Positions 1-64,000 of a DNA stretch of 64,000 nucleotides are shown piece by piece. Every line of letters starts with the position of its first letter. Within the stretch, counting starts at the first letter, position 1. The notes under the pieces were generated by a model. The model searched no databases. It was not told where the DNA came from and was given only the letters and a program-made list of their open reading frames with translations. The translations under genes were made by a program, and so were the position numbers. The DNA comes from a virus. The stretch is from positions 5,060 through 69,059 of the IMG/VR virus record IMGVR_UViG_3300044710_000064, one strand, 5' to 3'.

Positions 1-75
1 TGGCTACTTGGAAACTTACCGCGAAGCCATTGCAATTCTAGATAGCTAGTTTTTGAAGAGGAAGGATACTTACTT

Positions 76-1269
76 ATGTCGAGCGAAGTTGTTCACATTC
101 CACGCGGTGGAGACATTGTACGCGCGGAAGATTTCATGCCTTTGATGACCGTCGCCCAGGCGGTCAGCAAGAAGGAACAGATCAACGCATTTATCGCCGG
201 CGTGATGACCGAAGGCGAAGACTACGGGCACATGCCCGGCGAGAACCGCAAGGAAAAGCGGAAAGTGCTCCTAAAGCCCGGCGCTGAAAAACTCTGCTCC
301 ATCTTTGGATTCGCGCCCCGCTATGAGGCCGAGCAGATCATTGAAGACTGGACTGGCCGGGAGCATGGCGGAGAGCCGCTGTTCTACTACCGCTACAAAT
401 GCTCTCTCTATCGCGGCGATCGCTGCATGGGGGAAGCGGTCGGTTCGGCGAATTCCTGGGAAGCGAAACACCGATACCGATGGGTCGGAGCGGATCAGCT
501 TCCGTCTGGAATCGACAAATCCAAGATGGTATCGAAAGGCAGCAAGCGTGTGACGTTCGAACCGCAGTTTGCCATCAAGGCTCGGGACACCACGGGGAGA
601 TATGGCAAGCCGGATTCCTATTGGGACAGTTTCGAGAAAGCCATCGCGGAGGGGGCCGCAACACAGGCCATCAAAAAGAGCCAAGCCGGAAAGGAAATGT
701 CTGGCTGGGAAATGGAAATCGACCAAACCTTATACCGCCTTCCGAATCCGGACTCCGCCGATGTGGTGAACACCTGTCAGAAGATGGCACAGAAGCGCGC
801 GCTGGTCGCCGCAGTCCTCATCGTTACGAATTGCTCCGACGCGTTCACGCAAGACCTGGAAGACGCGGTCGAAGAACCCAGTCACCAACGAAACACTCCC
901 GACCAACAGGCGGACCTAGCTGAAAAGCGCGTAGCTGAGGAGAAAGCCAAGACCGAGTCCGAAACACCAAAGGAGCTGAAAGTCTTCTTCGAAGCCATCG
1001 ACAAAGATCCATCACGGAGCGTGGAAGCCTTCGAGCATTTGCGAAATGCACTCGGAGAAAAGGGCGGAATCAACGGCGTGAAAGCCTACGACGCCCTGGA
1101 GCGTACCTTTACTTCCAAGTACCCGCGCGGCACGGCTGACAAGGGAGTTCTCAAGGGCCTGGTACGCCAACTCTGGGACGCGCTGCAAACGGTGATGATG
1201 CCTGAGCCGCCCAAGGACTCTTTCGATCAGCACATGAAGCAAGGCGAGCTTATCCCGGAGGCCAAATAA
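76..1269 (+). CDS. Phage protein, putative single-strand annealing/recombination protein
   Basis: 397 aa; RBS-like GAGGAAGG; LLKPGAEKL and KMAQKRALVAAVL motifs recalled from a common phage recombination-module family; next to a Gp157-like gene. Confidence 0.55.
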   Translation: MSSEVVHIPRGGDIVRAEDFMPLMTVAQAVSKKEQINAFIAGVMTEGEDYGHMPGENRKEKRKVLLKPGAEKLCSIFGFAPRYEAEQIIEDWTGREHGGEPLFYYRYKCSLYRGDRCMGEAVGSANSWEAKHRYRWVGADQLPSGIDKSKMVSKGSKRVTFEPQFAIKARDTTGRYGKPDSYWDSFEKAIAEGAATQAIKKSQAGKEMSGWEMEIDQTLYRLPNPDSADVVNTCQKMAQKRALVAAVLIVTNCSDAFTQDLEDAVEEPSHQRNTPDQQADLAEKRVAEEKAKTESETPKELKVFFEAIDKDPSRSVEAFEHLRNALGEKGGINGVKAYDALERTFTSKYPRGTADKGVLKGLVRQLWDALQTVMMPEPPKDSFDQHMKQGELIPEAK

Positions 1270-1515
1270 GTGCCGGAAGAAAGAAGAGTTGATATCCACG
1301 ACTGCCAGGATTGGCTACGCTCTGCTCCGCTCCAAGAGGTTCAGGAATTTGTGTGGTGGGCGCAAGGAGTTATTGACGGTAGGGTTGCAGCACAGCCAAA
1401 GCGAAAGACGCGGAGTGACGTCGGACAGAAGCGGCCACCCAATCTGGAAATTCCATTCGACCGGGAGCAGGAGCAGATGCACGAGCCGATCGACTTGCGG
1501 GAGATCGCGAAATGA
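1270..1515 (+). CDS. Hypothetical protein
   Basis: GTG start abuts upstream stop; ATGA overlap with next gene; basic KRKTRSDVG motif. Confidence 0.6.
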   Translation: MPEERRVDIHDCQDWLRSAPLQEVQEFVWWAQGVIDGRVAAQPKRKTRSDVGQKRPPNLEIPFDREQEQMHEPIDLREIAK

Positions 1516-2261
1516 CTCCCACGACTGAGCGTCACGACCTCTCCCTCTTCGGCATAAAGCCCGAACTGATCGAGCTTCTAGAATTCCGCGAAGAGCTCAT
1601 CGCTGATCCATCATTGCTCGGAGCGGAACGGGAAGAATCCCTCCAGGCAACTGAGGATCGCATCCGCGAATATGTGACGGCGGAAATCGAGAACGCCAAC
1701 ATTGCCCTGTACCTCCGGGAATTCGAAACGCGGGAGCAAGTCGCCATGGAGGAAAGCGCGCGGCAAAAGCTAAAAGCTAAAGCCTGGTCGGACAGGTACG
1801 AACGCCTGAAGATGCTTATCACGGCAGTAATGCTCCAGACTGGCCAGAAGCGTATCGAGGGAACCGGAGTAACGCTGAGTTTGCGGAAGTGCCCGGTCAG
1901 TGTGGATGTCGCCCAGCCGAATCTGGTGCCATCCGAGTTTAAGCGCGTCGAAGTGAGGATGAACTTAGCGCTGTGGGGAGAGATCCAGGCAGCGGCGGTA
2001 ATGGGACGGCCAATCGCAAAGGAAGCCGCGGCAAAGATCCTCTCGGATGCCAAAGCCTACGATCCGGAGCCGATCAAGAGCGACATCGGAGACGTGCTTA
2101 AGAGCCAAGTCCAGTGCGATAAGTGCGAAGGAATCGGATACGTGGTGGTCAGTCCGGGAGAGACGGAAGGCTGTAACGCATGTGGTGGAACTGGCAAAGT
2201 TACTGGTGCTGTGCCGGGTTGCAGATTGGTCTCTGACAAGATGACGCTGCTGGTGAAATAA
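1512..2261 (+). CDS. Siphovirus Gp157-like protein with inserted DnaJ-type zinc finger
   Basis: Helical N-terminus, then TLSLRKCPVSVDV..VPSEF and C-terminal VPGCRLV..LLVK; insert CDKCEGIG...CNACGGTG. Confidence 0.7.
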   Translation: MTPTTERHDLSLFGIKPELIELLEFREELIADPSLLGAEREESLQATEDRIREYVTAEIENANIALYLREFETREQVAMEESARQKLKAKAWSDRYERLKMLITAVMLQTGQKRIEGTGVTLSLRKCPVSVDVAQPNLVPSEFKRVEVRMNLALWGEIQAAAVMGRPIAKEAAAKILSDAKAYDPEPIKSDIGDVLKSQVQCDKCEGIGYVVVSPGETEGCNACGGTGKVTGAVPGCRLVSDKMTLLVK

Positions 2262-2265
2262 CCCA

Positions 2266-3123
2266 ATGCCGGAAACTCTTCTCATCTCCCAGATCCGCAC
2301 AGATGGAGCAACGCAACCACGAGCCGAACTCGACTACGGAGTCATTGAAGAATACTCACAGGCGATGCGAGCGGGAGTTGTCTTTCCGCCAGTGGATGTT
2401 TTCTATGACGGATCGGAGTATTGGTTGGCGGATGGGTTCCACCGACTAGCGGCCGCTGGGGGTGCGGAACTGGAACGGATTGCGACGACGATCCATCAAG
2501 GGACTCGCGAGCAGGCGCAGTGGTTTTCGTTTGGGGCAAATGGACAGCATGGCCTTCGCCGGACCAATGCGGACAAACAGCGCGCAGTAAGAGCAGCCCT
2601 CGCACATCCCTTGAGTGCTGGCTTGAGTGACCGGGAAATCGGGCGCCATGTGGGAGTGGATCACAAAACGGTTGCAGCGGCCAAGCCGGCGAGTGGGGAA
2701 ATTCCCCACCCCAAGAAATCATCCAATACAACAAAGATTGATCCCGCGGTTCCCGAAGTTTCCGGGGCGGAGCCTGTTTATGAGGCAGGGCAAGGATCCA
2801 CCGTCCCGGTCACCCGGGAAAAAGCTCCGGCACGCACTTACCATGCAGACCCATCTACGCCAGAGGACCCACTCGACCAGGAGCCAGTAGAAGAGCCTCC
2901 ATTCGAAGGAATCGCCGGTGCTGTCGAACTCATCATGGCCGCGCGGAGGATAGTCCGAGTCAGGCTGACCAATAACGAACGCCGATATCTCGCCTCGGAT
3001 CTTCCCGGGAAGCAATTCATGCGGGAAGCGCGGGACCTTCTGTCCAAAGAGCTCGACGGCCTGGAATCGAATGACTTTACGCAAACCGTGGGTAAGCCGG
3101 TAGAGAAGGAGATGGTGCAGTGA
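2266..3123 (+). CDS. ParB N-terminal (ParB/Srx-like) domain protein with HTH
   Basis: TQPR, FPPVDVF, LADGFHRLAA, RTNADKQRAV and SDREIGRHVGVDHKTV motifs. Confidence 0.8.
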   Translation: MPETLLISQIRTDGATQPRAELDYGVIEEYSQAMRAGVVFPPVDVFYDGSEYWLADGFHRLAAAGGAELERIATTIHQGTREQAQWFSFGANGQHGLRRTNADKQRAVRAALAHPLSAGLSDREIGRHVGVDHKTVAAAKPASGEIPHPKKSSNTTKIDPAVPEVSGAEPVYEAGQGSTVPVTREKAPARTYHADPSTPEDPLDQEPVEEPPFEGIAGAVELIMAARRIVRVRLTNNERRYLASDLPGKQFMREARDLLSKELDGLESNDFTQTVGKPVEKEMVQ

Positions 3124-3734
3124 TCGACGCCCGATTTGTCCCCTGCGAAAGCTGGCCCGGCCAAAAGACCCGCAACCGCAAGAAAGCTCCCTTCGGAGTA
3201 ACGTACGCGCGGATGCTGGATGATTTGGAGCGGGAATTGAAGCACCTGGGCGCGCGCGATATCGTGATCCAAGCCTACTTCCGGCGTGAGGACATCCGCA
3301 ACGATGGCTGGCCGCGCTCATCCGCTCCGAAGCCAACCGATCCAGGGGTGATCGTTGGATTCACCAAGGCTAAGGGCGAAGAAATTTCATTTCCATGCGA
3401 TACATACCTTAATTACGAGTCGAACCTTCGCGCCATCACACTGACCTTGACGGCTCTCCGGGCGATTGATCGGTACGGCGTCACGCAGCACGGCGAGCAG
3501 TACAAGGGGTGGGCCAAGCTTCCGCCGGCCCCGGATCGGATGAACAAGGGTGACGCTCTTCAATTCATTGTGCTGCACACGGGAATCTTCCCGTCAACTC
3601 GAGAGCTTCTCCAGGAAGCCTATCGAGTCGCTGCGCGAAAACTTCACCCTGATACCGCCAATGGAAGTGACGGGCAGTTCATCATGCTGGGAAAAGCAAA
3701 GGCAACCATTGAGGAGGCGAATGGATGGCTATGA
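3120..3734 (+). CDS. Phage protein with C-terminal J-domain (DnaJ-like)
   Basis: AYRVAARKLHPD...F motif near the C-terminus; N-terminal DPGV...CDTY...NLRAI..LRAIDRYG. Confidence 0.75.
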   Translation: MIDARFVPCESWPGQKTRNRKKAPFGVTYARMLDDLERELKHLGARDIVIQAYFRREDIRNDGWPRSSAPKPTDPGVIVGFTKAKGEEISFPCDTYLNYESNLRAITLTLTALRAIDRYGVTQHGEQYKGWAKLPPAPDRMNKGDALQFIVLHTGIFPSTRELLQEAYRVAARKLHPDTANGSDGQFIMLGKAKATIEEANGWL

Positions 3735-4099
3735 CCCGCACCCGTGAAGGGAGGCTATTTGTAGCCCATTGCCGAGTGAGAACCACTCTCAAGAGAACCA
3801 TAAAACCCAAGCTGGCCGAAGTATATGCAGTGATGAGTACGGTCGAATGGGACCCGAAACTGGAACTCGAATTCCACCTTCCGGATCGACGCGCTAAGAA
3901 TTCTCTTGAGATTGAGTTTACTATCGATAGCCTGTGGGAAAAAGAGGAGAGCGCCGAAAAAGCTCTGATCCTTGCGACGGAACGCGGAAGAACGATAAGA
4001 CGAAAGCTTAGAAAGTTGGGGGTTCTAAAAACGCGCCGGTGGATCAGCAAGTTGTCGGTATGGAATATCCCTTCAATTGAGGACACCCTATCCAAATGA
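3731..4099 (+). CDS. Hypothetical protein flanked by 18-bp direct repeats
   Basis: ORF with ATGA overlaps at both ends. Confidence 0.55.
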   Translation: MTRTREGRLFVAHCRVRTTLKRTIKPKLAEVYAVMSTVEWDPKLELEFHLPDRRAKNSLEIEFTIDSLWEKEESAEKALILATERGRTIRRKLRKLGVLKTRRWISKLSVWNIPSIEDTLSK

Positions 4100-4113
4100 C
4101 CCGCACCCGTGAA
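3731..4113 (+). repeat. 18-bp direct repeat ATGACCCGCACCCGTGAA (3731-3748, 4096-4113)
   Basis: Exact match; each copy starts a gene (MTRTRE). Confidence 0.9.
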
Positions 4114-4359
4114 ATGGAACACACGCCCGACCCGCGCGAACCGATCTTGGTTTGCGGACACGGACGGTGCGGCACTTCGATGTACTCATCGGAGATTGAG
4201 CGCCGGGCTATCGAGATCCTGAAAAGGCATGCGGAGTTTTCACTGAAGTGCTTGGGGGACGCTCAAGCTGAGATTGCGTATCTCCAGAAGTGGAATGTTC
4301 GGATGGTAGCAGTGGTTGCGGTTTTGTTGGGAGTGATTGCATGGATGGTGAGCCGATGA
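4096..4359 (+). CDS. Hypothetical protein with C-terminal transmembrane helix
   Basis: MVAVVAVLLGVIAWMV at the C-terminus; coupled start. Confidence 0.6.
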   Translation: MTRTREMEHTPDPREPILVCGHGRCGTSMYSSEIERRAIEILKRHAEFSLKCLGDAQAEIAYLQKWNVRMVAVVAVLLGVIAWMVSR

Positions 4360-4423
4360 AACCGAACAGTATTCGTCTCGTGCTGCCCTGGAGTGGCAGC
4401 ACGGAGGGGGGTCGGGGATTCGA

Positions 4424-4621
4424 ATGACAGAACAAATGGCCTATGATGCTGGCGTTGATTGCGCCAAGAACGGTGCAAACACGACAAATTGCCACTTCAC
4501 TATTTTTGCGACCCCAGAACTTACGGCAGCTTGGGAACGCGGCAAAACCGATGCCGAATTCATTAATAACAAGACGGCACGCGACGCTACTCCAGAGCGG
4601 CGCGAGACGGAGGAATTCTGA
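4424..4621 (+). CDS. Hypothetical protein
   Basis: AYDAG...AWERG pattern typical of small phage proteins. Confidence 0.55.
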   Translation: MTEQMAYDAGVDCAKNGANTTNCHFTIFATPELTAAWERGKTDAEFINNKTARDATPERRETEEF

Positions 4622-4624
4622 GCA

Positions 4625-4882
4625 ATGAAGACCTTCGAAGAAGCGCTCTCCAGCCAAGTTAAACAGACAACTCCAGCGGGCTTAGAAGAAACGCAGAAAG
4701 AGTTTGCCGACACCCTAGGCCGCTATCGCTGTCTTGCCGAAGAAGCTGGCGATAGTCCGACCATTGGAATGTTCGCAATCATCTGGACGCGCATGGCAGA
4801 AGCGGAATCCGTAGAGGTTGCTTGTTTCAGCGCCTTCATGACCGGATTGATTACGGGTATTGAAATGGAGAAAGCGGAGTAA
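4625..4882 (+). CDS. Hypothetical protein
   Basis: RBS GGAGGA; tight packing with neighbours. Confidence 0.6.
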   Translation: MKTFEEALSSQVKQTTPAGLEETQKEFADTLGRYRCLAEEAGDSPTIGMFAIIWTRMAEAESVEVACFSAFMTGLITGIEMEKAE

Positions 4883-5082
4883 TGAACGCGCCTCTCAAGA
4901 TCGTGACGACCGAGCGGCCGGCATATAAGCCCACGCTTCCAGCTCGGGAGCGTCGAGCCTATGCCGCCGCACACAAGATTGCGGTAACTGACTTGGTATT
5001 CCCAGAGTTTCCATGTCCAGGACGGCGGCAGACGTTGAAGGTAGATGAGATCGCAAGAATCATTCTCGAGGAGATGGCATGA
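4882..5082 (+). CDS. Hypothetical protein
   Basis: TAATG coupling. Confidence 0.55.
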   Translation: MNAPLKIVTTERPAYKPTLPARERRAYAAAHKIAVTDLVFPEFPCPGRRQTLKVDEIARIILEEMA

Positions 5083-5393
5083 GCGAGATGCAATCTGAAA
5101 TCCAGGAAATGCTAGCCGCCTTTGGATTCATCATTGTCTCAACCAATAGACCGGCAGACATCGGAGAGGAGCTCCACTTCATAACGGACCACTCACGCGG
5201 TGAAAAAGTCGCACGGTCCTTCCGGGTGATTGGATTGGCTACTCCAGAAGAAATCAGTGAGGTCGGGAGAAAATTAGGCTTTGAGTTTACCGGCGATCTC
5301 AAAGGTGCCTACAAGGCGGTTCCTAGCATGCCTCAGAGCGCGAACGCAGAAGAGCCAGGGACATTAAAGACTGATGAGGGGAGCGCCAAATAA
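5079..5393 (+). CDS. Hypothetical protein
   Basis: RBS GAGGAG; ATGA overlap. Confidence 0.6.
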   Translation: MSEMQSEIQEMLAAFGFIIVSTNRPADIGEELHFITDHSRGEKVARSFRVIGLATPEEISEVGRKLGFEFTGDLKGAYKAVPSMPQSANAEEPGTLKTDEGSAK

Positions 5394-5563
5394 TGAAAAG
5401 CTTGGTGATGCTGGCCATAGGTATGTTCGCTGGATTCGTCTTGACGCACTCAATAGAGGGGGTCTGGAATCACAATACTCAAGAAGCTTTTGCGGCTGTA
5501 CTGCTGATCCCATTGGCCTTTGGGGCCTGCATGGTTCACTTCGCAATGGAACCGATAAAATGA
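5393..5563 (+). CDS. Small two-TM membrane protein (56 aa, below ORF-track cutoff)
   Basis: Manual translation MKSLVMLAIGMFAGFVLTHS...AFAAVLLIPLAFGACMVHFAMEPIK; coupled at both ends. Confidence 0.55.
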   Translation: MKSLVMLAIGMFAGFVLTHSIEGVWNHNTQEAFAAVLLIPLAFGACMVHFAMEPIK

Positions 5564-5799
5564 TCCCACAAGAAAACGGAAACGAACCCTCCAAACAAAT
5601 CGTGATCGTGAAGCCATGCTGCCCGAGCTGCAAACAATCGGAAGGCCCGGTAGTTTCGACTGCAGGAGCAGTCGTGGGGCCGCTTGTCTGTCAAGTATTC
5701 TTCTGCGGAAACTGCGGAGCAATCTACTCTGTTCAAATCATTGCCAAGCAAGAAGAGGCGATCGTGAAGCCATCTTTGGTTATGCCGGGGAGGATGTAG
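5560..5799 (+). CDS. Zinc-ribbon protein
   Basis: CPSC...CGNC; ATGA-coupled start. Confidence 0.6.
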   Translation: MIPQENGNEPSKQIVIVKPCCPSCKQSEGPVVSTAGAVVGPLVCQVFFCGNCGAIYSVQIIAKQEEAIVKPSLVMPGRM

Positions 5800-6762
5800 G
5801 TGGGCATTACTTCAATCGAATGGACCGACCGCACGTGGAATCCGGTGCGCGGCTGCTCGCGCGTCTCCCAGGGATGCGTCAACTGTTACGCAGAGCGGCA
5901 AGCGGCGCGGTTCGCCGGCGAAGGAGAGCCGTTCCATCAGTTCGTCGCGAAGGTTAATGGACATCCCGCCTGGACCGGCAAAGTAGAACTGGTAGAGAAG
6001 CACTTGGAAGATCCGCTGCACTGGCGCAAGCCCTGCAAGGTATTCGTGAACTCGATGAGTGATCTGTTCCACGAGGCGCTCCTAGATGAGGCCATTGATC
6101 GCGTGTTCGCAGTAATGGCGCTATGCCCGCAGCATACGTTCCAGATTCTTACGAAGCGACCGGAGCGGATGCACGAGTATCTGTTGCGCCCCTACCGAAC
6201 AGGTGATATCCAGGTGCATGTCAAAGAGCTTATCGACGTGCATCATTTACCCGATGCGGTGAACCGCGTATTTTACGGGCGCGTGGAAGAAGCGAAAGCG
6301 CTGTTTGACCGCATACTGGCCGAGCCTGGCCCCTATCCTGAATTCTCAGACACCGACATATGGCCGCTGCGAAATGTTTGGCTCGGCGTCTCAGTAGAAG
6401 ATCAAGCCAACAAACATCGCATCGACATATTGCGCCAAGTTCCGGCTGCGGTGCGTTTCTTATCGATTGAGCCGTTGCTTGAGGACATCGGCAAATTGAA
6501 CCTTGAAGGCATCCACTGGGTGATAGTGGGCGGAGAATCAGGACCAGGCGCGCGCCCACTTAGAGTTGAGTGGGTCCGGAGTATTCAGGCGCAGTGCAGG
6601 ACCGCGGAGGTAGCGTGCTTCGTGAAGCAGCTCGGTGCTAACCCGTTTGAGGGAGGGATGCCATTGCTGCTGGAGGACCGCAAAGGTGGCGACTGGGACG
6701 AATGGACTGTTGAATTGCGGGTGCGTGAATTTCCAAAAATTCTTGCGGAGGTCTCTGCTTGA
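5800..6762 (+). CDS. DUF5131 / phage Gp37-Gp68 family radical-SAM-like protein
   Basis: TSIEWTDRTWNPVRGCSRVSQGCVNCYAE, FVNSMSDLFH, FQILTKRPERM, RFLSIEPLL, WVIVGGESG. Confidence 0.92.
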   Translation: MGITSIEWTDRTWNPVRGCSRVSQGCVNCYAERQAARFAGEGEPFHQFVAKVNGHPAWTGKVELVEKHLEDPLHWRKPCKVFVNSMSDLFHEALLDEAIDRVFAVMALCPQHTFQILTKRPERMHEYLLRPYRTGDIQVHVKELIDVHHLPDAVNRVFYGRVEEAKALFDRILAEPGPYPEFSDTDIWPLRNVWLGVSVEDQANKHRIDILRQVPAAVRFLSIEPLLEDIGKLNLEGIHWVIVGGESGPGARPLRVEWVRSIQAQCRTAEVACFVKQLGANPFEGGMPLLLEDRKGGDWDEWTVELRVREFPKILAEVSA

Positions 6763-6824
6763 GCGCCAGCATCACATCCAACGGGCTAGCCCTGATTCGA
6801 AGTATGCTTTCCGAAGAGGAATGC

Positions 6825-7982
6825 ATGCCCCGAAAATATCAGAACCCTAAGTTGGAAGTTCGCCGAGATGTAGCCAGGCCCTTTTACTTCGTCCGTGTCA
6901 GCGTTAAGCGCATGACCGAGGATGGTCCGAAGCCAAAACGTAAAGTTGAGTTCATCGGATGGGTGGATGAGACGCCAAAGAAAGCCGCAATGAAGCGCCA
7001 CGCGGAAATCCTGGAAGTAGTCAACGCGGGTCGAGTTCTGATCCAATCCCAACTTCAGTTTAAGGACGTATGCACGCGGTTCCTTTCCGTCCGTCTTCCC
7101 CAGCTCGGAGTCTGTGCTCAAAAGAAGTACAAGACCCAGATCGAGAGACACATACTTCCGGCCTTCGGGGAATTGAAGCTTTGCGACATTGATGGAGCGG
7201 CAGTGGAAGGCTGGTTGAACGCGAAGAAAGAAGCGGGGCTCGGATGGTGGACGAGAATTGACCTCAAGGGCGTTCTGTCAGCCATCTTCACCGCGGCGAG
7301 AGCTTGGAAGCTCTGGGACGGAGCAAACCCCACCGAGGGAGTGAGGATCGGCCGGAAGCGCCTGGTTCGAGAGAAGCGATTGCTCACGGTCGACGAACTT
7401 CGATTGCTGCTGGGTTCCTTGGCTGACCGTCCGAAGTTCATCGTCCTGATAATCTTCGGTCTCGGATTGCGGATTAGTGAGACCTTGGGACTACGCTGGT
7501 CGGATATCGACTTCCAGGCGAAAACGATCACCATCCGGCGCCGCTGGCATCGGGGGGACCTGAGCGAAGAAAACGAGACCAAGACAGAAGCCTCGAACGC
7601 CACCATGCAGCTTGGGGCTTCGATGCTTCATGAATTCCAGAGCCGCGTCCCTCTGGACCGGCGGGACGGGTTCATATTTGTTGGGGACGATGGACACGTT
7701 CCGCCGGATGACAGAGATTTGCTGAGAGAAGAATTTCGTCCGGTGGTCAAGCGGCTGAAGCTCTACTACAGGGGATTCGGCTGGCACGCCTTTCGCCGGC
7801 AGAATATCACCTGGCGGCAGCAGATTGGCGGGGCTACTCCGCTAGAGGCCCAGCGCGCCGCGCGCCACGCCTCCCTGGACATGACCTACCTCTACACGCT
7901 TTCGGATGCGGAGCGGGAGACGGCTCAGCAACAAGCTATGTTTGACAAGTTGATGGAGATGCCGGAGGGACCGAAGCAATGA
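6825..7982 (+). CDS. int: Tyrosine integrase
   Basis: GLRISE (R), HAFRR (HxxR), ARH, MTYLY (Y); RBS GAGGA before ATG 6825 (ORF track extends to TTG 6759). Confidence 0.93.
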   Translation: MPRKYQNPKLEVRRDVARPFYFVRVSVKRMTEDGPKPKRKVEFIGWVDETPKKAAMKRHAEILEVVNAGRVLIQSQLQFKDVCTRFLSVRLPQLGVCAQKKYKTQIERHILPAFGELKLCDIDGAAVEGWLNAKKEAGLGWWTRIDLKGVLSAIFTAARAWKLWDGANPTEGVRIGRKRLVREKRLLTVDELRLLLGSLADRPKFIVLIIFGLGLRISETLGLRWSDIDFQAKTITIRRRWHRGDLSEENETKTEASNATMQLGASMLHEFQSRVPLDRRDGFIFVGDDGHVPPDDRDLLREEFRPVVKRLKLYYRGFGWHAFRRQNITWRQQIGGATPLEAQRAARHASLDMTYLYTLSDAERETAQQQAMFDKLMEMPEGPKQ

Positions 7983-8938
7983 GCGTCGTTGATAGATTCC
8001 TGTCAGGCAAAGCAAAGAGCATCCCCACCACTTACCGTAAGTGGCAACTTCGGTCCCGCTTTGAGGCTGAGGTGATCCACTATTTTCAGACGCGGTTGTT
8101 GCTGCCAGATGAGCAGATATTTTACGAGCCTAGAAGTTTTAGGGTTGACGGAACAGATTATTGCCCCGACTTCTTCATCCCAGCCCTGAGTCTGTGGATT
8201 GAAGTTCGGGGATATTCCGACGAAAAGGGTGAGGCTCAAATAAGGGGATTCATAGAAGTTACTCGCAAGGAGGGCTGGGACTATCTTGTCGTTCGACCGG
8301 ACGAATTTGGCTTCTCAAAGAGAGAGGCGGCTTACGGATTTCACGGCTCGAATCTTCTCATACGGCATTGCGGCGGAGGCTGCCCATGTATATTCATAGC
8401 GATATTCCCCGACGTGGCGGAGTGCCCAGCCTGTCGGCGGCACCGAGAATTAGGGCCGGGAGTCCTTCCGAAAATAGAAGCCAGAAAAATCACCGACTGT
8501 GATTGGCCGGTGAGTCACTGTGACAAGAGATGGCCAAAAAAACAATATACCGATACCTGGAAGAAGACTTGGGACCGTGAACGGTCGGGACCTGAGATTC
8601 ACACTTTTGAAGAGCTCCTCAAGCGCAATCTGGATTGGTACTTCGAAGGGCTTAAATATCGGCCCAGGGATGCATGGGGATCAGCGTGGAATGATTTAGT
8701 TAACGAAGTCTACGACCTCCCTTTGGTTCGCGCTCTCCTTGAGCGGCATATGGGAAGCGGGCGCGTTTCATCGATCTTTGAAGCTTTCTGCGACGTGCCC
8801 ATTGAAGAGTTCGTGCAATTACTTGAGCTTCAAATACGGAAAGTAACTGGCACGGCTGTAGCACGGCGGCACGGGGATTATGATACCAGCAGAACTCCAG
8901 AGGACTCCCCCAAATCATTGGAGGAACAAAACTTATGA
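7979..8938 (+). CDS. PD-(D/E)xK-like nuclease domain protein
   Basis: RSRFEA...FYEP...YCPDFFIP...WIEVRG, followed by a Cys cluster. Confidence 0.65.
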   Translation: MSVVDRFLSGKAKSIPTTYRKWQLRSRFEAEVIHYFQTRLLLPDEQIFYEPRSFRVDGTDYCPDFFIPALSLWIEVRGYSDEKGEAQIRGFIEVTRKEGWDYLVVRPDEFGFSKREAAYGFHGSNLLIRHCGGGCPCIFIAIFPDVAECPACRRHRELGPGVLPKIEARKITDCDWPVSHCDKRWPKKQYTDTWKKTWDRERSGPEIHTFEELLKRNLDWYFEGLKYRPRDAWGSAWNDLVNEVYDLPLVRALLERHMGSGRVSSIFEAFCDVPIEEFVQLLELQIRKVTGTAVARRHGDYDTSRTPEDSPKSLEEQNL

Positions 8939-9180
8939 ATTGGTGGACCTGGTCGGGTTCGAACCGACGACCTCTTCCATGCCATGGAAGCGCAGGCGAA
9001 CAACTTGCGAACCGCTCAGACCCAAAGGCGAGACTTAGCCTCCTGGCAAATGGATCGGAACGGAACGGCCGGCCGGGAAGTGGCACGAGCCACGTACTGG
9101 CACGGACTTCCGATAGACCTCCTGTAATTCACCCAAACCAGCAACTTTTTGGCGGGTATTTGGCAGGTACGCATGCCTGA
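8935..9180 (+). CDS. Small ORF spanning attP
   Basis: RBS GGAGG; ATGA overlap with upstream stop; end overlaps next start at 9173. Confidence 0.45.
   Translation: MNWWTWSGSNRRPLPCHGSAGEQLANRSDPKARLSLLANGSERNGRPGSGTSHVLARTSDRPPVIHPNQQLFGGYLAGTHA
8941..8993 (-). other. attP core: 3' 53 nt of tRNA-Ala(GGC)
   Basis: Reverse complement GCGCTTCCATGGCATGGAAGAGGTCGTCGGTTCGAACCCGACCAGGTCCACCA has the anticodon arm (GGC), T arm and CCA but no 5' half; about 960 bp from the integrase. Confidence 0.9.
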
Positions 9181-9619
9181 ACTTTCAATCGTCCCCGTCT
9201 CCCTCGATGAGGCTAATGCCTTCGTGCGCGAGCACCACCGGCATCATGGCCCAGTACCGGGCGCGAAGTTCTGTATCGGGGTCGCGCTGGAAGATCGAAT
9301 CGTAGGGGTTGCGATTGTCGGCAGGCCGGTCGCACGGATGTCAGATAACGGCTGGACCCTCGAAGTAAACCGCACCTGCACGGACGGAACAAAGAACGCC
9401 AACTCTATGCTCTACGGCGCTTGCCGCCGCGCGGCCTTCGCACTAGGCTACCGAAAACTCATCACCTACACGCTGCCATCGGAGAGCGGCGATAGCCTTC
9501 GAGGGGCAGGCTGGAAGTGCCTTGGACAGGCAGGCGGTGGAAATTGGTCCCGCGTTTCAAGGCCGAGAGTTGATACGCATCCGACACAAACCAAATTGAG
9601 ATGGGAGGCCCATGCCTGA
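9173..9619 (+). CDS. XF1762-family protein (Mom-like GNAT fold, putative DNA modification)
   Basis: ANAFVREHHRHH, VGVAIVGRPVAR, LEVNRTCTDG, SMLYGAC, LITYT. Confidence 0.8.
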   Translation: MPELSIVPVSLDEANAFVREHHRHHGPVPGAKFCIGVALEDRIVGVAIVGRPVARMSDNGWTLEVNRTCTDGTKNANSMLYGACRRAAFALGYRKLITYTLPSESGDSLRGAGWKCLGQAGGGNWSRVSRPRVDTHPTQTKLRWEAHA

Positions 9620-9920
9620 ACAAAACCCCTCTTCCGATCCCATTGTCATTGTCGAGCGCATCATGACGATGCACTGGGACATCTTCGCCTGTGACTGCTG
9701 GATTTGTAAAACGGGGAGGTTAGCGGGCTGCCGACCACGGGAAGAATACTTGCGGTGGAGGGGTCATTTCAACTGGGTCGATGCATTCCATCCAGGTCCG
9801 GAAATACTACCTCCAGCGAGACCAAAAGACGATTTCAGCGAACGGCTCGAACGTATCGAGCAAAAACTAAACCAACTAATTCAGGAGGTATCCGAGCAGC
9901 CAAAGGAGAACAAAGCCTAG
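9612..9920 (+). CDS. Hypothetical protein (Cys motif plus coiled coil)
   Basis: CDCWIC..GC; RBS GGAGG. Confidence 0.55.
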   Translation: MPEQNPSSDPIVIVERIMTMHWDIFACDCWICKTGRLAGCRPREEYLRWRGHFNWVDAFHPGPEILPPARPKDDFSERLERIEQKLNQLIQEVSEQPKENKA

Positions 9921-9921
9921 C

Positions 9922-10335
9922 ATGGCCACCACAACCGTCAAGTCGGAATCGCAGCAATTGACCGAGCAACTCATCGATCAGATTGCGGCGATGCTCGCCG
10001 AGCAGACCGACAACATTCAAACCGCACTCAATAACGCAACCAAGGAGATTTTGAAACAGATGGCAACGAACGCGGATGCACTTCAGACCCAACTAGCCAC
10101 GGTCACTACCAACCTGACCGCCGTCTCTGGCTCACTAACCACAATAAACACCGGGATTCAGAATCTCGATACTCTTATCACGACTTTGCAGCAGCAGATC
10201 GCGGCGGGGAGTTCGACCCTGAGCGCGTCTGACCAAGCGGCACTAACAGCCGTGGTTAACGCTTCTTCGGCGCTGGCCACGCAAGCGGCAGCTATCAGCA
10301 CAACACCGCCGGCAGCGCCGCCGGCGAGTTCATAG
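9922..10335 (+). CDS. Ala/Thr/Gln-rich coiled-coil protein
   Basis: RBS AAGGAG; heptad pattern; Pro-rich tail. Confidence 0.7.
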   Translation: MATTTVKSESQQLTEQLIDQIAAMLAEQTDNIQTALNNATKEILKQMATNADALQTQLATVTTNLTAVSGSLTTINTGIQNLDTLITTLQQQIAAGSSTLSASDQAALTAVVNASSALATQAAAISTTPPAAPPASS

Positions 10336-10341
10336 CGAGTT

Positions 10342-10929
10342 TACTGGCGTACCGGGGAGCCACGGATCGCATAATTCCCCTGTTAGCGGGCAAGCTGCCG
10401 TGCCGGTGAAATAGCTGGCGGAAAAATTCGGCTCAGGCCCTCGCGAAACGGTAGTGAGAGCGATCACGGGCGACGATCCGGTACGCCAGTAGCGATCTCC
10501 ATGGAGCGCTACTATAACGGCGCGGCGATGCGGTTAAACCGGTCTTACTCGTTTTCGCCGGTATGTCGCGCTGGAAGTCGGACCGCTTCACTCTAACCGT
10601 GTGGTCCCGAGCGGTGGGGAAATCGGGCAAAGGTTCGGGCAACAGGCGTCACGGGTTTTGCCGGCTGATACCGTTGCCCGTTGAAAGCGGCTCGCTTGCC
10701 CGGGGGGAGTTGGGTAGGCGAGTCGCCTGAAAATGTCTGCTGGCGTCGGTGGTATTGATCCGCTGGAACCCGGAAAGACTCCCGGCTCACGCGGTTTAGT
10801 CACTACGGTTAGTTCCGTAGAGCGAAACCCTCCGGATGAAGAGCATAGCCACTACCGGCAGGTTGCGAAGGCACGCCAGCGAGTTTTTCAAGGAGTGGGC
10901 GCTGGTTTACTTGCCATTTTCCGGCGCCC
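10342..10929 (+). ncRNA. Putative large structured ncRNA or cis-RNA
   Basis: About 615-bp gene-free gap with many stems, e.g. perfect 14 bp 10342-10355/10478-10491, 17 bp with G-U pairs 10687-10726, 10739-46/10873-80, 10897-905/10921-29. Confidence 0.55.
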
Positions 10930-10951
10930 CAATTTTTAGAGAAGGAGTTTA

Positions 10952-11275
10952 ATGACCGACCTGTTACAGATTCTGCTCGACATGCGGAGCGGCCAAGTCG
11001 CGGCTGACTGCAATCTAAAATTCAACGAGGTTCTCAAGGCCGTGCTGGAAACAGGCGGCAAAGGGAAACTCACTATCGATCTATTGATCGCGCCTTCCAA
11101 GATGGGCATGGGCGGCGCGGTCGTAGAAGTCGAAACCACTCACGAGTGCAAGATGAAAAAGCCCGAACTAGCAATCGGCAAGAGCTTTTTCTTCGTCATG
11201 CCGGACGGCACTCTAACCCGCGAAGATCCGGCTCAGGCCGCGATGTTCCAACAGCAACAGGAGTTCAAAAGATAG
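10952..11275 (+). CDS. YfdP-like partner of DUF2303 protein
   Basis: AVLETGGKGKLTI...SFFFVMPDGTLTREDPAQ; RBS AAGGAG. Confidence 0.75.
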   Translation: MTDLLQILLDMRSGQVAADCNLKFNEVLKAVLETGGKGKLTIDLLIAPSKMGMGGAVVEVETTHECKMKKPELAIGKSFFFVMPDGTLTREDPAQAAMFQQQQEFKR

Positions 11276-11277
11276 CT

Positions 11278-12111
11278 ATGCAAGACATCAATCCTAAAAG
11301 TCTCAATGAACTTGTCCGCCTGGGAACCGATGCCGCGAAGCCCCGCGAAGTTCCGGGAGGAAATATCCCCTACGCTCTGGTGCCAGAAGGCTTCACCCTT
11401 CAGACGCTGGAAAACTTCATCCACAACGAACACAACGCGACTCCGGAGCGCGTTAAAGCTACCGTGTCTGTGTTGGACGCGGAGTCCTTCGTTGAATACT
11501 ACACGCTTTTTAACGATCCGAATAGTCGCATGTTCGCCGACGAGACCAATCTGAGTGTCACGGCGATTCTGGATTACCACGCGGCCGGAGAGGGAACGCC
11601 ACGCTGGGGCCACCATCGGCTCAAGTTGGGACTGCGGAAGTCGGTCGAATGGGAACGCTGGACTGGCTCTAACGGAAAGCAGCTAACCCAGCAGCAATTT
11701 GCCGAATTCCTGGAGCAGAACTCACTTGACATAAGCTCTCCTTCGCCTGCCAGCATCGTGGAAGTGGCGCGCGATCTGGACGCCCACACCGAGGTCGAAT
11801 TCGGGGCCGGTCAAAGAATGGAGAATGGGCAAGTCCGTTTCAGATACACGGAGCAGATCAAGGCCACCGTGGGCGGCGGTTCGATGGAGGTTCCGGAGCG
11901 ATTCACGCTCAGCATATCCGTATTCATCGGCGGAACTCCGATAGCGGTAGACGCGCTTCTGCGATTCCGGGTGAAGGACGGGAAACTCGTTCTGTGGTAC
12001 ACGCTCATTCGGCCCGAGCAGGCCACGCGAGACGCATTCCTGGCGATCCGCAACCAGATCGCGGACGTGCTGAAGCTCACCATCATCAACGGCACTCCCA
12101 ACCAAGGCTAA
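11278..12111 (+). CDS. DUF2303 (YfdQ-like) protein
   Basis: ESFVEY, AILDYH, WGHHR, QQQFAEFLE, VPERFTLSISVF, LLRFR. Confidence 0.85.
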   Translation: MQDINPKSLNELVRLGTDAAKPREVPGGNIPYALVPEGFTLQTLENFIHNEHNATPERVKATVSVLDAESFVEYYTLFNDPNSRMFADETNLSVTAILDYHAAGEGTPRWGHHRLKLGLRKSVEWERWTGSNGKQLTQQQFAEFLEQNSLDISSPSPASIVEVARDLDAHTEVEFGAGQRMENGQVRFRYTEQIKATVGGGSMEVPERFTLSISVFIGGTPIAVDALLRFRVKDGKLVLWYTLIRPEQATRDAFLAIRNQIADVLKLTIINGTPNQG

Positions 12112-12115
12112 CCCA

Positions 12116-12610
12116 GTGTTATACGGACGCACCAATGCGGAGAGCGCAAGCCCGGATGTCGGGACGATCTGGAACAAGGGCATGATGTCAAGCGTTCGGC
12201 AGGACTGGGCTACTCCGCGCACTCTTTTCGAGATGCTGTCGAAGGAGTTTCACTTCACTCTCGATGTGTGCGCGACTGCCGAGACTGCGGTTTGCGAGGA
12301 GTTCTTTTTTAGTGAGGCGCTGGAACGGCATTGGGTTCCAGTGGTCGATGGCTCGGTCTGGTGCAATCCACCATACGGTCGGAAGATTGGTGACTGGGTA
12401 GAAAAAGGCTATCGCGAATCAAGGGGCTACGGGACCGTGGTCATGCTGCTGCCCGCGCGCACGGACACTCAATGGTTTCACGACTACTGCCTGAAGGGTG
12501 AGATCCGCTTCCTGCGGGGGCGATTAAGTTTTGATGACCAGAAGAGGAAAAGCCGAGCGCCATTTCCGTCCATGCTGGTGATCTTTCGCGCAAGGGAGCA
12601 ACCCGCATGA
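12116..12610 (+). CDS. Phage DNA N6-adenine methyltransferase (Dam_phage type)
   Basis: DWATP, FTLDVCA, WCNPPY, LLPARTDTQWFH, FLRGRLSF; true start may be downstream (about 12182). Confidence 0.9.
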   Translation: MLYGRTNAESASPDVGTIWNKGMMSSVRQDWATPRTLFEMLSKEFHFTLDVCATAETAVCEEFFFSEALERHWVPVVDGSVWCNPPYGRKIGDWVEKGYRESRGYGTVVMLLPARTDTQWFHDYCLKGEIRFLRGRLSFDDQKRKSRAPFPSMLVIFRAREQPA

Positions 12611-12984
12611 GCCTTCTCTCCGTTGCCGAATTCCGCGATCTATCCAAGCCAAAGCGCTCGAAGTACGGGGTGGGACCGAAAGAATCCAGGACATACGGCG
12701 GTCGCGTGTATGATTCGGCCCTGGAGATGCGCTACGCCCAACTGCTCGATACCTGGAAACTGGCTGGCGCGGTTAAGGCGTGGTGGCCGCAAGTTTGGTT
12801 TTTGCTGCATGCTCCGGGAGGGGTTAAAGTTGGCAGCTACATTTTAGACTTCAAGGTGCTGTATGTGGATGGGCATCTGGAATACGTCGAGTGCAAAGGC
12901 CTTGATGCGCCCCTCGGGAAGTGGAAGAGAAAACACTGTGAAGCCGAGTACGGGATCAAGATCACAGTGGTGAAAAAGCTATGA
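12607..12984 (+). CDS. DUF1064-like PD-(D/E)xK nuclease
   Basis: SKYG...YDSALE..Y, YILDFKV, VECKG. Confidence 0.8.
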   Translation: MSLLSVAEFRDLSKPKRSKYGVGPKESRTYGGRVYDSALEMRYAQLLDTWKLAGAVKAWWPQVWFLLHAPGGVKVGSYILDFKVLYVDGHLEYVECKGLDAPLGKWKRKHCEAEYGIKITVVKKL

Positions 12985-13163
12985 CTAAGCCGAAGGAAGT
13001 GATTGCCGGATGGATCATCACGATCAACGAAGAAGGCCGGAACCTTTCGAAGTGGGAATTGGATTTCATGGATTCAGTGACGGAGCAGTTTGAGGAACGC
13101 GGCTCCGTCAGCGACAAGCAAGAGGAAATAATCGAGCGAATCTACGCGGATAAAACTCCATGA
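12981..13163 (+). CDS. Hypothetical protein
   Basis: LSKWELDFMDSV...SDKQ motif; coupled. Confidence 0.65.
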   Translation: MTKPKEVIAGWIITINEEGRNLSKWELDFMDSVTEQFEERGSVSDKQEEIIERIYADKTP

Positions 13164-13384
13164 AACGCCCATCCAAACGCGAGCGCCTTCGCCGGCAACG
13201 CATTAGCGCGCAAGCCCAAACAATGGCGGCCACGAGAGAAGCCGGTCGCCGCGAAATGACCCGCAGAGCTTTGTACGGGCCGGATTACGCAGCTATGACA
13301 GAAGCTGAAGCCGAAATGGAATGGAGACTGAGGCGGGAAGCGTTTAGTGAGGAGTTGAGGAGAGGTGGGGAGGCGGGAAGGTGA
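13160..13384 (+). CDS. Hypothetical basic protein
   Basis: ATGA coupled. Confidence 0.5.
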   Translation: MKRPSKRERLRRQRISAQAQTMAATREAGRREMTRRALYGPDYAAMTEAEAEMEWRLRREAFSEELRRGGEAGR

Positions 13385-13387
13385 TTT

Positions 13388-13579
13388 ATGGACGATCTCG
13401 AAGATGACGAGATGCCGTACGGTTTGCAGGATTACGAGGATGAGTTCGATGACGAGCGCGAGTTTACCGTCGAGGACGAATTCGAGGACGCCATGATGAA
13501 CTGCGGAATGATGGAAAACGGCCTCTGCATGAAGGCAGGCTCCGAGGAGTGCGACTGGGAATGTCCATTTTCAAACTGA
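13388..13579 (+). CDS. Small acidic Cys-rich protein
   Basis: Very D/E rich; CGM...CMKAGSEECDWECP. Confidence 0.6.
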   Translation: MDDLEDDEMPYGLQDYEDEFDDEREFTVEDEFEDAMMNCGMMENGLCMKAGSEECDWECPFSN

Positions 13580-13707
13580 TGGCCCCGCGCGAATGGTTCT
13601 ATCTCGGATTGCTGGCTTGTGCTGCAGCGCTGGGATTGCTGGCTTGTGTTGTGCTGAATCGGCTGTGGGGTTTGTGATTTGGTTGTTGGAGATGAAAGGG
13701 GAAAGCA

Positions 13708-13941
13708 ATGAAGGGTTACATGGATTTGGGCGACATCCAGGAAGACAGCCGAATCGACATGATCGGACACCGCGCCGTGGATCACAAAGAAGTCGTTGGT
13801 TTTGTTGTCGAGAAAGACGGCGCCAAGGGCGACCGTTACATCAAGAAGCTGAAGGAAAAGTTCCCGCAGATTTCCGTGATGGGCCGCTTCGACGGTCCGG
13901 TAGCCGACGTGGAAACAATCAAAGTCGGAGTTGTGCAATGA
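13708..13941 (+). CDS. Hypothetical protein
   Basis: RBS-like AAGGGG; ATGA overlap with next gene. Confidence 0.6.
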   Translation: MKGYMDLGDIQEDSRIDMIGHRAVDHKEVVGFVVEKDGAKGDRYIKKLKEKFPQISVMGRFDGPVADVETIKVGVVQ

Positions 13942-14546
13942 GCATAGACAAAGTCGAGGGATTCATCGAAGTTGGCGAGAACGAATCCGGCGAGATCGTT
14001 ATCAACATCCCGCCAAATCAGAAGCGGCGGGAACAGCACGCTACCAATTGCGCTTATCGCGGCGACCTCGACGAGCTTTGCAACTGCGGAGTCCAATTCT
14101 TCTCGCCAAACCAGGCACGCAATCTCGCGAACCTCCTGAACAAGCACGCCAATGAAGCCGAGCGCGAAACGCGCCGCAAGGAAGAGGAGGCCCGGCGCAA
14201 AGCGGCGGAGGCCATTCCCGTTGACTACAACGCGCGCACGCTGCTGGATGGATCTCCGGTCACGGACGATCACCGCGAGATTGAGCCTGCCACAGGCATG
14301 CAGAAAAGCTACGTGGTCCTGAGCGCCGAAGAACGCGCTAAAGGCTTCGTGCGTCCGGTTCGCAGATCCTACAAGCACTTGAAGTGTGGAGCGGTCACGA
14401 GCATGGGGCAGGCGCTCGCGGAGACGTACGCCCGATGCCCAACGTTCTACACCGGCACATATTGCGTGCAATGCTGCGACCATTTGCCCGTCGGCGAAGA
14501 TGGCGAGTTCGTTTGGGTGGATGACGGGAGCAAGGTCGGAACTTAG
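13938..14546 (+). CDS. Conserved phage protein with Cys/His (Zn-binding) motifs
   Basis: YVVLSAEERAKGFVRPVRRSYKHLKCG...TYCVQC..HLPV..EFVW. Confidence 0.7.
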   Translation: MSIDKVEGFIEVGENESGEIVINIPPNQKRREQHATNCAYRGDLDELCNCGVQFFSPNQARNLANLLNKHANEAERETRRKEEEARRKAAEAIPVDYNARTLLDGSPVTDDHREIEPATGMQKSYVVLSAEERAKGFVRPVRRSYKHLKCGAVTSMGQALAETYARCPTFYTGTYCVQCCDHLPVGEDGEFVWVDDGSKVGT

Positions 14547-14860
14547 TGCCAATGGTCCTAATCCGTCATCTTCTACGCCCAACTGGAGTAATACCACTTG
14601 GAAAACGTGCGCTGTCTTTGACGGAGAATGTCATGGCGCACGCGGCACGGATCGAGAGACGGGACCGGCTCAGGAAAAGGATCGCGCTGCACGTCCCAGA
14701 GCCGGAGCCAGAGCGAAAGCCGAGACTGCCTCCGCCGGTTCATCACGGACCAATGCGAAGCGCGGCAGAACGGAGAGAGCGGATGTTTGAGGAGATGCGA
14801 ATGCGGAATTCGAAGAGGTGGGCGAGGAGTGGGGCGTGGGCGGATCGGGAGGGGCTATGA
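14546..14860 (+). CDS. Hypothetical basic protein
   Basis: Fills the gap with coupled ends; start uncertain. Confidence 0.45.
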   Translation: MPMVLIRHLLRPTGVIPLGKRALSLTENVMAHAARIERRDRLRKRIALHVPEPEPERKPRLPPPVHHGPMRSAAERRERMFEEMRMRNSKRWARSGAWADREGL

Positions 14861-15075
14861 GCATTGAATGTCCTGAGTGTGAGCGAGATCTTCGCGGAGG
14901 TCACGATCCTGGTTGCTCTCGCGCATCAAAACGACCGAAGTGGCTAGATGGCTGGCTTGACTATCCGCACGGATCTTTATCTGAGAAGCAAGCCAGAGAA
15001 GTTTGCTGGTACGTGGTACGGCTGGAAGAATTAATTATCCAATTGCACCGCGCTACTGGATGGAAGCCAGAATGA
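14857..15075 (+). CDS. Hypothetical protein (CPEC..H...C)
   Basis: RBS GGAGG; ATGA overlap. Confidence 0.55.
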   Translation: MSIECPECERDLRGGHDPGCSRASKRPKWLDGWLDYPHGSLSEKQAREVCWYVVRLEELIIQLHRATGWKPE

Positions 15076-15104
15076 GGGAGCGTCATGCATAATCGGGAGG
15101 TGCT

Positions 15105-15404
15105 ATGACAGCATGGGAGCAATCCCGCAAAGACTGGGATCACACTTGGACGGACCTTGGCGGGAACGACGACTTGCGGAACTCAAACTGGCGGAATATT
15201 CGCTGTTCTGAATGCGGAAAGTTACGTGCTCAGACAGGAGTCGCTACCGAATATCGGGAATGGTGTTCCGTAAAGATTGAGCGTGAGATTCAAGCGGCCA
15301 TCGATGAGACGGTGGAGCAGGTGGCGAAGATGGCAGAGGAGGATCATAAGTACGCACTCGCTCACGATATTCGAGCCCTTAAGAGTAAGGAGCCTCATGC
15401 CTGA
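15105..15404 (+). CDS. Hypothetical protein
   Basis: RBS GGAGG; CSEC motif. Confidence 0.55.
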   Translation: MTAWEQSRKDWDHTWTDLGGNDDLRNSNWRNIRCSECGKLRAQTGVATEYREWCSVKIEREIQAAIDETVEQVAKMAEEDHKYALAHDIRALKSKEPHA

Positions 15405-15609
15405 CGAGAACAACAGATTGAGCCCCGAACATACCGCCGAGCGTGTCCACTTCGGATCTTCAGAGCCTGAGTGGTTTCTGTACCTGAATGGTATCCACAC
15501 GGGCTATTGGTACGAATATCACGACGGGCCACTGCCGAAGCGGTATGCGGTTTCTAGCGAGCGACGCACGTGCATCGAAGGACGAAGCGCTGGGAGTGGA
15601 CATGCCTGA
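15397..15609 (+). CDS. Hypothetical protein flanked by 15-bp direct repeats
   Basis: RBS AAGGAG; CATGCCTGACGAGAA at 15396-15410 and 15601-15615. Confidence 0.55.
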   Translation: MPDENNRLSPEHTAERVHFGSSEPEWFLYLNGIHTGYWYEYHDGPLPKRYAVSSERRTCIEGRSAGSGHA

Positions 15610-16438
15610 CGAGAAGCGATGGATGAGCCGGGAGGAGCGGGAGGCGATACGTGAGAACTTGGAAGCTTACAGATCCAAAACACAGATCAAAGTATTGCTC
15701 GACTCCCACGACGCCTGCGAGCAAGAGCTTCGAGAGGCGCAAGCGATCATCACTTTCGTGTCTGACAAGTTGGCCGAAGCTGGTGGAACTCTTGATCCTA
15801 AATTAGCTCGCCAGATCGTGATGGATTTGCAAATCGACATCCGACAAGGCGGAGCTAATATCCTAACGTACTGGAAGGATGAGATATCCAGCCTGCGAGA
15901 GCAAGTCGCCGAACTGCAGCGGGATCGGGATAGGCTACGGGACCTTGTGAGTTGTGGAGATACACAAGATCCAAATTGGTGCTATGTCTGTGACCGTCCC
16001 GCAAACGACTGTGTTTGTGGCAAAGATCCCAGTGGACCGTTACCAAACTCTGCCTGTGTGAAGCACTGCCAAGAATGCGGAGAGCCCAACGGTAAGCACA
16101 AATCGAGTTGTCCCGCTAACTATGGCCCGATCTTCAAAACGTCAGGGGTAGACGCCGCGATGAAGGCGACCGACGAGGCTATCAAAATGACTAAAAGCTC
16201 CATGACATTGAACTTGAAACTCGATCTCGTGAAGGGAGTTGAAGGAAATTCTATCTACCTGAATGATTACCGGATCGCTGGTCCAAAGCCGTGGGGTGGT
16301 GGAACGGTACTCCAATCGTGGAGAGTCAAAGCCGCAAATGTACTGAAGGTCCTGGAGGAAGATCCGCCAGCTAAGTCGGCATCAAGTACCCCACTTAGGG
16401 GGAATGTGAAGGCGACCGTCGAGGCGAAGGAGAAGTAA
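15602..16438 (+). CDS. Mosaic hypothetical protein (coiled coil, Cys clusters, fused cassette)
   Basis: CYVC..CVC and CQEC..H...C; internal copy of the junction repeat followed by ATG 16187. Confidence 0.6.
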   Translation: MPDEKRWMSREEREAIRENLEAYRSKTQIKVLLDSHDACEQELREAQAIITFVSDKLAEAGGTLDPKLARQIVMDLQIDIRQGGANILTYWKDEISSLREQVAELQRDRDRLRDLVSCGDTQDPNWCYVCDRPANDCVCGKDPSGPLPNSACVKHCQECGEPNGKHKSSCPANYGPIFKTSGVDAAMKATDEAIKMTKSSMTLNLKLDLVKGVEGNSIYLNDYRIAGPKPWGGGTVLQSWRVKAANVLKVLEEDPPAKSASSTPLRGNVKATVEAKEK

Positions 16439-16439
16439 G

Positions 16440-16628
16440 ATGGACCGTGCGAAAATCATCTACTTATACGAACTGTATCGTGAATCCCGAATATCCGAGG
16501 ACGTACCGAACGTGCCGTTTCTAAGTCTGAGCCCACGAGAACAGATTGCGTGGGGCAAGTTTTGCAGAGACGTGGATAGGGAATATAGGTTTGCTCTAGC
16601 CCGCACCGCCGAGGCGAAGGAGAAGTGA
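16440..16628 (+). CDS. Hypothetical protein
   Basis: RBS supplied by the repeat; ends TAEAKEK. Confidence 0.6.
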   Translation: MDRAKIIYLYELYRESRISEDVPNVPFLSLSPREQIAWGKFCRDVDREYRFALARTAEAKEK

Positions 16629-17164
16629 TGGAACGCGAAAAGGTTTACAAAGCCATTGATTCCGAGCGATGTTTTCAGGACCGCAAATGGGGAACGGTTG
16701 AGAAGCACCCTCACGAAGTCGGCGGCTGGATCACGCTGATGGACAAACTGCTGCACGATGCCAAGACAGCGTGGGCGACATCTGACGGTGACGTCGGCGC
16801 TCTTAGAGAAATTCGCAAGGTAATCGCCGTAGGAGTAGCGTGTTGCGAGCAACACGGCGTTGATGAACGCTGGATTCACACGGATATTAAAGGCGAAGGC
16901 AGGAGGCCCGCGTTATGGCTGACGATCCAAAGCAGAGAATTGCAGAACTATCGAGGTTCGATCGATACAGGCAATCTGGCTGCGACTGGTGCGCCAAACA
17001 TCTGGCTGGCGATGATCGGGTTACGGACGTTCTGGAGCAATCGCATCCAAGGTTGGTTCATAAGGTATATCCCCCGCATGTCGATACACCATTCAGCCAA
17101 TATTTGGAATGCACTGCTCCACTGTCAGTTTACGAGTGGAGCGAGCAGAGAATTGCAGAACTAG
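16625..17164 (+). CDS. MazG-like all-alpha NTP pyrophosphohydrolase-like protein (3' part overlaps next gene)
   Basis: AIDSER..QDRKWG...IRKVIAVGVACCEQHG pattern in the first 80 aa. Confidence 0.5.
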   Translation: MMEREKVYKAIDSERCFQDRKWGTVEKHPHEVGGWITLMDKLLHDAKTAWATSDGDVGALREIRKVIAVGVACCEQHGVDERWIHTDIKGEGRRPALWLTIQSRELQNYRGSIDTGNLAATGAPNIWLAMIGLRTFWSNRIQGWFIRYIPRMSIHHSANIWNALLHCQFTSGASRELQN

Positions 17165-17463
17165 AGGAAGCGCTGCGGAGGGCTGAGGAAAGCTTAAATT
17201 GCGCCAATATCAACTTTGACAGGGTCAGTTGGCTGTGTACGCGACTGAAGGAGCACGTGACGGTGCTAGAAAAGGCGCTGCGAATGTTATCCAACGCAGC
17301 CACTTCGTTCATACATCTAGATGAGATATGGAACACTACAAGCTCTAACATCAAGGTCTTCGCTGGCATAATATCGAAATCCCAGCAGGCTCTCGCCCAC
17401 CCCACAGCGCCACATGCCGCTACTGCCGCGATGAAGGCGACCGCCGAGGCGAAGGATTTATGA
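16915..17463 (+). CDS. Coiled-coil scaffold protein, paralogue A
   Basis: RBS AGGAGG; MADDPKQRIAEL start shared with the 17857 ORF. Confidence 0.6.
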   Translation: MADDPKQRIAELSRFDRYRQSGCDWCAKHLAGDDRVTDVLEQSHPRLVHKVYPPHVDTPFSQYLECTAPLSVYEWSEQRIAELEEALRRAEESLNCANINFDRVSWLCTRLKEHVTVLEKALRMLSNAATSFIHLDEIWNTTSSNIKVFAGIISKSQQALAHPTAPHAATAAMKATAEAKDL

Positions 17464-17678
17464 GTAAGCCTACGAATTGGCCCGAAGGTGTCCCCTATAT
17501 AGATCCCGCTGTACGACATGTCGGGATAAGCACGCTACGTCTGATGCACGCAACTGCTGTCGCTCGACTTGAAGGAATTTTAGTTATTAGAGACGGAGAC
17601 GAGCCGATAGGCGTTCTGATGCCTTATGCGATTTATTTGGAAATGCAGCGGACCGCCGAGGCGAAGGAGAAAGTATGA
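17460..17678 (+). CDS. Hypothetical protein (weak Phd/YefM-like pattern)
   Basis: VGISTLR...LVIRDGDEPIGVLMPYAIY. Confidence 0.5.
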   Translation: MSKPTNWPEGVPYIDPAVRHVGISTLRLMHATAVARLEGILVIRDGDEPIGVLMPYAIYLEMQRTAEAKEKV

Positions 17679-17851
17679 AACAACTCGCTCTATTAGCCGC
17701 TATAATGCTGTATGTGGCTACACCGCCCCACGCAGATAAAGAAGCGTTTGGAAGGTTTCGATACGTAGATGGGGTATTGATAGGTCTAGCTATTGGGCTA
17801 CCCGATCGCCGAATTGCAACCGACATGCCAGTGTATCCAGAGGCCAAGTAA
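17675..17851 (+). CDS. Small protein with hydrophobic N-terminus (58 aa)
   Basis: Manual translation MKQLALLAAIMLYVATPPHAD...PEAK; RBS from the repeat. Confidence 0.5.
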   Translation: MKQLALLAAIMLYVATPPHADKEAFGRFRYVDGVLIGLAIGLPDRRIATDMPVYPEAK

Positions 17852-17856
17852 AAGTT

Positions 17857-18444
17857 ATGGCTGACGATCCAAAGCAGAGAATTGCAGAACTAGAAGAAGC
17901 GCTGCACTGTCCGAATTGCGGCAAGGAAATCATGGAAGTCACCAAGAAGGTCCTGGACACTGTCTGCGAGGACTGCTATATGGGCGACTATCAGTCAATG
18001 CGTACCGAAATCGCCACACTCCGAGCGGCGGCGCGAGAACTAGAAGAAGCGCTACGGAGGGCCGAGGCGCGATTAGCAGAGATTGAGTCCGCGCTGATTT
18101 ACATAGACCAAGCTTTATTGCTAGATAGATTCGCGGCCCTTCGCGCAACTGCTCAGGTCTGTATCGATGGTAGCTATGCTTGCCGTCTCGGTACGCTGCG
18201 TACTGCATTCTCCAAAGCAAAACAGGCTGGAGGGGTATTCAAAGGTGCGGGAATATTGGAGGCGCGCGTGAAGGTACTCGAAGAGGCACTGAAAAAAGCG
18301 GCAATCTTAATTGAGACTGATCCAGATTGCACCGAGTGGCTATACGCCTGGCAGCGAAGACATATTTCTGAGAAAATACGCGTCCTCGCCCAGCCCATGG
18401 CACCACAGGAGGCGAGCGAGACGAAAGCGCCACGCCAGCCATAG
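17857..18444 (+). CDS. Coiled-coil scaffold protein, paralogue B (CPNC..CEDC insert)
   Basis: 39-bp identity with 16912-16950 around the start. Confidence 0.6.
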   Translation: MADDPKQRIAELEEALHCPNCGKEIMEVTKKVLDTVCEDCYMGDYQSMRTEIATLRAAARELEEALRRAEARLAEIESALIYIDQALLLDRFAALRATAQVCIDGSYACRLGTLRTAFSKAKQAGGVFKGAGILEARVKVLEEALKKAAILIETDPDCTEWLYAWQRRHISEKIRVLAQPMAPQEASETKAPRQP

Positions 18445-18459
18445 TTCCCGTCTCCCGCA

Positions 18460-19182
18460 ATGCCCGAACTCCTCGAAGGCAAGCCCTTCAATCCCTACGG
18501 ACGTTTCTATAACGCCTGGGTCCCAACACAACTTCTCCAATCAGTAGAAATCTCAGACGGTGCCAAGCTGGCCTACGGACTCCTTCGAAAGTTCGCCGGC
18601 AAAGACGGAGCCTGCTTTCCCCTTCAATCCACGCTCGCGCGAGAACTCGGCTGCAAAACCAGAACGGTCAACAAGTACATTAAGGAGCTCAAGGGTTCCA
18701 AGTTGATCGAAGTGAAGCGCCGCGGCCGTGGGCGCTCGCTCTCATACGTCTTCCTGTGGAAAAAGGAGTTGAATTCCGGTCAATTGTTTCTGCCTGGTAA
18801 GCAGGACGATGTAAGTCTGACACGCACAAACGTGCAAGACGTAAGCGGTTCAGGAAGCGGATCACTAAATTGGAACAGTAGTAGTAGGGCCTGTGGAAAT
18901 GTGGAAATCTCAGGCGATCACCCCTCGGGCGAGGCTATCGCAGAGAATCAGGAAGAGGAGGGAAGTTCAGAACGATCGGGGGAGTCACTACCAGAGGAAG
19001 TGCAGGTTAATCCGAGGCAGGGTAAAAACGGGGACGCTGCGGGGCCAAAGCTGGCGCGGGCTGGGTGGAATGTGGTAATGCTAGGGAATCAGACCCCTCA
19101 GGATACCGATGTCAAGGCTGGGCTAGAAATGCGAAATACGATAAAGGAGTTGGCTCAGATGAAAAAGATTACAAACCGATGA
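18460..19182 (+). CDS. Winged-helix (HTH_36-like) putative replication initiator
   Basis: ISDGAKLAYGLL..FAGKDGACFP.QSTLARELG...TVNKYIKEL...LI. Confidence 0.75.
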   Translation: MPELLEGKPFNPYGRFYNAWVPTQLLQSVEISDGAKLAYGLLRKFAGKDGACFPLQSTLARELGCKTRTVNKYIKELKGSKLIEVKRRGRGRSLSYVFLWKKELNSGQLFLPGKQDDVSLTRTNVQDVSGSGSGSLNWNSSSRACGNVEISGDHPSGEAIAENQEEEGSSERSGESLPEEVQVNPRQGKNGDAAGPKLARAGWNVVMLGNQTPQDTDVKAGLEMRNTIKELAQMKKITNR

Positions 19183-19400
19183 TGACCGGAGCGGACTGGG
19201 TGCTGTGGAAAGGCATTTGTGTTTTCTTGGCTGGTATTTTCAGCTTGTCCTACGGCTGGCTCCAAATGAGTTACGCGCGTGGCAATTTGCGGCGTGGTGG
19301 GTGGTTCGCTATTTGCGGAGCGATTCTGACTTTCTGCGGAACTCTGATGATTCTCTCGTGGGAGGGAAACCGCATCATGAATCTAAAAACCTTCCTCTGA
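19179..19400 (+). CDS. Small two-TM membrane protein
   Basis: Two hydrophobic segments; last gene of the early arm. Confidence 0.55.
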   Translation: MMTGADWVLWKGICVFLAGIFSLSYGWLQMSYARGNLRRGGWFAICGAILTFCGTLMILSWEGNRIMNLKTFL

Positions 19401-19416
19401 TTGGAACATATTTTCA

Positions 19417-19800
19417 TCATTCGACTCGATCTAGCTTCTCTTCGGCATGCGACGTAACCGTAGGCCCGATCGCCGTATTCGGCCAATACATCTTGTTCTG
19501 GAAGAAACTAGTTCCGCTGGCCGCGAGGATGTGAAATGACCGATAAGCCCAGATATACCATGGACTGCTCTCCTGGGTGGGCTCAGGCATGCCGGTCACG
19601 AGTGCCGAGAAAATGTACCATCCGACGAATATCCAGAACCAGACATCTTTGGTCATCCCGGTAGGGGTCAGATCAATGGCCGGTGCCGTCACTGGAATGT
19701 TGACCTTTTCCTGGGCCAGCATCACCACGGCGAGAACTGCGCTGAGCATAAGTGCTCTTACGCTGCCTAGCTTTATCAAAGCCTTTACATGATTGGCCAT
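19417..19800 (-). CDS. Membrane protein (signal-like N-terminus plus TM), holin-region candidate
   Basis: LMLSAVLAVVMLA-Q; WFWIFVGWYIFSALVTGMPEP..WYIWAYR. Confidence 0.6.
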   Translation of the reverse strand: MANHVKALIKLGSVRALMLSAVLAVVMLAQEKVNIPVTAPAIDLTPTGMTKDVWFWIFVGWYIFSALVTGMPEPTQESSPWYIWAYRSFHILAASGTSFFQNKMYWPNTAIGPTVTSHAEEKLDRVE

Positions 19801-19843
19801 TGGGTTCGCTCGTTCTCTTTTCGGGATATCGGGATTCGGACAG

Positions 19844-20221
19844 CTACCGCTTGGTTTTTGGCTTGGGGCCACGTAGGGTCGCCGCGCTGATCTGATCATC
19901 CGTGGGAGCCAGGCCCGTCGCTTCCTGGACCAACTGTTTGAGTTTCACTATTATATCGAGCGCTTCACTCAGACGCCCGTCCACGCGCTGGTAGATTTCC
20001 TTCTGTCCAGCGTCAAGCGCCTCGAGCCTCTCCGTAACCCGCGATCCAGACTCGAGCAGCGCTGTGCGAACGTCTTCAGCCTTGGTCGCGACCTGCTCAA
20101 CCTGCTTCGCCACCTCTTCGGCCGCTTGCCTCGCAAACCGCCGTGTTACGGTTGCGGTGACAATTGGCCCAATGAGCGCCACGCCTCCGGTGATGAAGGC
20201 AACTGTGATGAGATCGCTCAT
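19844..20221 (-). CDS. N-terminal TM plus coiled-coil protein (holin-region type)
   Basis: ITVAFITGGVALIGPIVTA then coiled coil; VDGRLSE motif. Confidence 0.65.
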   Translation of the reverse strand: MSDLITVAFITGGVALIGPIVTATVTRRFARQAAEEVAKQVEQVATKAEDVRTALLESGSRVTERLEALDAGQKEIYQRVDGRLSEALDIIVKLKQLVQEATGLAPTDDQISAATLRGPKPKTKR

Positions 20222-20514
20222 TAGGTTGGGGAATCCTTCGGGGTAGCTTCAGTCTTGGGAGCTTCCTGGTGAAGTGTCGCACTGACATCAAGGCTCGACT
20301 TGTCTGAGATCGGCAAGCTTGGCGGAGTGTCCTTTGGCTTCAGGCGCGTGAAGAAGGAACCGGCGAAACCAGTCACCAGGCCTGAGAGCACAGTGAAAAG
20401 AGCCGCATCGTCCTTAAACCAGATCTTCGCCGCGAACAAGGCGCCGGTGAAGAACACCATGCCTGCGAGCAGCAGCAGGAGGACGCGGTCAAGCTTTTCA
20501 GCGTGGTCATCCAT
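20221..20514 (-). CDS. Two-TM membrane protein, holin candidate
   Basis: Two TMs, GFAGSFF, charged tail. Confidence 0.55.
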   Translation of the reverse strand: MDDHAEKLDRVLLLLLAGMVFFTGALFAAKIWFKDDAALFTVLSGLVTGFAGSFFTRLKPKDTPPSLPISDKSSLDVSATLHQEAPKTEATPKDSPT

Positions 20515-20517
20515 CGT

Positions 20518-20724
20518 TTACGGTCCTCTGTGCCATAACGGGGCCGACAAACCCGGTCCCAGCAAGCCCACTAAACTGAGAAGCCAGAGGATCGCTCCCA
20601 GGGCCAGCACGACGATAATGATCGTGCGAAACGGCTCCACGACGTGAGGCAGGACATATCGGCTAAATAGCCACCAGGCCAGTGCCAACACCAGCAGCAC
20701 AACCACGATCTGAATAATGCTCAT
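20518..20724 (-). CDS. Small two-TM membrane protein
   Basis: IIQIVVVLLVLALAWWL...PFRTIIIVVLALGAILWLL. Confidence 0.65.
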   Translation of the reverse strand: MSIIQIVVVLLVLALAWWLFSRYVLPHVVEPFRTIIIVVLALGAILWLLSLVGLLGPGLSAPLWHRGP

Positions 20725-20726
20725 TT

Positions 20727-20975
20727 TTAAATCTCCTCTGTCTTTGACTTTGGCAACTTATTCATCTTCCTCAAAAAGTAATCCCGCGTCAGTTCTACTG
20801 CCGAGCGAACGTGTCGCTTTAAATATAAATTCTCGATGTGAGCTTCCACTGTATTAACTGCGATGCCGAGTATCACGGCTATCTCTTTTCGAGCCTTGCC
20901 CATCACCATCAACCCCTCTATTTCGAGCTCTCGCGGCGTCAAAACTTCAACATAACCACATCGAGGGCATTTCAT
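20727..20975 (-). CDS. LuxR-family HTH regulator
   Basis: LTPRELEI..LMVMG...KEIAVILGIAVNTVEAHIENLYLK. Confidence 0.88.
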   Translation of the reverse strand: MKCPRCGYVEVLTPRELEIEGLMVMGKARKEIAVILGIAVNTVEAHIENLYLKRHVRSAVELTRDYFLRKMNKLPKSKTEEI

Positions 20976-21036
20976 GATCTCTGAAAGTTGACAGTTTGGA
21001 CCTCCACTTTTGGTTATTCGCGGAGGTCCGGCCTGC

Positions 21037-21378
21037 TCACTGCGCCTTTACTGTTAACCCTGTCGGCGCGGTAGTGGTAGTAGGAATGACTGCCGTAACC
21101 TGATTCGAGTAGCCACTTTCCTCAGCGCCGACGAGCGCTGTCACCACGTAATAATAAGTGGTCGCCGCTGAGACCGTCGAATCTACGTACGTTGTCGAAG
21201 GTGAAAGCGGAGTCGTGGTGATGAGCGTGTAGGGACCGCCCGAAACCGCGGCTCGATACACGTTGTTGCCGGTGATCCCCGGCGTGACGGATTGCGTCCA
21301 ATTAAGCGTGGCTTCGTGCTGCGTCTGGGCGAAAGTCACAGAGCAGAAAAGTGCAAGAGCGAGAAGTACTTTGGTCAT
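21037..21378 (-). CDS. Secreted fibronectin type III domain protein
   Basis: Signal peptide VTFA-Q; LNW...GNNVYR...GGPY..YVD.TV...TYYYVVTA...ESGYSNQV. Confidence 0.85.
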   Translation of the reverse strand: MTKVLLALALFCSVTFAQTQHEATLNWTQSVTPGITGNNVYRAAVSGGPYTLITTTPLSPSTTYVDSTVSAATTYYYVVTALVGAEESGYSNQVTAVIPTTTTAPTGLTVKAQ

Positions 21379-21642
21379 TTATTTATCCTTTGCTGTCGCG
21401 GATGCGACGTTCGAACAATCGGTTTGGTCCGCCCCGGCGCAGACCTTATAGCTATAGACATCGCCGACTTTGAAGATAGTCGCGTCGTCTGTGTAGGTTT
21501 CAGCACTCAATTGAACGTTGGCTATTTTTGACCACGTTCCTTTCGGCCCCTCACGCCAGATATGGCCTATGGCAGTTTCGCTGCCAGACCATTGCCAGGC
21601 GAGCAGGAACGAGAAAAGCAAACCGGCGATTTTCTGTTTCAT
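21379..21642 (-). CDS. Secreted Fn3-like small protein
   Basis: Hydrophobic N-terminus; YTDD..YSYKVCA..CSNVASA. Confidence 0.65.
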   Translation of the reverse strand: MKQKIAGLLFSFLLAWQWSGSETAIGHIWREGPKGTWSKIANVQLSAETYTDDATIFKVGDVYSYKVCAGADQTDCSNVASATAKDK

Positions 21643-21827
21643 GTCTTCTGTTCTCCTTTCGATGTTGCGATGCTGACTTGCCAGCTATGCCCCGGCCCGA
21701 GAGCCTGACGGTAATCCTCGCCGTGGTTACCGCGCGCGTATCTAGGGAACCTAGATAGAAATCGCTCCGTCAGCAAACGCACCTGCTTTTCCAGACTGAG
21801 AATTCGCAACTCGCGCGATTCGGGCAA
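21639..21827 (-). CDS. Hypothetical protein
   Basis: TTG start; ATGA overlap with next gene. Confidence 0.4.
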   Translation of the reverse strand: MPESRELRILSLEKQVRLLTERFLSRFPRYARGNHGEDYRQALGPGHSWQVSIATSKGEQKT

Positions 21828-21844
21828 TTGATTTGTGGAGAACT

Positions 21845-23602
21845 TCAGACCGAATAGTTTCCGGTTCCTGATCCCAGGCTTTGGGTGAGACCTAATCCGA
21901 TATCAAGACCGCTGGTGTTTTTGGGTGATGCGAAGAAAAGCCAACTTCCAACGGCAGCCCCGGTATTGAGCAAGAAGGGACCTTGAAAAGAAACTATCCA
22001 GCCGTAAGGCGGATTCGGATCCAAGAACAGCGCGAACAGACTCGCCTTCAATGGCGGTCGATAACTCGAAAAGCTGTAAAGCGTCTGCGTTAAAGTTGCG
22101 AAGATCCTCGGCGGCGTCCAGTTGCCAGGCCCAAGACGTTGCGAGCGCCATATGACAGCGACCGAGGAAAGATACGGATCATTGACGCCGAACCAAAACA
22201 AATTCAACAAACCGGTGACCGGGTCCACGGCAAGGTTCATCGTGTAATCTTGCATGCCGATGGAACTTGCAATCAAGAACGAACCTACGAAGTCGTCCAT
22301 GCTCCCCACTGCAACTTGGTTCGTTGCATCGCCCACGTATTCTCTTGAGTAGGAGCCGCCTGAGATTATGTCCACAGCTGCGTAGCGGCCCGACGTTTTA
22401 ACGGGCATAGCGCAACCGGCTGACGGACTAGAAAAACACGAGGGCGGTCCGCCGAAACACGCGTTATATCTGAAAGGAGAATACTCAGGACTTCCCGAAG
22501 TGGCCGTTTGCAGTATCGGAGTTCCGATCCCGTTGTTGTATGCAAAGCCGTCATCGACAATGCCGAAGGTACCCGTGTCGGGTCCAGCCACGATACTGCA
22601 ATCCCGGTACATAAACGTCGGAGATGTACCGCTAGGTATGCCGAAATTTAAGTACGGATCGTTGGGGGATGGCCCATTCGCGCTGGGTCCGTCGCCAGCG
22701 TACGTAACAACCCCGCCAACGATCTTCTTTCCCCAGATTAAAAAATATACGAGCAGCGGGCTCGACGTGAAGCAGTACACGTTGCCGAGAGAATCTGAAG
22801 CTATACCGTCTGGAATTCCAGGTTGATAGTACATCGTGCCGTCGGTCGCCGCCTTGACGCCGAAAATTCCGTCGATGTACGTGCTTCCCATGTTCGTGGC
22901 TGTTCCCATCGACGGCCTCAAAAGCGTGGTGGCTGAACCGACGCCGGAGACGTTGTTCCAATATCCGGCCTGCTCTTCGTAATGGTCAACAGTGCTTCCG
23001 TCTATCCACAACACACCTCTGATGTTGTATCCCATCAAAGCGTGAACGGTGTTGTCATCGGTCGCCGTCATGAAGATTCTCGCAAACCCGCCGATGCATT
23101 CTCTTCCGTCGCCAGCGACCTTCGGGAAGACCGGCCAATGGACGCCGCCGCTGAGATTCAAAACGGTGTGAGTCGCGCCCGTCGCAGCCGTGTAATCCCA
23201 GCGCTTCGTGGAAAAGTTGAATCTGGACAGCGACAGGCCATATGCATAAGCAGTATCCCCGCCCCCACCGTGCGAAGGTGGCGGATAAGACATCCCGGAC
23301 AACACCGTTTTACTAGATGCCCAGAGCACGTAGGCGTAGTTTCGAGACGGTGTCAGGCAAGCCCCGTAGTTTCCGATGATGTCTGAAACGCTGTTGTCGG
23401 AACGCGGCCTGTTTGGGTTGGAGGTTAGATCCGCCACCGTCCAGTTGATTCCGTCAAGGCTCGTTCGCATCGACGGAAATCCGCCGCCGCTGACAGTTGG
23501 ACCAAACGCCCAGAACTGACCATTAATCTTCCAGACGCCTTGGACCGTTGGCATCGCATCCGGAGGTGGGCCCGAGGGCGTCGAGTAAATATAGCTCGGC
23601 AA
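21845..23602 (-). CDS. Beta-rich putative tail/receptor-binding protein
   Basis: 585 aa, G/S/T/Y rich; Asp-box-like SLDGINW; tail-distal position. Confidence 0.55.
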   Translation of the reverse strand: MPSYIYSTPSGPPPDAMPTVQGVWKINGQFWAFGPTVSGGGFPSMRTSLDGINWTVADLTSNPNRPRSDNSVSDIIGNYGACLTPSRNYAYVLWASSKTVLSGMSYPPPSHGGGGDTAYAYGLSLSRFNFSTKRWDYTAATGATHTVLNLSGGVHWPVFPKVAGDGRECIGGFARIFMTATDDNTVHALMGYNIRGVLWIDGSTVDHYEEQAGYWNNVSGVGSATTLLRPSMGTATNMGSTYIDGIFGVKAATDGTMYYQPGIPDGIASDSLGNVYCFTSSPLLVYFLIWGKKIVGGVVTYAGDGPSANGPSPNDPYLNFGIPSGTSPTFMYRDCSIVAGPDTGTFGIVDDGFAYNNGIGTPILQTATSGSPEYSPFRYNACFGGPPSCFSSPSAGCAMPVKTSGRYAAVDIISGGSYSREYVGDATNQVAVGSMDDFVGSFLIASSIGMQDYTMNLAVDPVTGLLNLFWFGVNDPYLSSVAVIWRSQRLGPGNWTPPRIFATLTQTLYSFSSYRPPLKASLFALFLDPNPPYGWIVSFQGPFLLNTGAAVGSWLFFASPKNTSGLDIGLGLTQSLGSGTGNYSV

Positions 23603-23604
23603 GG

Positions 23605-24189
23605 TTAGTCCTGCGAAATAACAACCCGCACTTGAACATCACCCGTTGAGGCAAATGTTGGAGTCCCGCGTGCAATGAGAATTCCATAAAGCGTCGTCCC
23701 GGTCGCCAGCACAAATCTGAGATCGAGAAGGCCCTGTCCCAAACCTCCTCCCGAATTCGCGCCGGTCCAGGCGTTGACGGACACGAAGCCGATGGATCGC
23801 ACACGATCCGCCGCGTTCAGAGCGAGGAGGGTCTTGTCCGTGACAGTAGTCGCCGTAGGATCGGAATCAAAGAACCACACGTCGAATTGGGTCTGGTTGT
23901 TTGAAGCATCGGTAATCAGAACCGAATTGATAATGCCGCCGGTTTTTGCCGTTACTCCATCGGGTACTGTCCGGATCGCACCCGCGAATGTCAGAAGCCC
24001 TCCGACGCAATTCCCAGAAGCATAAGCTGAGCTCGCCGTGACGGTCTGAACCTGAGACAGACAGACCTTGAGCTGGCTTGTGTTCGCGACGTCATCAACG
24101 ATGTGGTGTGGGTAGGTATTTCCACCGATGATGCTGACCCACAGCGGCACAATGGTGCCGGTGCCGTCGCGAACCTGTAAGATGGACAC
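23605..24189 (-). CDS. Putative virion fibre-associated beta-sandwich protein
   Basis: AYASGNCVGGLLTF...GGIINSV...TLYGILIARGTPT. Confidence 0.6.
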   Translation of the reverse strand: MSILQVRDGTGTIVPLWVSIIGGNTYPHHIVDDVANTSQLKVCLSQVQTVTASSAYASGNCVGGLLTFAGAIRTVPDGVTAKTGGIINSVLITDASNNQTQFDVWFFDSDPTATTVTDKTLLALNAADRVRSIGFVSVNAWTGANSGGGLGQGLLDLRFVLATGTTLYGILIARGTPTFASTGDVQVRVVISQD

Positions 24190-24204
24190 TGAAGTTTTCC
24201 TTTT

Positions 24205-26049
24205 CTAGTGCTGATACCAGGACAGAAGGGTTACTGCGGGAGCGAGACTTGACTGATTGGCATCGCATGCAAAGCCGACCTGGTTAGGTGAAGCGAGGTA
24301 GTCTGTTCGAGAAATGCTGAATACCTGATAGAAATTCTGCCCATCTGCCGAACCGTAGAACTTGAAGTTTGTTCCGTCATCTTTGACCTGCATCCAGGCG
24401 AGAGAACTTGGAGGGAAATCGTATTGAGAAGTCAAAGAATAACTGGCGCTGAAAGAAGTCGCGCTCGCGTACTTCGCGACGTTCAAGCTGTTGTAGCCGG
24501 TGTTCGACGACAAATAGAACACCACCATCTTACCCGTCCCTGAATCCCGGAAGACCAGCGAAGCCGTTGGAGTATGAGCGCTGCCAGTAGGTGAAAGTTG
24601 GGGAAGTAAAGCAACGGTAATGAAGTAAGGAGTCGAGGGAGCGGTGATTACCCGCGCGTTGATGTCTACCCCGGAGTTCGATTCGCACTGAAGGAATATC
24701 CCGCCGTTCGAAGTGCTCATTGAGGCCGCGTTCTGATTCACCCAGGACCAACTCGGAGTTGTCGGATCGACCATTGGAAAGACGGGACCCCAGGGGACCC
24801 AGACATTACTTGCGCAGCGGAAAACGTAAAAGCTGTTGGTCGGAAACTCAAGATCGCCGTTAGTGCAGGTTCCGGGATAAGAGCCTGACGCGTTTGAGTT
24901 CGTGACGTTGCCGCCGGCAAGACCTGAAGGCACTGCGCCATACTGCACGGTGATTGTGACGTTTGGAGTTCCGACGCTGCCGGTTGTCACAACTTGGTAA
25001 TCTACAAGGTCACCTTGCGCAGCCGTCGCGGTGTGGGTGACGTCGTCGCAGGTTGTGGCAGATGCACCCGACACAGTACAAGTGAGAGATGTGCTCGAAC
25101 CGGCGTCGCGAAACGTCACGGCGACTGAGTTCCCACCACCTGGTGCCGCGCTGAGTTTGACGTACATCGCGCCGATCGTTGCAGCCGTAGGACTCGGAGC
25201 ACTGACGGTAGCCTCAGTTGAGTTCGGAGCGGCATTCCCAAAGATCGGCGCATATTGAGTTCCCGAGAGAGTCGGCGCCGCGGCGTAGTAAGAAGCCACC
25301 CCACCGGAACCTGCGGCGTAAGTCAGCGCGCCAGTGCTATTGACGCCCGTGGCGAACTGACCAGGACCCGCAGTCGAAGGCTGCACGTCGCGTGCCGCGC
25401 CGTCGTCTGACGTGCAGGAAAGTCCACGAATCGTCACTCCATCCGAGGCGACTTCGAACTCCTGCGTTGTTCTGACGTTCAACGTGGGCGAAACTACACA
25501 TATGTGGGTAACGCTGCCACCTGCGACAGTGTAGCCCGTGACTGCTCTTCCTCCCGTACCGTCCTGAAGGAAGGTTAAAGAGAAGTGCTGCCCGGCTTGA
25601 GGGTGCGTGAAGGTGACGCTCGTTACGTTAGCCGTCATCGCGGCCATCTCGCAGCGGTTGCAGGTTGACAAGTCAAACGTCGGAGTAGCGCTGAAACTCA
25701 TCGGCGCGGGCGCCGGACCGGCGAAACTCTTCGACGCACTGAGTTGCCCCGTCGAGCCATTTTGGATCAGGTTAGAATTCCCGATCGCGCTCGAACCGGT
25801 CCACAGCGAGAAGGTATTGGCCGCACCGCTTCCCGTCACACCGCTGATAGAGGTAAAGGGATTCTCAACAATCCCCGCGATGCAGATTCGGTATGTCCCA
25901 TCCGTGATGAGATAGACGTTCCCGGTGCCCGAGCAAGAGCCGGGAGCGCTCGCCTGAGGGGGCCCGGCGGTATGCCAATTAGGATCTCCGCGGCCTTGCG
26001 AAAACACACTTGGAGAAATCAGGACCAGCAATAGCGCAAGTTTTTTCAT
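24205..26049 (-). CDS. Fibre-like protein with Sec signal peptide
   Basis: MKKLALLLVLISPSVFS-Q; QDGTGGR fibre motif; 12 Cys; lectin-like C-terminus (SADGQNF). Confidence 0.7.
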   Translation of the reverse strand: MKKLALLLVLISPSVFSQGRGDPNWHTAGPPQASAPGSCSGTGNVYLITDGTYRICIAGIVENPFTSISGVTGSGAANTFSLWTGSSAIGNSNLIQNGSTGQLSASKSFAGPAPAPMSFSATPTFDLSTCNRCEMAAMTANVTSVTFTHPQAGQHFSLTFLQDGTGGRAVTGYTVAGGSVTHICVVSPTLNVRTTQEFEVASDGVTIRGLSCTSDDGAARDVQPSTAGPGQFATGVNSTGALTYAAGSGGVASYYAAAPTLSGTQYAPIFGNAAPNSTEATVSAPSPTAATIGAMYVKLSAAPGGGNSVAVTFRDAGSSTSLTCTVSGASATTCDDVTHTATAAQGDLVDYQVVTTGSVGTPNVTITVQYGAVPSGLAGGNVTNSNASGSYPGTCTNGDLEFPTNSFYVFRCASNVWVPWGPVFPMVDPTTPSWSWVNQNAASMSTSNGGIFLQCESNSGVDINARVITAPSTPYFITVALLPQLSPTGSAHTPTASLVFRDSGTGKMVVFYLSSNTGYNSLNVAKYASATSFSASYSLTSQYDFPPSSLAWMQVKDDGTNFKFYGSADGQNFYQVFSISRTDYLASPNQVGFACDANQSSLAPAVTLLSWYQH

Positions 26050-26053
26050 CGGA

Positions 26054-29000
26054 TCAAATGACGGGGATGTACTGAGAATTGTCGGGAGAGTTGGAATTGA
26101 AATTCATCTGACCAAGCGGGACTCCGGCTCCTGCGGTGTTGCCCGTTCCGGGAATGGTCCCGCTTCCAGTTATGGAACTCGTCCCCGGAACCGTCAGACT
26201 CGGAACCGGCGTGACGATCGCAGTCTGGAGAATGGCCGAATATGTCCCACTTCCATCCCCACTCACCTGGTTGAATTGCAGCCTGTCGTTTCGGTTGAAG
26301 GTTATGGGATTCGACGCGAATGCGGCAGTTCCTATTTGACCTGTCGAGCCGGCCGGAATCTTGACGGGCGCCGGGAAGATAGAAGCCGTGACGTTCGTCT
26401 GCCGGTTCGTCCAGATAATGTCGATATATTCGTCAATGGCGGGAGTATCGAGTATCTCAAAGACCAGATCGATAGCGACGGAATTGTTCCGCACATTGAC
26501 AGGAAGGAATCTGGCGCTTCCAGTCGAATCCCACACGCCCCAAGTGTAGGGGCGGTCGAGTTGCAAACCTCCCGTTCCGTAGATGTAGATCATTCGGAAC
26601 GGAGCGTCGAGCTCGCCGGGCTCGACATTATTCACGTCCACCGTGAAACCACCGAGCATCATTTGCTGCCGCTGATAATTAGCGACGGGAAAGACGATCT
26701 TAGAAAGAGTTCCTAGGACGCTGTTCTTAATCGGGGTCGAATCGACCGAACTTCTCCATGCTCGTTCTTCCACTACCCAGATCGAATCGGCTCCCAGTTG
26801 AATGGGCTGGTCGAGCGTCCAACTGATGTTGTTATTTGCAACGATCTGGGCGGTTTGTCCCCTGTTCGTGCCGGCAATGACACGGATGATTTCGCCCACT
26901 TCAAAGTTCGTGATCAGGCCCGTGTGAGGTTTTGTTGGATTGGTCGCGTTCGAAAGACCTGCGTCCGTGATGAGGTTGGGATTACCGGAGTTATCGTAGC
27001 CCTGGAAACAGACCACGAAAGTATCCCCGGCCGTTGGGACTTGAGCGTTGGTGTAGAACTTCGGAACCCCTCCGCCTTGCAGCATGGAAGCATCCCGATC
27101 AAGCGTGAATGTTCCGGTGGAAGGATCAAATCCAGTGATAGTGAAATTCTGAAACGGCGTCGAGCCATTCAGCCTTCCGATGATCATGAGCGGTCGGCCT
27201 TCCCAGTTGTCCTGCCCCGCCACGTCAACGCATTCCGATGAAACGATCTGGTTTCCGCTTACCGTGTCTATCGCAGCTCCGAGCACTCCTCCGTGAATCA
27301 GGATCTTGCCTTTGATCCGAACCTTTTGAACGTTGGAATTCGGGAGTGCCCATGTGGTTCGCGCAGGTTTGTAGGTTCTTACGAAAATGGCCTGGTAGCT
27401 GATATTCACCGGAGCGTACGAGTTGCCGTTCGGAGACAGGGTGCCTGTCTGGGCTTCGGTGATTTGATCGTCCAATCCTCCATTGACGACTCCAATGAAC
27501 ATCACGTAGCTAGTGATTCCGGTCACCTGTGGCCAGTCGATATTGCCGATGGTGAACGAATAGACTCCCTGGATGATGATGAGATCCGATGGTGGGGTTA
27601 CTTGCCCAGTCGTGTCATTCTTTCCGCAGACCGCAACGCTGTAGGTTGGACCCGGCCCAAGCCCCGGCGTCCCTCCGCCGCTCTTTACGAACCCTTTCTT
27701 GATTTCGGGGGGAACACAATTCGGAATGTACTGATTGATCGGTTGGTTTCCTGTGATGACGACGTTTACTTGGATCGTTCCGTCTCCCAAGACCTGATAG
27801 GATTGCGCGGTGTCGAAGGTGTACTCCGATGGATAAACTGCGTCAGTCGAAAGAGCTTGAACGTAGTACGGTGACCATTGTCCGAGAGGTTCGGGGTAAT
27901 AAAGAATCGGAAGCGGTTGCGGTAAGACATCTTGCGGTTTCGGCCCCGCAACGAGATCGTACATCGACGGCGTAACCGTCTTCGCCTGGATGGTGATCGA
28001 CCAGTCTTTATGGAGTGTCCATTTCTGAATTCGAAAATGACTCGTGGTCGAATCCCAGACAAGCCCGGCTCCGCTAACGTCTCCGGTTGGAGTCGTGAGA
28101 CGGAAAGCATTCCACGCATCGACGTCGTAACCTCCCGGAACATCCGGGTGGGTCATCGACACAACTTGGCCGGCCTCGGTCTCTAATGCCAGAATGGTTG
28201 TCTTCCAGGTAGCTTTGCGCGCGGCCGAGAACTCGCGGAACTGATTCGTGGTGTCGAAGGCCTGTCTGATCCCCCCAACTTCTTCTCGGGTTCTGGTTGC
28301 CGCAAGTCTCAGGCCCTGTGAAAGCGTGCAGCATCCCACGATATGTTGACTAGCCGTGAGAGGAGAACCGCCGCGGTTGAAGTAGTTTGCGTGATCCTTG
28401 TCGTAATATTCCGCCGTGTTGGCTTGGTATTGATAGGCTTGATCCGCGTAATTGATGATGAGCCGTTCAAAGTTCGCTTCGATGGGGCTCAGGGTCAAAG
28501 ACCGAAAGAGAATATTTCCGAGCGTGAAGGCTGAAACAGCACTGGCATTTTCACGAATCCCGAATTTGATGGTCCCGAACTCGAAGATGAAGAACCCGAG
28601 CGCACACGCGAGGATTTCCGTGAGTTGATCCCGCAAGGGTTTCTGTTGGGACAGGATTCCCTGAAACTGAAACTGAGTTTCGAAAGTCGTTATGTCTCCG
28701 ACCAAAGGATGTACGGGCTTGTCTGCTATCTCTCCAGTAGCCGTTCCGTCTCCCGCGTAGAGTGATGGAAGATTCAGGAAAGCAACGGCAGCGGTCAGAT
28801 TACGCTGCATGCTCAATGCCCGGATGTAGGTATTCGCCGCTACCCAGAAAGGATTTGTGAGGCCGGCGTAATTGGTTCCCGTGGGATTCGCGGCGTTGTA
28901 AACGAGCCCCTGCAATCCCTGGGCGATAGGAACGGTCATGGAGTGCTGCTCCGGAATGGTCGGGTTTATTCCGCTGGGCTTTGCATACCGAAGTTCAACG

Positions 29001-30718
29001 AAAGCTGTACCCGCCGCCGTCTGCGGTCCCCATACCGAATAAGTTGGATTCGAACCCGGAGCGGTTTGCCCGAGACTGAAACTTGGCGAAGTCGGGTTGG
29101 CGAAGTCGTCCACGTAGGACAATGGTTGCGGATCGGCGCCCGGCACTTCGCGAAGTCCCAGATCGACGCTCGTCTTCACGTTCAATTGCGAATCTACGGA
29201 GAAGCCTTGCGGAGGAAAGCCGTCTCCTAAGGGAGCAACGATGTATTTGTATCCGTCCGCATTGGTGTAAACCGACCAGCCTTCGTAAAGGCCAAGGGGG
29301 CCCGCTCCGACAATTCCGATCATGTCGAAGAAGTCGCCTTCGTCTCGAACATCTGCTACGACGGCGTTGACAAAAAATGCTTTCCCTGGATTTTGCCCTT
29401 GATCACCACCGCTCGCTGGGCCCGCCGATCCGTCATTGCACCAAATATCCGCTAGCGCATTGCCCCACATGCTGTCGGAAACCAGAGAAGTCGCTGTAAC
29501 GAGATTGCGATTGAACCCCGCAAATCCCGTTGCGTTGTTCAGGATGTTGACGCCCTGCGGTTGCGCGGGATGTCCCCCAAAGAAACCGAGTTTCTCAGGA
29601 ACTCTCTGGCTCGTCAAAAGCGGCGACATGCCGTGAGCCTGACACCCATTGGCACTATCGAAATAGTAATCGCACGAGTTTCTATCAGCCGCGAACGTCA
29701 CGCCCGCCGAACTCGTGCCGGTCTGAATTGAGCCCTGGGTCGAGAAGGGACACCACACCCCATCATCGAAAGTCTTCCAGCATTGCCGGGAGATCGTCCG
29801 ATTCGGGTACAGCATGTTGACCTGGTAGAGGCCGTCTGTACACTGAACCGTGAATTGCGCCGAGCCGTCATGGACGAAATTGATGATTGAGCCCTTCCAG
29901 AGCTGAAGGATGGTTTGACTCTGGACGTGGTAAAGGCAAAGGTCAATCGAGGCGTACTTCAGATCCGTGTCATTCGCTAATTGGCCCATGACCCGGTCCG
30001 CGTTTCCAAAAGTGAACTGGACGTTATCCGCCGGTGTTCCTCGCATGGGATCGGCGATGCTCTGCGTCATGATGACGTCGGAGCCCGGTTCTCCCAGTCC
30101 GATGATTCGCGGAAGATAGAGCTGAGTCCCGACCGTGCAACGTCGGTCCGACAAATAGATGTCTGGCACAGCAGTTTCTCTGACGCGGATATGAATCAGC
30201 GGGATGATTTGCTGGACTTGGGAAAGGAGCGCCGCCTGCAAGGTGGAATTGGGAAAACGGAGGCAGGTAGCAGCGACGGGATAGACCGGAGCCGAGAGAG
30301 GGTTTGGACACTCAATGAAATTGAAGCCGGATTGACAGGCATTCGCGAGTTCGGAAACTGAGAGCGGCTGAGTTTCGAAGATGACCGTGTAAGGCGAGGT
30401 TGCGTGATCGGATTGCGGCGCGTTGTAGGTGAAGGTCTGGAAGGAGCCCTCGACGGCTTCGAAGAACTCGAACAGGTTCGAGCGGTCCGTGCGGCTGATG
30501 ACCTGTTTTCGAAAGGGAAATTTCCTGGGGCCAATCCCTACTTGGAAACGCTGATAGGAGAGCGTTGCCGCTTCACCGAATCTGTGTTCAATGATCGGCC
30601 ACGGTCTATCCATTCCATAGCCGAAGTCTGAGACCATGCGCGAAGACACGGATAGCGGCCACGTCAAACCACTGGCGACGGGAACCGGGACCGCGATTCT
30701 GCCGATGGTATCCGGCAT
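26054..30718 (-). CDS. Tail tip mega-protein (gpM/Dit-like, gpL-like and gpJ-like regions fused)
   Basis: 1554 aa; FFEAVEGSFQTF Dit-like; CWK..CPF...CDY...C Cys cluster; LTEILAC/IINYADQ..YQ hub-like region. Confidence 0.75.
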   Translation of the reverse strand: MPDTIGRIAVPVPVASGLTWPLSVSSRMVSDFGYGMDRPWPIIEHRFGEAATLSYQRFQVGIGPRKFPFRKQVISRTDRSNLFEFFEAVEGSFQTFTYNAPQSDHATSPYTVIFETQPLSVSELANACQSGFNFIECPNPLSAPVYPVAATCLRFPNSTLQAALLSQVQQIIPLIHIRVRETAVPDIYLSDRRCTVGTQLYLPRIIGLGEPGSDVIMTQSIADPMRGTPADNVQFTFGNADRVMGQLANDTDLKYASIDLCLYHVQSQTILQLWKGSIINFVHDGSAQFTVQCTDGLYQVNMLYPNRTISRQCWKTFDDGVWCPFSTQGSIQTGTSSAGVTFAADRNSCDYYFDSANGCQAHGMSPLLTSQRVPEKLGFFGGHPAQPQGVNILNNATGFAGFNRNLVTATSLVSDSMWGNALADIWCNDGSAGPASGGDQGQNPGKAFFVNAVVADVRDEGDFFDMIGIVGAGPLGLYEGWSVYTNADGYKYIVAPLGDGFPPQGFSVDSQLNVKTSVDLGLREVPGADPQPLSYVDDFANPTSPSFSLGQTAPGSNPTYSVWGPQTAAGTAFVELRYAKPSGINPTIPEQHSMTVPIAQGLQGLVYNAANPTGTNYAGLTNPFWVAANTYIRALSMQRNLTAAVAFLNLPSLYAGDGTATGEIADKPVHPLVGDITTFETQFQFQGILSQQKPLRDQLTEILACALGFFIFEFGTIKFGIRENASAVSAFTLGNILFRSLTLSPIEANFERLIINYADQAYQYQANTAEYYDKDHANYFNRGGSPLTASQHIVGCCTLSQGLRLAATRTREEVGGIRQAFDTTNQFREFSAARKATWKTTILALETEAGQVVSMTHPDVPGGYDVDAWNAFRLTTPTGDVSGAGLVWDSTTSHFRIQKWTLHKDWSITIQAKTVTPSMYDLVAGPKPQDVLPQPLPILYYPEPLGQWSPYYVQALSTDAVYPSEYTFDTAQSYQVLGDGTIQVNVVITGNQPINQYIPNCVPPEIKKGFVKSGGGTPGLGPGPTYSVAVCGKNDTTGQVTPPSDLIIIQGVYSFTIGNIDWPQVTGITSYVMFIGVVNGGLDDQITEAQTGTLSPNGNSYAPVNISYQAIFVRTYKPARTTWALPNSNVQKVRIKGKILIHGGVLGAAIDTVSGNQIVSSECVDVAGQDNWEGRPLMIIGRLNGSTPFQNFTITGFDPSTGTFTLDRDASMLQGGGVPKFYTNAQVPTAGDTFVVCFQGYDNSGNPNLITDAGLSNATNPTKPHTGLITNFEVGEIIRVIAGTNRGQTAQIVANNNISWTLDQPIQLGADSIWVVEERAWRSSVDSTPIKNSVLGTLSKIVFPVANYQRQQMMLGGFTVDVNNVEPGELDAPFRMIYIYGTGGLQLDRPYTWGVWDSTGSARFLPVNVRNNSVAIDLVFEILDTPAIDEYIDIIWTNRQTNVTASIFPAPVKIPAGSTGQIGTAAFASNPITFNRNDRLQFNQVSGDGSGTYSAILQTAIVTPVPSLTVPGTSSITGSGTIPGTGNTAGAGVPLGQMNFNSNSPDNSQYIPVI

Positions 30719-30734
30719 GGACTATGCTTGAGGA

Positions 30735-30953
30735 ATGGAACTGCTGTACATCATAGTAATTCTTCTTTGTGCCGTCCCTTGTATTTGGGGAATCAACTTG
30801 ATTGTTAATCACCGTTATGCTCGGGGAAGCATTCTGGTGCTGCTCTCGTGCGGCGTTGTTGCGAGCGTCTACAGTTCCCTTCTGTTTGGGGACCCTTTGT
30901 TCTGGCGTGCTCTGTGGTTTGCCTTTAGTGGTAGGGGTAATCCATATCGCTGA
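30735..30953 (+). CDS. Antisense moron, small membrane protein
   Basis: TATGCT-N6-ATG leaderless arrangement; hydrophobic segments. Confidence 0.6.
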   Translation: MELLYIIVILLCAVPCIWGINLIVNHRYARGSILVLLSCGVVASVYSSLLFGDPLFWRALWFAFSGRGNPYR

Positions 30954-31041
30954 CTTTACGGTGGAAGTAGCAGCCCCACCTTAAACCTCAATCAACTCCA
31001 GACCAGTAGTGCTTCTTCCAGGCATCAGCTATGCTGGCGTT

Positions 31042-31218
31042 ATGAGCAATGGATGGGTCATAGCCGTGATTTGTTTTTGCACTGTAGGCGCATTCACCGG
31101 ACTAGCCACCGCTTCGGGTGCGACTACGCAAGAATTAAAAACCGTCGGGGCTGCTGTCGAATGGCTTTCGGTCGGATTTCTCTTGGCATTCGGTCTGTGG
31201 GGAATACTTGATAGATAG
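31042..31218 (+). CDS. Antisense moron, two-TM protein
   Basis: TATGCT (31030-35)-N6-ATG; two hydrophobic helices. Confidence 0.55.
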   Translation: MSNGWVIAVICFCTVGAFTGLATASGATTQELKTVGAAVEWLSVGFLLAFGLWGILDR

Positions 31219-31223
31219 TTGGG

Positions 31224-31340
31224 CTAAGGAAGCTCGCGCCAGTGCTTGACGCCTTCAATCAGAAGAACGACGACGAGCTCTAGCGCAAGGATGAGAACCG
31301 TTCCGCCGATCACGCGCGCTACCGTCAGAACTGTTTTCAT
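31224..31340 (-). CDS. 38-aa single-TM peptide
   Basis: Manual translation MKTVLTVARVIGGTVLILALELVVVLLIEGVKHWRELP. Confidence 0.4.
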   Translation of the reverse strand: MKTVLTVARVIGGTVLILALELVVVLLIEGVKHWRELP

Positions 31341-31366
31341 GATCAGGCATCGGTTATGCTTGAGGA

Positions 31367-31564
31367 ATGGCGGAGAAACAGGAGGCGTTGAGCGTTGCGT
31401 CTCTTACTCAGGCCCTGAAAAAACTGGAAAGACTCGCGCTTAAATCAGGACGACCCTTATTTATCGATTCCAATCAGGCACTAAGTGATTTACAGGAACG
31501 CGCCCAAAGGTTCATGGTGGCAAGAGCAACCCGTCCGAAACCTCAACTAACTCCAGACCCGTAG
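31367..31564 (+). CDS. Antisense moron, hypothetical protein
   Basis: TATGCT (31355-60)-N6-ATG. Confidence 0.5.
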   Translation: MAEKQEALSVASLTQALKKLERLALKSGRPLFIDSNQALSDLQERAQRFMVARATRPKPQLTPDP

Positions 31565-31961
31565 TGCTTCTTCCAATATCCACTCGCTCTGTCCAACTTC
31601 CTCGAAAGAAAACACACACACGTCCCTGCACCGAATCTCCCGTGGGATCGTAGTTCGATCCGACTTGCGCTGTTGGTAAAGCGTCCATCGGATTGTAGAA
31701 ATAAAACGGAATCAATCCACCCATCTGCTGCTCGAAGAAGTTCCGCAAGGTGATGAGTGCCGCTGCGTTGAGCCGCTTCGATTGCTTCCAGGTTCGCGTG
31801 GATTGCGCAGGATTCACGGTATCGGTGATAAGCGAGCGCTCGGTTGTTCCGTCGTGATATTGCTGAGCGAGCATTGGGTAGACCCGAGTTTCAACGAAGG
31901 CGGTGCAGAGGGACTGGGGCAAGACTCCGGAGGGAACTGCGAGGGCAAGGTTGCCAGGCAC
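31512..31961 (-). CDS. Distal tail (gpM/Dit-like) protein
   Basis: Directly after the TMP; LRNFFEQQMGGLIPFYFYNP, LELVEV. Confidence 0.75.
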   Translation of the reverse strand: MPGNLALAVPSGVLPQSLCTAFVETRVYPMLAQQYHDGTTERSLITDTVNPAQSTRTWKQSKRLNAAALITLRNFFEQQMGGLIPFYFYNPMDALPTAQVGSNYDPTGDSVQGRVCVFFRGSWTERVDIGRSTTGLELVEVSDGLLLPP

Positions 31962-31962
31962 G

Positions 31963-34900
31963 TTAGCTGATAATCAACCCCGACTGCAAAATTGTCGCCT
32001 GGTTGGGCTGCCGTCCATCACTATACGCTTGTGCCTGACTCCACTGAGTCTGCACCATTGAAGGCGTCACGAACATCCCTGTCATGGCGTCCCCAGCATT
32101 CTTTCCATCGAAGTGCAAGGATACTTGCATCGTTCCGCCGCCGGGAGAACCCGGTGAACCTGCTGGTGATCCTCCGCCGGTCGGCGTACTGGCATTAGGA
32201 TATTGCGTGGTGGCATAGCCTCCAGCCACGGGAAGATTTGAGGCTTGGGTGAAGGCTTGACCGTACATGTAAGTCGGAGCTTGGTAGAGAGTGCCGCCTT
32301 GTTCTTGCAGGACTCCGCCGCTTGGCGTTGTAGCGCTTAGCGGAATCTTCTGGCCTGTGCCCGCCGCGTAGACTCCGAGCATCTGCCGGACTTCGGGCGA
32401 CGTGACCGCGATTGCAACGTTATGTCCGAACTGCTGGTTTGCTATATCGACAATCCGTTGTGCTTCGGCGTGGTCGATGTTGACGTGGTAGGTCCGCATC
32501 ACCAACCGCTCAGCTTCTTTCCATTGAGGTTCGACGCCGGCCACGAGTTCACCGAGGCCGATACCGAAACCGGCCGCTGCTCCTATGGCCGCGCCGAGAG
32601 GACCGCCGATCTGCTCGCCAATGAGCGCGCCGCCCGCCGTGCCTTCCAAAATTCCGACGCCGGTCCCCGCATTCCTGCCAAGCAAACCTTGCTGGGCAAG
32701 GAACATTCCCGCCGCGCCGCCCGCCGGGCTGCCAGCAATACCTTGAATCGCGCCAGTGAATCCAGAGGCTTCAGAGAAGTCACCAGATTGCGCGCCTATT
32801 TGCGATGTTGTGTTCCATTCGCCGTCACCCTTGTAGCCGATCGAGGATTGAAGGCTCGCGAGAGGATTGAAGCCGCCGAAGGAAGGACCGGTTGTGTTGC
32901 CACCGGTAATCGGTCCGTTCGGACCACGCTCAAATCCGCCCGCATCATATGTTCCGCCTGGAATTGGAATTCCGGAAGTACCAAATAACCCGCCGCCGCG
33001 CGTTCCGCCGCCGAAGATCGTCCCAAGCAAGCCCCCGCGACCGCCCTGGCCGAATAACGCGGGGAGGATGCCGGAGGCGACCGAGGGCTGGTAGGCCGGG
33101 GCCGAGACTTGTGGAATTCCGAACGCCTGACCGGGACCACTCGCTAACTCCGTGGGTATCGGGCTTGCATTATAGGCGACCGCACTGCCCTGGCTGACTG
33201 CGGCTCCGTAATCTGCCGTGGTCTGAGATTCAGCTGTAGTGAAATATGGCGTGCCGGCCAGCTGGGCAATTCCGGAAGTTGCCCCGAAGAATGAAAGTGG
33301 CGCGCTCGTATCTGGTGAAGCCGGAGAAGCTACGGAAGCCCCGAAGAAAGACAGATCGGCGCTGGTATTCGGCGCGGTTCCCAGGTCAGGAGACGGACCC
33401 GAAGGAGCCGAGGTGAAATATGAAGGCGCTGGAGATTCGAACGACGGAACCTGGTCGATTGTTGAACCTGTCCGATTGATGAGCCCGGAAGGCAGCCGCG
33501 CTACTTCGGGCGAATAGGCCGTCAGGCTCACTGGAGACGCGCTCGGCTGATAGGAAACCGGCGAGAATCGCGCTGTGATGTCGGACGTTGCAGACGGCGG
33601 ATTATAGAACCCCGATGTCAGCAGATGGGAAATTGTGCTAACCGTCGGGGACAATTCAGTCGGAAGAGGACTGGGGCTGTAAGAAACTGGACTGAAAGTT
33701 GAAGCGACAGAGAAAGGACTCGGAGTAATTCCGCGTATTGGGACATTGCTACGCCCAACCAGTAATTGTTCCGGCGTGAGGCCTTCCTGCTCTGGCGAAC
33801 CGATCGCCGCATGCATTTTGGTCAGAGTGGTTGCCAGATCGGGATTGCGCGACTCGAGAGCTGTAATGAAAGATCGGAACGTATTCTCCGTATCTGATCC
33901 ACGCGAGAGCGGCAACTCCGCTTGACCGGCGACGAGCCTAGGAATCAGTTCATCCGCCGCAGACGGTTCATCGTAACCCGCATATTTGGTCAGTTGTTGC
34001 GTGTTGTAATCAACAAAAGTCTTGGGAAGCAGTTTATTAAGCGCCCCAATATCCTGATCTTGAAGTAACGCATGGGTTCCTTCGTGCAGCATCACGCGCG
34101 CGGCGCCATATGTATAGTCTTCGGGCTCGTAGTCTTGGCGGAGTTGCTTCGAGTAGAGGTTGATGAAGTCCGGAAGACCTTCTTCTGGCGCGAAGTATTG
34201 GCCTTCAGTGCCCGGCGTCGCCCCTTTTGGTGCTCTCGGTCGCTGAAACACCGGAGTGTTTGTGTATTTCAGGTATCCCAAGAAATCTTGGGCATCAGTT
34301 CCGTGTGCCCATTGGGGTAACCCAGTCGGAGTAATCGCGTAGCCGGATTCTTGCAGGGAAGGCATCGTGTCCGAACTGGCGTGAGGCGCGTGGAATCCCG
34401 ATGCAAGTAGGCGAGTAACTGTGCTGGTCTCGGAAGGAACTGCAGCCTGACCGGAGGGCTTCTCGGCCTCTGATGCGATGCGGGACAGATTCCCAATAGG
34501 TCCGCCCACGCTCGAAGAGGATCCTCCCGAACTGGAAACGCTCGGAATCGAGACTCCTGAAGTAGAAATACCCGCCGGGGCGGCGAGGGCCGGAACGCCA
34601 AGCCCTGAGCCGATCACCTGGGAAAGGTAATAGGTCATGGCCGTATTTTGATTTTGGGCCACGACAGATGCTGTCAATCCCATTAGCAGCGGCGATTGAT
34701 CCTGGGTTGGCTTCTGGGCCCCGTACGCCCGGGCTGCATCCCGCAGGAGCTGGGTAAGCTCGGCCGGGAGAACCGCTTCACCCTGATGAACCAGAGCCAT
34801 TTGTGTCTCGGGAACCAGGCCGCCGGTTTGATAAGCAGGTGTTGACCGGGCTGGCTGCGCAATGTCCTGTACGGGCGCCGCGTGGAATCCCAGAGAAGCT

Positions 34901-37900
34901 CTTACTTCAGGAGACCTTGCCGCGATCGACACATGGTGGCCGTACTTTTCATTCGCGATATCGGCGATATGCTGGCCTTCAGCATGGCCGATGCTGATCC
35001 CGTAGAGCTTCTTTACCACCCGCTCAGCTTCGTGCCATTGCGGTTCAATGCCTTTGTGGATTGCCAGCGCGGCGAGGCCGATTTCGCCAGCAGTTCCGGC
35101 TTGGCTTTGGGCGATAGCCTGTAATGCTCCGACCGGTCCGGAGGCTTCCGAATGCTGCCCGGACCGGGAAGTATCCCATTGACCTGAGCCTTTGTAGCCA
35201 ATGAGCTTCTCGAGCTGCTGAAGCAGTCCGCCAGTGGCGCCTTGGGTTTGCAAGGCCTGGGTTAGTACTGCGGGAATGACGGCTTCGCCCTGGTGGACTA
35301 AAGCTACCTGTGTTTCTGGAATTAGTCCACCGTCCTCGTAGGCCGGCAGCCCCGCGGCTAATCCAGGGGGAATCGAAACCGACCCTGCGAGGTAGTTTCC
35401 GGTCTGAAGCTGGGAACCGATTGGGCTTTGGACCGTGGCCACGGGCCCGGGAGGAACCAACATGTGGGCCAATCCGGCCGGCGTATGCGAACCAGCCACT
35501 GCTGGAAGAGTTGCCGCCAGAGCAAGGACTGCGGCGCGCAGTTTGTCCATCGCGGTAGTGTTTAGGTCGAGCGGCCGGGAATCCTGATCCTGCTTTCCAA
35601 ATAGCCCGTGGAATGCTCCCGCGATTCCGCCCTGTCCATCCGGTCCATAGATCACGGGTCGGAGGGCTTGCCCGGTCAGTTGTCCTAAGCCTTCTGTGAT
35701 CGGCTTCAAGGTTGCCGACTTCAGCATCTCGGTAAGTTCTTTACCGAAGTGTTGGGGATGCGTGAAAAGCGTTTCAAAGAGCTTGCTGGCTGAATGTGCG
35801 ATAGAGTCGATCTGCTCTTTTTCTTGCTGGGCTATTCGCTCATTATCTGCCTGGATAGCTTTGTTGGCTTCGATGACCAACTTCATCCGGGCTTCTTCGG
35901 ATTCCGTGGCTGTCCGGATTTCCAGGTTCTTCTGATCCAGCGTCCTGTTTCGTTCGAGCGCTGCAACTTGGAGGTTGTAATCGCTTTGCCGGATGACTTT
36001 CGAATTGAGCAGGATCTGGAGTTCCGAAAGTTCTTTTTGGTAAGTGGAGTTTATGCCCGCCAGTTCGAGATTCTCGCGCTTGGTGAGAAACGTCTCTTCG
36101 ATCGTGAGCTTTTGCTGTTCGACGGTCAGCTTACCAGTAAGATCATCGGCTTTCACCAACTCCAGCATCTTCAGTTGCGAATCCTTCGAGGCTGTGGCCT
36201 GAAGAAGTTCCTGCTCGCCGGTCTTCGTGCCGGTTAATTCGAGCTGGTGACCGGCCTGAAGAATCGCTCCTGTCTGGGCATGAGTCCGCGCCGTGAGAAG
36301 CGCGTCCTGCTGTGTGGCTGAAGCGGCCGCACGAGTCACTAGGTCCGCGTGAGACTGATCGATCAGGCGTTTCCCTTCTTCGCGGAAACGAATCTCAAAT
36401 TCCTGATTGATCTGCCCGATGAGTTCTTTGGATTTCCCGTATTGCTCAATCGCAATGGCTCTTTCGGCGCGAAGTTTTTCCGATCCGGTCAGTTCGGAGA
36501 GTTGGGCTTGCCGCAGTGCGGCTGCCACGGCTTTCTGAGCCGCTTCGAGTTCTGCCGTTGCGGCCTTTTCCTTGTCAATCGCCTCAATGCGTTGCTGAGC
36601 ACTGACATACTGCTGAAGGGCCAAAGCCTCGCCGGCATAGCCGCCCTGGAATTGTGCGGCAGGAACCAGCTTGCCGTAGTCCTTGGATGTCTGGTCGCTT
36701 ACAAAAAGCTGTTTCTGGAGTTCCGAGACCTTCTCTTGCAACGTAGATTCGTTGTCGCCCTTGCCGCCAAGATAGTATTGCGTGCCAGTGGGAGCAAGTT
36801 TCTGAACGCTCTGAACGAATGCGGCTTCCGATTGTGGACCCGGACCGGCTCCGAGTTCGCCCGCCCGTTGATTCAGGGCCGCTTCCGCATCGAAAGGCTC
36901 CTCATTGAAAGCGATTCCGGCATTTCGATTTCCTGTCAGCTTGTCAATTGCTCCGGTGACAATCCCCAGGGACGTACCGGCGAGCCCCGGAACTTCCCGA
37001 AGCGTGCTCCAGACCGATCCGAATGCGCGGGCGAAATTATTCCCTACGCTCGTGCTCCAAGCTGAAATTGTATCACCCAATCCGACAAAGCTTTCTTTCA
37101 GCGAATCGAGATCTCGTTTGAATTGTGTGATGTTTTCGCGGTCCACCTTGCTGAAGGCAAGTCCCCACTCGTTCACGCGCTGGATGTTTTCCGCTAGTCG
37201 GTCATTAAGCAATGGAAGATATTTATCCGCATCACTGCCAAAAGCCTGAAAAGCCTTTTGTGCCCGCTCAACCGGGTCCTGAATTTCGCCCAACTTCTTG
37301 AATTGCTCGGCAAGTTGAGCCGCACCCCCGGCGTTCTTCGCAGCCTGGTCAAGAAAATCAGGAGCGAAACCCGCACGCGAAGTAGCGAAGCCCAGAGCCG
37401 CTACTTCGGGATAGGCTAAACCAGATTTGGCTGATTGGATGGCTTGCTTCTCGAGAAGTTGCCCGCGTTCGTAGGTGAGTTTGACGATCTTTTCGAGTGC
37501 GGCGACCGCCGCGATGCTCCCGGCGACGTCGATAGCCGCCCCAAGTCCGCCTTTGAGGCCAGCGAATGCGGTTTCAGTGGCCCTTGCCGTATTCCGGACG
37601 CCTTCCAGCCCCTTTTCGAGTACCGAGGAATCTTCCGCAGTTTGTGTGAAGACTTTCTTTCCTACTACCACGGCACCGGTCAATTCCAAGAATCCGGCAG
37701 TGGCGCGAGCTGCACCGCGAAAGATAGCTTCGAGCGCCCTGCCACCGGAATTGGCCATTCTTTCGACGTCCGATAGGATCCTCTCGAAAGCAGACCGGTG
37801 AGCGTCGGCCATCCGCTCCAGTTGTTTGGATTGCTGTTGCCAGGCATCTCCAAGTTGCTGATTGGTTCTGATCCCACGGTCCCGTGTAGTGTCCAAGCTC

Positions 37901-37977
37901 GCATTTATCTTGGCGAGGCTCTCCTGTGTGGGCTTTTCGTCTATGACGATTACGACAGGGTCGAGTTCGTTAGCCAT
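31963..37977 (-). CDS. Tape measure protein with internal duplications and HEXXH domain
   Basis: 2004 aa; helical A/Q/E-rich; GG...ALVHQGEAV.P motifs; GAAIGAAAG; HEGTH at 34072-34086. Confidence 0.88.
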   Translation of the reverse strand: MANELDPVVIVIDEKPTQESLAKINASLDTTRDRGIRTNQQLGDAWQQQSKQLERMADAHRSAFERILSDVERMANSGGRALEAIFRGAARATAGFLELTGAVVVGKKVFTQTAEDSSVLEKGLEGVRNTARATETAFAGLKGGLGAAIDVAGSIAAVAALEKIVKLTYERGQLLEKQAIQSAKSGLAYPEVAALGFATSRAGFAPDFLDQAAKNAGGAAQLAEQFKKLGEIQDPVERAQKAFQAFGSDADKYLPLLNDRLAENIQRVNEWGLAFSKVDRENITQFKRDLDSLKESFVGLGDTISAWSTSVGNNFARAFGSVWSTLREVPGLAGTSLGIVTGAIDKLTGNRNAGIAFNEEPFDAEAALNQRAGELGAGPGPQSEAAFVQSVQKLAPTGTQYYLGGKGDNESTLQEKVSELQKQLFVSDQTSKDYGKLVPAAQFQGGYAGEALALQQYVSAQQRIEAIDKEKAATAELEAAQKAVAAALRQAQLSELTGSEKLRAERAIAIEQYGKSKELIGQINQEFEIRFREEGKRLIDQSHADLVTRAAASATQQDALLTARTHAQTGAILQAGHQLELTGTKTGEQELLQATASKDSQLKMLELVKADDLTGKLTVEQQKLTIEETFLTKRENLELAGINSTYQKELSELQILLNSKVIRQSDYNLQVAALERNRTLDQKNLEIRTATESEEARMKLVIEANKAIQADNERIAQQEKEQIDSIAHSASKLFETLFTHPQHFGKELTEMLKSATLKPITEGLGQLTGQALRPVIYGPDGQGGIAGAFHGLFGKQDQDSRPLDLNTTAMDKLRAAVLALAATLPAVAGSHTPAGLAHMLVPPGPVATVQSPIGSQLQTGNYLAGSVSIPPGLAAGLPAYEDGGLIPETQVALVHQGEAVIPAVLTQALQTQGATGGLLQQLEKLIGYKGSGQWDTSRSGQHSEASGPVGALQAIAQSQAGTAGEIGLAALAIHKGIEPQWHEAERVVKKLYGISIGHAEGQHIADIANEKYGHHVSIAARSPEVRASLGFHAAPVQDIAQPARSTPAYQTGGLVPETQMALVHQGEAVLPAELTQLLRDAARAYGAQKPTQDQSPLLMGLTASVVAQNQNTAMTYYLSQVIGSGLGVPALAAPAGISTSGVSIPSVSSSGGSSSSVGGPIGNLSRIASEAEKPSGQAAVPSETSTVTRLLASGFHAPHASSDTMPSLQESGYAITPTGLPQWAHGTDAQDFLGYLKYTNTPVFQRPRAPKGATPGTEGQYFAPEEGLPDFINLYSKQLRQDYEPEDYTYGAARVMLHEGTHALLQDQDIGALNKLLPKTFVDYNTQQLTKYAGYDEPSAADELIPRLVAGQAELPLSRGSDTENTFRSFITALESRNPDLATTLTKMHAAIGSPEQEGLTPEQLLVGRSNVPIRGITPSPFSVASTFSPVSYSPSPLPTELSPTVSTISHLLTSGFYNPPSATSDITARFSPVSYQPSASPVSLTAYSPEVARLPSGLINRTGSTIDQVPSFESPAPSYFTSAPSGPSPDLGTAPNTSADLSFFGASVASPASPDTSAPLSFFGATSGIAQLAGTPYFTTAESQTTADYGAAVSQGSAVAYNASPIPTELASGPGQAFGIPQVSAPAYQPSVASGILPALFGQGGRGGLLGTIFGGGTRGGGLFGTSGIPIPGGTYDAGGFERGPNGPITGGNTTGPSFGGFNPLASLQSSIGYKGDGEWNTTSQIGAQSGDFSEASGFTGAIQGIAGSPAGGAAGMFLAQQGLLGRNAGTGVGILEGTAGGALIGEQIGGPLGAAIGAAAGFGIGLGELVAGVEPQWKEAERLVMRTYHVNIDHAEAQRIVDIANQQFGHNVAIAVTSPEVRQMLGVYAAGTGQKIPLSATTPSGGVLQEQGGTLYQAPTYMYGQAFTQASNLPVAGGYATTQYPNASTPTGGGSPAGSPGSPGGGTMQVSLHFDGKNAGDAMTGMFVTPSMVQTQWSQAQAYSDGRQPNQATILQSGLIIS

Positions 37978-37980
37978 TTG

Positions 37981-38394
37981 CTAGGATGCGATTCTCAGGA
38001 ACGAACGGACAATCGTGTTGAGCGCGGCGATAAAATTCCGCCGGTCAGATGGCGAGACTCCAAACTGCTTAGAGCGGGCGTTATTAATCGCCGCAATCCG
38101 TGCCGCCCGCGCATCGGTGAATCCTACGCTGATCTGGCCAGGCAGAGTTTGCAGTGGTTGAAGCGCCTGTAGGGTTTGCCCGGTCAATGTCCAGTCGCGA
38201 ATCGGATTCAATCCCCTTCGTGCTTTCAATCCCGCGTACCCTCCAAGCTTTCCTCTGCCGCTCAATCGCGGCGCCGGGTTATCGTTTACATCCAGACCTC
38301 GTTTGATGCGCGTTCGGATAGAAGTTGCAAGCACCCCGGCGAGGAAATGGGCATTCTCGCCTGAGACGGGAACATATTGGAAGTGTTTAGCCAT
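37981..38394 (-). CDS. Putative tail completion / virion morphogenesis protein
   Basis: IRTRI..G.DV...APRLS..Y...LTGQTL...ISVGF...A..NN....FGVS. Confidence 0.6.
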   Translation of the reverse strand: MAKHFQYVPVSGENAHFLAGVLATSIRTRIKRGLDVNDNPAPRLSGRGKLGGYAGLKARRGLNPIRDWTLTGQTLQALQPLQTLPGQISVGFTDARAARIAAINNARSKQFGVSPSDRRNFIAALNTIVRSFLRIAS

Positions 38395-38408
38395 GCTTTA
38401 ATAAACTC

Positions 38409-38732
38409 ATGGGAGCAATCAACCCGCGAGATCCCTTCCGACTGGAATTCGGAACGGAAACTTTTGAGTATTACGAGAGAATGCGCCGGGCCCTTCAGGC
38501 GATGGACGGCTGGCCATTTCGGTCTGATCAGTTAACACTGACTACCGAGCGATGCTCTTGTGGCGCGTTTCGCGCGGCCTTGACTATTGGCGAATGGACG
38601 CTTACGGCATGTCGAGCGATGCTAATGGGTGAAGCAGAAGGAGGACCGGAGGCACACGTATATGGTCCCCAGCCGCCGAAACTCCCGCATTTACCGTCCA
38701 TGACTTTAGAATTCAAATCGAAGACCCTTTAG
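38409..38732 (+). CDS. Antisense moron, hypothetical protein
   Basis: TG-C-TTTAAT-N6-ATG; fills the gap exactly. Confidence 0.5.
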   Translation: MGAINPRDPFRLEFGTETFEYYERMRRALQAMDGWPFRSDQLTLTTERCSCGAFRAALTIGEWTLTACRAMLMGEAEGGPEAHVYGPQPPKLPHLPSMTLEFKSKTL

Positions 38733-39205
38733 CCACTGGATCTCTGCCTCATTCGCTCAAGCCGCGCTTGATCTTCTTGCTGCTGACGTTGCTCGATCTC
38801 TAAATTCCGCCGTTCTTCCCGCAACACTCGCAAAGCTTTAACTTCTTCGACGGTCACTTCAGACCAAGGGATTTGAAAATCAGCCACAACGCTATCGAGT
38901 CGAAGCGCTCTGTCAAGAAGTCGACCTGCTGGCGAATTCTCCCGGTGAAAATCTAGCTCTTCGAGGGGACACATTGAACATCGTTCCGTAGTTCCCGGAT
39001 CTCCGCCACACGCGGGACACCCTCCCGCACAGTGCGGATCGGCTTGCCATACACAAGAGCATCGAATGCATTTGACGCGATTCGCACGCCAGCAGTCATC
39101 CGGGCCGACGTCTCCCCCAAGACAAAGTGACGTTGCCCGTAATAGCCGGTGAATGAGGAGCCGAAGTGGAACAGGATCGGGCCACTCCGGACCTAGAAGT
39201 TTGGG
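38729..39205 (-). CDS. Tail assembly chaperone gpT-like extension, reached by -1 frameshift at 39199-39205
   Basis: The -1 frame is open from the slippery site through the MCPLEEL ORF to stop 38729. Confidence 0.75.
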   Translation of the reverse strand, partial: PKLLGPEWPDPVPLRLLIHRLLRATSLCLGGDVGPDDCWRANRVKCIRCSCVWQADPHCAGGCPACGGDPGTTERCSMCPLEELDFHRENSPAGRLLDRALRLDSVVADFQIPWSEVTVEEVKALRVLREERRNLEIEQRQQQEDQARLERMRQRSSG

Positions 39206-39837
39206 ACTTGTTCGGCTTCGAGTTCATCCAGGGCCGACATGAGTTCGATCACGACGGCGGATTTGTGGTGCGGAGGAACGTCTTTGGGTTCTGGATCTGC
39301 GTAGCCCTTCACTTCCGCTGCAACGCTATCATACAGCTCGATAGCCGGACCGATGCGATACCGGACCTCTTGCTTCCCGCGCGGCATGTCCGTTATCGCG
39401 AGAGATGGAACTCTCCGATAAAAGGCGATGTCTTTTTCAGTCGGCATCTTGATGAAGTGAACCGTTTCACCGAAGGGCGTTTTTACTGTCACATGGTATT
39501 GCTCGCCGTCCCGCTCGCACGCCGTGACATCGCACAGCAGAAGCCTTGCGATTGCTTTCGCCGCTTCGTACTGATCGAACTCGTCTCCTCCCGCGTCAAG
39601 CCGGAGTTTGGAAAAAAGGGCGAACTCCGCCTCATAGTTGGGGACAAACGTGGATTCAGATTTACCGCGACCGAGAGGAGTCCGGAGGGATCGCTGGGAG
39701 GCGATGCGGTCGAGGACTTCTTGCGAGCTTGGCAATCGCAGGACTGCCGTTTTTGGCGGGTTGAGGTTTTTAATGAGGACGCCTCTTACTTTGGCGCCAG
39801 ATTCTAGAGTGACTTCAGGAAGTTCTCCGTAGGGCAC
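39193..39837 (-). CDS. Tail assembly chaperone (gpG-like)
   Basis: Between tail tube and TMP; ends in slippery C-CCA-AAC. Confidence 0.75.
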   Translation of the reverse strand: MPYGELPEVTLESGAKVRGVLIKNLNPPKTAVLRLPSSQEVLDRIASQRSLRTPLGRGKSESTFVPNYEAEFALFSKLRLDAGGDEFDQYEAAKAIARLLLCDVTACERDGEQYHVTVKTPFGETVHFIKMPTEKDIAFYRRVPSLAITDMPRGKQEVRYRIGPAIELYDSVAAEVKGYADPEPKDVPPHHKSAVVIELMSALDELEAEQVPNF

Positions 39838-40033
39838 TGGACTTTTCTCCTTGCTGGACTGGACTTCGAGCCTGGAAAGCTTTCCAGATCTCGTTCAACT
39901 TTCGGCTGAATGCTGCATTGATAAGGCTCTTGGCTGGACGGCTTTGCGAGTCCGGGAGAAACGCTTCAGCCATAGTGAGCATTTCTCCCTGGAGTTCGCG
40001 TACTGATTTCTCAACTTCTTCGTGACAGGACAA
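39815..40033 (-). CDS. Hypothetical protein
   Basis: 72-aa helical ORF filling the gap. Confidence 0.45.
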   Translation of the reverse strand: MSCHEEVEKSVRELQGEMLTMAEAFLPDSQSRPAKSLINAAFSRKLNEIWKAFQARSPVQQGEKSSALRRTS

Positions 40034-40037
40034 AAGG

Positions 40038-40418
40038 CTAGTTCTCGCAGATCAGATACTCAAGCTGGCAACTCGCGACTAGGGCCAGCGCGGCCGGCGC
40101 CGACACGGACGCAGCGAACCTGAACAAAGCGAACTCTCCGGGTTGTATGTCAAGCAAAGGGGTTCCGGAAACAGCGTTCAGGATGCGGATAATGTTGGTG
40201 ACATCGTTGTTTATCAAGAAAGACCATCCAACTGACCCGAGCCCGCCGAGCGAGATTGCGGTTCCTCCCGCGGTGGTGGGGATTGTTTGCGTTTCATTGA
40301 TAAAATTGCTGCCATTCAGCGTGAATGACTTCGAGGCAATCGACAGTGATCTGGCGGCGATGGTCGGTGTCGCGACCTGAAGCGTTCCATTCACCGTGAT
40401 AGCGTTGGCAGTTGACAT
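40038..40418 (-). CDS. Putative tail-associated beta-sandwich protein
   Basis: RBS AAGGAG; follows the tail tube; IQPGEFALFR. Confidence 0.6.
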   Translation of the reverse strand: MSTANAITVNGTLQVATPTIAARSLSIASKSFTLNGSNFINETQTIPTTAGGTAISLGGLGSVGWSFLINNDVTNIIRILNAVSGTPLLDIQPGEFALFRFAASVSAPAALALVASCQLEYLICEN

Positions 40419-40458
40419 ATTTGATTTCTCCTTTAGGGAAGTCGAGTTTTGGAAAAGA

Positions 40459-41457
40459 TTATTGAGCCAGGCCGGTCAATCCGCACTGTGCGGTAACCGT
40501 CAAAATTCCGTTGACGCTGTTGTACTGCGGAGCTCCGACGACATGCACCGCAACAATCCCATCCGCCTCGGTGTTTTCGACCATTTGGAAGGACATTTGC
40601 TGCCAGGTGAAGGTGACTGTATGGGTCCCGTCGTATGTCAGGGTCAGTACAGCCGTGCCGGTAGTTTGCGCAACCAACTTCGTGTACTCTGTCGAGTTGT
40701 GCAAAAGACGCGCCGTAAAATCAAGCGTCGGAACGCGCACGCCGATTTCCTGACGCCCTCGGACGGCCGCTCCGTTTTGGAGTCCCGAGCCAGGGAAGTA
40801 ACCGGCATTGAGCAGAAGGTTATTTTTCCAGCCCATGTTGCCCGAGAGAATCGTCTTTGCTGCAACGTAGTCAGTCCCGTTGATCGTGAGCGCCATGGAC
40901 TGAGAGAGCATGTAGTGCTCTGTGATGGCTCCGCCCAACGTGACGCCGGAGGGTGAAGTCAGCAACCCAGTGCCGGCAAAGTTGCAGGTCACCTTAGCCG
41001 ACTGGCGGCCTGGTCCATAATTGAAAGCGAGGTTAAAATCTTCTACCGAGCAGCCGATGAGAAGATTGTCGATCGCGCTCCCGCCACCTTCTGCGACTTG
41101 CTCCACCACACTGAAATAGGGGTTTTCGAGCGTTGTCGCGGGGTTCGTCGGGGTGATGGTGTAAGTTCCCGAGGCGAAGACGACATTGCCGAGTCCATAG
41201 GCGGCGGCCCAAGTCAGAAATTCGGCGGAGGCGAATTTGTCAATCCGGTTCGCCACGGTGTAGGCGGTCGGATAAACGGTCTGGATGAACTCGTTTCCTT
41301 TGCCGATTTCATCCTTGTCCGTCTCAGTGCCAAATTTCGGCGTGGTGAGGTCCATGTTATTCTTCTTGACCTGAATGAACGTGGAACTCGCGGTCGAGAT
41401 GTTGGTCTGCTTGTTCAGCCCGAGACCAAAGTTTAACTGCTGTACTCTTGAGGGCAT
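40459..41457 (-). CDS. Major tail (tube) protein
   Basis: 332 aa beta-rich; position; GTYTITP, IGCSVEDFNLAF. Confidence 0.75.
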   Translation of the reverse strand: MPSRVQQLNFGLGLNKQTNISTASSTFIQVKKNNMDLTTPKFGTETDKDEIGKGNEFIQTVYPTAYTVANRIDKFASAEFLTWAAAYGLGNVVFASGTYTITPTNPATTLENPYFSVVEQVAEGGGSAIDNLLIGCSVEDFNLAFNYGPGRQSAKVTCNFAGTGLLTSPSGVTLGGAITEHYMLSQSMALTINGTDYVAAKTILSGNMGWKNNLLLNAGYFPGSGLQNGAAVRGRQEIGVRVPTLDFTARLLHNSTEYTKLVAQTTGTAVLTLTYDGTHTVTFTWQQMSFQMVENTEADGIVAVHVVGAPQYNSVNGILTVTAQCGLTGLAQ

Positions 41458-41460
41458 CGG

Positions 41461-41625
41461 TTATCCTTTCACCGGAGCTGGCTTCAGGGCGGTAGGTTCC
41501 GCCGGTTTCACTTCGGGAGTTACCTGTATCCAGCCCTGAATCATCAAGGGGTGGAAGATCGCGGGATCGTCTTCGATCTCTTCCGGCTTAGCGTTGCCCG
41601 GAGGTTTCATCAGAATCTTTGCCAT
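41461..41625 (-). CDS. Small Pro-rich protein (54 aa)
   Basis: Manual translation MAKILMKPPG...LMIQGWIQV...KG; RBS GGAG. Confidence 0.55.
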   Translation of the reverse strand: MAKILMKPPGNAKPEEIEDDPAIFHPLMIQGWIQVTPEVKPAEPTALKPAPVKG

Positions 41626-41626
41626 G

Positions 41627-42112
41627 TCAGTTGTCTCCGTATTCAGGAAAAATGAAATTCGCTACGAAATAGTCGAGACCATCCTGGTCCTGGTGGTGAA
41701 CGATCGAGGGAAGCGGGTTTACGAGGTCCAACTCTCCGGGGATAAGTTGCACGCTGCGAATGTTGCCGGGCTCAAAGGCATTGCCGAGCGTTCCGTTGAT
41801 AATGAGCCACCAGAGATTCCCCGGCCCCGTTGGAGTGCTGGAGTTCGCGACGTTCCCGGATTTGATGTAGAGGTCGATTTGGTGCTTCCACCAGATGGTC
41901 CCGTTGAACGGGCCGCCCTGGCTTGCTTTCCAGACCACGAGAATCCCAGGCGTCGGAATTTCATAAATCTTTTTCGCAAGCGGAACATCGTCCCCACCTT
42001 CGAAAACAAAGGGAACGACGCGGGTTGGGTCATTGTTCAATGCCGCGACAAGGGATTCGATGGACTGAAGCGCCGTCGCAACGGTGTTTACGACCAACTC
42101 GGGATTGAGCAC
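41627..42112 (-). CDS. Putative tail terminator
   Basis: Position before the tube gene; TPGILVVW, HQIDLYI. Confidence 0.6.
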   Translation of the reverse strand: MLNPELVVNTVATALQSIESLVAALNNDPTRVVPFVFEGGDDVPLAKKIYEIPTPGILVVWKASQGGPFNGTIWWKHQIDLYIKSGNVANSSTPTGPGNLWWLIINGTLGNAFEPGNIRSVQLIPGELDLVNPLPSIVHHQDQDGLDYFVANFIFPEYGDN

Positions 42113-42113
42113 A

Positions 42114-42455
42114 TCAGTTCTTGCGGAGCTTCAAAGTCGCCGAGCCTTCAACGTCGATGTCGAGATCAAAGACGCTATACTGCACTGCGTTGATGACGAG
42201 CAAATCGCCCTTCTTGGGTTGCACGGTTAGATCGGCGAGGCGGATGAAGAATCGAACGACAGTGACGCCCGGTGGGAGACTGCCCGGAATGTAATCTTCA
42301 GCCAGGGCCGGATCTTCGAAGATTCCCGTGATGGGAATTCCGCCCCACAGCACGTTGTCCCCTGGCGTGGTCTGCGGGTAGTGCACGGCCGCGACTCCGA
42401 ACGTCGAGATACACAGCGTGTCGAGGTTGTCTACGAGAGTTTGGTACACGCTCAT
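42114..42455 (-). CDS. Head-tail joining protein (lambda FII-like)
   Basis: CISTFG..AVHY...ITGIFE...PKKGDLLVI...YSV.D...LKL. Confidence 0.75.
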   Translation of the reverse strand: MSVYQTLVDNLDTLCISTFGVAAVHYPQTTPGDNVLWGGIPITGIFEDPALAEDYIPGSLPPGVTVVRFFIRLADLTVQPKKGDLLVINAVQYSVFDLDIDVEGSATLKLRKN

Positions 42456-42463
42456 GTTATTCT
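42455..42463 (+). promoter_or_regulatory. Extended -10 promoter TG-T-TATTCT for the tRNA-like RNA
   Basis: 6 nt upstream of the first G of the outer stem. Confidence 0.55.
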
Positions 42464-42469
42464 GTGACT

Positions 42470-42561
42470 GGCGCGGAACAGACGTGGAAGAGGATGGCTT
42501 AATTCACGCATTTGCAAAAATGCGGCTCGTTGGTTCGAATCCAACCGTAGCGACCGCGCCA
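42470..42561 (+). ncRNA. tRNA-like RNA (tRNA-Cys-derived?) with 8-nt anticodon loop and interrupted acceptor stem
   Basis: T arm GTTGG-TTCGAAT-CCAAC; anticodon stem CGCAT/ATGCG with loop TTGCAAAA; D arm GAA/TTC with GG; outer stem GGCGCGG/CCGCGCC. Confidence 0.75.
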
Positions 42562-42562
42562 T

Positions 42563-42859
42563 TTAATTGCCCACGATCTTGAAATCGTTCTCGAAAATCT
42601 GCCCGCTGGTTCCGTTCGCTATCACTTTTCCCAGATACGTTTGCCCTGCCTCAATGCCCGAGACCATGATTTGCGAAGAGGTCGCGGTGTCCCCCTGATT
42701 ACTCAGGGTTGGGACCGGGGTGGTATCGAGCACGGGTTCGAGAGTCCAGATTGCCGGACCAACGATGGTGTCTGAAGTGTATTGCTGCTGGTAAGTGCGT
42801 TTTTCACCAGGATGCTGAGTCCAGTAATTCGAGGGACTCTGATTTGTGGACGGGGTCAC
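42563..42859 (-). CDS. Putative fibre adaptor (Ig-like) protein
   Basis: HPGEKRTY...QIMVSG..AGQTY...GQIFE.DFKI pattern. Confidence 0.55.
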   Translation of the reverse strand: MTPSTNQSPSNYWTQHPGEKRTYQQQYTSDTIVGPAIWTLEPVLDTTPVPTLSNQGDTATSSQIMVSGIEAGQTYLGKVIANGTSGQIFENDFKIVGN

Positions 42860-43236
42860 TGGCCGACCATCGTCCCCATGACCGTGGTTGAACTAGCGGA
42901 CCATTTAATACAGCCAGTGAATCGAATCGGCCCGCTCATGATGAGAGGATTCCCCGCAGTTCCGACCGCTGGGATGGTGGTCGCGTTCAGGAGCTTGAAT
43001 GGCGTTGCTTGGCAGTCCTGGATTGTCACGGTATGCACAGATGAATCCGTGTTTGAGATCACGATATTGTTCGTCGTGACGGAGCGATTCAGGTTCGGGA
43101 AGCTTGCGCCTTGATCTGGTGTCGGGATAGTAAGTGTCGGCGGTAATGCTGTACCCGCTACGGTCCAGCCGACGATTCCGGACAGGCTCGAAGCGATAAG
43201 GCTGCCGAGGATGAGAATCGATATAACCTTCAGCAT
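42856..43236 (-). CDS. Beta-sandwich protein with signal-like N-terminus
   Basis: MLKVISILILGSLIASSLSG; IVISNTDSS..TVTIQDC; GIRF-like IRFTGC; RBS GAGGGAG. Confidence 0.6.
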   Translation of the reverse strand: MLKVISILILGSLIASSLSGIVGWTVAGTALPPTLTIPTPDQGASFPNLNRSVTTNNIVISNTDSSVHTVTIQDCQATPFKLLNATTIPAVGTAGNPLIMSGPIRFTGCIKWSASSTTVMGTMVGQ

Positions 43237-43246
43237 CGCTCCCTCA

Positions 43247-43717
43247 TTAAGTGGTGATGACGCGGTACGCCATGATGCACTTCGCCGTTCCATTTCCTGC
43301 GGCGAAGACGGCACTCCCATTGGTGATGTCAATGCCGTCGGCGAGTGGCGGGGCGAAATTGGCGGTTGGGTCGAGATAGTAAAGGTACGTTCCCGGCGTG
43401 GCCTCGGTCACCACGCTAGCCGGCACGGTTGAGGCGAATGGGGCAATGGAAGTGTTGGTGTGGTACTGAAGATTGACCGTTCCGCCACCCGTGAAAGCCG
43501 CCGATCCCGCATACATGATGAATGCGAAGTAGACGGGGATTATCGCTTGGCCGGTGGGCGGGGCGGGGAATATCGTAATCGCCGTTGTATGCATCGATTC
43601 AAGTTGCGCGGCGGTGAGCGGGAAACTGAGGACCTTGAACGTTTCCTCGATGTGATAGTTCTGAGGCATGAACGACTTCGCGGGAACCCGCGGACTGTAA
43701 TCTTTGACGTAGCTCAT
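43247..43717 (-). CDS. Putative virion-associated beta-sandwich protein
   Basis: RBS AAGGAG; ITIFPAP..GQAIIP, FAAGNGT. Confidence 0.6.
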   Translation of the reverse strand: MSYVKDYSPRVPAKSFMPQNYHIEETFKVLSFPLTAAQLESMHTTAITIFPAPPTGQAIIPVYFAFIMYAGSAAFTGGGTVNLQYHTNTSIAPFASTVPASVVTEATPGTYLYYLDPTANFAPPLADGIDITNGSAVFAAGNGTAKCIMAYRVITT

Positions 43718-43729
43718 GTGATCTCCTTT

Positions 43730-43999
43730 TTATTTCTTCTTCCGCTTCGGATGTTCGGGTTCTGGTTCCGGCGGCGCTTCGATGACAGGCGCTATCCGGC
43801 GTTGCTCATAGAACTGCCGCATACGGATTCGATTGTTACTCAGGCTTTGAGGGAGAGGACTTCCGGGTTCGTAAGTCTGCCCCTCCCAGAACAACGCGAG
43901 TCGGGTCACGACAAATTCCGGCTTGCCCCAGCGGATGAGTTTCTCCCACGGGACAAGCGAGTAAGGAATTCGAGTCGGAGTTTGAAGCGCGGTTGCCAT
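43730..43999 (-). CDS. Small head-region protein
   Basis: Coupled to the capsid gene; GQTYEPG; basic tail. Confidence 0.6.
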   Translation of the reverse strand: MATALQTPTRIPYSLVPWEKLIRWGKPEFVVTRLALFWEGQTYEPGSPLPQSLSNNRIRMRQFYEQRRIAPVIEAPPEPEPEHPKRKKK

Positions 44000-45012
44000 T
44001 AGGCGATCACGGAGCCGATGTATCCGCCGAGGTCGGCCGAGACTTGCTTGTGGGCATAGGCCGCATCCATCTCAACGCGAGTGGATTCGATCCAGGGCAT
44101 GTAGAAGGACTTGACACGGGTTCCTTGGGTGCTGGCACCGAAATATCCGGACCAGGCGAAGGTGTATCCGCATCCGGGTGTCATGATGCCGGGAGCGCTG
44201 GGGGTATAGACCAGAAGCATGGCCTTGTTGCCGATGAAGGCGTTCGTTTCGAGATTGGTCGAAACGCCGGGAGCCTGCGGGGCCTGCTCCACCGAAGTGT
44301 TCTGGATGGCATCCATCACTAGAACTTCGTCAAGCTCGAAAAGTGACGCCATGACAGCCAGTGTTACTTTGGCCGGCTGCGGAGCGGTTTGACCGTACTT
44401 TACGCGGTCAACAAAATCTGGATGATCACAGAGAGTGTCAAATACCGGGCGCCCGAGAATCATTTTGTTTGGCCGGAAAGTCCCCGTCAATTGAACTGTT
44501 CTCTTTAAATTTCTGACGTCAATAATCGGCGTCGATGCAGGATCATTCCACTGAAGGACCTGAGTTGAAGACGGACCGCTGGAGACGCCAGTCCAGTTAT
44601 TTGTCCAGACGGCGCCGAAGAACTTACTTGCCCAATCAACTTCGCGCGAGATTCGCGCCTGCATCGAAAGAAAAGAAGTAGTTTCAAGATCTGGCTGAAG
44701 GACACTATCCGAATTGGCGCGTACCTGATCCGGAATGTCTTTGTGAAGGCTCCACACGTCGCACAGATAGGACCCGCTGTTATCGAGGTTGTATCCGGAA
44801 CCCGCAGATTCCGCGCCGGGTGCACGCTTCTTCATTTGGTTGCGATTGAAGTCGCCGCGGTTATAGGTGTAGTACACGTCCGAAATCTTTTGGACGGGCA
44901 CGATGGGAAACACGCGCTCAGCCACGAACGCTGAAGCTTCCTGCAAATACATGTTCGACAGGTTCGTGAGCGGCACATTGACATGGACATCAGAGAGTGT
45001 CGGTTGGGGCAT
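43999..45012 (-). CDS. Major capsid protein (gpE-like family)
   Basis: LTNLS..Y...FVAERVFPIVPV, QWNDPASTPIIDV, RPNKMILG, LCDHP. Confidence 0.88.
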   Translation of the reverse strand: MPQPTLSDVHVNVPLTNLSNMYLQEASAFVAERVFPIVPVQKISDVYYTYNRGDFNRNQMKKRAPGAESAGSGYNLDNSGSYLCDVWSLHKDIPDQVRANSDSVLQPDLETTSFLSMQARISREVDWASKFFGAVWTNNWTGVSSGPSSTQVLQWNDPASTPIIDVRNLKRTVQLTGTFRPNKMILGRPVFDTLCDHPDFVDRVKYGQTAPQPAKVTLAVMASLFELDEVLVMDAIQNTSVEQAPQAPGVSTNLETNAFIGNKAMLLVYTPSAPGIMTPGCGYTFAWSGYFGASTQGTRVKSFYMPWIESTRVEMDAAYAHKQVSADLGGYIGSVIA

Positions 45013-45052
45013 TGACTAAAGTTCTCCTTGAAATTGATTTGTGCGCGCTCTA

Positions 45053-45430
45053 TTAGAAGCTCGCGTTCGAACGCAGAATTTCAACAGCGATTACCACGAC
45101 GGAAGCGGGGTTGCCGTTGGCTTCGAGGGCCTTGGCGACGGCGGTCCCGGAAGCGTGAAGCTTGAACGTGCTTCCGGTATCGACTTCGAGTAGCGACCCG
45201 ATGACGACGTTATTCGAGGCTGAGATTGCCGCCTTCGAGATGCCGTCATAAGCGTAGGCACCTGCCTGATTCGCTACGGGCTTGTCCTGAAGGATGCCGT
45301 CCATGTTAGCCGCGGCAGTCGAAAGGACAAGGTTGCCGGAAGAGTTGATCGTCACCGCGTAATACTGATTGCTCGACAGATTCGAGTTGGCGGGTGCGGA
45401 GCGCAGATGTAGTTCTTGTTCAACAGCCAT
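45053..45430 (-). CDS. Capsid decoration/cement protein
   Basis: QYYAV...GILQDKP...GISKA...AVAKALEA; directly upstream of the capsid gene. Confidence 0.75.
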   Translation of the reverse strand: MAVEQELHLRSAPANSNLSSNQYYAVTINSSGNLVLSTAAANMDGILQDKPVANQAGAYAYDGISKAAISASNNVVIGSLLEVDTGSTFKLHASGTAVAKALEANGNPASVVVIAVEILRSNASF

Positions 45431-45463
45431 GTGAATTGATCTCCTTGATTAGTGTTTTCGAGC

Positions 45464-46231
45464 CTAGTATTGGGTCTTCATGTAGCTAGTGGTTAATTCT
45501 GAACCCAATCCCATTGAGCCCATGCGCTGCGAGAGAGCGGCAAGATATGCCTTTTTTTGCTTGGAAGCTGACATCATTTCCGGCCGTTCATCAAGATAGG
45601 CCTCGTATAGGCCGGGGTTCGCTTTGAGCAATTGAGCGTATGCCTCGGCCTTCGAGAGCCTGCCGCCGGAATTCAGCGCCAATGTCTGAGCCTGAAGTTC
45701 CATCTTGTCGAGAGCGGAGACTGCTCCTATCGCAACTCCGAAATTGGCACCCACGGGATTCTTCTCGGATTCAGCAGAGCGTAATTTAAGTAGCTCGGCT
45801 TGGACCCTCGTCGCGGAGAAGTCTTTACCGATAAATTCGGCTGCGAGATTTGGGAAACCAGCGAGGGTGCACAGATTGGCAATGAGTTGCGTCTCAGCCT
45901 TCACGGCCTTCTTGGCGTCTTCCTTCTTTTTCTCGTCGTCTTCGTTGTCTTCGTCATCATCCTCGTCGTCGTCCTCGGGTTCGGTCTTGGTGGCGGCCAT
46001 GGCCTTCTTTCCCTTCTTGGTCTTCTTCGACTTTTCCTTGCCGTCCTCTTCGGGTGCCGCGGCTCCGCAATTCGAGCAAAACTTATCAGCCGAGTGCATG
46101 GAATCGCCGCACGAGTCGCAGGTCATTGTGTCCCCGTCATCGGCCCTAATCCCTGTGGCAACTGCTTGTGGTTGGGTAGCGACGGTCGCTCCGGTTACGG
46201 CAGCGATCGCCAAGTCATCATTCTTAGGCAT
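45464..46231 (-). CDS. Nested scaffolding protein (Nu3-like) from an internal start
   Basis: AAGGAGG-N5-ATG in frame within the protease gene. Confidence 0.6.
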   Translation of the reverse strand: MPKNDDLAIAAVTGATVATQPQAVATGIRADDGDTMTCDSCGDSMHSADKFCSNCGAAAPEEDGKEKSKKTKKGKKAMAATKTEPEDDDEDDDEDNEDDEKKKEDAKKAVKAETQLIANLCTLAGFPNLAAEFIGKDFSATRVQAELLKLRSAESEKNPVGANFGVAIGAVSALDKMELQAQTLALNSGGRLSKAEAYAQLLKANPGLYEAYLDERPEMMSASKQKKAYLAALSQRMGSMGLGSELTTSYMKTQY

Positions 46232-47164
46232 AATGCCCTCCTTGTTTTCTGCGGCGATCGCCGCGGGAAGTTGTGAAACTGATTTAGCTGAAAACATTCC
46301 TGAGCCAGGCGCTACCTTCTGGGTGATTGCGTTGAGCGCGTCTTCGAAGGTTCCGACTTCATCACCTAAGCCGACATCCACCGCGCCTTGGGCGAAGTAC
46401 ACAGCAGCCTCGGTATCGCGGATGGCTTGCGGTTTAACGTTGCGGTTCCGCGCGACGGCTTCCACGAACATTTCGTATTCGCGGTCTACTTCCGTTTGAG
46501 CGTCGGACTTGGCGGTTTTACCCAGCGGTTCATGGGGATTACCGTCCACTTTCTTTTTCCCTGCGTGGATATAAGTGAAGGCGAGACCTGCTTTGTCATC
46601 CAAGCGCGATTGGTCGACGTGCAGAGCAAAGACCCCGATGGAACCAAGTGCCCCGGTCCGGGTTACGAACACTTTGTCAGCCGCACTCGCGATGGCATAG
46701 GCTGCCGACATGGCTCCGTCGTTTGCGATTGCGTAAATAGGTTTTTCGCCACGGAGGGAATAGATGAGATCGTTCAAGTCGAACATTCCGTGCGTTTCTC
46801 CGCCGGGCGAGTCGACGTCGAGCAATACTCCTCGTACAGTTGAATCCCCGCACGCATCGCTCACCTGCCGGGAGATTCTTTCGTAGGTGCTGTTTCCGCT
46901 CATAGCCCAAAGTCCGCTCGCTTTTTTCATCAGCGTCCCTTGGATGGGGATAACAGCAATGCCTTCGTCAGTGACTTTGTAGGATTTTCGGTCTGAAGGT
47001 TCCGACCAATCCCCCGCCATCAAGCCGAATTCTTTGACATTCTCTGCATTCCAATCGAGATTGAGCCGGGGCCCAATGCCATGCAGGATGGCTTCGAGCT
47101 TTTCCGGACGAATAGCCAGGGGCGTATCGAAGATCCGGGATTGCAGATGGGTGAGGAATTTCAT
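45464..47164 (-). CDS. S49 head maturation protease (lambda gpC-like) with C-terminal scaffold
   Basis: IAVIPIQGTL, LLDVDSPGG, AMSAAYAIASAA, GSIGV, AGKKKVDGNP. Confidence 0.92.
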   Translation of the reverse strand: MKFLTHLQSRIFDTPLAIRPEKLEAILHGIGPRLNLDWNAENVKEFGLMAGDWSEPSDRKSYKVTDEGIAVIPIQGTLMKKASGLWAMSGNSTYERISRQVSDACGDSTVRGVLLDVDSPGGETHGMFDLNDLIYSLRGEKPIYAIANDGAMSAAYAIASAADKVFVTRTGALGSIGVFALHVDQSRLDDKAGLAFTYIHAGKKKVDGNPHEPLGKTAKSDAQTEVDREYEMFVEAVARNRNVKPQAIRDTEAAVYFAQGAVDVGLGDEVGTFEDALNAITQKVAPGSGMFSAKSVSQLPAAIAAENKEGIMPKNDDLAIAAVTGATVATQPQAVATGIRADDGDTMTCDSCGDSMHSADKFCSNCGAAAPEEDGKEKSKKTKKGKKAMAATKTEPEDDDEDDDEDNEDDEKKKEDAKKAVKAETQLIANLCTLAGFPNLAAEFIGKDFSATRVQAELLKLRSAESEKNPVGANFGVAIGAVSALDKMELQAQTLALNSGGRLSKAEAYAQLLKANPGLYEAYLDERPEMMSASKQKKAYLAALSQRMGSMGLGSELTTSYMKTQY

Positions 47165-47415
47165 TGAACTCCGATTCCCCGTTGTCGTTCGTGCCAGAGC
47201 GGCCATTGATAGCGATGCGTACCCCAAATGACCGTAACTACTGGCGGGATATTCAGCTGTTGGCCTTCCGAAGTCCGCTGAATTCGGAGCCCGCAATTGA
47301 TCTTTCTACTCAAGCGCAATGTCGCCTGAATGTAGATTCGAGAGTCTATTTCCCATTCGTATCGGGCGATGGCCAGAACGAGGCTAAAGTCCCAAATGTT
47401 CAGCACTAGCTTCAT
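47161..47415 (-). CDS. Hypothetical protein inserted between portal and protease
   Basis: ATGA overlaps at both ends; CAATGAA duplicated. Confidence 0.55.
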   Translation of the reverse strand: MKLVLNIWDFSLVLAIARYEWEIDSRIYIQATLRLSRKINCGLRIQRTSEGQQLNIPPVVTVIWGTHRYQWPLWHERQRGIGVQ

Positions 47416-49055
47416 TGCGGCCTCTCGGTAATCGGTTCTCCGTGGATTGAAGGAGCAAGCGCATTGGTCGCCGCTTCTTCTTCGCTGTCCTGTGTGGGAG
47501 CGGCAGTAGTCGGAGTCTCGGGCTGAGTCTCGCGGCCGATCAGCACCTTGTTCGGATCGCTGTCATAGATGGTTCCGAGGTCAGCCGCACGTTGACGCTC
47601 TACCGCTTGCTCGTTGTCCACCGTCTCAGGATCAAGACCGGATTCTCTGACCACGCGGGCACGGGAAGTAAATCCGCACCGGACGCTTGTTTGTGCTGCC
47701 TGGACTTCTTTCAGCGGATCGACCCACTGCCAGCCAGGTGAGACCCATTCGCAGTTCTCGAAGTCATAGGGATTATCAAAGTAGGCATTTCCGAGTTTCA
47801 AGGCTCCCGAGAGCACCGCTTCTTTCATCCACCGCTGTTTTACTGGCTCGCAGAATTGATGAACGATGACGTTGTACTGAAACTGCTCGCAGGCCCGCCG
47901 GAATTCGAGAAGCCCGGCCCGGATTGAGGAGTAGTTGACGCCTCCCAGATCCATAGTGACCTGCTCGTAGGTCATGTTTATGCCGGCGGCGAATTTGTGG
48001 GCTTGCGTGCTTATGAAGCTTGAGAAGTCCCCCGCCTGGGGCAACGAGGGAAACGTGATTCCCTCGCCGGGGAATAACTGCTGCATGGTTCCCGGTTCGA
48101 GTTTGATTACATTGGTGCCGATATCTTGCTGTGGAACGAACGGCGGATTCAGCGGATCTTCCAGGCCGGGCGAAGTTGGATAGTTGGGCGCCGGAGTCAT
48201 GACCTGATCTTCGGGAGCTGGCTTAGTGATGAACCCGGCGAACATGGCAGCTACTTTCTTGCGCACTAACTCGGCGTCAGAATATTGTTCGAGCTCGTAG
48301 AGGAGAGCGAGCACGGCGGTCATGTGCGGCTCGCCCCGGAGTTGTCCGATCCGAAGAGGCTTATAGATGTGGCGGATTTCCTCCGCCGGAATCTCGACAT
48401 ACTGAAGTCCCGACAACGGATAGAACATTGTTTCGCCGGGATGCTCTTTATAGAAGTGGTAAGCGACCCTTCTTCCGTCCGAATCGAATTCGATTCCGCA
48501 CCGGACCATGTTCTTGAAATCGCCGGGGAGAATATTCAGGAAGACCGGTAACTGCTCGCCTTCCATCAACTGAAGTTGCAGAGGAATGAAGAGCCGATCT
48601 TTTGCCGGTCTCAACCGATACCGGCTGAATACTTCGCCACCTTCGAAGATTTCCCTCGCCGCTAAAGCCTGGAGTCCGTAGAAATCAGATTGTCCCGACC
48701 AATCGGCTTGCCTCGTCCATTGCGCCCAGGCCTGTTGGATCTTGACTCGCACATTCGGATCAGGATGCTGCCAGTGCGGTTGAATTCCCGACCCGATGAC
48801 ATTCGATTCAAACTTGTCAATTGCGCTTCTCGCCCACGGGTTATTCCGGACCGCATCCCGGCTTCTCGACCGAAGCTGATCGAGGTTTCCCCATAAGAGG
48901 GTTGAAGGGCCGAGGCGAGTGGTGTACCAGCCCTGGGCCCTTCTTCCTGTACCACCAGCGTCGTAAGGGTACGCCGAAGCCCGTCTCTTAAGAATGGGTG
49001 GAGGCTCGTGACCCGATTGGCGGTACAACGTCAGAAATGATTCGATTTGAGGCAC
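47412..49055 (-). CDS. Portal protein, lambda family
   Basis: LRSRSRDAVRNNPWA, GIEFD..GRRVAYH, GQLRGEP, VNYSSIRAGLLE, WVDPLKE. Confidence 0.95.
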   Translation of the reverse strand: MPQIESFLTLYRQSGHEPPPILKRRASAYPYDAGGTGRRAQGWYTTRLGPSTLLWGNLDQLRSRSRDAVRNNPWARSAIDKFESNVIGSGIQPHWQHPDPNVRVKIQQAWAQWTRQADWSGQSDFYGLQALAAREIFEGGEVFSRYRLRPAKDRLFIPLQLQLMEGEQLPVFLNILPGDFKNMVRCGIEFDSDGRRVAYHFYKEHPGETMFYPLSGLQYVEIPAEEIRHIYKPLRIGQLRGEPHMTAVLALLYELEQYSDAELVRKKVAAMFAGFITKPAPEDQVMTPAPNYPTSPGLEDPLNPPFVPQQDIGTNVIKLEPGTMQQLFPGEGITFPSLPQAGDFSSFISTQAHKFAAGINMTYEQVTMDLGGVNYSSIRAGLLEFRRACEQFQYNVIVHQFCEPVKQRWMKEAVLSGALKLGNAYFDNPYDFENCEWVSPGWQWVDPLKEVQAAQTSVRCGFTSRARVVRESGLDPETVDNEQAVERQRAADLGTIYDSDPNKVLIGRETQPETPTTAAPTQDSEEEAATNALAPSIHGEPITERPQ

Positions 49056-49058
49056 CGG

Positions 49059-49099
49059 AAAAAGACCGCCTCCGTCCGCAGATCAAGAACGGAGGCGGT
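49059..49099 (-). terminator. Intrinsic terminator-like hairpin inside the late operon, just before the portal gene
   Basis: 11-bp perfect stem ACCGCCTCCGT/ACGGAGGCGGT followed by CTTTTT on the - strand. Confidence 0.65.
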
Positions 49100-49166
49100 A
49101 GAGGAGGAAGAATCTTAACCAATGAGGAGCAGCATCGAAAACCGTCTGAACAAGATATACTGAACC

Positions 49167-49403
49167 ATGTCTGTGAAGATCACGCGATATTCAAGCCCGG
49201 CGGACATGCGCAAAGCCGCACACCGAATTGCCCTTCAGCAAGAAACGTTTCTATTGGAAATGGCACAAGCCATCAAAGAATGGCGCAAGGAAGAGCCGGA
49301 GTCTGAGGCAGCCATGGAGATCGAGGACGCGACAATATCTGCATTGAAGACTTGCCGGGAGCTGAAAAAAGTCAGCGCTTCCAAATTCACCCGGCTAAAA
49401 TAA
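49167..49403 (+). CDS. Antisense moron, hypothetical protein
   Basis: TATACT (49156-61)-N5-ATG. Confidence 0.55.
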   Translation: MSVKITRYSSPADMRKAAHRIALQQETFLLEMAQAIKEWRKEEPESEAAMEIEDATISALKTCRELKKVSASKFTRLK

Positions 49404-49407
49404 ACTG

Positions 49408-49620
49408 TCAATTTCCAAAACCTTTATCGGTGTACACTCGAAGTTGGCGGCAGGGTATCGTGCCATTTGCTGCCGCGACTTCGACAACTGCGAGTGCGCG
49501 CGCTTTCAGCAAGTCATCCATGGAGCGATAGGTGACGTCACGATTCTGGAAGCGGACTCGCGTTACGCCGGACTTGATGGCCGTGTCGAGGGCATCGATA
49601 TCAGCTTGTGACCAGGCCAT
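49408..49620 (-). CDS. gpW-like head-tail joining protein
   Basis: IDALDTAIKSGVTRVRFQNRDVTYRSMDDL. Confidence 0.88.
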   Translation of the reverse strand: MAWSQADIDALDTAIKSGVTRVRFQNRDVTYRSMDDLLKARALAVVEVAAANGTIPCRQLRVYTDKGFGN

Positions 49621-49799
49621 GGTGCGTTATTCGGCGTACCGATAGAACCGAAAGCATCCCCAGTCATGGGACTTCCAATCTGCGGCTTGATACGAATCGA
49701 CCTGGTGCCATTTGCGCCAGTCGCGCAGAATCGCGAATCCGAACCGCCCGAGCCTACAGGGTCCAACCAGGAAAAACATGCTTGCCAAACTCGTGGAAT

Positions 49800-51701
49800 T
49801 CAAATCTCAAACCTCGCCCTGATCGGTCGCTGTGGCTGAGCCTGCCGGGGTGGTGCGGGAGTATTCGCTATCCGAGCCTTCATCGCTTCCGCCCGGCCTT
49901 CCAGTTCTCGCCACTGCTCATCTTTGAATCGGTCCAACCCCACCACGTAAGCGGCCGCCCGTGCATAGATCCTACAATCGAGCGCTTCGTTACGCGGCCT
50001 GGTCTTCTGCCACTCTGGTTTCGGAAAACCCTTCTCGTACCGGGTCACCAATTGCTCGGCAGTTAGCTGCTGGAAGAACTCGGCGTCGTACGGCGGAAAA
50101 TGACAGAACCCTGGTGGATAGATCTCGCCCCTGTCCAATTCCTCGTCGGTCGGCATGCTCAACATCAGCCATCCGTAAAGCTCCGACTTCAGCAATCCTG
50201 TAGCGACGGGCCATATCTTTAGACCGTTTGCAATTCGTTTCCCGCCAATGGTGACGTCCACGGGCTTTGGATGAGCGACAGGTATATTGCCGCGAGGGCG
50301 CCCGTCAACCGCGATTGCCCTGCCGCCCTGAGCCCGGACCCAAGCGTAAACGTCATTCGTGGCATATCCGCTATCAACGGCCATCTTCGCGATAGGAAGT
50401 TGCAGGCCAGACTCATGAGGAAAGGTCTCATTGAGCAGGACCGCAAGCCTTCGCCAGACCTCCGGCTGTTGAGGATTCCCGTCCAAAACCCTGTAATCGA
50501 TCGACCATGATTCTTTCCCGCGTCCCCAGGCCACGATCTCGGCTTGGAGGTAGGTCTTTTGAACGTCCACTCCCGCAGTAAGAAACAAGCCATTCCACGG
50601 AACGTTACCCCGTTCATACCGCTCTCGTCGAGCTCTTTCGTACAAGAGTTCATCCGCCGGCGCCTCGCCTTTGCCGGTCCAGTTTTCGGCTAGCGACGTA
50701 TTGACGAAGGTTTGCAGGTCTCCCGGATTGTCCTTCTTTGAAAGGAAGTCTAGAACGATGTCCCGAAGCATTTTCCAGGGGCTGTAAAGCTCCGAAATCC
50801 AGAACCCTGCTACGCCGGCAAAGACCGCTTGGGCTCTCCACTCGCACTTCTCTACGGCTGCCCAACGTTCGGCATCGTCCCAGCCGGCATCGCAAAATTC
50901 GCAATGATAGAGAGCCGTCGCCGCTCGTTGCTCGAAGCTCAGGCTTTTGGAATTGTCCCAGCGGACCTGGCTTTCGAACTTCCGCATCAGGGATTGAAAC
51001 GCCCCGCAATGCGGACACGGCACGAAGCATTCCCGCTGATCCGATTGTTCGTAGGCCCGATCGATCTCCGACGCCAAGAATGTGGGGGAGCATGTCAGAA
51101 CTTCCTTCGCCCGGTGACGAAAGGTTGCCAGTCGTTTTCTGGCAAGGGCCAGCGGGTTGCCTTCCAAGGTCGGTTTGTACTTGTCGATCTCGTCGGCAAA
51201 CAGAAAACGGATGGCCCGCCTGGCCACGTTCCGCGGCGAGCCCGTGCCGGCGATCGCCAGCAATCCCCCGGGAAACAACTTCTCCGTAATGGTGCTGTCT
51301 GAGCTCCGGGTCTTCGATTCCGAGAAGAGGCCCCGTAAAACTGGGGTATCCCGGATCATGGGTGCGATTCGTTCCTTCGAGAAGTCTTTGGCGTCGGTAT
51401 CCCCCGGCTGCAGGAGAAGCATGGGGCCCGGATCTTGATGGGCGAAATACCCGATGGCGTTCTCGATTGTGACCGATTTCAGCATCTGGGTGGCTGATTT
51501 GATCACCACCCGGCGGACGCGAGGATCCGAAACCGCGTCCATGGGTTCCCGCTGAAAGGCTAAGGTCGTCCAAGGTCCTGGTTTGGCAGAGGCTTCCGGG
51601 CTCAGATGACGATACCGGTTCGCCCATTCCGACATGGTGAGAACCGGCGGCGGCGCCCAAAGCCGGCGCAATCGCTGTTCGAGCACTTCCCTGGAGATCA
51701 T
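49800..51701 (-). CDS. terL: Terminase large subunit (GpA family)
   Basis: SEWANRYR, KSATQMLKS, LFADEID, CSPT, VPCPHCG, TAGVDVQ, AVDSG, RNEALDC. Confidence 0.96.
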   Translation of the reverse strand: MISREVLEQRLRRLWAPPPVLTMSEWANRYRHLSPEASAKPGPWTTLAFQREPMDAVSDPRVRRVVIKSATQMLKSVTIENAIGYFAHQDPGPMLLLQPGDTDAKDFSKERIAPMIRDTPVLRGLFSESKTRSSDSTITEKLFPGGLLAIAGTGSPRNVARRAIRFLFADEIDKYKPTLEGNPLALARKRLATFRHRAKEVLTCSPTFLASEIDRAYEQSDQRECFVPCPHCGAFQSLMRKFESQVRWDNSKSLSFEQRAATALYHCEFCDAGWDDAERWAAVEKCEWRAQAVFAGVAGFWISELYSPWKMLRDIVLDFLSKKDNPGDLQTFVNTSLAENWTGKGEAPADELLYERARRERYERGNVPWNGLFLTAGVDVQKTYLQAEIVAWGRGKESWSIDYRVLDGNPQQPEVWRRLAVLLNETFPHESGLQLPIAKMAVDSGYATNDVYAWVRAQGGRAIAVDGRPRGNIPVAHPKPVDVTIGGKRIANGLKIWPVATGLLKSELYGWLMLSMPTDEELDRGEIYPPGFCHFPPYDAEFFQQLTAEQLVTRYEKGFPKPEWQKTRPRNEALDCRIYARAAAYVVGLDRFKDEQWRELEGRAEAMKARIANTPAPPRQAQPQRPIRARFEI

Positions 51702-52216
51702 GCCGCATTCGTTTCACTCAACGCGCTCAATGCTTTCCGGACTTCATTGTCGATAATGGCCTGACATTCCAGGACGGAGGTGATAACAGCAACCCGCGGC
51801 GCCACTTCGTTCGCGAGCAGGAGAAGCCGGCCGCGCGCCGAACTGATCATGTTTGCGATGAGCTTTTCGACTTCAGCGACCAGCATTACCTCACCCTTCC
51901 GTTTGGCGAGGTCAAGCTCCTTCTCGAGAACCTTGAGCCATTGGGTTCGGCGGGTAGCTTCGTAGAGAGATTCCGGATCCGCTTTCGAGGAACTCTTACC
52001 GGGACCCTTCCGGAGCTTCTCAGCCGGCTGGACCGCCGGTTTGGGTTCGACCGAAGGGCGCCGCTGCCGATGATCGACGTTCACATCCCAGACGGCTCTC
52101 ACCTTCTCCAGGTCGAAACTGCCGTCCGGTTCTCGTGGAATCCGACCCTTCCGAGCAGCCTTATTGATGGCCGTGTGGGAAACCCCGAGCTCGGCGCCAA
52201 TCTCTCGGGAGGTCAT
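51698..52216 (-). CDS. terS: Terminase small subunit (Nu1-like)
   Basis: N-terminal HTH (IGAELGVSHTAINKA); ELDLAKRKGEV; overlaps terL start. Confidence 0.85.
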   Translation of the reverse strand: MTSREIGAELGVSHTAINKAARKGRIPREPDGSFDLEKVRAVWDVNVDHRQRRPSVEPKPAVQPAEKLRKGPGKSSSKADPESLYEATRRTQWLKVLEKELDLAKRKGEVMLVAEVEKLIANMISSARGRLLLLANEVAPRVAVITSVLECQAIIDNEVRKALSALSETNAA

Positions 52217-52223
52217 GACAGGC

Positions 52224-52331
52224 GGTTTCCAAGGTTTCCAGCCAAACTGGAAACCCGGTTTCCAAGCATGTAGCTGACGGGGTTCCGCAAACATTTTACC
52301 TGCCTGCAGGGGAGGGCCAGGGGAAGGACCC
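52224..52331 (-). other. Putative cos region (cosQ-like GGGTCCT, cosN-like dyad, cosB-like repeats)
   Basis: GGGTCCT at 52331-52325; GCAGGCA-N7-TGTTTGC imperfect dyad; four TGGAAACC copies (one inverted) at 52224-52264. Confidence 0.65.
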
Positions 52332-52349
52332 GAAAACAATAGGAAGGCC

Positions 52350-54449
52350 TCATAAAGCGTTCAGTATCCTGGCCGACCCGTCAACGCTGACAAAGGATCG
52401 GGAGCCGTCCACAATCGCGAGACAGCGTATTGAGCAGTCAACCGGCACAAGCATTCGAATCGGCCCTGTGCCCGTACCGGTGAATTGCGCGTAGATCCAG
52501 TTCGCCAAGCCCTGGAGCGTATCCGCGATAGCGCTTAGTGTCCGCGAAACCATGCGATAAACTGATGCCGGCTGGCTTGGAAGTTGCCCGGGTGTGCTCC
52601 TTGACGTCGCCCTGGCTATGGTGACGCTGCCGATAAGTAGGCTTGCGGTGAAGGAGAGCACATAGGCGCCAGACCGAGCGATCGCAGCGATGCCGTTGAA
52701 ACTAATCGTCGTAGCAGACGCTGCCAGGCCAGTAAGCCTTGCGCTTGCTCCGCCGAACAACGGGTGCGATCCGCTTGTCGCATGCACCGTAGATTTTGCG
52801 GTCGAACCTGCTTGCCCCGCGGTCGCTCCCAAGGCAGTTCGGTCAGTCGCGCCGGCTCGCTGTGCGCCGAACAATCCGGCGGCCGAAGCCGAAGACCTGC
52901 TGCCCGATCGAGTGACGTTCCCACCTGCCGCTAATGTTGAACTAGAATTAGACCTATCGGTACCTCGCAGAGTGGTGGCGGCGAATGCAGCAAGCGAGGC
53001 TCCGAGGCTCAGAATGTAAAGTGATCCTCCCTTAATGGCTACAAGAGCGCCAGAAAAGGCAGACTCAACGGCCGCAATCGCATGAGACGTCAGCTTACTC
53101 ACTCCACCCATTAGTGATGCGCTCGAAGCTACGCCTGACCGAGAGGTTTGAGTTCCCCGCGATCCCATCATTTGAACCGTTGCAGACGAGATCGCGTGGC
53201 TTATGAATCGTATGAATGAGCCAAAGAATGAACCAGAAAGTGCGGCTTCGCTTCGGCCAGTCTGTTTGGAAGCTGTCACTTGGAACGATCCAGTTGATGC
53301 AGGAGTGGTCTTCGCCATTGCTTGCGAATCGATTGCGCTCATGTCTGCCATTGAAGCCGGCCGAGTTTCTAACATCACTCGGGATGTGATTCCGCTGGGT
53401 GTCGTGGTGTTCCCACTCGAAGACCTAGACTCACTGCGCAAAGTGCTCGCTGCTAGCGCCAAGACCGAAGCCGCGACCGTAAATGTATAGGTGACTGCAG
53501 TCTTAGCCACCGTTAAAACCGCATTGAAGGCGTTGGCCACTGCGGCAACACCATGGGATGTGACGCGATTTGTCGAGGTAGCAAAAGAACTAGCCGCCGC
53601 AGTCACGGTATGGGCGACCGCTGAGCCGCGCGCGCCAGCGAACAAACTGGACGCCGCAGACGCAACGAAGCCAGTCATCTTGGATAAATTTGCACCCGCC
53701 GTTAGTGTCGCGGCGGTAGCAACATTGCCCACCGATTTTACGATACCGGCGGCGAAAGCAGCGCTTGACGTGGCCATGCTAACCAAGCCAGCCGTCTTGC
53801 TGCTAATTGCGGCCATCATCGCCGTTGCTGCGGTTTGAAAAAATGAGATCAGCTTGAAACTGGTCGCGCCAAATAGCGAAGTTTTGCTCGTGTTGCTATG
53901 GCTGGTAGCGAAACCGCCGAGAACGGCACGAATAGCGATCGTCGCGGCCTGGGCAACATTCCCGGTCGACCTCAAGATGTTGGCACCGAACATTCCATTG
54001 GAGGCCGCGCTCACAACTCCTGTGGTTTTCGTGCCAATTGCGGCCATCGTCGGCGCTGCAGCCGTTTCGAATAGCGACGTCAATTTGGCCCCGACTGCGC
54101 CGAACAATGAGGTGCCGCTCGCTGCGTTGTGGCTCGTGGAAAACCCGCCAAGATGGGCAATGCCGGCGGCTGCACTTGCATTTCCCGATCGGCCTGTCAG
54201 TTTTAGCCAGGCTGCCGCGCATGTCGATTGGATTGCCGTCAAAGCGCGCGCGGTGAAGCGCGTTGAAGTTGCTGATGGGGCGAGCGCCCTAGCCGTTTTT
54301 GAGGATGAGGTATTCGCCAACCTAGCAGCATTCAGATTCTGCGCACTCGCGGAAGCCGACAGGTAATAAGCTGAGCCTGTAAGCTTTAGGCCGGATTCAA
54401 TGATCGGATTCCCACGAACTCTGCGAGCTTGGTAAATACGGCCGATCAT
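52350..54449 (-). CDS. Ala/Ser/Thr-rich repetitive fibre-like protein
   Basis: 699 aa with short periodic repeats and larger internal duplications. Confidence 0.65.
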   Translation of the reverse strand: MIGRIYQARRVRGNPIIESGLKLTGSAYYLSASASAQNLNAARLANTSSSKTARALAPSATSTRFTARALTAIQSTCAAAWLKLTGRSGNASAAAGIAHLGGFSTSHNAASGTSLFGAVGAKLTSLFETAAAPTMAAIGTKTTGVVSAASNGMFGANILRSTGNVAQAATIAIRAVLGGFATSHSNTSKTSLFGATSFKLISFFQTAATAMMAAISSKTAGLVSMATSSAAFAAGIVKSVGNVATAATLTAGANLSKMTGFVASAASSLFAGARGSAVAHTVTAAASSFATSTNRVTSHGVAAVANAFNAVLTVAKTAVTYTFTVAASVLALAASTLRSESRSSSGNTTTPSGITSRVMLETRPASMADMSAIDSQAMAKTTPASTGSFQVTASKQTGRSEAALSGSFFGSFIRFISHAISSATVQMMGSRGTQTSRSGVASSASLMGGVSKLTSHAIAAVESAFSGALVAIKGGSLYILSLGASLAAFAATTLRGTDRSNSSSTLAAGGNVTRSGSRSSASAAGLFGAQRAGATDRTALGATAGQAGSTAKSTVHATSGSHPLFGGASARLTGLAASATTISFNGIAAIARSGAYVLSFTASLLIGSVTIARATSRSTPGQLPSQPASVYRMVSRTLSAIADTLQGLANWIYAQFTGTGTGPIRMLVPVDCSIRCLAIVDGSRSFVSVDGSARILNAL

Positions 54450-54451
54450 GG

Positions 54452-56101
54452 TTAGTGAAACGCCACCACCATTACACTGTTGCTTGATGCATTCTGCTGT
54501 GCCGTCCAGCCAAAGTTGATCTGTGTGGTGTTGCCCGACCAGTAATGCGCTGCGACATCGCCATTGGTCATATCGTTTGCATCACCGCCGCAGACACCTG
54601 CTGTCGTCACCGTGCAGGCATTCGTCAGAGTAGGGCCTGGATAATCCAGGACTACGCCAGTCGGCTGCGAACTGGTCAAGTAAGGGCCGTTTCCGGCCGA
54701 CCCTATCGCGATGAACAGATCGGCGGAATTCCCAGGCGTTGCAAGGGGTAAGCCAGTACATGTGACATCGCTGCCCGAAGTTCCTTGGCAATTCCCTGCG
54801 CCCGTGCCCGTGCTTATGGCGTTAAAGACGGCGCTGGAAGTTACCTGAGTGCTTCCGCTCCCCGCGCTAAAGCCGGTATCAAGAGCCGTGACATTCGTGC
54901 AGTAGAATCTGATGAGATCCACATTCGCGCCGCCGCTTACCGTGGTTACCACAAATGTGTTCGGGTTAGAGATCGTGACCCCCAGGGAGTAGAACACTTT
55001 CGGGTTACCGCCGCCATTCGAGACGGCCGTGTACGTGTCGCTGTTGCTATCCGTAATAGAGCTGAGGCTCGCCGCGTCGTCGGTTATGATGACGCCAGTT
55101 GTGTTCGTCGGGCACCCTACATTGGTGACCAGCGTGATCGCGCCACCCGTCATGGTCGCAGAGGACACTAGAACAGCTTTGCCGGCCGATGGAGCTGAAC
55201 CACCCGAACCAGGCTTGAAAGCCGCCGCCATGATCGTGAAGGAATCATGTGTTGACTGAGAAATTGTTAATTGCGGGGTGAAGGTCGTGCCGGTCGCACT
55301 GCAGTAAAATTCGGCGTGGCCCGCGTAGGTAGACTCGTCAACCAGTGTGCAGTTGGAAGGCACCGTGATCGAATTCCAGATGTCTGAATAGTCAATGTTG
55401 CCGAAGATTGTTTCGTCGTCCACCTCAACATAAACGAGGTCGCCGATTACCACCGTGAGCGCCGTACCAGAGATATTAGGCGCAGTATTGTTGACCGGGA
55501 CCACGGCGGTCTTGCACGAACTTGTACGGAGGGCGCTCGTGGTGGCCACATTGTAAAAGTTTCCAATGTTGAAGTATGAATCACTAATCTTATCCGGGTG
55601 CGTTTCCGTAACCTGCGTTACTCCAGACGCCGGCGGCACAAAGTTAGCGGAGTAGTAAATGCCGTGATCGGCTCCGTTTGCCACTGCCAAGCCAGCGTCT
55701 TTGCAGCCAGAGCCAGCGGTGAATACCGCGTTCCACGTATTGCCGGTGCCGTTATCCGTAAAGGTTGGAGCGCACGGCGCTGTACACGAATGCGGATAGC
55801 CGTTTCCGGTCGTCGGGTTGTTTGGCCATGCACCCGACATAATGACAAGTGATCCAGATGTGACCGCGTGAGGAGAACCAGCGGGATCAAGCGCAAAGAC
55901 GTTCCCGTTCACTCCCGTGGTTGAGCCACCTCTTCCCTTGTCGGTGATGTTGTTCCCAAAAAATTGGTTTAGGGTTGGCGTGCCCGCGCTCGAAACGACC
56001 CCGAGTTTGTGCTTCTTTCTGAAAAGCACATCCTCGATCGGGTCCTGTGGAACGAGTGCTAGCCCTATCAGCATGAGGCTGAGAATGGAAAAGAAATTCA
56101 C
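54452..56101 (-). CDS. Beta-rich Cys-paired protein with signal-like N-terminus
   Basis: MNFFSILSLMLIGLALVP-Q; 12 Cys; TDNGTGNTW and TDSNSDTY motifs typical of fibre-tip domains. Confidence 0.65.
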   Translation of the reverse strand: MNFFSILSLMLIGLALVPQDPIEDVLFRKKHKLGVVSSAGTPTLNQFFGNNITDKGRGGSTTGVNGNVFALDPAGSPHAVTSGSLVIMSGAWPNNPTTGNGYPHSCTAPCAPTFTDNGTGNTWNAVFTAGSGCKDAGLAVANGADHGIYYSANFVPPASGVTQVTETHPDKISDSYFNIGNFYNVATTSALRTSSCKTAVVPVNNTAPNISGTALTVVIGDLVYVEVDDETIFGNIDYSDIWNSITVPSNCTLVDESTYAGHAEFYCSATGTTFTPQLTISQSTHDSFTIMAAAFKPGSGGSAPSAGKAVLVSSATMTGGAITLVTNVGCPTNTTGVIITDDAASLSSITDSNSDTYTAVSNGGGNPKVFYSLGVTISNPNTFVVTTVSGGANVDLIRFYCTNVTALDTGFSAGSGSTQVTSSAVFNAISTGTGAGNCQGTSGSDVTCTGLPLATPGNSADLFIAIGSAGNGPYLTSSQPTGVVLDYPGPTLTNACTVTTAGVCGGDANDMTNGDVAAHYWSGNTTQINFGWTAQQNASSNSVMVVAFH

Positions 56102-56102
56102 T

Positions 56103-57245
56103 TTACTCGGAAATGTTCTTGATTTCCAGCCAGCGGAACGTGACGTTGATCGTTCCGCCCGTAAGCGCCGCGTTGCCGAGATTCACGCAAACACCTTGAC
56201 CGGTTCCGATCAGTATCTGGGGTTTCAATCGCCCATTCCAAATGAAAAGATCATCAGGAACCGTGGAGGCAGAAACCAAAAATGCTGTATATGCTTGATG
56301 AATTGTGCCGACTGAAGCGCCGGCGGTCGGCCCCGTTCCCGTGTAGCTGACCGGCGTTGTGCTTGCGGCCGCGTAGTTGGTTACATCCCCGCGGACCGCA
56401 GTCATGTTGGCGGAAGTTCCGCCACTTTCCGCAGCGGAGTGCCGGATAAGCTGCACATTGACTAAGCCAGCAGTCGTCTGAATCCCGCTGACATCTGCCT
56501 CGTAGAGGAGTACGGTGTTGGTTGAATTGCCATAAATGCAGGCGTTGTCCGTGGTACTGGATGCCGCGAAATTGGCGCTGGCTTCGTAACTCGCCGGTCG
56601 AAGCCCTGGGATCAAGCTGGTCCAAAGCGTACCATCCGTTCCCACATTGAGCGCGGCATCCCGGCCTTGAGTTTCTGCCGAGCCATTGGACGGATCGGTT
56701 TGGATAATGCCGGGGAGTTCTCCGAGGCGATTAGTTCCCGCCGCCGCGCCGTTGTTCGAAAGTGCGCCATTCACGTTGGGAGTATTGGCCACCGTGACCG
56801 GCAGGGCAACTGCATAACAGACGCAGGTCGCGTAGGGCGTCACATTTGCGGTGCCCGTGATAGCTGTCGTCAACTTCAAAACGAGCTTGTAAGCGCCCGC
56901 CATGTAAATCAGAAATTGCTTGTTCGTCGATGCCTGCAAAGTGTAGGGCATCGAGACTTGAGCATATGTCGAACTCGTCGGATCGACGACCTGCCACGCT
57001 TGCAGGTTTACGAGGTTTCCGTCTCCTGGATCAGCTTGAAACTGAATCGCGCCGCCTGTTAGCGTCGTCGTCTGATCGAGGGTTACCAGCACGTGAGTGC
57101 CGGATGCCGCCTGGGCGAGTGTTTGCGTGGTGTTATTGGAGGTCGACGATGTCCAAACTGCTCCCGTATAGGGCGTGTTGCCGCACCCGGAAGCTTGCGC
57201 AAAGACAACCGAAGCGCCGAGCAAAATGAGAACGAGCAGCTTCAC
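56103..57245 (-). CDS. Beta-sandwich virion-like protein with Sec signal peptide
   Basis: MKLLVLILLGASVVFA-Q; C-terminal TFRWLE. Confidence 0.65.
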   Translation of the reverse strand: MKLLVLILLGASVVFAQASGCGNTPYTGAVWTSSTSNNTTQTLAQAASGTHVLVTLDQTTTLTGGAIQFQADPGDGNLVNLQAWQVVDPTSSTYAQVSMPYTLQASTNKQFLIYMAGAYKLVLKLTTAITGTANVTPYATCVCYAVALPVTVANTPNVNGALSNNGAAAGTNRLGELPGIIQTDPSNGSAETQGRDAALNVGTDGTLWTSLIPGLRPASYEASANFAASSTTDNACIYGNSTNTVLLYEADVSGIQTTAGLVNVQLIRHSAAESGGTSANMTAVRGDVTNYAAASTTPVSYTGTGPTAGASVGTIHQAYTAFLVSASTVPDDLFIWNGRLKPQILIGTGQGVCVNLGNAALTGGTINVTFRWLEIKNISE

Positions 57246-57246
57246 C

Positions 57247-57741
57247 TTATTCGATCCACTTGGCGTAGCAGATCGTGTTGACGCTCGAGCCGAAAGTCAC
57301 GCGGATGCGTCCGAACTTCCCAGCGCGCACCTTGAATTCCTCACCCTGGGTAAATGGAAAGACGTACTGATTTGTCGGAGCGATAAGTTGGATATCGCCG
57401 TTTCGCACCGTTGTGATTGAGCCTTCCGAGCTTGAGGTGTAACCCGATGCCGATGTGCCCAGCGTTAAGAGACTCGCGTCGTCGTTCGCGTCTCCGAATT
57501 TGGTGATATCGGCCGCAGCATAAGCCGTCACTGTGGCCGCAACGTCAGTTTCGATCAATTCGACAACGCCGGGTGTTGCCGCGGCCGATCCATCGAAAGA
57601 GATTCCCCATTCGGTTATCAGGATTGAGGTATTGGACGGAGGCGCAAGCTGAAGAAGCGTCTTAATCGACGTTCCGGTAGCGATCTTGGCAAAAGCAGCC
57701 GTGGTCTGCATCGGCCCGTTGAACGCTTTGAAGATTTTCAT
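57247..57741 (-). CDS. Beta-sandwich virion-like protein
   Basis: KTLLQL...ITEWGISFDG...VVEL..; C-terminal YAKWIE. Confidence 0.65.
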   Translation of the reverse strand: MKIFKAFNGPMQTTAAFAKIATGTSIKTLLQLAPPSNTSILITEWGISFDGSAAATPGVVELIETDVAATVTAYAAADITKFGDANDDASLLTLGTSASGYTSSSEGSITTVRNGDIQLIAPTNQYVFPFTQGEEFKVRAGKFGRIRVTFGSSVNTICYAKWIE

Positions 57742-57765
57742 CGAATCGAGATCAACGCTGTAAAA

Positions 57766-59931
57766 CTACTTGCATTGAATCTGGGATAGCCGTCCAACCG
57801 TGCACGTTTCGCCGAGAATGCCAGTCCAGTTGACAGTGGGCCAGACGAGGGAAGCGGCCTTCACCACCCCATTGAGAAGCGTCGAGTTGACGCCAAGATA
57901 GGACAGGATCGGCAGCATTGCCGTGATGTTGGATTGCAGCCGGGCGATCGTTGCGGCATCATTCGCCGAGTTTATCTGTGCGGCCGTGAGTTGCTGAAAA
58001 TACTGCAACCAGATAGTCGTCCACGTGGTCAGTTCCTGACTGAATTGAGAGCCGAGTTCAACGGAATTGGCATATTCGCCGGGCCAGAAGGTCAGCACAT
58101 CAGGAGTCGTGTCTACATAATTGCCGCTCTGCAGCCCCTTCGCCAACCATTCGAGCGCCAAGCCGGCCGTGCCCATCAAAATATTCGTCCCGTTCCAATT
58201 CAAATTGTTATTGAGGTAAGAAAGCGAGTAGGCCCAATCGATTGGATAGGTCCCCTTTGCCATCCCGTTGCCGTCATTGAGGATCAGTTGTAGCTGGTAC
58301 CACGCAAACGAAAGATAAACGTGCGCCGCGGCTGTTCCATTAGCAAGCCCAGGGGATGGACGGGGAACATCGGCCATGAATGGCGAACCCATAAATGGCA
58401 TGTTGCTGAACCAAGCTCGGCTAGCAGCCTTAGGTCCGAATGCAACACTTGCCGTGGACTCCAGACCGAATTCCTGGTTCAGTTCCCACTGTTTGACTTC
58501 AGACCAAAGTCGATAGGAATAAAATTCAGCTACATACGTTGAGTTTTGCCATTGCGGCGAAGTTGCAGGAAGCTGAACCTGCGCGCGAAACGCCCAGTCA
58601 TCTGCCAGCCAATAAGCAAAATCCCCGGACTTAATGGCAGCAGCATAAGCTGCGGAAGTCCCAGGCGCCAAATCCGCGCGAGTTTTGAGGTAGTTCTTGT
58701 ACAAAGAACTAGAGGTCCACAAAGCGGCGCCGAAGCCATCGAGAGGATGAACGATGGGAAGCCAACGATTCCAAGTCGGAAGTTGAAGCGCAATCGGTGT
58801 TTCTCGAGCGTTGAGGTAAGAGCCTGCCGCCAAGACGGTCGGAGGTCCTGTCAATGTCAGGTACGGCAGCATCGCCGCATCATTAGGAAGCACCGCGTTC
58901 AATCCCGCACCGGCCGCCCAATTTGTGACTGGCTTAGAATCGATTCCTGGGCCTGGTTGATAAGGAGGATTCCATGGGAGGCCTGGCGCTGGCGTTGCGA
59001 GCGATCGGATGTAGCTCGCGATTTGCAAGCCTTGTTGCGCGGTCAAACCATGAAAAACTGCGCGGGCCGCGATAGAGGTATTGGAATAATTAAAATACTT
59101 TAGGTCACGGCCATCCTGCGTGTGGCAATCCGCGCAGGAGGCGATGATGTTAGACGTGGGGCCGACCATCTGGGTATGGAGTGTGTTCTCGGCTCGCCAA
59201 GCTGCCAGGCCGGCCGCGATATCTGCGGCGTCATTTAGAGGGGGCGTCCAATTCGCCGGATTGTCCCACACGAAAGTAGATGCCGGGATCAGATTACCGC
59301 CGGAGTTGGCGACGTTGAAGGCCAATACCCTGAAGCCGGAAGTAATGCCATCGGTCCCATTAAATCTGAACGCGATTTGATTGGCGCCCACGGTCACTGC
59401 GCCAGGCAGCGGAAGGCTCAGATTGAATGTCGAGAACCCTCCTCCGATTCCACCGAACTGATTGGCGTACTGGTCTGTCAGTGTCACGGCGGGCGTACTG
59501 ATAGGCGTCCAGGCTCCCTGGTTCACCCGTACGCTCATCTCTGTCTGATATCTCAGGTTATTAACCTGCATGGTGAGCGTTAAGGAACCTGTCAGATCCA
59601 CCCCGGGTGGAATGCCAAACTTCACGGTGCTCGTGGTTCCGTTGGCTCCGACGACCTCGACCGGAAGCGTGATCGTGTCCGCCACCAGCGTAATGGCCTG
59701 ACTGAAAATTGTTTGACTGCCGTCTACAGCCGTGACGGTGACCGTCTGCTGGTAGGGATTCGTCGCGGGGGCTGTATACAAGCCGGCGCTCGATACCGTC
59801 CCTACCGCCGGAGTAACGGACCAAACCACAGTGGGCGCCCCCAGTTGGATGGTTTGACCAGACGTCAATAGAATCGGGACTTGGGCGACCGCGCCCCATA
59901 CCAGCAACGTGAACAGGAAGCAAACTCTCAT
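57766..59931 (-). CDS. Secreted protein with c-type heme-binding motif
   Basis: Signal peptide GAVA-Q; Ig-like GTVSSAGLYTAP; CADCH at 59122-59136. Confidence 0.75.
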   Translation of the reverse strand: MRVCFLFTLLVWGAVAQVPILLTSGQTIQLGAPTVVWSVTPAVGTVSSAGLYTAPATNPYQQTVTVTAVDGSQTIFSQAITLVADTITLPVEVVGANGTTSTVKFGIPPGVDLTGSLTLTMQVNNLRYQTEMSVRVNQGAWTPISTPAVTLTDQYANQFGGIGGGFSTFNLSLPLPGAVTVGANQIAFRFNGTDGITSGFRVLAFNVANSGGNLIPASTFVWDNPANWTPPLNDAADIAAGLAAWRAENTLHTQMVGPTSNIIASCADCHTQDGRDLKYFNYSNTSIAARAVFHGLTAQQGLQIASYIRSLATPAPGLPWNPPYQPGPGIDSKPVTNWAAGAGLNAVLPNDAAMLPYLTLTGPPTVLAAGSYLNARETPIALQLPTWNRWLPIVHPLDGFGAALWTSSSLYKNYLKTRADLAPGTSAAYAAAIKSGDFAYWLADDWAFRAQVQLPATSPQWQNSTYVAEFYSYRLWSEVKQWELNQEFGLESTASVAFGPKAASRAWFSNMPFMGSPFMADVPRPSPGLANGTAAAHVYLSFAWYQLQLILNDGNGMAKGTYPIDWAYSLSYLNNNLNWNGTNILMGTAGLALEWLAKGLQSGNYVDTTPDVLTFWPGEYANSVELGSQFSQELTTWTTIWLQYFQQLTAAQINSANDAATIARLQSNITAMLPILSYLGVNSTLLNGVVKAASLVWPTVNWTGILGETCTVGRLSQIQCK

Positions 59932-59947
59932 GCGCCCGGACTGGTTC

Positions 59948-60880
59948 CTATGTTCCGCCTGCGGTGCAGCTCAGCGTATAAGTTGTCTGAATTGAATCGG
60001 TGGTCTGCGTGATCGTGATTGGCGCCGCCGTGAGGCCAGACGACGAAGACGGCGTAGACGCCGGGGCATTGGCGGTGTTCATCCAGCGCCGATCCCAGAG
60101 TGTCCCCGAAGAACTCGCGCTCAGAATGCCCCACTCGATGATGGTCAAGGGCGGAGTCGTCCCAGTGAAAACGACCGTTGCAATCGACTTGTACTGATTC
60201 GAAGTCGGGTTGGATTGCGTGCCAGCGACGCGAGTAATGCTCGACACTTCCGTGGTCAGAGCCGTGTCCGCTTGACCGTTCAGGAGCTGGGCTGCGTTGG
60301 TTCCTCCACCGAAAGAGGATCCTCCACCGACTGAGCCGAGCAGCGTGTAGGTGTTGGTCGTTACTGGGCTAATTTCCCAAATTCCATTGATACCAGTGAT
60401 ACCTGTAATACCCGAGAGCTTGATGATATCGTTCAGGAAAAATGGGTGAGCCGATTGGGTAACCACGATCGGCGTAGCCGCCGTCGCCGCGGTGGGCGAA
60501 CTGGTCGAGCCGTGAACGTCACCAGTCCCGTAGGTGTGGTAATTGAAATTGATGAGCGGATTCGAGTTCGATACAAAAGTCGTGGCCAGATAGTTGATGC
60601 CTGCCGAGGTCACGATCCCGACCATTGGGAGTCCCGCAGTAATGCGCCACAGTTTCATCGCTTCCTGAGGGCAACATTCGCACCACATCACGAAAGTGGC
60701 GAACGTCATGGCGGCAAAGAACTTCACGTGCCGGCGAAGATGCTCCCAAAGGTTCCGCATCCAGGAGATAGACTTTCGAATTACCCGCGTGTGCGGCGCG
60801 AAGTCCTGGATGCTCCCGTCGCCACGGATCAGCCGATGCTGAACGGAAGCGCTAAACTCCATGTATCCGGCGAATTGCAT
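59948..60880 (-). CDS. Fibre-anchor-like structural protein with FCCH-like insert
   Basis: TSAGINYLA..GTG...ADTALTTEV..RVAG...IIEWGI...GTLWDR; insert TPIVVTQSAH...INGIWEI. Confidence 0.6.
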   Translation of the reverse strand: MQFAGYMEFSASVQHRLIRGDGSIQDFAPHTRVIRKSISWMRNLWEHLRRHVKFFAAMTFATFVMWCECCPQEAMKLWRITAGLPMVGIVTSAGINYLATTFVSNSNPLINFNYHTYGTGDVHGSTSSPTAATAATPIVVTQSAHPFFLNDIIKLSGITGITGINGIWEISPVTTNTYTLLGSVGGGSSFGGGTNAAQLLNGQADTALTTEVSSITRVAGTQSNPTSNQYKSIATVVFTGTTPPLTIIEWGILSASSSGTLWDRRWMNTANAPASTPSSSSGLTAAPITITQTTDSIQTTYTLSCTAGGT

Positions 60881-60934
60881 AGTTCGCTCCTTTGAACGCT
60901 GAACGGTGGAAATGTTTGTGGAAAAAGAGGAAAA

Positions 60935-61171
60935 CTAACTGGAGGAAGGAGTGGTGACCAGATGGAAGACGTCGAGCTTGGCCGCTAGAGTCTGAAGGCC
61001 GGAACTAAACGTGAGGAAGTCATTCCACATCTTTGCCTGGTCGGCTGCGGGAACAGTTGCAAGGACCTTCTCGAGCAGGGAGAAGCCGGCAATGATCGCG
61101 TCCTCGTACGGGCCGTGAATAGCCGATGGAATCGCAGGAAGATTGGAAAGTGGAGAACTTTGAGTGGCCAT
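60935..61171 (-). CDS. Hypothetical protein
   Basis: In operon, tight spacing. Confidence 0.55.
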   Translation of the reverse strand: MATQSSPLSNLPAIPSAIHGPYEDAIIAGFSLLEKVLATVPAADQAKMWNDFLTFSSGLQTLAAKLDVFHLVTTPSSS

Positions 61172-61177
61172 TTGGAT

Positions 61178-61762
61178 CTACGGTTGCGTGAACCAAATCG
61201 TTGTATGGCCCGTGAAACCGTTAACGGCTTCGTGGAATGTGAATTCTCCACGCCCATCCGGGTCCGCATAAGATTGACCGTTGGCGAGCGACGTTCCGTT
61301 GGGCAGCATGTTCCCAATAGCCTGCCAAAATCCGCTTCCGAGAGTAACTCCCACAAGCGAAGTAGCCGGCACGGGAACAACCGGGACCGGTGGCGGATTG
61401 TACGGCGGATAGTCTGCGGGATTCAGGCTAACTTTAATCGAACCTGATGCCGGATTGTTCGGATCGTAGGCTGCAGCTCCGGGCTGCGATACTCCGGGAG
61501 CCAGTGTGATCGGGCCCATAAGAGCGGATGGGACCCAAGTGTACCCGTAGGCAATGCGTTGGCTCATCACCAGATACGGGTCCCAACCCCAGACCATGAT
61601 CGGAACGTCAATGGTATAGCCCTGCGTGGCGAGTGTCATCGCCTGAGTGGAACGCTGGGTGAAGTCCTGGATCTGTGCCAGCGCTTGAATAGCTGGGGGC
61701 TGGTGGGCCCAGTAGACCGCATCAAAAGCCGCCTCGGTGAGTGGCGCTGAAGTCGTTCCCAT
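61178..61762 (-). CDS. Conserved hypothetical protein
   Basis: YWAHQP...GYTIDVPIMVWGWDP...GYTWVPSAL; recalled from Acidobacteriota proteins, unverified. Confidence 0.7.
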   Translation of the reverse strand: MGTTSAPLTEAAFDAVYWAHQPPAIQALAQIQDFTQRSTQAMTLATQGYTIDVPIMVWGWDPYLVMSQRIAYGYTWVPSALMGPITLAPGVSQPGAAAYDPNNPASGSIKVSLNPADYPPYNPPPVPVVPVPATSLVGVTLGSGFWQAIGNMLPNGTSLANGQSYADPDGRGEFTFHEAVNGFTGHTTIWFTQP

Positions 61763-61764
61763 GG

Positions 61765-62082
61765 CTACTGGTTAGCCCTCACCCAAGCCTGCACCGCCTC
61801 AACTTCCAGCCAAGGCGAACGCACGGAGCGCTTGGAGCCCGTCAGGCAATTTCCCTGCACCTGAATATGAGCCGAGAAGGGGGGAACGCTATTGGCATTT
61901 GAGCTGCCGTTGGCGATCAAACCGAAAGCTTCGACGGAAGCTTGAAATGGCGTCTCGCCTCCGACGTGCACCGGAGTCTGATCCGGAGTCTTGGAGTCCG
62001 AATACCGCACGAGAGCGACCTCAAATCCGATTCCGACGAGGGCCGTAGTGAGGCCCGTGATTCCCATTACTGTGATGTCCAT
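61765..62082 (-). CDS. Hypothetical protein
   Basis: RBS AAGGAG. Confidence 0.6.
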   Translation of the reverse strand: MDITVMGITGLTTALVGIGFEVALVRYSDSKTPDQTPVHVGGETPFQASVEAFGLIANGSSNANSVPPFSAHIQVQGNCLTGSKRSVRSPWLEVEAVQAWVRANQ

Positions 62083-62110
62083 GATGATTACTCCTTTTGG
62101 TTAGCTGTGA

Positions 62111-62620
62111 TTACGCCGCAAGCATTCCGCTTTCAACTTCCACGGATACACCACGGTTGAACAATTCCACGCCTACGATGAAGCGCAGCTTGTTCTTGAT
62201 TTCGACCAGCCGGCCCCGGGTCCCAGCAAACGGTCCCCGGGTAATGGTGACTTGCTGACCCACTTTCAGAAGGTTCCAAGGCTCCGCCAATCCACTGTCG
62301 ACTACAATCCGGAGGTTCTCGATTTCGATGTGGGGAACTGTGGCCGGGGTAGATCCGAAGCTCAGAATGTCGATGACGCCGGGAACATTGAGAACGGCGC
62401 CACGCTCCTCGATTACGAACCGCCCGAAGACGTAGCCGGTGAACAGGGCTCTCCGGATTTCGGTCGGCTTCCAGTGGGAATAACGCCGCATCTCAGAGTA
62501 TTGGGGATTGAAAACCTCAATATCGCGCTGGTAAATCCGCTCAGAAACTACAGATTCTATTCCAGCTTGCACCCGCAATACGTACCACGGGCTACCTGCT
62601 TCAAGAGAATGCGTTGCCAT
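62111..62620 (-). CDS. NusG-paralogue antiterminator (UpxY/RfaH-like)
   Basis: NGN domain WYVLRV..G.E, LFTGYVF; KOW domain VGQQVTITRGPFAG..G. Confidence 0.9.
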   Translation of the reverse strand: MATHSLEAGSPWYVLRVQAGIESVVSERIYQRDIEVFNPQYSEMRRYSHWKPTEIRRALFTGYVFGRFVIEERGAVLNVPGVIDILSFGSTPATVPHIEIENLRIVVDSGLAEPWNLLKVGQQVTITRGPFAGTRGRLVEIKNKLRFIVGVELFNRGVSVEVESGMLAA

Positions 62621-62681
62621 CAGATTTGGGGAAACGAGCCTAAGAGGGAGGCTAGGAAGGAATGTGTGGGCTGTCGGGATT

Positions 62682-62711
62682 ATTGTATGCGGAGAAACAT
62701 TGCGGTGTCAA
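62682..62711 (-). promoter_or_regulatory. Sigma70 promoter for the late arm
   Basis: TTGACA-N18-TACAAT on the - strand, about 60 nt upstream of the nusG-like ATG. Confidence 0.8.
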
Positions 62712-62714
62712 TAT

Positions 62715-62730
62715 GTTTCCACGTGAAACA
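62715..62730. promoter_or_regulatory. parS-like site GTTTCCACGTGAAACA
   Basis: 14/16 match to TGTTNCACGTGAAACA. Confidence 0.4.
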
Positions 62731-62738
62731 GTTTGTGA

Positions 62739-62790
62739 TCCGCACTCTTTCGGACTTATTCGCACTATTTCGCACTTGTCCGAAACACTG
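62739..62790. repeat. Five 10-bp-phased repeats (TYCG(C/G)ACT), likely operator array
   Basis: cgcactcttt cggacttatt cgcactattt cgcacttgtc cgaaacactg. Confidence 0.7.
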
Positions 62791-62804
62791 GCAGCCCTTA
62801 TACT
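62776..62804 (+). promoter_or_regulatory. Sigma70 promoter for the leaderless HTH gene
   Basis: TTGTCC-N17-TATACT-N7-ATG. Confidence 0.7.
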
Positions 62805-62811
62805 GTACCCA

Positions 62812-63123
62812 ATGACACCACCTCAAACCTCAATACTCCCGCCAGAACTAGAGCAAACCTTATTCAACAAAGACGAACGTTTCGCAGCCGCCTTCCTGGG
62901 AATAAGTTCTGAGGGATTACGTACCTGGAGAAAGCAGGGTCGCAGTCCTAACTACAGGAAGCTCGGGAAGCTCGTGCGTTATTCGATTGAAAGCCTGAGG
63001 GCTTTCGTTGAAGCGCAGCCAATCGGCGGATCAAATGAAAGAATGCCCAAGCCGACTTCAGCGGTGGAGAGTCGCGAATGGAAACGAGCCAGAGCGGATG
63101 CCAGGAAAGATATGGCCGGTTGA
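62812..63123 (+). CDS. AlpA/excisionase-like HTH protein
   Basis: AAAFLGISSEGLRTWRKQGRSPNYRKLGKLVRYS. Confidence 0.85.
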   Translation: MTPPQTSILPPELEQTLFNKDERFAAAFLGISSEGLRTWRKQGRSPNYRKLGKLVRYSIESLRAFVEAQPIGGSNERMPKPTSAVESREWKRARADARKDMAG

Positions 63124-63125
63124 AG

Positions 63126-63344
63126 TCAGCACGCCACCAGTTCAACCCGGCTCAAAACCGGCGCGCAATCGGCGCAACACGCTGAGCAGAATAGCCAGGG
63201 CACACCCGGTTCAAGCGTCTCTGCCAAGTGAGCTTCTCCATCAATCGCCTGTCCGCATCGTTGGCACAATCCGAAGACTGCCTCCGTCCGAATGCAGCGC
63301 GGTTTGTTGAGCTTGCCTCGCATGACCTGAGTTAAGAGTATCAC
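63126..63344 (-). CDS. Small Cys-rich protein
   Basis: CQRC...CSACC; start overlaps region downstream of the 63370 gene. Confidence 0.4.
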   Translation of the reverse strand: MILLTQVMRGKLNKPRCIRTEAVFGLCQRCGQAIDGEAHLAETLEPGVPWLFCSACCADCAPVLSRVELVAC

Positions 63345-63369
63345 TTTGTGACGTAGTGTGGTTTGCGGA

Positions 63370-63837
63370 TCAGTTCTTCACGGTCAACGGATCGGAGTTT
63401 ACGGCTTTCTTGCCGGTGACGCCTTCGAGGCCGGCCAGGATGCCGCGGTAGTCGCTCTTGTCGCATTGCATCGCAAAGCCGCCTTTTTGTTCGCCATTGG
63501 CCCAGGTCACTCCAATGAAGTGTTTCTTCGATTTGGAGAGGGCGAGTAACGCGCCTATGCCGAGCGATACGATCGCCAGCCCGATAGCCGCCCCGACACG
63601 TCGGTGGACATCCTGCCCGTAACTTATTTCCGTTATCCATGCGGTAGGGATTTTGGCAATGTTCTCATCCTTGGTTTCCAGCCTAAGTTCTGCCGTATCG
63701 ATATACAACTTCATCCCTTTTCCGGCCTTAACGTCCGGGAGCGAGCCGCCGTCGTATCGGATATTATGGCCGCTGTCTCCTGCGACGGTGGAAAATGGCA
63801 CGAAGAAGCAAAGAGCGATAGCGATCAGTTTTTTCAT
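63370..63837 (-). CDS. Secreted/membrane hypothetical protein (PH-like fold?)
   Basis: Signal peptide; YDGGSLP...ITEISYGQDVHRRVG, TM, KSKKHFIG. Confidence 0.75.
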   Translation of the reverse strand: MKKLIAIALCFFVPFSTVAGDSGHNIRYDGGSLPDVKAGKGMKLYIDTAELRLETKDENIAKIPTAWITEISYGQDVHRRVGAAIGLAIVSLGIGALLALSKSKKHFIGVTWANGEQKGGFAMQCDKSDYRGILAGLEGVTGKKAVNSDPLTVKN

Positions 63838-64000
63838 TTCACCACCAGCACTCTTGTCTCGCAGCCGGCGTAGAGCACGTCTGCCACATAGGCTTGGAGT
63901 TCACCGGGTTCGATCCTTGCTCCCTGGTCCAGTTCTCTTACGATGCTCGCGGCCTCCTCGTTTAGGAGTTGCATTGCCCTTAAGTATCTCGATAACCTCA
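63834..64000 (-). CDS. Partial ORF (5' end outside the window)
   Basis: Open frame ...LDQGARIEPGELQA...VLVVK* with ATGA overlap to the next gene. Confidence 0.45.
   Translation of the reverse strand, partial: RLSRYLRAMQLLNEEAASIVRELDQGARIEPGELQAYVADVLYAGCETRVLVVK

Follow-up and report, generated by a model that had tools for sequence, protein, structure and literature searches.

ERIC/IRU, Correia elements and REPIN doublets are palindromic repeats of the MITE type that are co-transcribed with bacterial operons. The units are 100-150 nt long, have self-pairing ends and lie in transcribed spacers between genes, and their RNA forms a long imperfect hairpin; they recur in unrelated contexts, and gene callers read open reading frames (ORFs) through them. 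Here we describe a 616-nt gap in the early operon of a soil phage. All positions refer to the window, which is the whole 64,000-nucleotide stretch analysed, from IMG/VR record IMGVR_UViG_3300044710_000064. The modules of this gap resemble the ERIC, Correia and REPIN units in size, in their pairing ends, in their intergenic position within an operon, in occurring in unrelated contexts and in giving rise to ORF miscalls. They differ in that one copy of each was seen, no similarity to a described family was found, a direct repeat flanks the composite rather than each module, and we know of no cognate transposase with matching ends.

The mycobacteriophage elements MPME1 and MPME2 carry an ORF of about 120 codons, unlike the gap, in which the longest stop-to-stop frame has 87 codons. 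The passages of the source that describe MPME1 give it as an ultra-small mobile element of 439 bp with an inverted repeat that adds 6 bp at insertion, and thus ultra-small mobile elements exist in phage genomes (PMC3029335). Both elements are comparable to the gap as phage insertions of ~0.4-0.5 kb with terminal inverted repeats, whose presence or absence varies among related phages, and the 6-bp junction peculiarity described in those passages counts as a further likeness (PMC3029335). In the same passages MPME insertion is proved by empty sites in near-identical genomes (PMC3029335). For the gap, insertion is a proposal, and sequence similarity to these elements would not be expected.

Among structured RNAs, ROOL and GOLLD are large RNAs of phages and prophages, about 600 nt long with many helices, encoded in or near tRNA-gene regions, and these families rest on hundreds of covarying homologues. 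The gap shares with them a length of about 600 nt, carriage by a phage, lack of coding, many helices and a tRNA-gene place. It differs in having no Rfam match to either, even at E values up to 10, a patchy structure signal and no covarying homologue set behind the predicted structure. The put RNA, known from HK022, is about 70 nt long. Like the gap, put and EAR are structured RNAs within an operon, upstream of terminators, where they act in cis; they are much smaller, and the gap differs further in matching no such model, having no promoter nearby and not being conserved with the genes it would control.

A non-coding gap in the early operon

The gap lies between p137, a gene for a coiled-coil-like protein, and the conserved pair formed by p107 and DUF2303, which is also present in relatives (Table 1). 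Nowhere else in the + strand early block does so long a stretch lack an ORF of at least 100 aa, in agreement with the earlier note, which had singled it out as the only large gap in the early operon. Phage genomes are tightly packed, and 0.6 kb without a gene calls for a reason. The G+C content is 0.58-0.63, with G exceeding C throughout the + strand and T exceeding A in the 3' half, and the sequence occurs once in the 69-kb record.

The gap is real and non-coding. Codon log-odds are close to 0 in all six frames across 10320-10920, compared with 0.25-0.5 for p137 and p107; among the neighbouring genes the codon signal is strongest in p137 (0.3-0.5). No conserved coding frame was found: none of the seven gap ORFs (0/7) has a PHROG match at E < 0.1, and the sole protein-level match, to a predicted protein that we call P0127, is limited to a core bounded by an inverted repeat. 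Protein searches with translations of other gap frames recovered nothing beyond the window's own 38-aa ORF. For p137 itself, Pfam and PADLOC gave weak matches of coiled-coil type only, and a search of the viral contig collection gave no relative.

Table 1 The gap, its predicted structures and the flanking genes, in positions of the window
Feature	Position	Strand	Basis
p137, upstream gene, 137 aa, coiled-coil-like, no family	9922-10335	+	ORF; stop 6 nt before the first stem
Direct repeat AGCGAGTTT, left copy	10334-10342		Read from the sequence; flush with the domain 1 5' end
Non-coding gap	10336-10951 (616 nt)	+	p137 stop codon (10333-10335) to p107 ATG at 10952
Domain 1, 150-nt multibranch domain, perfect 14-bp closing stem 10342-10355/10478-10491	10342-10491	+	Inverted repeat, fold
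Central stretch	10492-10635	+	Helix 10518-10527/10564-10573, helix probability 0.96
Hairpin closed by CGGGCAAC/GTTGCCCG (8 bp; 10636-43/10673-80)	10636-10680	+	Mean pair probability 0.97
17-bp uninterrupted hairpin, 6-nt loop, 5 G-U pairs	10687-10726	+	Pair probability 0.98
Domain 2, 142-nt module closed by GCTGGCGT/ACGCCAGC	10739-10880		Fold, P0127 match
Direct repeat AGCGAGTTT, right copy	10878-10886		Shares 3 nt with the 3' end of the domain 2 stem; continues into a T-run
Terminator-like element, 9-bp stem GGGCGCTGG/CCGGCGCCC, 15-nt loop, then CAATTTTT	10897-10937	+	Fold
Shine-Dalgarno AAGGAG and p107 ATG	10942-10954	+	Sequence
p107 (phrog_204)	10952-11275	+	PHROGs, E 1.6e-17
DUF2303/YfdQ	11278-12111	+	Pfam PF10065, E 3.7e-56

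Searches for known families

The whole 64-kb window was scanned with Rfam 15 (4227 models, including tmRNA, RNase P, introns, riboswitches, ROOL, GOLLD, HEARO, EAR and C4) and gave no match at the gathering threshold. At E values up to 10, the region 10200-11050 gave three matches, all well short of their cut-offs (17.2, 16.5 and 15.0 bits, where 37.5, 30 and 50 are required). ARAGORN found no tRNA and no tmRNA gene over the window. These results agree with the earlier note, which could not match the region to tmRNA, RNase P, introns or common riboswitches. We rejected a retron, a group II intron and a DGR because of the lack of a reverse transcriptase: a search with PF00078 across the whole record gave nothing up to an E value of 1, and the control genomes did match. 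A defence-system context for the gap was likewise considered and rejected.

Comparison of the gap with phages and plasmids by blastn returned nothing, as did a search of the viral contig collection with two sequence patterns, and one genome-contig scan found no relatives. Matching sequence strings to the literature retrieved unrelated primers only, and a literature listing for DUF2303 contains nothing on an upstream RNA. One sequencing run is listed as holding the stretch, a DNA run that may be its source, and no RNA run is listed.

Related phages

To place the gap, we examined the 616 nt upstream of p107 homologues. The longest stretch without a + strand ORF of at least 60 aa was 0-178 nt in 21 of 21 loci, compared with 397 nt in the window; some of these loci are near-duplicates (L012/13/14, L019/20 and L009/10). 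The loci are distant, with p107 identity of 80% or less, and the absence of the gap there neither dates nor proves an insertion. Closer relatives are encoded on Logan contigs, namely p107 homologues of at least 90% identity (P0123 and P0124, on contigs of 40.9 and 40.2 kb) and a DUF2303 homologue of 88% (P0002). Given its absence from all compared relatives, the gap is not a conserved companion of yfdQ/DUF2303 genes, upstream of which the earlier note had proposed to collect homologues. Across 32 loci the best nucleotide match to the gap by blastn had an E value of 0.3 and nhmmer found none; two complete related phage records showed no nucleotide similarity to it.

In all three Lessievirus records examined (BcepIL02, JC1 and DC1), a tRNA-Ser gene stands directly upstream of the p107 homologue, followed in two of the three by an annotated terminator. 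The order of RNA element, terminator-type hairpin, p107 homologue and DUF2303 is alike. Unlike the gap, the Lessievirus slot holds an ordinary tRNA of 87-89 nt after a gene for a Cro-like regulator; in the gap ARAGORN finds no tRNA, and the gene upstream of it is unrelated.

Folding of the gap

The whole gap folds at -264.1 kcal/mol on the + strand (z -3.21, 0/20 shuffles as good) and at -227.7 kcal/mol on the - strand (z -1.96, 1/20 shuffles as good); the + strand folding energy is thus better than that of shuffles. Compared with the window's own 616-nt windows after composition was regressed out, the gap has a z of -2.68, and the minimum of the 202 background windows is -2.58. Based on 150-nt windows, the gap averages about -1 SD relative to the genomic background, its best window ranks 10 of 2555, and some coding windows fold better than it does.

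The signal comes from a few elements, namely domain 1, the 17-bp hairpin, the hairpin closed by 8 bp and the terminator-like hairpin. The earlier note had described a densely structured non-coding region, nearly all of which can pair, as a candidate novel RNA of ~590 nt. That it is non-coding stands, and its + strand surpasses both shuffles and background. Two stretches, 10492-10635 and 10739-10880, fold no better than shuffles, however, and pairing over nearly the whole length is what any sequence of 60% G+C does. A single RNA is not supported by the folding, in which the signal lies in separate modules with ordinary sequence between them. The individual stems that the note had named do exist (the 14-bp stem, CGGGCAAC/GTTGCCCG, the 17-bp hairpin, the closing stem of domain 2 and the last hairpin).

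Domain 1 is closed by the 14-bp stem noted before, the only perfect inverted repeat of at least 14 nt within 200 nt in the 64 kb, and its closing helix, which contains CTGGCGT/ACGCCAG, has a mean pair probability of 0.91. It folds at -73.5 kcal/mol on the + strand (z -4.95, 0/200 shuffles as good) and at -61.8 kcal/mol on the - strand (z -3.46). The central stretch that follows has, as a whole, a z of -0.44, with 65/200 shuffles as good. The 8-bp-closed hairpin (-23.9 kcal/mol on the + strand, z -3.52, 1/200 shuffles as good) does almost equally well on the - strand (z -3.55). No uninterrupted hairpin on either strand of the window is longer than the one of 17 bp; when the window as a whole was block-shuffled 20 times, a stem of at least 17 bp arose once. 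The energy of the 17-bp hairpin is -30.5 kcal/mol (z -6.31) on the + strand compared with -15.2 on the - strand, a strand specificity due to its five G-U pairs; no U-run follows it. The pairing of both hairpins had been predicted and is recovered with high pair probability (Table 1). The earlier argument that the non-Watson-Crick positions favour a + strand RNA holds for domain 1 and for the 17-bp hairpin, and does not hold for domain 2.

The last hairpin before the ribosome-binding site, also as predicted, spans 10897-10929 with a pair probability of 0.97 (-18.3 kcal/mol, z -3.17). Its stem has 8 G-C pairs out of 9 and is followed by CAAUUUUU. A consensus terminator scan does not list the element because its 15-nt loop exceeds the 8-nt loop limit of that scan. 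It ends 14 nt upstream of the p107 ATG. Independent Logan contigs of the listed sequencing run cover 9600-10889 and 10941-11700 without differences and break between 10889 and 10941, so that none bridges this hairpin.

Domain 2 and its relative

Domain 2 is the only part of the gap with a relative elsewhere. Its closing helix, GCUGGC/GCCAGC, has a pair probability of 0.98, and pairing continues outward to TGAAAA/TTTTCA at 10728-10733/10885-10890. The second multibranch domain that had been proposed here is thus upheld in its closing helix. The + strand fold is at shuffle level (z -1.55, -51.8 kcal/mol) and the - strand folds better (z -2.76, -57.2 kcal/mol). A palindrome at the level of DNA would be expected to behave in this way.

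The + frame translation of 10718-10936 matches P0127 at E 2.3e-5 among 1.84 billion proteins, and in the reverse comparison by tblastn P0127 matches the window at E 1e-12, at 10739-10882 only. P0127 is an 88-aa singleton from an unrelated 522-nt ENA metagenome contig, is known as a translation only, and is a miscalled ORF. The match comprises two conserved blocks (10739-10786 and 10844-10879), which form the closing helices, are complementary to each other and have 15/16 and 11/12 identical residues. The two residue changes fall at bases predicted to be unpaired, in a bulge (10759) and a loop (10869). Between the blocks, the variable interior (10787-10843) is replaced in P0127 and 8 codons shorter. 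The flanks are unrelated, and the boundaries of the match coincide exactly with the closing stem. Because its arms recur almost without change between other flanks in an unrelated metagenome fragment, we read domain 2 as a portable unit. Searches of plasmids and phages with P0127 by tblastn, and of the viral contig collection with an alignment of the domain 2 frame to P0127, returned nothing. Another protein, P0126, is a repeat artefact.

Shared words and the direct repeat

Domains 1 and 2 both carry the terminal words CTGGCGT/ACGCCAG. CTGGCGT occurs 17 times in the window compared with 8.45 expected, and its four copies in the gap make up the two inverted pairs that close the two domains. Homology of the domains beyond these short words was considered and rejected: they align poorly and a covariance model of domain 2 misses domain 1, so that their kinship rests on the words. 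Both modules have terminal inverted repeats, as MITEs do (14 perfect bp in domain 1; GCTGGCGT/ACGCCAGC and TGAAAA/TTTTCA in domain 2). A second copy of either was found neither in the 69-kb record nor in 338 kb of related loci, using the domain 2 covariance model and blastn, and the multi-copy hallmark of MITEs is therefore not seen within this phage DNA.

A 9-nt direct repeat, noticed post hoc and a candidate target-site duplication, is flush with the outer ends of the composite and not with those of each module. Excision between its copies would leave a normal spacer of ~70 nt with hairpin, ribosome-binding site and ATG. The repeat overlaps the shorter listed repeats D1 and D3, and GAGTTT occurs a third time at 10945.

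Explanations for the gap

Our preferred explanation, which we hold tentatively, is that the gap arose in this lineage by insertion of portable palindromic modules and is transcribed with the operon. This is suggested by terminal words common to both domains, by the direct repeat flush with the composite and by the recurrence of one module alone in another context. The spacer upstream of p107 and DUF2303 would have received small, non-autonomous elements, mobile or cassette-like and akin to MITE, REPIN and ERIC repeats. The composite would consist of domain 1 (150 nt) and domain 2 (142 nt), each with ends that pair, separated by ~250 nt that contain three strong hairpins; the terminator-like hairpin may belong to the original short intergenic spacer. 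From its position inside a + strand operon we infer that the insert is transcribed. Its RNA would then form stable domains and punctuate the operon's message, possibly through pausing or termination, through RNase III/E processing or through protection of the 3' end of the upstream message.

The main rival, possible if doubtful, is that the gap is a dedicated cassette encoding one or several stable structured ncRNAs that form a new family. These RNAs, comprising domain 1, the central hairpins and domain 2, would come from the early transcript, ended by the terminator-like hairpin, and the cassette would fill the tRNA slot of Lessievirus and act in trans as a decoy, a regulator or an anti-defence RNA. 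The tRNA-Ser at the same position in BcepIL02, JC1 and DC1 fits this idea, as do the + strand, which folds better than any other 616-nt window, and the hairpin with U-run that ends the region. Domain 2 and P0127 keep the pairing arms and vary in the internal hairpin, and a language model finds the ORF across domain 2 unprotein-like (recognition 1260 compared with the usual 2300). The five G-U pairs of the 17-bp hairpin, together with the + strand advantage of domain 1, point to selection on RNA and not on DNA only; the domain 2 changes at unpaired bases would also be expected of an RNA gene, and count against the reading as an insert. An RNA cassette is harder to reconcile with a single homologue known as a translation, with parts that fold at shuffle level (domain 2 preferring the - strand) and with its absence from all compared relatives (21/21 loci). 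Moreover, no promoter-like site was found in the gap or upstream of it. The common words, the direct repeat and the recurring module speak for an inserted palindromic mobile element no less than for a dedicated RNA gene. An extended form of the cassette, which we consider unlikely, makes the gap a new modular structured RNA family of soil phages in the tRNA slot, with domain 2 as an independent trans-acting unit that other soil organisms or phages carry as well and that is released from the early transcript and acts, for example, against host defence or on translation.

Neutral or leftover DNA, that is a decayed gene or a recombination scar with stems arising by chance at 60% G+C, is improbable. 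It would account for the values of about -1 SD in 150-nt windows and the better folding of some coding windows, for the two stretches within shuffle range, for the occurrence of a stem of at least 17 bp in 1 of 20 shuffled windows and for the failure to retrieve a DNA homologue. Yet two independent improbable stems, the 14-bp stem and the 17-bp hairpin, lie within 1% of the window that had been singled out for another reason, and by our own arithmetic a 64-kb stretch should contain ~0.05 perfect 14-bp inverted repeats, where one is present. The match to P0127 also ends exactly at the edges of the closing stem. Nor was a protein remnant found. In tblastn, ORFs of relatives gave nothing beyond noise against the gap. 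A decayed p107 3' end in domain 1 was rejected: matches of 16-18 nt to the p107 ends of eight relatives reach E values of only 1-4, and the best score in local alignment to the neighbouring genes was reached by 7/200 shuffles.

A cis-acting leader of p107 and DUF2303 (attenuation, antitermination of the put/EAR kind, or riboswitch-like control of terminator read-through) is more improbable still. The gap does lie directly upstream of the ribosome-binding site and ends in a hairpin with a U-run, and its four CTGGCGT/ACGCCAG words allow alternative pairings (inverted repeats I2 and I11). Against this, the gene pair occurs without the gap in the other 21/21 loci, no promoter was found upstream, 616 nt is about eight times the size of put, and models of riboswitches, leaders and EAR gave no match even with the E limit raised to 10. 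For the put/EAR-like element that the earlier note had offered as one option, no positive evidence emerged.

We give little credence to a small protein gene, the 68-codon ORF at 10733-10939, with P0127 as its relative and RNA structure incidental. The protein-level match is significant, with two well-conserved blocks, and in both sequences an ATG stands a few codons before the first block. But no Shine-Dalgarno precedes 10733, the codon score is 0.02-0.04, and the recognition score in a protein atlas is low, with no cluster found. An exact look-up in the protein collection finds an overlapping 38-aa ORF in another frame and no 68-aa product. The N- and C-terminal parts are unrelated to P0127, both limits of the similarity fall exactly on the inverted repeat, and the conserved blocks are mutually complementary. 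Equally hard to credit is a DNA-level site (operators, an origin or a recombination site) made of the four CTGGCGT half-sites in two inverted pairs, to which four copies of one 7-mer within 616 nt and perfect Watson-Crick arms serving both strands equally would lend themselves, but for half-sites that lie ~125-130 bp apart rather than adjacent, G-U pairs of the central hairpin that make no sense in duplex DNA, the lack of iterons and of an A+T-rich stretch, and an integrase gene that ends 2.3 kb away.

Implications

Domain 2 (10739-10880), with its defined arms and one relative outside the phage, offers a handle for nucleotide and covariance-model searches. If the modules are RNA genes, uncultured soil phages would have yielded a new family of structured RNAs. 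If they are mobile palindromic elements, as we tentatively favour, the gap would record a rare, datable invasion of a phage operon, by which its transcript was reshaped.

Results

Setting of the gap and its protein-coding potential

The stretch analysed comes from an IMG/VR virus record of 69,059 bases from soil, of which it spans bases 5060-69059. The single sequencing run listed for this stretch is labelled soil metagenome, contains it as DNA and may be where it came from. Upstream of p107, an ORF of the + strand early block, lies the gap first described in the earlier note, here measured at 616 nt.

No stop-to-stop frame in the gap exceeds 87 codons, and translating these frames gives arginine-rich sequences that do not resemble proteins. 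With 25 long ORFs of the window as the training set, a codon log-odds score is ~0 in all six frames across 10320-10920, as against 0.25-0.32 in p107 and 0.3-0.5 in p137, the flanking ORF whose coding signal is the strongest in the vicinity. The neighbouring small gene p102 also scores ~0, so the codon test by itself is not decisive. None of seven gap ORFs matched PHROG at E<0.1, and of two gap frames run as protein queries, one retrieved nothing beyond the 38-aa ORF of the window itself and the other had no match. The region had been proposed to be non-coding, and the codon-score, PHROG and frame-length tests found no coding frame. We conclude that the gap is non-coding.

Two observations concern the protein collection. 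The 38-aa ORF (10836-10952), which ends TAATG on the p107 start, is called there as a singleton; p137 is not in it under any of the three ATG starts tried (9922, 9991 and 10060).

Features of the gap, the surrounding genome and the comparison loci (window positions unless a locus is named; fold z relative to shuffles)
Feature	Position	Strand	Details
Early block genes	window start-~19 kb	+	DUF5131 protein, tyrosine integrase, small unknown genes, DUF2303, Dam-type methylase, DUF1064
Lambda-type head genes block		-	gpA terminase, lambda-family portal, S49 protease, capsid E
p137	9922-10335		137-aa ORF, upstream gap flank
Domain 1	10342-10491		fold z -4.95 on +, -3.46 on -
Central stretch	10492-10635		fold z -0.44
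Hairpin	10636-10680		fold z -3.52
17-bp hairpin	10687-10726		fold z -6.31 on +, -3.09 on -
Domain 2	10739-10880		fold z -1.55 on +, -2.76 on -
Last hairpin, terminator-like	10897-10937		fold z -3.17
p107	10952-11275		107-aa ORF, phrog_204, downstream gap flank
DUF2303	11278-12111		after p107; PF10065, E 3.7e-56
tRNA-Ser slot	L003:7204-7328, L046:1308-1436, L047:1310-1396		Lessievirus phages

Structure of the gap

The stems named in the earlier note are present. On the + strand the whole gap folds better than all 20 shuffles (z -3.21; - strand, z -1.96), but the signal is spread unevenly over its parts (see table). As a control beyond shuffles, 207 windows of 616 nt across the 64 kb were folded and base composition was regressed out. 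At z -2.68 the + strand of the gap falls below all 202 background windows (minimum -2.58), and ranks 1-3 are taken by the three windows overlapping the gap; its - strand has z -1.34. At the 150-nt scale the gap departs from background by only ~1 SD, towards stronger folding, and the best of its windows ranks 10th of 2555.

The perfect 14-bp inverted repeat closing domain 1 is the sole one of that length within 200 nt in the whole window, where by our own arithmetic ~0.05 would be expected in 64 kb. No hairpin on either strand is longer than the 17-bp one, and among 20 whole-window block shuffles one produced a stem of at least this length. Since the two rare stems both lie within the 1% of the window picked out for its lack of genes, we take the structure to be more than chance, though a set of separate elements and not a single ~590-nt fold. 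Full-length folding adds TGAAAA/TTTTCA (10728-10733/10885-10890) to the domain 2 stem. Independent Logan contigs, possibly from the source run, stop at 10889 and resume at 10941, on either side of the terminator-like hairpin, which is bridged by the IMG assembly only.

No Rfam 15 family matched the window at the gathering score (three matches in 10200-11050 at E up to 10, all sub-threshold), and ARAGORN found no tRNA or tmRNA. Since the record encodes no reverse transcriptase, retrons, DGRs and intact group II introns are excluded. This agrees with the earlier note, which could not match the region to tmRNA, RNase P, introns or common riboswitches. A promoter scan found no sigma-70-like site in the gap, and the terminator scan omits the last hairpin because of its 15-nt loop.

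A portable module with shared ends

The + frame translation of 10718-10936 was searched exhaustively against 1.84 billion representative proteins. Two passed E 0.001, of which P0126 was rejected as a repeat artefact. The other, P0127 (88 aa, E 2.3e-5), is encoded on a 522-nt ENA contig and remains a singleton in clustering at 90% identity; compared with the whole window, it matches 10739-10882 only (E 1e-12). Identity is 15/16 residues in block one (10739-10786) and 11/12 in block two (10844-10879); between them 19 codons of the window face 11 unrelated residues, and the part missing from P0127 covers a small hairpin at 10803-10820. No frame of the window is related to the 40 residues before the match or the 8 after it. 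From these limits, the similarity starts and stops exactly at the inverted repeat closing domain 2, and it is the conserved blocks that pair with one another. Similarity so bounded would be an odd coincidence for a protein and is what would be expected of a palindromic nucleic-acid element. The two in-block residue changes require changes at 10759, a predicted bulge (unpaired probability 0.88), and 10869, in a predicted four-base loop. Further copies were found neither in viral contigs, phages, plasmids or 338 kb of loci nor in the whole record. The match argues firmly that one module of the gap is portable, and we conclude that the gap is modular.

The window contains 17 copies of CTGGCGT, against 8.45 expected. 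Of these, four are in the gap, arranged as two inverted pairs that form the closing stems of domains 1 and 2; the two domains therefore share their ends. Their interiors gave no convincing alignment, and a domain 2 covariance model misses domain 1. The 9-nt sequence AGCGAGTTT is present as a direct repeat, with one copy (10334-10342) flush with the 5' end of domain 1 and the other (10878-10886) flush with the 3' end of domain 2. Removing the 544 nt between the copies would leave the p137 stop, a ~70-nt spacer and the p107 ATG, an ordinary junction in which the terminator-like hairpin and an AAGGAG site would be retained. We give this repeat limited weight because it was found after trying several boundaries and because there is a third GAGTTT at 10945. 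Domain 1 segments 10467-10489 and 10427-10439 were rejected as pieces of the p107 3' end, which encodes the conserved ...TRDDPAQA...; their order is swapped and the resemblance is not statistically significant.

Comparison with related loci

A total of 173 proteins are related to the DUF2303 protein at E<=1e-20, many of them with 50-88% identity. Alignments of DUF2303 and p107 relatives yielded 20 metagenome and 12 viral loci, compared together with three Lessievirus records and one Paracoccus phage record. The p107-DUF2303 pair is conserved in relatives; no gene upstream of the gap is. In 21/21 loci with enough flank, + strand ORFs occupy the 616 nt preceding the p107 homologue, the longest uncovered run being 0-178 nt versus 397 nt in the window. 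These loci include several mutual near-duplicates, and all are only distantly related to the window (p107 identity <=80%). The gap has no nucleotide similarity to any locus or to two complete related phage records, which have only the p107-DUF2303 pair, or little more, in common with the window. Closer protein relatives do occur: Logan contigs of 40.9 and 40.2 kb carry p107 at >=90% identity, and DUF2303 has a relative at 88%. By sequence comparison, the gap is specific to its own lineage among everything retrievable.

The largest uncovered runs belong to Lessievirus phages, where the slot holds tRNA-Ser; the slot upstream of p107 therefore accepts RNA genes. In BcepIL02, JC1 and DC1 the tRNA-Ser is directly upstream of the p107 homologue, with an annotated terminator after it in two of the three.

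Elsewhere, IMG/VR phage contig L050 (2501-2980) carries residues 1-44 of a p107 homologue (80% identity) running straight into DUF2303 residues 159-274, an in-frame deletion or gene fusion affecting the pair, with a DUF5131 homologue after it. The window's own DUF5131 protein (5800-6762) adjoins the integrase and matches the PADLOC candidate-defence models PDC-M41B (E 4e-83) and PDC-M30B (E 2e-81). Two huge - strand tail genes are separated by a 0.8-kb stretch containing a pair of small + strand ORFs at 30735-31218 (72 and 69 aa), both very hydrophobic and possibly a membrane-protein moron; CTGGCGT is present twice there too.

Discussion

Two explanations fit these results and are not mutually exclusive. 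We tentatively put forward that small non-autonomous palindromic elements landed in the spacer and that the RNA structure would arise from their transcription. This is favoured by the shared terminal words, the flush direct repeat, the recurrence of one module alone in a foreign context and the strand-indifference of domain 2. Co-transcribed palindromic repeats exist in bacteria and provide a precedent. Very small mobile elements of phage genomes, such as the 439-bp MPME1 (PMC3029335), provide another.

It is also possible, if somewhat less likely, that a stable-RNA cassette occupies the slot used by related phages for a tRNA, tRNA-Ser there and the structured gap here both lying upstream of the p107 gene. 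Pointing this way are G-U pairs workable on the + strand alone (5/17 in the central hairpin; domain 1, -73.5 kcal/mol on + versus -61.8 on -), the terminator-like end and the pattern of variation in domain 2.

An origin by chance or decay is unlikely beside stems this rare, and a dedicated leader or antitermination element, the latter raised in the earlier note, is distinctly improbable. Whether inserted palindromes or an RNA cassette, the element would act not through a protein but as RNA or single-stranded nucleic acid; a small protein gene has very little probability, and so has a duplex-DNA site.

The likeliest effect on the phage would be to punctuate the early transcript: the terminator-like hairpin may cause termination or pausing, and the long stems may serve double-strand-specific processing or 3' protection.

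Follow-up and report, generated by a model that had tools for sequence, protein, structure and literature searches.

The virions of tailed phages are assembled in the cytoplasm, their fibres normally have no signal peptides, and disulfides form in the periplasm. To our knowledge, no tailed phage makes tail parts outside the cytoplasm. The coat proteins g3p and g8p of filamentous phages are virion parts with leaders and periplasmic disulfides, but inovirus particles form by extrusion at the membrane, and the phage studied here is tailed. Exported phage proteins are also encoded beside host-recognition genes, as are lambda Lom (between J and stf), phi80 and N15 Cor, and P1 Sim; lambda lom, whose exported product is not part of the virion, presumably occupies exactly the position of g614, the gene considered here. 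A literature search found no paper on Sec leaders together with paired cysteines on tail-fibre-type proteins of tailed phages.

According to the available text of PMC9586334, phage T5 encodes a lipoprotein, Llp, by which the receptor FhuA is blocked. Lom, Llp, Cor, and Sim resemble our case in that a leader-bearing gene adjoins the tip or receptor-binding gene and its product acts outside the cytoplasm. They differ in being small barrels or lipoproteins unrelated to fibres, whereas g614 has fibre domains, has no lipobox or barrel match, and follows the tip gene in tight coupling.

Leader-bearing proteins next to tail genes occur in two cultured phages of Cellulophaga baltica, phi10:1 (gp091-094, KC821618) and phi46:3 (gp079-082, KC821622). 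These are consecutive large proteins, each with a classic leader at its start and Q after it, as in g614. In the phi10:1 record, gp091-094 are named "structural protein", annotated from experimental MS/MS proteomics; the phi46:3 set is named in RefSeq as structural protein, pectate lyase, virion structural protein, and tail fiber protein. These phages differ from ours in their Bacteroidota host, in their families (Assiduviridae and Pachyviridae), and in having only 0-2 Cys per protein. A tblastn search of g614 against 50,697 phage records gave two matches, neither of them from Cellulophaga, and revealed no sequence relation to the Cellulophaga set.

Signal peptidase I (SPase I) leaders that expose Gln are also known from siphovirus prophages of Porphyromonas gingivalis. 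The accessible part of PMC10367356 presents these genes as possible outer-membrane modifiers of unknown function and does not describe them as fibre-type, unlike g614. The underlying Q-rule (PMC5837995; PMC10653852) is stated, in the portion of the second source available, to be exclusive to Bacteroidetes. In our phage, by contrast, SD sites are in use (they precede 35 of 78 starts, compared with 10 of 78 controls), and the named relatives of its g113 protein come from Acidobacteriota MAGs.

The window analyzed here is a stretch of 64,000 nucleotides from the IMG/VR record IMGVR_UViG_3300044710_000064; the features given below with coordinates lie on its minus strand. The encoded lambda-type terminase, portal, and protease identify a tailed phage, and an integrase gene shows that it is temperate; it is an uncultured temperate lambda-like siphovirus of soil. 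A NusG-like antiterminator (62111-62620; PF02357, E = 5.6e-13; phrog_6386, E = 2.2e-24) heads a minus-strand late block of about 43 kb. Between its gene and the small terminase gene lie the late genes o380 (56103-57245) and o721 (57766-59931), both leader-bearing by our heuristic, with o164 between them (56103-59931); a third leader-bearing protein outside the tail module is o155. Promoter-like sites numbered 8 (7.1 ± 2.9 in shuffled sequences) and terminator-like sites 11 (15.0 ± 4.7), for consensus sequences that may not fit the host.

Downstream of the 2004-aa tape-measure gene (phrog_15478) and a 149-aa gene lies an ORF of 1554 aa without a leader and with 18 Cys (26054-30718). Searches of Pfam, PHROG, NCBIfam, and PDB gave zero matches for its product, of which residues 1-1399 are 46-47% identical to same-position proteins of three related contigs (L042, L043, and L044, the last two near-identical). 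We take it as the probable tail-tip (J-position) protein, an assignment that rests on synteny and on these homologues.

The five consecutive genes that follow form the cassette of interest. As the preliminary description had claimed, g614 (24205-26049; 614 aa, 12 Cys) comes directly after the tip gene, with a gap of 4 nt between the stop of one and the start of the other, and begins with a Sec leader followed by Q. From its leader, folds, and gene order it is predicted to be an exported mosaic fibre-type lectin protein. The next gene in the fibre slot, g194 (23605-24189), encodes a leaderless orphan with zero family matches in Pfam, PHROG, and NCBIfam. The product of g585 (21845-23602), also leaderless, has one homologue (50% identity) and a single structural lead, to a BNR/sialidase-like beta-propeller, from weak structure-atlas rows (TM ≤0.54) on a poor model (pLDDT 0.44). 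The small orphan g87 (21379-21642), preceded by AGGAG, has a leader-like start and 2 Cys, and is followed with a gap of 0 nt by g113 (21037-21378). A LuxR/GerE-type HTH regulator (20727-20975; PF00196, E = 1.1e-13) separates the cassette from three small membrane proteins of 68, 97, and 125 aa (19844-20724), recognized by hydrophobic segments in their translations. Family searches gave no match for these three, which are a possible lysis cassette. A crude n/h/c-region heuristic scores 52 of 560 ORFs from related loci and 8 of the 70 ORFs of the window as leader-like; against this background, the three leader-like genes among the five of the cassette have a binomial P of about 0.007.

Leaders were called by this heuristic of our own and by reading the sequences, in 163 homologues of g614, in the related loci, and in the window. 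The signal peptide of g614 (residues 1-17; 25999-26049) consists of an n-region MKK, an h-region LALLLVLISP, and a c-region SVFS. Its N-terminus reads MKKLALLLVLISPSVFS and then Q, with V-F-S as the -3/-1 pattern, so that it has the n-, h-, and c-regions of a textbook SPase I leader (a positively charged n-region, an uncharged hydrophobic h-region of 8-15 residues, and small residues at -3/-1), and all 12 Cys are in the mature part. These three regions were likewise found in g113 (signal peptide 21328-21378), whose N-terminus is MTKVLLALALFCSVTFA followed by Q (MTK, VLLALALFCSV, and T-F-A). The start of g87, MKQK followed by IAGLLFSFLLAW, has the n- and h-regions, with a putative cut between LAW and Q that is non-canonical because of W at -1. 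In the window, A, S, or W followed by Q ends the leader in five of six leader-like proteins.

Homologues of g614 and g113 retain a leader as such, but not its exact sequence. Eleven of the 16 non-self matches of g614 have leader-like starts. In a 33-sequence alignment of g113, the 32 relatives keep the form of the leader and its A-Q end while the letters change, and 45 of the 120 listed homologues are leader-like, including nearly all of the close full-length ones. The first polar residue past the h-region is Q in 21 of 32 leader-like homologues of one set and in 30 of 46 of another. Together with the cysteine counts given below, these comparative data indicate that the leaders are functional. 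Compared with the lipobox consensus, g614 has no Cys at the cut site, and the context of Cys12 in g113 (A-L-F-C) is not a lipobox. No outer-membrane barrel family of Pfam or NCBIfam was matched by the cassette proteins.

We found that cysteines track the leader. The clearest count comes from module A of g614, described below: all 14 leader-bearing copies have at least two Cys, as does 1 of 18 leaderless copies (32 copies; Fisher p = 3.2e-8). In this count, L002 and the second L030 gene were re-classed as leader-bearing on better starts after their Cys had been seen, and the class of L001 and L023 was assigned by visual inspection. Locus L030 carries a leaderless and a leader-bearing copy side by side. 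Among the 163 homologues of g614, an even number of Cys was found in 29 of 32 leader-bearing and 65 of 131 leaderless proteins, and Cys content was 1.52% and 0.71%, respectively. Taking all ORFs of 33 loci and this genome, leader-like proteins had 50 even and 16 odd counts and the others 161 and 200 (p = 3.5e-6). Cys324 and Cys334 of module B occur in 7-9 of 17 leader-bearing rows and 3 of 34-38 leaderless rows. The earlier suggestion of export and oxidative folding is thus well supported, indirectly, by the conservation of the leader as a property and by this covariation, and the leader-bearing proteins of the fibre slot very probably fold outside the cytoplasm.

The mature part of g614 is a mosaic. 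Module A (residues ~105-225; 25375-25737) is a tail-fibre tip domain of about 100 aa, recognized by invariant alignment columns from P123 onwards and by the conserved Cys184 and Cys212, and present in 34 viral loci. Proteins without a leader carry it as their C-terminal tip; of 17 such proteins, 6 match PHROG "tail fiber protein" families, and in two of these the match spans module A itself. Module B (residues ~250-370; 24940-25302; AF2 pLDDT 83-94) is a beta-sandwich that contains Cys324 and Cys334; some homologues have it in up to 7-8 copies. The C-terminal domain (residues ~425-614; 24208-24777; phrog_19068) is, in its model (pLDDT 84-98), of the ConA-like lectin/glucanase fold that is found in siphophage receptor-binding domains. 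In structure alignments with VIA-align it gave Z 19.4 to 3mep (rmsd 2.6 Å, 166 residues), 16.9 to CBM66, 13.6 to the receptor-binding domain of phage TM4 gp23, and about 13 to legume lectins. The fold also occurs in a Douge baseplate protein and in J-1 Dit CBM2, and Foldseek viral structure matches include minor tail and collagen-like phage proteins.

Curated families hardly reach g614: Pfam gave no match at E ≤ 0.01 (DUF1349, at E = 0.093, is below the cut-off), and Laminin_G_3, GH43_C2, and DUF1349 were each matched by 1 of 111 homologues. At E ≤ 0.001 it matched 6149 representative proteins, the best 150 of which mostly cover the C-terminal region. The description of g614 as fibre-like was borne out only in part: AF2 models residues 250-614 as two confident beta-sandwich domains, monomeric rather than an intertwined trimer, while residues 18-246 have pLDDT <50. 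Leaderless fibres and receptor-binding proteins (TM4 gp23 RBD, 9n6a; Douge, 8zdo; J-1 Dit CBM2, 5ly8) have the domains of g614 and its place in the tail operon, but they are without the leader and the module-A Cys pair and are assembled in the cytoplasm.

Both small proteins had been described as signal peptides with Fn3-like domains. For g113, a leader followed by a single Fn3 domain (21064-21318), the model confirms the fold: mean pLDDT is 86.9, and about 96 across residues 21-105, and the top Foldseek matches are Fn3 domains, such as 3mpc (TM 0.70) and 6zva (TM 0.74). Its own Pfam fn3 score (E = 0.16) is below the cut-off, and its homologues include JGI-named Fn3 proteins and proteins with precomputed PF00041/PF25833. 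For g87 only the leader-like start stands. Fn3 is unsupported: hhalign against the g113 family gave a probability of 1.7%, and Pfam gave no match even at E ≤ 10. A search of viral contigs found no relatives of g87.

In other viral contigs, leader-bearing relatives lie directly after tail-tip proteins (L021 and L033) or among myovirus fibre genes (L010), often in runs of 2-5 such genes. The closest relatives of this tail, L042, L043, and L044, have only leaderless proteins after the tip gene. That slot holds fibre-like proteins in them, for example one of 775 aa with a collagen-like start, and neither significant similarity nor a common docking domain was found between these proteins and g614, g194, or g585. 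Because these contigs carry leaderless proteins, this tail works with fibres made in the cytoplasm, and the lineage is not marked by the leader.

Our best explanation, which we hold tentatively and at somewhat less than even confidence, is that the slot after the tip gene carries a cassette of late proteins, three of them Sec-exported and disulfide-bonded, and that g614 joins the tail at lysis. The proteins g614, g113, and probably g87 would be made as Sec preproteins, exported into the periplasm of the host, a diderm soil bacterium, and cut by signal peptidase I, which would leave g614 and g113 with an N-terminal Gln; disulfides, impossible in the cytoplasm, would then stabilize them. Here g614 would be a mosaic host-recognition protein that combines a poorly modelled N-terminal part of 230 residues, including the tail-fibre tip module, with the beta-sandwich and the ConA-like sugar-binding domain. 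Capsid and tail would be assembled in the cytoplasm while g614 waits, folded and oxidized, in the periplasm, and most likely, we infer, it reaches the tail tip only once holin-type lysis has joined the two compartments. What the data show is the gene order, the leaders, the fold, and the covariation of cysteines with leaders; export, disulfide bonds, and docking on the virion are inferences from them. The small Fn3 proteins may be periplasmic partners or decorations. Fibres can join fibreless particles in vitro; we know of no pathway for docking after export.

The preliminary description had named two fates, joining to the virion at or after lysis and remodelling of the host surface. The position in the tail operon, the domains in common with tail fibres, and the MS/MS-annotated leader-bearing proteins of phi10:1 speak for the first. 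The leaderless-only slot of the three same-tail relatives and the dissimilarity of g614 to their proteins speak against it. Counting against the whole explanation are the leaderless candidates for host recognition (g194, g585, and the tip protein with its divergent C-terminus), the position of lambda lom, and the monomeric modelling of residues 250-614. With similar reserve, as a possibility that falls short of a probability, we suggest that there are tailed phages, infecting diderm bacteria of soil and water, whose host-recognition gear is made by a second, extracytoplasmic route, with g614 a periplasm-matured side fibre and with domains that switch route by gain or loss of a leader and a Cys pair. 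On this route, fibre-type proteins would be exported by Sec, oxidized and capped at an N-terminal Gln in the periplasm, and attached at lysis to tails built in the cytoplasm.

It is also possible, though rather doubtful, that g614 and the other proteins are exported but never enter the virion and act instead on the cell envelope during infection or lysogeny. There g614 could be a periplasmic or surface lectin that masks or binds a glycan receptor, for superinfection exclusion or to keep progeny off debris, or a surface conversion factor; this would follow the pattern of T5 Llp, phi80 Cor, P1 Sim, and lambda Lom, here with fibre domains put to a new use. The evidence on leaders and disulfides agrees equally with such a role, and the leaderless slot of the relatives makes g614 look inserted between the tip gene and the leaderless g194 and g585. 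The integrase gives a temperate lifestyle, leader-bearing proteins occur outside the tail module (o380, o721, and o155), and the pair of module-A genes in L030, one leaderless and one leader-bearing, is as expected of a fibre plus a decoy. Precedents are the blocking of FhuA by Llp and the possible outer-membrane modifiers of P. gingivalis prophages, as far as the available texts go (PMC9586334; PMC10367356).

However, no lipobox and no outer-membrane barrel match was found, and in a diderm a Sec leader alone leads to the periplasm, not to the surface. The 4-nt gap and, for the consensus sequences used, the lack of an own promoter or terminator above chance suggest late expression at a structural level, not expression in the lysogen. 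A search of the 69-kb genome for a second copy of the g614 domains found none, also among the virion genes, so g614 is not a decoy of the phage's own fibre or of another of its virion proteins. With 597 mature residues and an unmodelled N-terminal part of 230 residues, it is also unlike the known small exclusion proteins.

We consider it very unlikely that the leaders are not used for export, with assembly in the cytoplasm and the N-terminal helix serving for docking or trimerization or being removed by a phage protease. Cytoplasmic assembly is the textbook case for tailed phages, and the "signal peptides" of major capsid proteins are taken as a prohead-protease cut in the available text of PMC10367356, but this would leave unexplained the Cys pairs and the even counts found only with a leader, the conserved small-x-small then Q cut site, and the same leader on a stand-alone Fn3 domain of 96 residues. 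A start of g614 farther downstream, with a leader that is never translated, as in the database copy (a 425-aa call from residue 190), is hardly credible, since homologues align upstream of residue 190 and carry their own leaders, module A spans residues 105-225, a scan of codons 2-190 found no SD-preceded in-frame start (and hence no leaderless isoform), and the distance to the tip gene would grow from 4 nt with the long ORF to about 570 nt with the short call.

If the proteins act on the envelope, they would be exclusion or release factors of a new class, made from reused fibre domains. If instead fibres mature in the periplasm, as we tentatively prefer, completion of the virion would depend on the Sec, signal-peptidase, and Dsb systems of the host and on lysis, and the receptor-binding proteins of many uncultured phages would not be obtainable in active form by cytoplasmic expression. 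The style of the leader, here Gln after the cut, would be usable in host prediction. The evolution of fibres would then include a switch of compartment, marked by a leader and a Cys pair, and the covariation, in which the same domain occurs with or without leader and Cys, gives a concrete and testable handle on it.

After the tape-measure gene, the late operon runs through a 149-aa gene, a 793-nt stretch and the 1554-aa tail-tip gene (J position; 26054-30718) into five further minus-strand genes, named here by their length in amino acids. The first, g614, starts 4 nt after the tip gene, and g194, g585, g87 and g113 follow after gaps of 15, 2, 202 and 0 nt. Leader-like starts (putative Sec/SPase I signal peptides) were found in g614, g87 and g113; g194 and g585 have none. 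These calls were made with a crude n/h/c-region heuristic and by reading the sequences by eye. By the heuristic, leader-like starts occur in 8 of the 70 greedy ORFs of the window and in 52 of the 560 examined in related loci, and the binomial P for three leader-like genes among five consecutive ones was ~0.007. The preliminary description had reported a gene directly after the tip gene, with a leader, then Q, and 12 Cys, and this was confirmed: g614 starts with MKKLALLLVLISPSVFS, followed by Q, and all 12 Cys lie in the mature part.

Within the 793-nt stretch that separates the tip gene from the 149-aa gene, three short ORFs (72, 69 and 65 aa; 30735-31564) lie on the plus strand, antisense to the late operon, and the first two are very hydrophobic; they are a moron-like insertion of membrane peptides. 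At the other end of the slot, a LuxR-type regulator and then three small membrane proteins come after g113. This regulator, encoded at 20727-20975 (minus) at the junction of the exported cassette and the membrane proteins, is an 82-aa HTH protein of the LuxR/GerE type and has a CxxC near its N-terminus.

Searches of Pfam, PHROGs and NCBIfam placed neither the tip protein nor g614, g194, g585 and g87 in a named family, and the sole family match in the slot was phrog_19068 (unknown function) on g614. PDB sequence searches with profile A3 and the tip protein returned nothing at E<=1. The g194 protein is an orphan, and g585 may be a BNR/sialidase-like propeller, judging from a poor Atlas model.

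The AlphaFold2 model of g614, from 111 aligned sequences, had a mean pLDDT of 71. It consists of the leader helix, an unmodelled part (residues 18-246, pLDDT <50), a confident beta-sandwich (residues 250-370) and a confident C-terminal domain, which in the model has a ConA-like lectin/glucanase fold. This domain matched 3mep (Z 19.4, rmsd 2.6 A, 166 residues), the C-terminal domains of GH43 enzymes (Z 18-19), CBM66 (Z 16.9), the Douge baseplate protein (Z 13.7), the TM4 gp23 receptor-binding domain (Z 13.6), legume lectins (Z ~13) and the J-1 Dit CBM2 (Z 12.8). Foldseek against viral models returned uncharacterised Caudovirales proteins, collagen-like proteins and minor tail proteins of Gordonia phages. 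At E<=0.001 an exhaustive search linked g614 to 6149 representative proteins, and the best 150 of these, proteins of 220-1900 aa, match mostly on the C-terminal domain. An Mtd_N-type fibre start, an idea taken from a short Cys-flanked N-terminal motif and from Mtd_N clusters in the Atlas (score 0.85), was dropped; Pfam Mtd_N was absent at E<=10 from g614 and from five homologues with or without a leader, and at E<=0.001 from 111 homologues. T9SS C-terminal sorting domains and PEP-CTERM tails gave no family match, and none was seen by eye.

Two Fn3-like proteins with signal peptides had also been claimed, and g113 has both features. It starts with MTKVLLALALFCSVTFA, followed by Q, and consists of the leader and one Fn3 domain (pLDDT ~96 over residues 21-105; the top fold matches are Fn3); many of its 127 homologues are named Fn3 by JGI. 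A lipoprotein reading through Cys12 was rejected because the residue before this Cys is F. For g87 the Fn3 label was supported neither by Pfam nor by a profile comparison with the g113 family. This protein starts with MKQKIAGLLFSFLLAW, then Q; the proposed cut puts W at -1, which is non-canonical, and no relatives were found in viral contigs.

Three lines of comparative evidence, namely conserved form, Cys parity and covariation of leader and Cys pair within module A, argue that the leaders are real. Eleven of the 16 non-self database matches of g614 have a leader-like start that ends small-x-small and is followed by Q, as do 21 of 147 representatives of its C-terminal domain family. Leader-like starts occur in 45 of 120 g113 homologues, nearly all the close full-length ones among them; in an alignment of 33 rows the leader sequence drifts, A17 is nearly invariant and Q comes next in most rows. 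Mature Cys content was 1.52% in the 32 leader-like homologues of g614 (of 163 in total), with an even Cys count in 29, compared with 0.71% and even counts in 65 of the other 131 (Mann-Whitney p=2e-8). A wider count took in every ORF of 100 aa or more from this genome and 33 non-duplicate loci. The number of Cys was even, odd or zero in 50, 16 and 4 leader-like ORFs and in 161, 200 and 99, respectively, of the remaining ones (Fisher p=3.5e-6).

Module A, the tail-fibre tip domain at residues ~105-225 of g614, was compared in an alignment of g614 with copies from 30 non-duplicate viral loci, leaving out the near-copies L003, L009, L011 and L017. All 14 leader-bearing copies had at least two Cys, at one of two fixed pair positions, compared with two Cys in 1 of 18 leaderless copies (L024, at other positions; Fisher p=3.2e-8); here L002 and the second L030 gene, leaderless at first, had been re-classed as leader-bearing after a search for better starts, L001 and L023 were assigned by eye, and under the original classes the contrast was weaker and still clear. 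As predicted from these lines of evidence, export and disulfide formation are very likely for g614 and g113, for which the earlier proposal of exported, oxidatively folded parts would stand; for g87 they are favoured with less assurance.

Module A was detected in 34 viral loci and in only 3 loci among 185,579 species genomes (GTDB), all three in MAGs of different phyla, and it is thus a phage module. Where a protein has no leader, the module forms its extreme C-terminal tip; among 17 proteins of this kind, 6 have matches to PHROG 'tail fiber protein' families, which in L005 and L022 cover module A itself. The leader-bearing relatives are encoded within structural modules: directly after a J-like tail protein (phrog_1101) as the last gene in the operon (L021), directly 3' of a tail protein gene (L033), amid myovirus baseplate and fibre genes (L010), and after a head-tail adaptor (L025). 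Their neighbours often have leaders as well; runs of such genes, counted by eye, comprise five genes in L035, four in L001, and two each in L033, L025, L023, L004 and L006. Domains of the g113-like Fn3 type were present in 75 viral loci and were leader-like in 39 of the 70 analysed.

Leader-bearing proteins annotated as structural occur in cultured phages. In Cellulophaga phi10:1 (KC821618), gp091-094 are annotated in the record as 'structural protein' on experimental MS/MS proteomics; all four have a leader and then Q, and so does the pectate lyase gp095. The same start is found in gp079-082 of Cellulophaga phi46:3 (KC821622), and RefSeq names one member of this set a tail fiber protein. Full-text literature searches found no paper on Sec leaders of tail-fibre-type proteins in tailed phages. 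The nearest one, as far as its available text goes, concerns Porphyromonas gingivalis prophages, whose leader genes are read there as possible outer-membrane modifiers (PMC10367356).

Our preferred reading, which we hold tentatively, is that g614 is a sugar-binding, side-fibre-type protein that would mature in the periplasm and be picked up by the tail when the cell lyses. A close rival, somewhat doubtful but still to be reckoned with, is that g614 acts on the envelope and is no part of the virion. Three contigs with the same tail (L042, and the near-identical L043 and L044) match the major tail region, the end of the tape measure, the 149-aa protein and the tip protein, the last with 46-47% identity over residues 1-1399. 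Their post-tip proteins (280 and 274 aa in L042; 76, 775 with a collagen-like start, 77 and 539 aa in L043/L044) are all leaderless, none resembles g614, g194 or g585, and no shared docking domain was found for g614. The position is therefore a variable fibre slot, and the tail works with cytoplasmic fibres, which favours the envelope reading. The same reading draws on the leaderless candidates for host recognition that the phage has, and on lambda lom, an exported, non-virion protein in the same position. It is weakened by the 4-nt junction, which suggests that g614 is co-expressed with the tail proteins, by promoter and terminator scans at chance level, and by the finding of no second copy of the g614 domains within the genome, so that g614 is no decoy of a virion protein of its own phage. 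The scans, together with an unremarkable cassette GC of 0.54-0.57, like the rest of the window, also gave a moron reading of the cassette no support from composition or signals.

That the leader of g614 is present but unused for export is improbable beside the Cys parity and the module A covariation. The source gene call gives a 425-aa protein from residue 190, but homologues align from ~residue 105 and have leaders of their own, and codons 2-190 hold no SD-preceded in-frame start, so the long ORF is the real gene and a wrongly annotated start is highly improbable. A leaderless isoform from an internal start was rejected on the same lack of an SD-preceded start.

The phage is a temperate, lambda-like siphovirus. 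It encodes a tyrosine integrase (6759-7982), a gpA-type large terminase, a small terminase, a lambda-family portal, an S49 prohead protease, a major head protein (phrog_1005, E 2.5e-73) and a 2004-aa tape-measure protein; family searches revealed no endolysin in any part of the window. The late genes are all on the minus strand in a single block, from a NusG-like antiterminator (62111-62620) down to ~19.4 kb. TerL is at most ~42% identical to that of any cultured phage, which places this phage far from cultured ones. The source, an IMG/VR virus record of which the window covers bases 5060-69059, has 69,059 bases and is rated ~90% complete; the only public run containing the sequence is a soil-metagenome DNA run, which may be its source, and no RNA run is listed as containing it.

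The early region (plus strand) encodes a DUF5131 protein (5800-6762; E 1.5e-86), a weak Mom-like protein (9149-9619) and a Dam-type methyltransferase (12116-12610), which may serve DNA modification. Successive early plus-strand ORFs in 15488-18444 share a near-identical C-terminal peptide (…EAKEK at 16438, 16628 and 17678; …EAKDL at 17463), and MADDPKQRIAEL is the common start of two ORFs (16915, 17857), a pattern that points to gene-junction modules in several copies or to duplications of recent date.

A group of six late orphan genes (52350-61762, minus) separates the antiterminator from the small terminase gene. Two of their products, o721 and o380, carry a leader with Q after it, and o721 also has a CADCH motif (CxxCH, haem-c-type) and a weak CBM-like match (E 0.0017). 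The o549 protein contains 12 Cys and begins with a hydrophobic segment that lacks a positive charge, and o699 is a low-complexity protein rich in Ser, Ala and Thr. A 155-aa protein encoded beyond the late block, upstream of the antiterminator (63370-63837, minus), opens with the leader-like sequence MKKLIAIALCFFVPFSTVAG and is hydrophobic again around residue 85.

Five of the six leader-like window proteins (21037-26049, 56103-59931) have Q directly after the predicted cut, and among leader-like homologues Q is the first polar residue past the h-region in 21 of 32 and in 30 of 46. In the available portions of two papers, Gln after the leader cut is described as the 'Q-rule' of Bacteroidetes (PMC5837995) and is said to be exclusive to them (PMC10653852). 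SD cores precede 35 of 78 starts, compared with 10 of 78 internal controls, and the named g113 relatives come from Terriglobales, Acidobacteriia and Bryobacteraceae MAGs. SD use and these relatives suggest that the host is a diderm soil bacterium, possibly one of the Acidobacteriota. Set against the Q-rule pattern, this would mean either that the rule extends beyond Bacteroidota or that the host call is wrong.

In our reading of the module A comparison, the same fibre domain would fold in two compartments and gain disulfides where a leader is present. In L030 (8356-9986), a leaderless module A without Cys and a leader-bearing module A with the Cys pair are encoded by adjacent genes, so that this locus offers a ready-made pair on which the two-compartment idea could be tested.

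Follow-up and report, generated by a model that had tools for sequence, protein, structure and literature searches.

The window analyzed here is a stretch of 64,000 nucleotides from an IMG/VR virus record (IMGVR_UViG_3300044710_000064, positions 5,060 to 69,059). A tightly packed, lambda-like head-tail operon occupies the minus strand of this region, with genes for the MCP, an S49 protease and a lambda-type portal located upstream of the element under study. The only sizeable gap in the operon spans 107 nucleotides between an FII-like head-tail attachment gene and a 98-aa ORFan, whose sole match among 5.8 billion clusters is itself. Within this gap, on the opposite strand to the head-tail genes, resides a tRNA-derived element of 92 nucleotides (42470-42561). 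The original prediction of a tRNA-derived cloverleaf hidden antisense to these genes is borne out by the sequence and by its alignment to the Rfam tRNA model (RF00005). The relevant features are as follows.

8944-9023, minus strand: second tRNA-like site, probably an attP (Rfam tRNA, 31.6 bits)
42114-42455, minus strand: FII-like head-tail attachment gene (Phage_attach; Pfam PF05354, E 5e-9; PHROG head closure Hc1)
42455-42463, plus strand: extended -10-like motif TGTTATTCT, a putative promoter judged from sequence
42470-42476, plus strand: GGCGCGG, 5′ strand of the outer stem, equal to the 5′ strand of the tRNA-Cys acceptor (pair probabilities 0.99-1.0)
42477-42484, plus strand: 5′ spacer AACAGACG, comprising the AACAG loop strand and ACG; absent from canonical tRNA
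42485-42506, plus strand: U8-G9 (TG), D arm (GAAG / loop AGGATGGCTTA / ATTC) and A26, from the cmscan alignment to RF00005
42507-42524, plus strand: anticodon arm CGCAT / TTGCAAAA / ATGCG, from the sequence and the RF00005 alignment
42525-42545, plus strand: variable loop GCTC (4 nucleotides) and T arm GTTGG / TTCGAAT / CCAAC, from the RF00005 alignment
42546-42553, plus strand: 3′ spacer CGTAGCGA, comprising CGT and the AGCGA loop strand; absent from canonical tRNA
42554-42561, plus strand: CCGCGCC (42554-42560), 3′ strand of the outer stem and of the tRNA-Cys acceptor, followed by A at the discriminator position
42562-42569, plus strand: T-rich tail TTTAATTG, perhaps a weak termination signal, which shares bases with the minus-strand stop codon (TAA) of the 98-aa gene
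42563-42859, minus strand: 98-aa ORFan (weak Pfam Gp77 adaptor match, E 0.0018)

The nucleotides that form the tertiary core of a tRNA are present in this element. The cmscan alignment to RF00005 places A14, G15, G18G19 and A21 in the D-arm region, U8 precedes the D arm, and the C of the variable loop makes the G15-C48 pair that corresponds to the R15-Y48 contact. The T-loop conforms to TTCRANY, and U33 is also kept. All pairs in the helices (7+3+3+5+5) are Watson-Crick; apart from the usual 13-22 G-A, they include neither mismatches nor G-U pairs. The 4-nucleotide variable loop and the perfect T arm described in the original prediction are therefore present, as is the GCA anticodon (42514-42516), which is carried within a loop of eight nucleotides (42512-42519).

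The element does not conform to the canonical tRNA layout, in which nothing separates a 7-bp acceptor from position 8 or from the T stem and the anticodon loop has seven nucleotides. It matches RF00005 with a score of 20.3 bits (E 0.095) over model positions 5-66 only, and does not reach the gathering cut-off of 29. ARAGORN run with its defaults calls no tRNA in the window, and only at an 80% threshold does it report the element as ‘tRNA-???’ with the four-base anticodon gcaa. Thus, the expectation that tRNA finders would return a pseudogene or no call has held. The tRNA model matches just two sites in the whole 69-kb record, the element being one of these. ARAGORN finds no tmRNA, and there is no Rfam tmRNA match at the element site. 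A Logan contig, which is a second assembly from the probable source run, agrees at every position across 42300-42720, at a depth of ~10; it derives from the same reads and so is not independent data.

The tRNA-like site on the minus strand at 8944-9023 provides information about the host. Its 3′ 53 nucleotides are 98% identical to tRNA-Ala(GGC) of nine Acidobacteriota genomes, the 5′ third of the tRNA copy has diverged, and an integrase gene (6759-7982) lies near it. A long block of identity to the 3′ portion of a host tRNA, next to an integrase, suggests that this site is probably the attP of the phage. Because these 53 nucleotides match tRNA-Ala(GGC) from Acidobacteriota, the site points to that phylum as the host of what is a temperate soil phage. 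Identification of a host phylum from the phage's own attP is a practical result of the analysis.

The outer stem of the element is likewise informative. GGCGCGG/CCGCGCC is identical to the acceptor stem, the 5′ strand being positions 1-7, in each of the 10 tRNA-Cys(GCA) genes compared from Acidobacteriota (L112-L116, L118-L121 and L124; 9 of 9 without the one unpublished genome, G318). The element therefore carries both the GCA anticodon and the acceptor stem seen in tRNA-Cys of the host phylum. The original prediction assigned the acceptor only 3 bp and regarded the outer helix as an extra stem. An abnormal acceptor region is indeed present, but that partition is not upheld, since the outer 7-bp stem is the tRNA-Cys acceptor of the host phylum, letter for letter. 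Consequently, the anomaly, as judged by sequence comparison, is the pair of 8-nucleotide spacers, one on each strand, that separates a complete tRNA-Cys acceptor from an intact core. On the same grounds, we read the element as a tRNA-Cys that has its full acceptor helix and an intact core. When 151 host-order genomes were scanned with a model of the element, tRNA-Cys accounted for 5 of the 12 fetched loci, including the four best-scoring.

The bare acceptor pattern is not specific, because GGCGCGG...CCGCGCC pairs are frequent in the GC-rich host genomes (20-59 per genome versus 13-43 for a reversed control). The arrangement as a whole exceeds what chance would give. Within the window, a perfect stem of at least 7 bp flanks a 67-nucleotide segment at 1.1% of random positions, and at 0.18% of random positions if near-symmetric spacers are also required. 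Furthermore, the anticodon stem of the element differs completely from that of host tRNA-Cys, and therefore the loop is the only part of the host anticodon arm that it could mimic.

Several features separate the element from a tRNA-Cys that could be charged and used. U73 and GCA are described as the main identity elements for CysRS (PMC7609411, PMC5389517). Host genes carry T at the discriminator position followed by an encoded CCA, whereas the element has A at 42561 followed by TTT. These changes, together with the 8-nucleotide spacers on both strands and the 8-nucleotide anticodon loop, lead us to judge that decoding has been lost, given tRNA geometry and the rules of CysRS recognition. The element probably cannot work in translation, because its amino-acid end would be held off the body by the extra bases.

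It is highly improbable that the element is nevertheless a working decoder, either as a cysteine tRNA or as a tRNA that promotes +1 frameshifting by using its enlarged anticodon loop. The GCA in an 8-nucleotide loop, the four-base anticodon read by ARAGORN under relaxed settings, and the intact acceptor helix and core would be consistent with such a function, and non-canonical tRNAs can be active according to the account in PMC5389517. In addition to the altered 3′ end and the displacement of the acceptor by eight nucleotides on both strands, the sub-threshold Rfam score argues against this proposal. There is also no open +1 junction upstream of the tape-measure gene, where a stop at 38398-38400 closes the frame, and Mukai et al. 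describe an E-loop tRNA that remained uncharged in vitro (PMC5389517). The frameshift-type tRNA offered in the original prediction thus finds no support. The element is either a tRNA look-alike with some other job or a broken gene.

Structure predictions differ between the two strands. The plus-strand RNA folds better than shuffled sequences (z = -2.83), with only 1 of 200 shuffles folding as well, while the minus-strand RNA is unexceptional (z = -0.92; 38 of 200). The plus strand is thus the structured strand, which counts in favor of a tRNA mimic. The fold is less certain in its interior. Ensemble probabilities are ~0.04 for the ACG/CGT pairs (the CGT at 42546-42548) that make up the inner helix of 3 bp, and the D stem is likewise below 0.1; the ‘5x5 loop’ therefore may not form as drawn. 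The textbook cloverleaf lies 4.7-7.7 kcal/mol above the MFE. The anticodon arm can alternatively be drawn with 7 bp closing a GCAA tetraloop, and pair probabilities in this extended stem are 0.84-0.88. The region of the variable loop and T arm (42525-42545) has pair probabilities of 0.59-0.94.

This asymmetry bears on the proposal that the locus acts on the late operon itself, either as an mRNA element for processing, stability or translation placed before the FII-like gene, or as an interfering plus-strand transcript or promoter. Its position makes such a role conceivable: the element lies 14 nucleotides upstream of the FII-like start codon, and this gene is without the AAGGAG-type ribosome site found before other non-overlapping genes. 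A NusG-like factor encoded by the phage, identified by Pfam scan, suggests regulated read-through, and since all stems are Watson-Crick, equivalent helices can arise in the complementary strand. However, the minus-strand RNA is no better folded than shuffles, the T-loop, the D-loop GG and U33-GCA-A37 are tRNA-like on the plus strand only, and no such element is present at the corresponding junction in relatives. We therefore regard this explanation as unlikely.

The original prediction also held that the RNA is self-promoted. An extended -10-like motif is present, with its last base 6 nucleotides ahead of G42470; the motif also shares sequence with the ATG of the FII-like gene (42453-42455, minus strand). 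Motifs of the form TGnTAnnnT occur at 0.25 per kb per strand. However, a generic -35/-10 scan of 41500-43500 finds no promoter, so that the motif stands while its promoter function remains putative. A terminator scan called none at the T-rich tail. A search of sequencing runs returned one matching DNA run, probably the source, and no RNA run was listed.

Compared with the syntenic relatives L003, L005 and L006, in which the neighboring genes are 18-32 nucleotides apart, the element and the 98-aa ORFan are both extra, and together they resemble an insertion of ~400 bp. No homologue of the element was found in 83 related loci, five related phage records or 151 host-order genomes, and therefore covariation and conservation lend it no support. 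These related loci were MCP relatives with identities of no more than 68%, of which 36 were viral, 7 genomic and 40 metagenomic. In none of the 83 did ARAGORN call a tRNA, blastn and nhmmer searches for the element gave no match in the 36 viral loci, and an Rfam scan of the five closest loci returned nothing. A single-sequence covariance model run on related loci scored no higher than 13.4 bits outside the element itself. Near and distant BLAST searches of INPHARED left the 3.5-kb region unmatched, with only 21-29-nucleotide T-arm matches to the element. Exact and degenerate DNA patterns searched in IMG/VR yielded either none or one chance match within a coding region (L038), one element pattern yielded none in JGI metagenomes, and the FII-like and 98-aa proteins used as IMG/VR probes recovered no relatives.

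A looser pattern in IMG/VR (tRNA-Cys acceptor, T-loop, 7-16 nucleotides, acceptor) recovered 50 stretches, five of which scored at E <= 1 with the model. Candidate L142 is an ordinary tRNA-Thr, and L133 reached 15.8 bits only. L147, L151 and L168 are unrelated phage contigs with tRNA-like RNAs and have no protein similarity to this phage; L151 and L168 gave an identical aligned sequence and score. When built on the same seven outer pairs, the acceptor helix of all three comes out at 10 bp (manual pairing and Rfam run). Features shared by these three are no evidence of homology, because the search pattern itself selected them. With the outer stem recognized as the true acceptor, the search target becomes acceptor, then spacer, then tRNA core.

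An orphan of this kind could be a dead gene, that is, a once-functional phage copy of tRNA-Cys that acquired the spacers and the loop A by insertion, lost U73 and CCA, and now persists without function because it has not yet been deleted. We consider this the main rival reading and a real possibility, albeit a doubtful one. In addition to the lack of conserved relatives and of a promoter in the generic scan, several of its features would each disable a tRNA. The extra anticodon-loop A falls within an A-run, as is typical of slippage damage, which also counts against a purposeful mimic. The same phage carries a second, partly degenerate tRNA copy in its attP, and an allo-tRNA pseudogene is reported from an acidobacterium (PMC5389517). 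However, there are zero disruptive changes among ~40 stem nucleotides, and the bases that make tertiary contacts are all intact. Two 8-nucleotide insertions at mirror positions are hard to obtain from one random event, and the plus-strand fold beats 199 of 200 shuffles. Moreover, useless DNA is purged from phage genomes, yet the element takes up the operon's single large gap. Neutral decay is disfavored because every helix is intact while at least three changes fall in unpaired regions, which agrees with the original argument that simple random decay fits poorly.

It is very unlikely that the element acts at the level of DNA, whether as a second site for attachment or recombination or as a scar left when the 98-aa ORFan was brought in. 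The phage does use a tRNA-derived site as its probable attP, and the insertion-like character of the element and ORFan would be in keeping with such an event. However, identity with host tRNA-Cys is limited to the 7-nucleotide acceptor strands and short loop motifs, whereas the attP shares 53 nucleotides at 98%. Only short T-arm matches to the element occur in five candidate host genomes, the integrase is ~35 kb away, and no flanking direct repeats are seen.

The explanation we tentatively consider best is that the element specifies a non-decoding mimic of tRNA-Cys, derived from a tRNA-Cys(GCA) and carried by the phage. Two independent tRNA-Cys hallmarks appear to support this view, namely GCA in a UUGCAAA-type loop and an outer stem identical to the acceptor. 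The placement also seems to favor it, with the one large gap in the operon, a TGnTAnnnT motif correctly spaced from G1, and a T-rich tail after the stem. Counting against the mimic are the weak promoter, represented by a 9-nucleotide motif, the uncertain fold, the limited anticodon mimicry, the lack of a homologue and the lack of a partner; a partner protein or tRNA-related enzyme is absent among the top families listed by Pfam scans of the phage.

If the element is such a mimic, its own weak promoter would most likely yield a stable small RNA of ~92-100 nucleotides from the plus strand, and the element would behave much like a moron within the late operon. The RNA, presumably uncharged, would resemble tRNA-Cys closely enough to serve as a decoy or sponge for a factor that recognizes tRNA-Cys or the tRNA shape. 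Candidate targets include a VapC-type anticodon nuclease, another tRNA-directed defense, or a tRNA-processing or -modifying enzyme. VapC4 is described as a tRNA-Cys-specific anticodon nuclease (PMC13657306). In its most specific form, which we put forward only as speculation, this proposal envisions a purpose-built tRNA-Cys decoy with a private promoter inside the late operon of a temperate phage of soil Acidobacteria. The complete acceptor helix and perfect core would be joined through a purine-rich spacer module that excludes the synthetase and the ribosome, and a tRNA-Cys-directed nuclease, whether VapC-like or another defense effector, may be bound by the enlarged anticodon loop without consuming the decoy.

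New in this analysis are the inference of an Acidobacteriota host, the recognition of the outer stem as a tRNA-Cys acceptor, the departures from that tRNA, the uniqueness of the element and its strand asymmetry. The phage tRNAs known to counter tRNA-cleaving host defenses are working tRNAs. An RNA that offers every recognition surface of tRNA-Cys and yet is structurally kept out of translation would qualify as a pure mimic, and the decoy reading, if true, would define a new class of RNA anti-defense or anti-toxin element. If the element is merely a damaged gene, it still documents the breakage of phage tRNA genes.

The architecture can be compared with those of several known RNAs. Suppressor tRNAs of the sufD/sufJ type, which act by +1 frameshifting, have an 8-nucleotide anticodon loop on a tRNA with a normal, chargeable acceptor arm. 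The element has the extra loop base in common with them and lacks such an acceptor. The ends of YrlA RNA leave from the anticodon-stem position rather than the acceptor, and so its topology differs from the acceptor-ended, tRNA-like layout of the element.

The original prediction nevertheless raised a Y-RNA-like adaptor of the YrlA type that tethers an Ro/Rsr protein. YrlA (RF02553) is a modular RNA in which a tRNA-like domain is combined with a loop-interrupted terminal stem, and the element, with its own terminal stem and internal loop, gives a weak match to it. This match scores 15.1 bits (E 2.6), far below the cut-off of 69, and its alignment extends outside the element. Furthermore, the element has a full anticodon arm, and no TROVE/Rsr family is among the top Pfam families listed for 78 ORFs or in 20 scanned singly. 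This adaptor function is thus unsupported, and we give it next to no credence. The attP of the same phage resembles the element in being tRNA-derived, in residing in a temperate phage and in lying antisense to neighboring genes. It differs in that it is a long block of near-identity to tRNA-Ala near the integrase, whereas the element has no such block and resides in the head-tail module.

The element also resembles Acidobacteriota tRNA-Cys(GCA), with which it shares the 7-bp acceptor, GCA in a YUGCAAA loop, the T-loop, the D-loop GG, U8, A14 and a short variable loop; it differs by its spacers, its 8-nucleotide loop, A73, the lack of CCA, and other anticodon- and D-stem sequences. Defense-evading phage tRNAs, as described in PMC10264068 and PMC11555353, are similarly phage-encoded, have altered anticodon loops and occur where hosts have tRNA nucleases. 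However, these are functional decoders that replace cleaved host tRNAs, whereas the element is not plausibly chargeable or able to fit the ribosome.

Irregular tRNAs from Acidobacteria (allo-tRNA, E-loop and five-stem-junction forms; PMC5389517, PMC7609411) share with the element a tRNA-derived nature and an Acidobacteria-linked soil origin. They are described as transcribed and apparently non-translational RNAs from Acidobacteria-rich soils, in some of which an extra, unpaired loop adjoins the acceptor, while some have a link to toxin-antitoxin loci (PMC5389517); regulatory or toxin-antitoxin-linked roles have been proposed for them (PMC5389517, PMC7609411). Compared by published description only, they have a 12-bp acceptor branch of 8/4 or 9/3 type and a long variable arm (PMC5389517), whereas the element combines 7 bp and its spacers with a T stem of 5 bp and a 4-nucleotide variable loop. 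On the same basis, E-loop forms place an extra loop between the acceptor and D stem, a possible counterpart of the 8-nucleotide 5′ spacer in the element; the element additionally has an insertion on the 3′ side and is borne by a phage. If the mimic reading is true, the element would be linked to these unexplained RNAs and would give them a function.

Direct reading of the plus-strand sequence at 42470-42561 (92 nt) bears out the description in the original prediction of a tRNA-like element with a three-pair acceptor, a 5x5 internal loop and a seven-pair outer stem. As expected, ARAGORN finds no tRNA in the window under its default settings; with the threshold relaxed to 80%, the element is returned as ‘tRNA-???’ with a four-base anticodon, gcaa. 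The Rfam tRNA model scores 20.3 bits, under its 29-bit cut-off, and matches through model positions 5-66 only, which correspond to the tRNA body plus three acceptor pairs. Besides U8, A14, G15 paired with C48, G18G19 and A21, the aligned part of the element shows a canonical T arm, an anticodon stem of 5 bp and a variable loop of 4 nt. Its eight-base anticodon loop, TTGCAAAA, can alternatively be drawn as a GCAA tetraloop closed by two further U-A pairs. An assembly error in the A-run, raised at the outset as a possible explanation, is unlikely because the probable source run, when assembled a second time (depth ~10, from the same reads), gives an identical sequence over 42300-42720.

The Rfam tRNA model yields one further match over the whole record, on the minus strand at 8944-9023 (31.6 bits), ~1 kb downstream of a tyrosine integrase gene (6759-7982). 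This site is matched in 122 of 301 sampled Acidobacteriota genomes (E <= 1e-3), and nine Acidobacteriota genomes show 98% identity over exactly its 3′ 53 nt, from the anticodon stem to CCA. ARAGORN calls tRNA-Ala(GGC) at all five of the 98% loci that were checked, and alignment to these genes reveals near-identity from the anticodon stem onward with a diverged 5′ third (D region). Phage attP sites classically carry the 3′ portion of a tRNA gene from the host, as this site does, and it is probably attP. This marks the phage as temperate, with an acidobacterium very probably as its host, and both assignments are independent of the unpublished genomes in the sample. The site itself is not called by ARAGORN, and it overlaps a plus-strand 81-aa ORF (8935-9180) that is doubtful as a gene. 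Five genomes (G131, G107, G166, G247 and G217) carry two or three copies of the 3′ tRNA-Ala(GGC) segment 1.5-19 kb apart on one contig, which suggests other integrated elements at the same attachment site.

Ten acidobacterial tRNA-Cys(GCA) genes were compared with the element, five from candidate host genomes and five from a scan of 151 same-order genomes with the element’s covariance model, in which tRNA-Cys made up five of the 12 loci fetched, including the four top-scoring matches. All ten carry the acceptor stem GGCGCGG/CCGCGCC, then T73 and a CCA that is part of the gene (9/9 without the unpublished genome G318), and the outer stem of the element consists of these same seven pairs. Therefore, the abnormal acceptor region and 8-nt loop originally proposed are present, but the supposed extra stem is really the tRNA-Cys acceptor, and the element comprises a complete acceptor helix and an intact core set apart by two 8-nt spacers, AACAGACG on the 5′ side and CGTAGCGA on the 3′ side. 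Its anticodon loop shares UGCAAA with those of the acidobacterial genes, such that, judged by sequence, acceptor and anticodon are two independent tRNA-Cys hallmarks. Unlike these genes, the element has one additional A in the anticodon loop, A instead of U73 and no CCA, and it differs in its anticodon stem, D stem and variable loop. Because BLAST against five candidate host genomes returned only short T-arm matches to other tRNAs, and the stems and variable loop differ, the element is neither an att site for the host gene nor recently copied from it. Identity with host tRNA-Cys does not extend beyond the 7-nt acceptor strands and short loop motifs, and any att or scar role is highly improbable.

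The window covers 5060-69059 in an IMG/VR virus record of 69 kb, whose completeness is estimated at ~90%. Simple ORF calling places plus-strand genes at 76-19534 and minus-strand genes at 19417-63974, the latter including the structural module that holds the element.

Genes of the structural module (window coordinates)
47412-49055, minus strand: lambda-type portal
45464-47296, minus strand: S49 protease
Minus strand, listed between the protease and the major capsid protein: scaffold-like gene
43999-45012, minus strand: major capsid protein
42563-42859, minus strand: 98-aa ORFan, among the small genes of the module
42114-42455, minus strand: Phage_attach/FII-like head-tail gene, flanking the element

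Most nearby genes overlap or lie a few bases apart, but 42456-42562 is a gap of 107 nt. The 98-aa protein is a strict ORFan, matching only itself among 5.8 billion protein clusters, with a weak likeness to a podophage fiber-tail adaptor (Gp77, E 0.0018). The leader of the FII-like gene (42456-42480, minus strand) lacks the AAGGAG-type ribosome-binding site present before the major capsid gene and the genes at 45053, 40038 and 39193, and the plus-strand -10-like motif sits where this site would be. Within 49235-63974 (minus strand), NusG/KOW-like and LuxR/sigma-70-region-4-like proteins adjoin a gpA-type terminase, a hint that the phage controls antitermination of its long late operon. In the same region, several large proteins (310-721 aa) match no Pfam family.

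For random 67-nt segments of the window taken with 20 nt on each side, a perfect stem of at least 7 bp joins the two flanks at 1.1% of positions, or at 0.18% if near-symmetric spacers are required. The plus-strand 92-nt RNA is predicted to fold at -34.7 kcal/mol (z = -2.83), with one of 200 shuffles as good, versus -27.4 kcal/mol for its complement (38/200), and modeling thus identifies plus as the structured strand. Action in cis or as an antisense regulator of the late operon would suit an element located 14 nt upstream of a gene without its neighbors’ AAGGAG site, but is unlikely given the unremarkable minus-strand fold (z = -0.92). In the predicted ensemble, the outer stem (pair probabilities 0.99-1.0), anticodon hairpin (~0.85) and T arm (~0.93) are robust, whereas the inner ACG/CGT helix (~0.04) and D stem (~0.08) are weak, and the minimum free energy is 4.7-7.7 kcal/mol below that of the textbook cloverleaf. 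D arms of genuine tRNAs are frequently predicted badly. The ‘3-bp acceptor plus 5x5 loop’ is best viewed as one possible drawing of the modeled RNA rather than as fact.

INPHARED contains no close relative of this phage, and the best major-capsid relatives (36 IMG/VR, 7 genome and 40 metagenome loci) do not exceed 68% identity. Across these 83 loci there is no ARAGORN tRNA and no match to the element’s covariance model (best non-self 13.4 bits, E = 5, versus 124.5 bits for self), and five related virus records searched whole lack the element. In three syntenic loci (L003, L005 and L006), a homolog of the 158-aa gene is followed by 18-32 nt and then the FII-like gene; compared with these loci, this phage carries ~400 bp more, made up of the ORFan plus the element. 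In the closest relative, L002, the corresponding place is a gap of 106 nt with neither tRNA signal nor similarity to the element. Conservation and covariation therefore decide neither for nor against a function. A loose pattern also retrieved tRNA-like RNAs from three unrelated IMG/VR contigs (L147:4877-4967, L151:372-473 and L168:2184-2285) that ARAGORN does not call; their acceptor helices, read by eye, have 10 pairs on the same outer GGCGCGG/CCGCGCC, although the pattern itself selected for those features. L147 may have an 8-nt loop, and L151 and L168 carry a 33-nt insertion in the anticodon region (Rfam tRNA 31.6 bits).

Decoding requires the acceptor end to be stacked on the T arm, so that it is held a fixed distance away from the anticodon, and the spacers would either lengthen this arm by eight layers or uncouple it. 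Because this distance would be upset, and because the main CysRS determinants are U73 and GCA (excerpts of PMC7609411 and PMC5389517), decoding by the element is very unlikely. The frameshift-type tRNA once proposed finds no +1 frame junction upstream of the tape-measure gene, leaving any decoding role scarcely credible. A Y-RNA-like adaptor fares worst (YrlA 15.1 versus a cut-off of 69), and no TROVE, Thg1-like, RNA-ligase or CCA-enzyme family is among the top families, the only ones listed by the alignment-mode Pfam scans of the phage ORFs. Like att or scar roles, these two readings are rated low because features specific to each class are missing.

A damaged tRNA-Cys gene is a strong rival, if somewhat less likely than the reading preferred below. 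The element is an orphan, its additional A lies within a homopolymer run, a generic scan calls neither promoter nor terminator, and the attP copy in the same phage demonstrates that tRNA-derived sequence can drift. However, all 23 drawn pairs are Watson-Crick and all tertiary-contact bases are intact, with at least three changes, in unpaired regions. The two 8-nt insertions occupy mirror positions, which would not be the product of one simple event, making neutral decay an awkward fit. The earlier argument that intact arms speak against simple decay therefore stands, whereas the putative promoter invoked with it is not called by the generic scan.

We tentatively prefer to view the element as a small non-decoding tRNA-Cys mimic, given that decoding is very unlikely, decay is awkward and the plus strand is structured, and given a TGnTAnnnT motif (0.25 per kb per strand) ending 6 nt before G42470 and a T-rich tail 3′ of the outer stem. 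Such an RNA would be transcribed alone, in moron-like fashion and with its own ends, and might serve as a decoy or sponge for a tRNA-recognizing factor. Non-canonical tRNAs, phage tRNAs and tRNA pseudogenes are already known. The literature searched, including passages of PMC7609411 and PMC5389517, yielded no description of a true acceptor helix joined to a true core via symmetric spacers in a phage late operon, of which the element is a single instance. Anticodon nucleases specific for tRNA-Cys, such as VapC4, exist (PMC13657306), and phage tRNAs counter tRNA-targeting defenses (PMC10264068, PMC11555353). Irregular, transcribed and apparently non-translational tRNAs occur in acidobacterial soils, and some of these carry an extra loop beside the acceptor stem or are linked to toxin-antitoxin loci (excerpts of PMC5389517).
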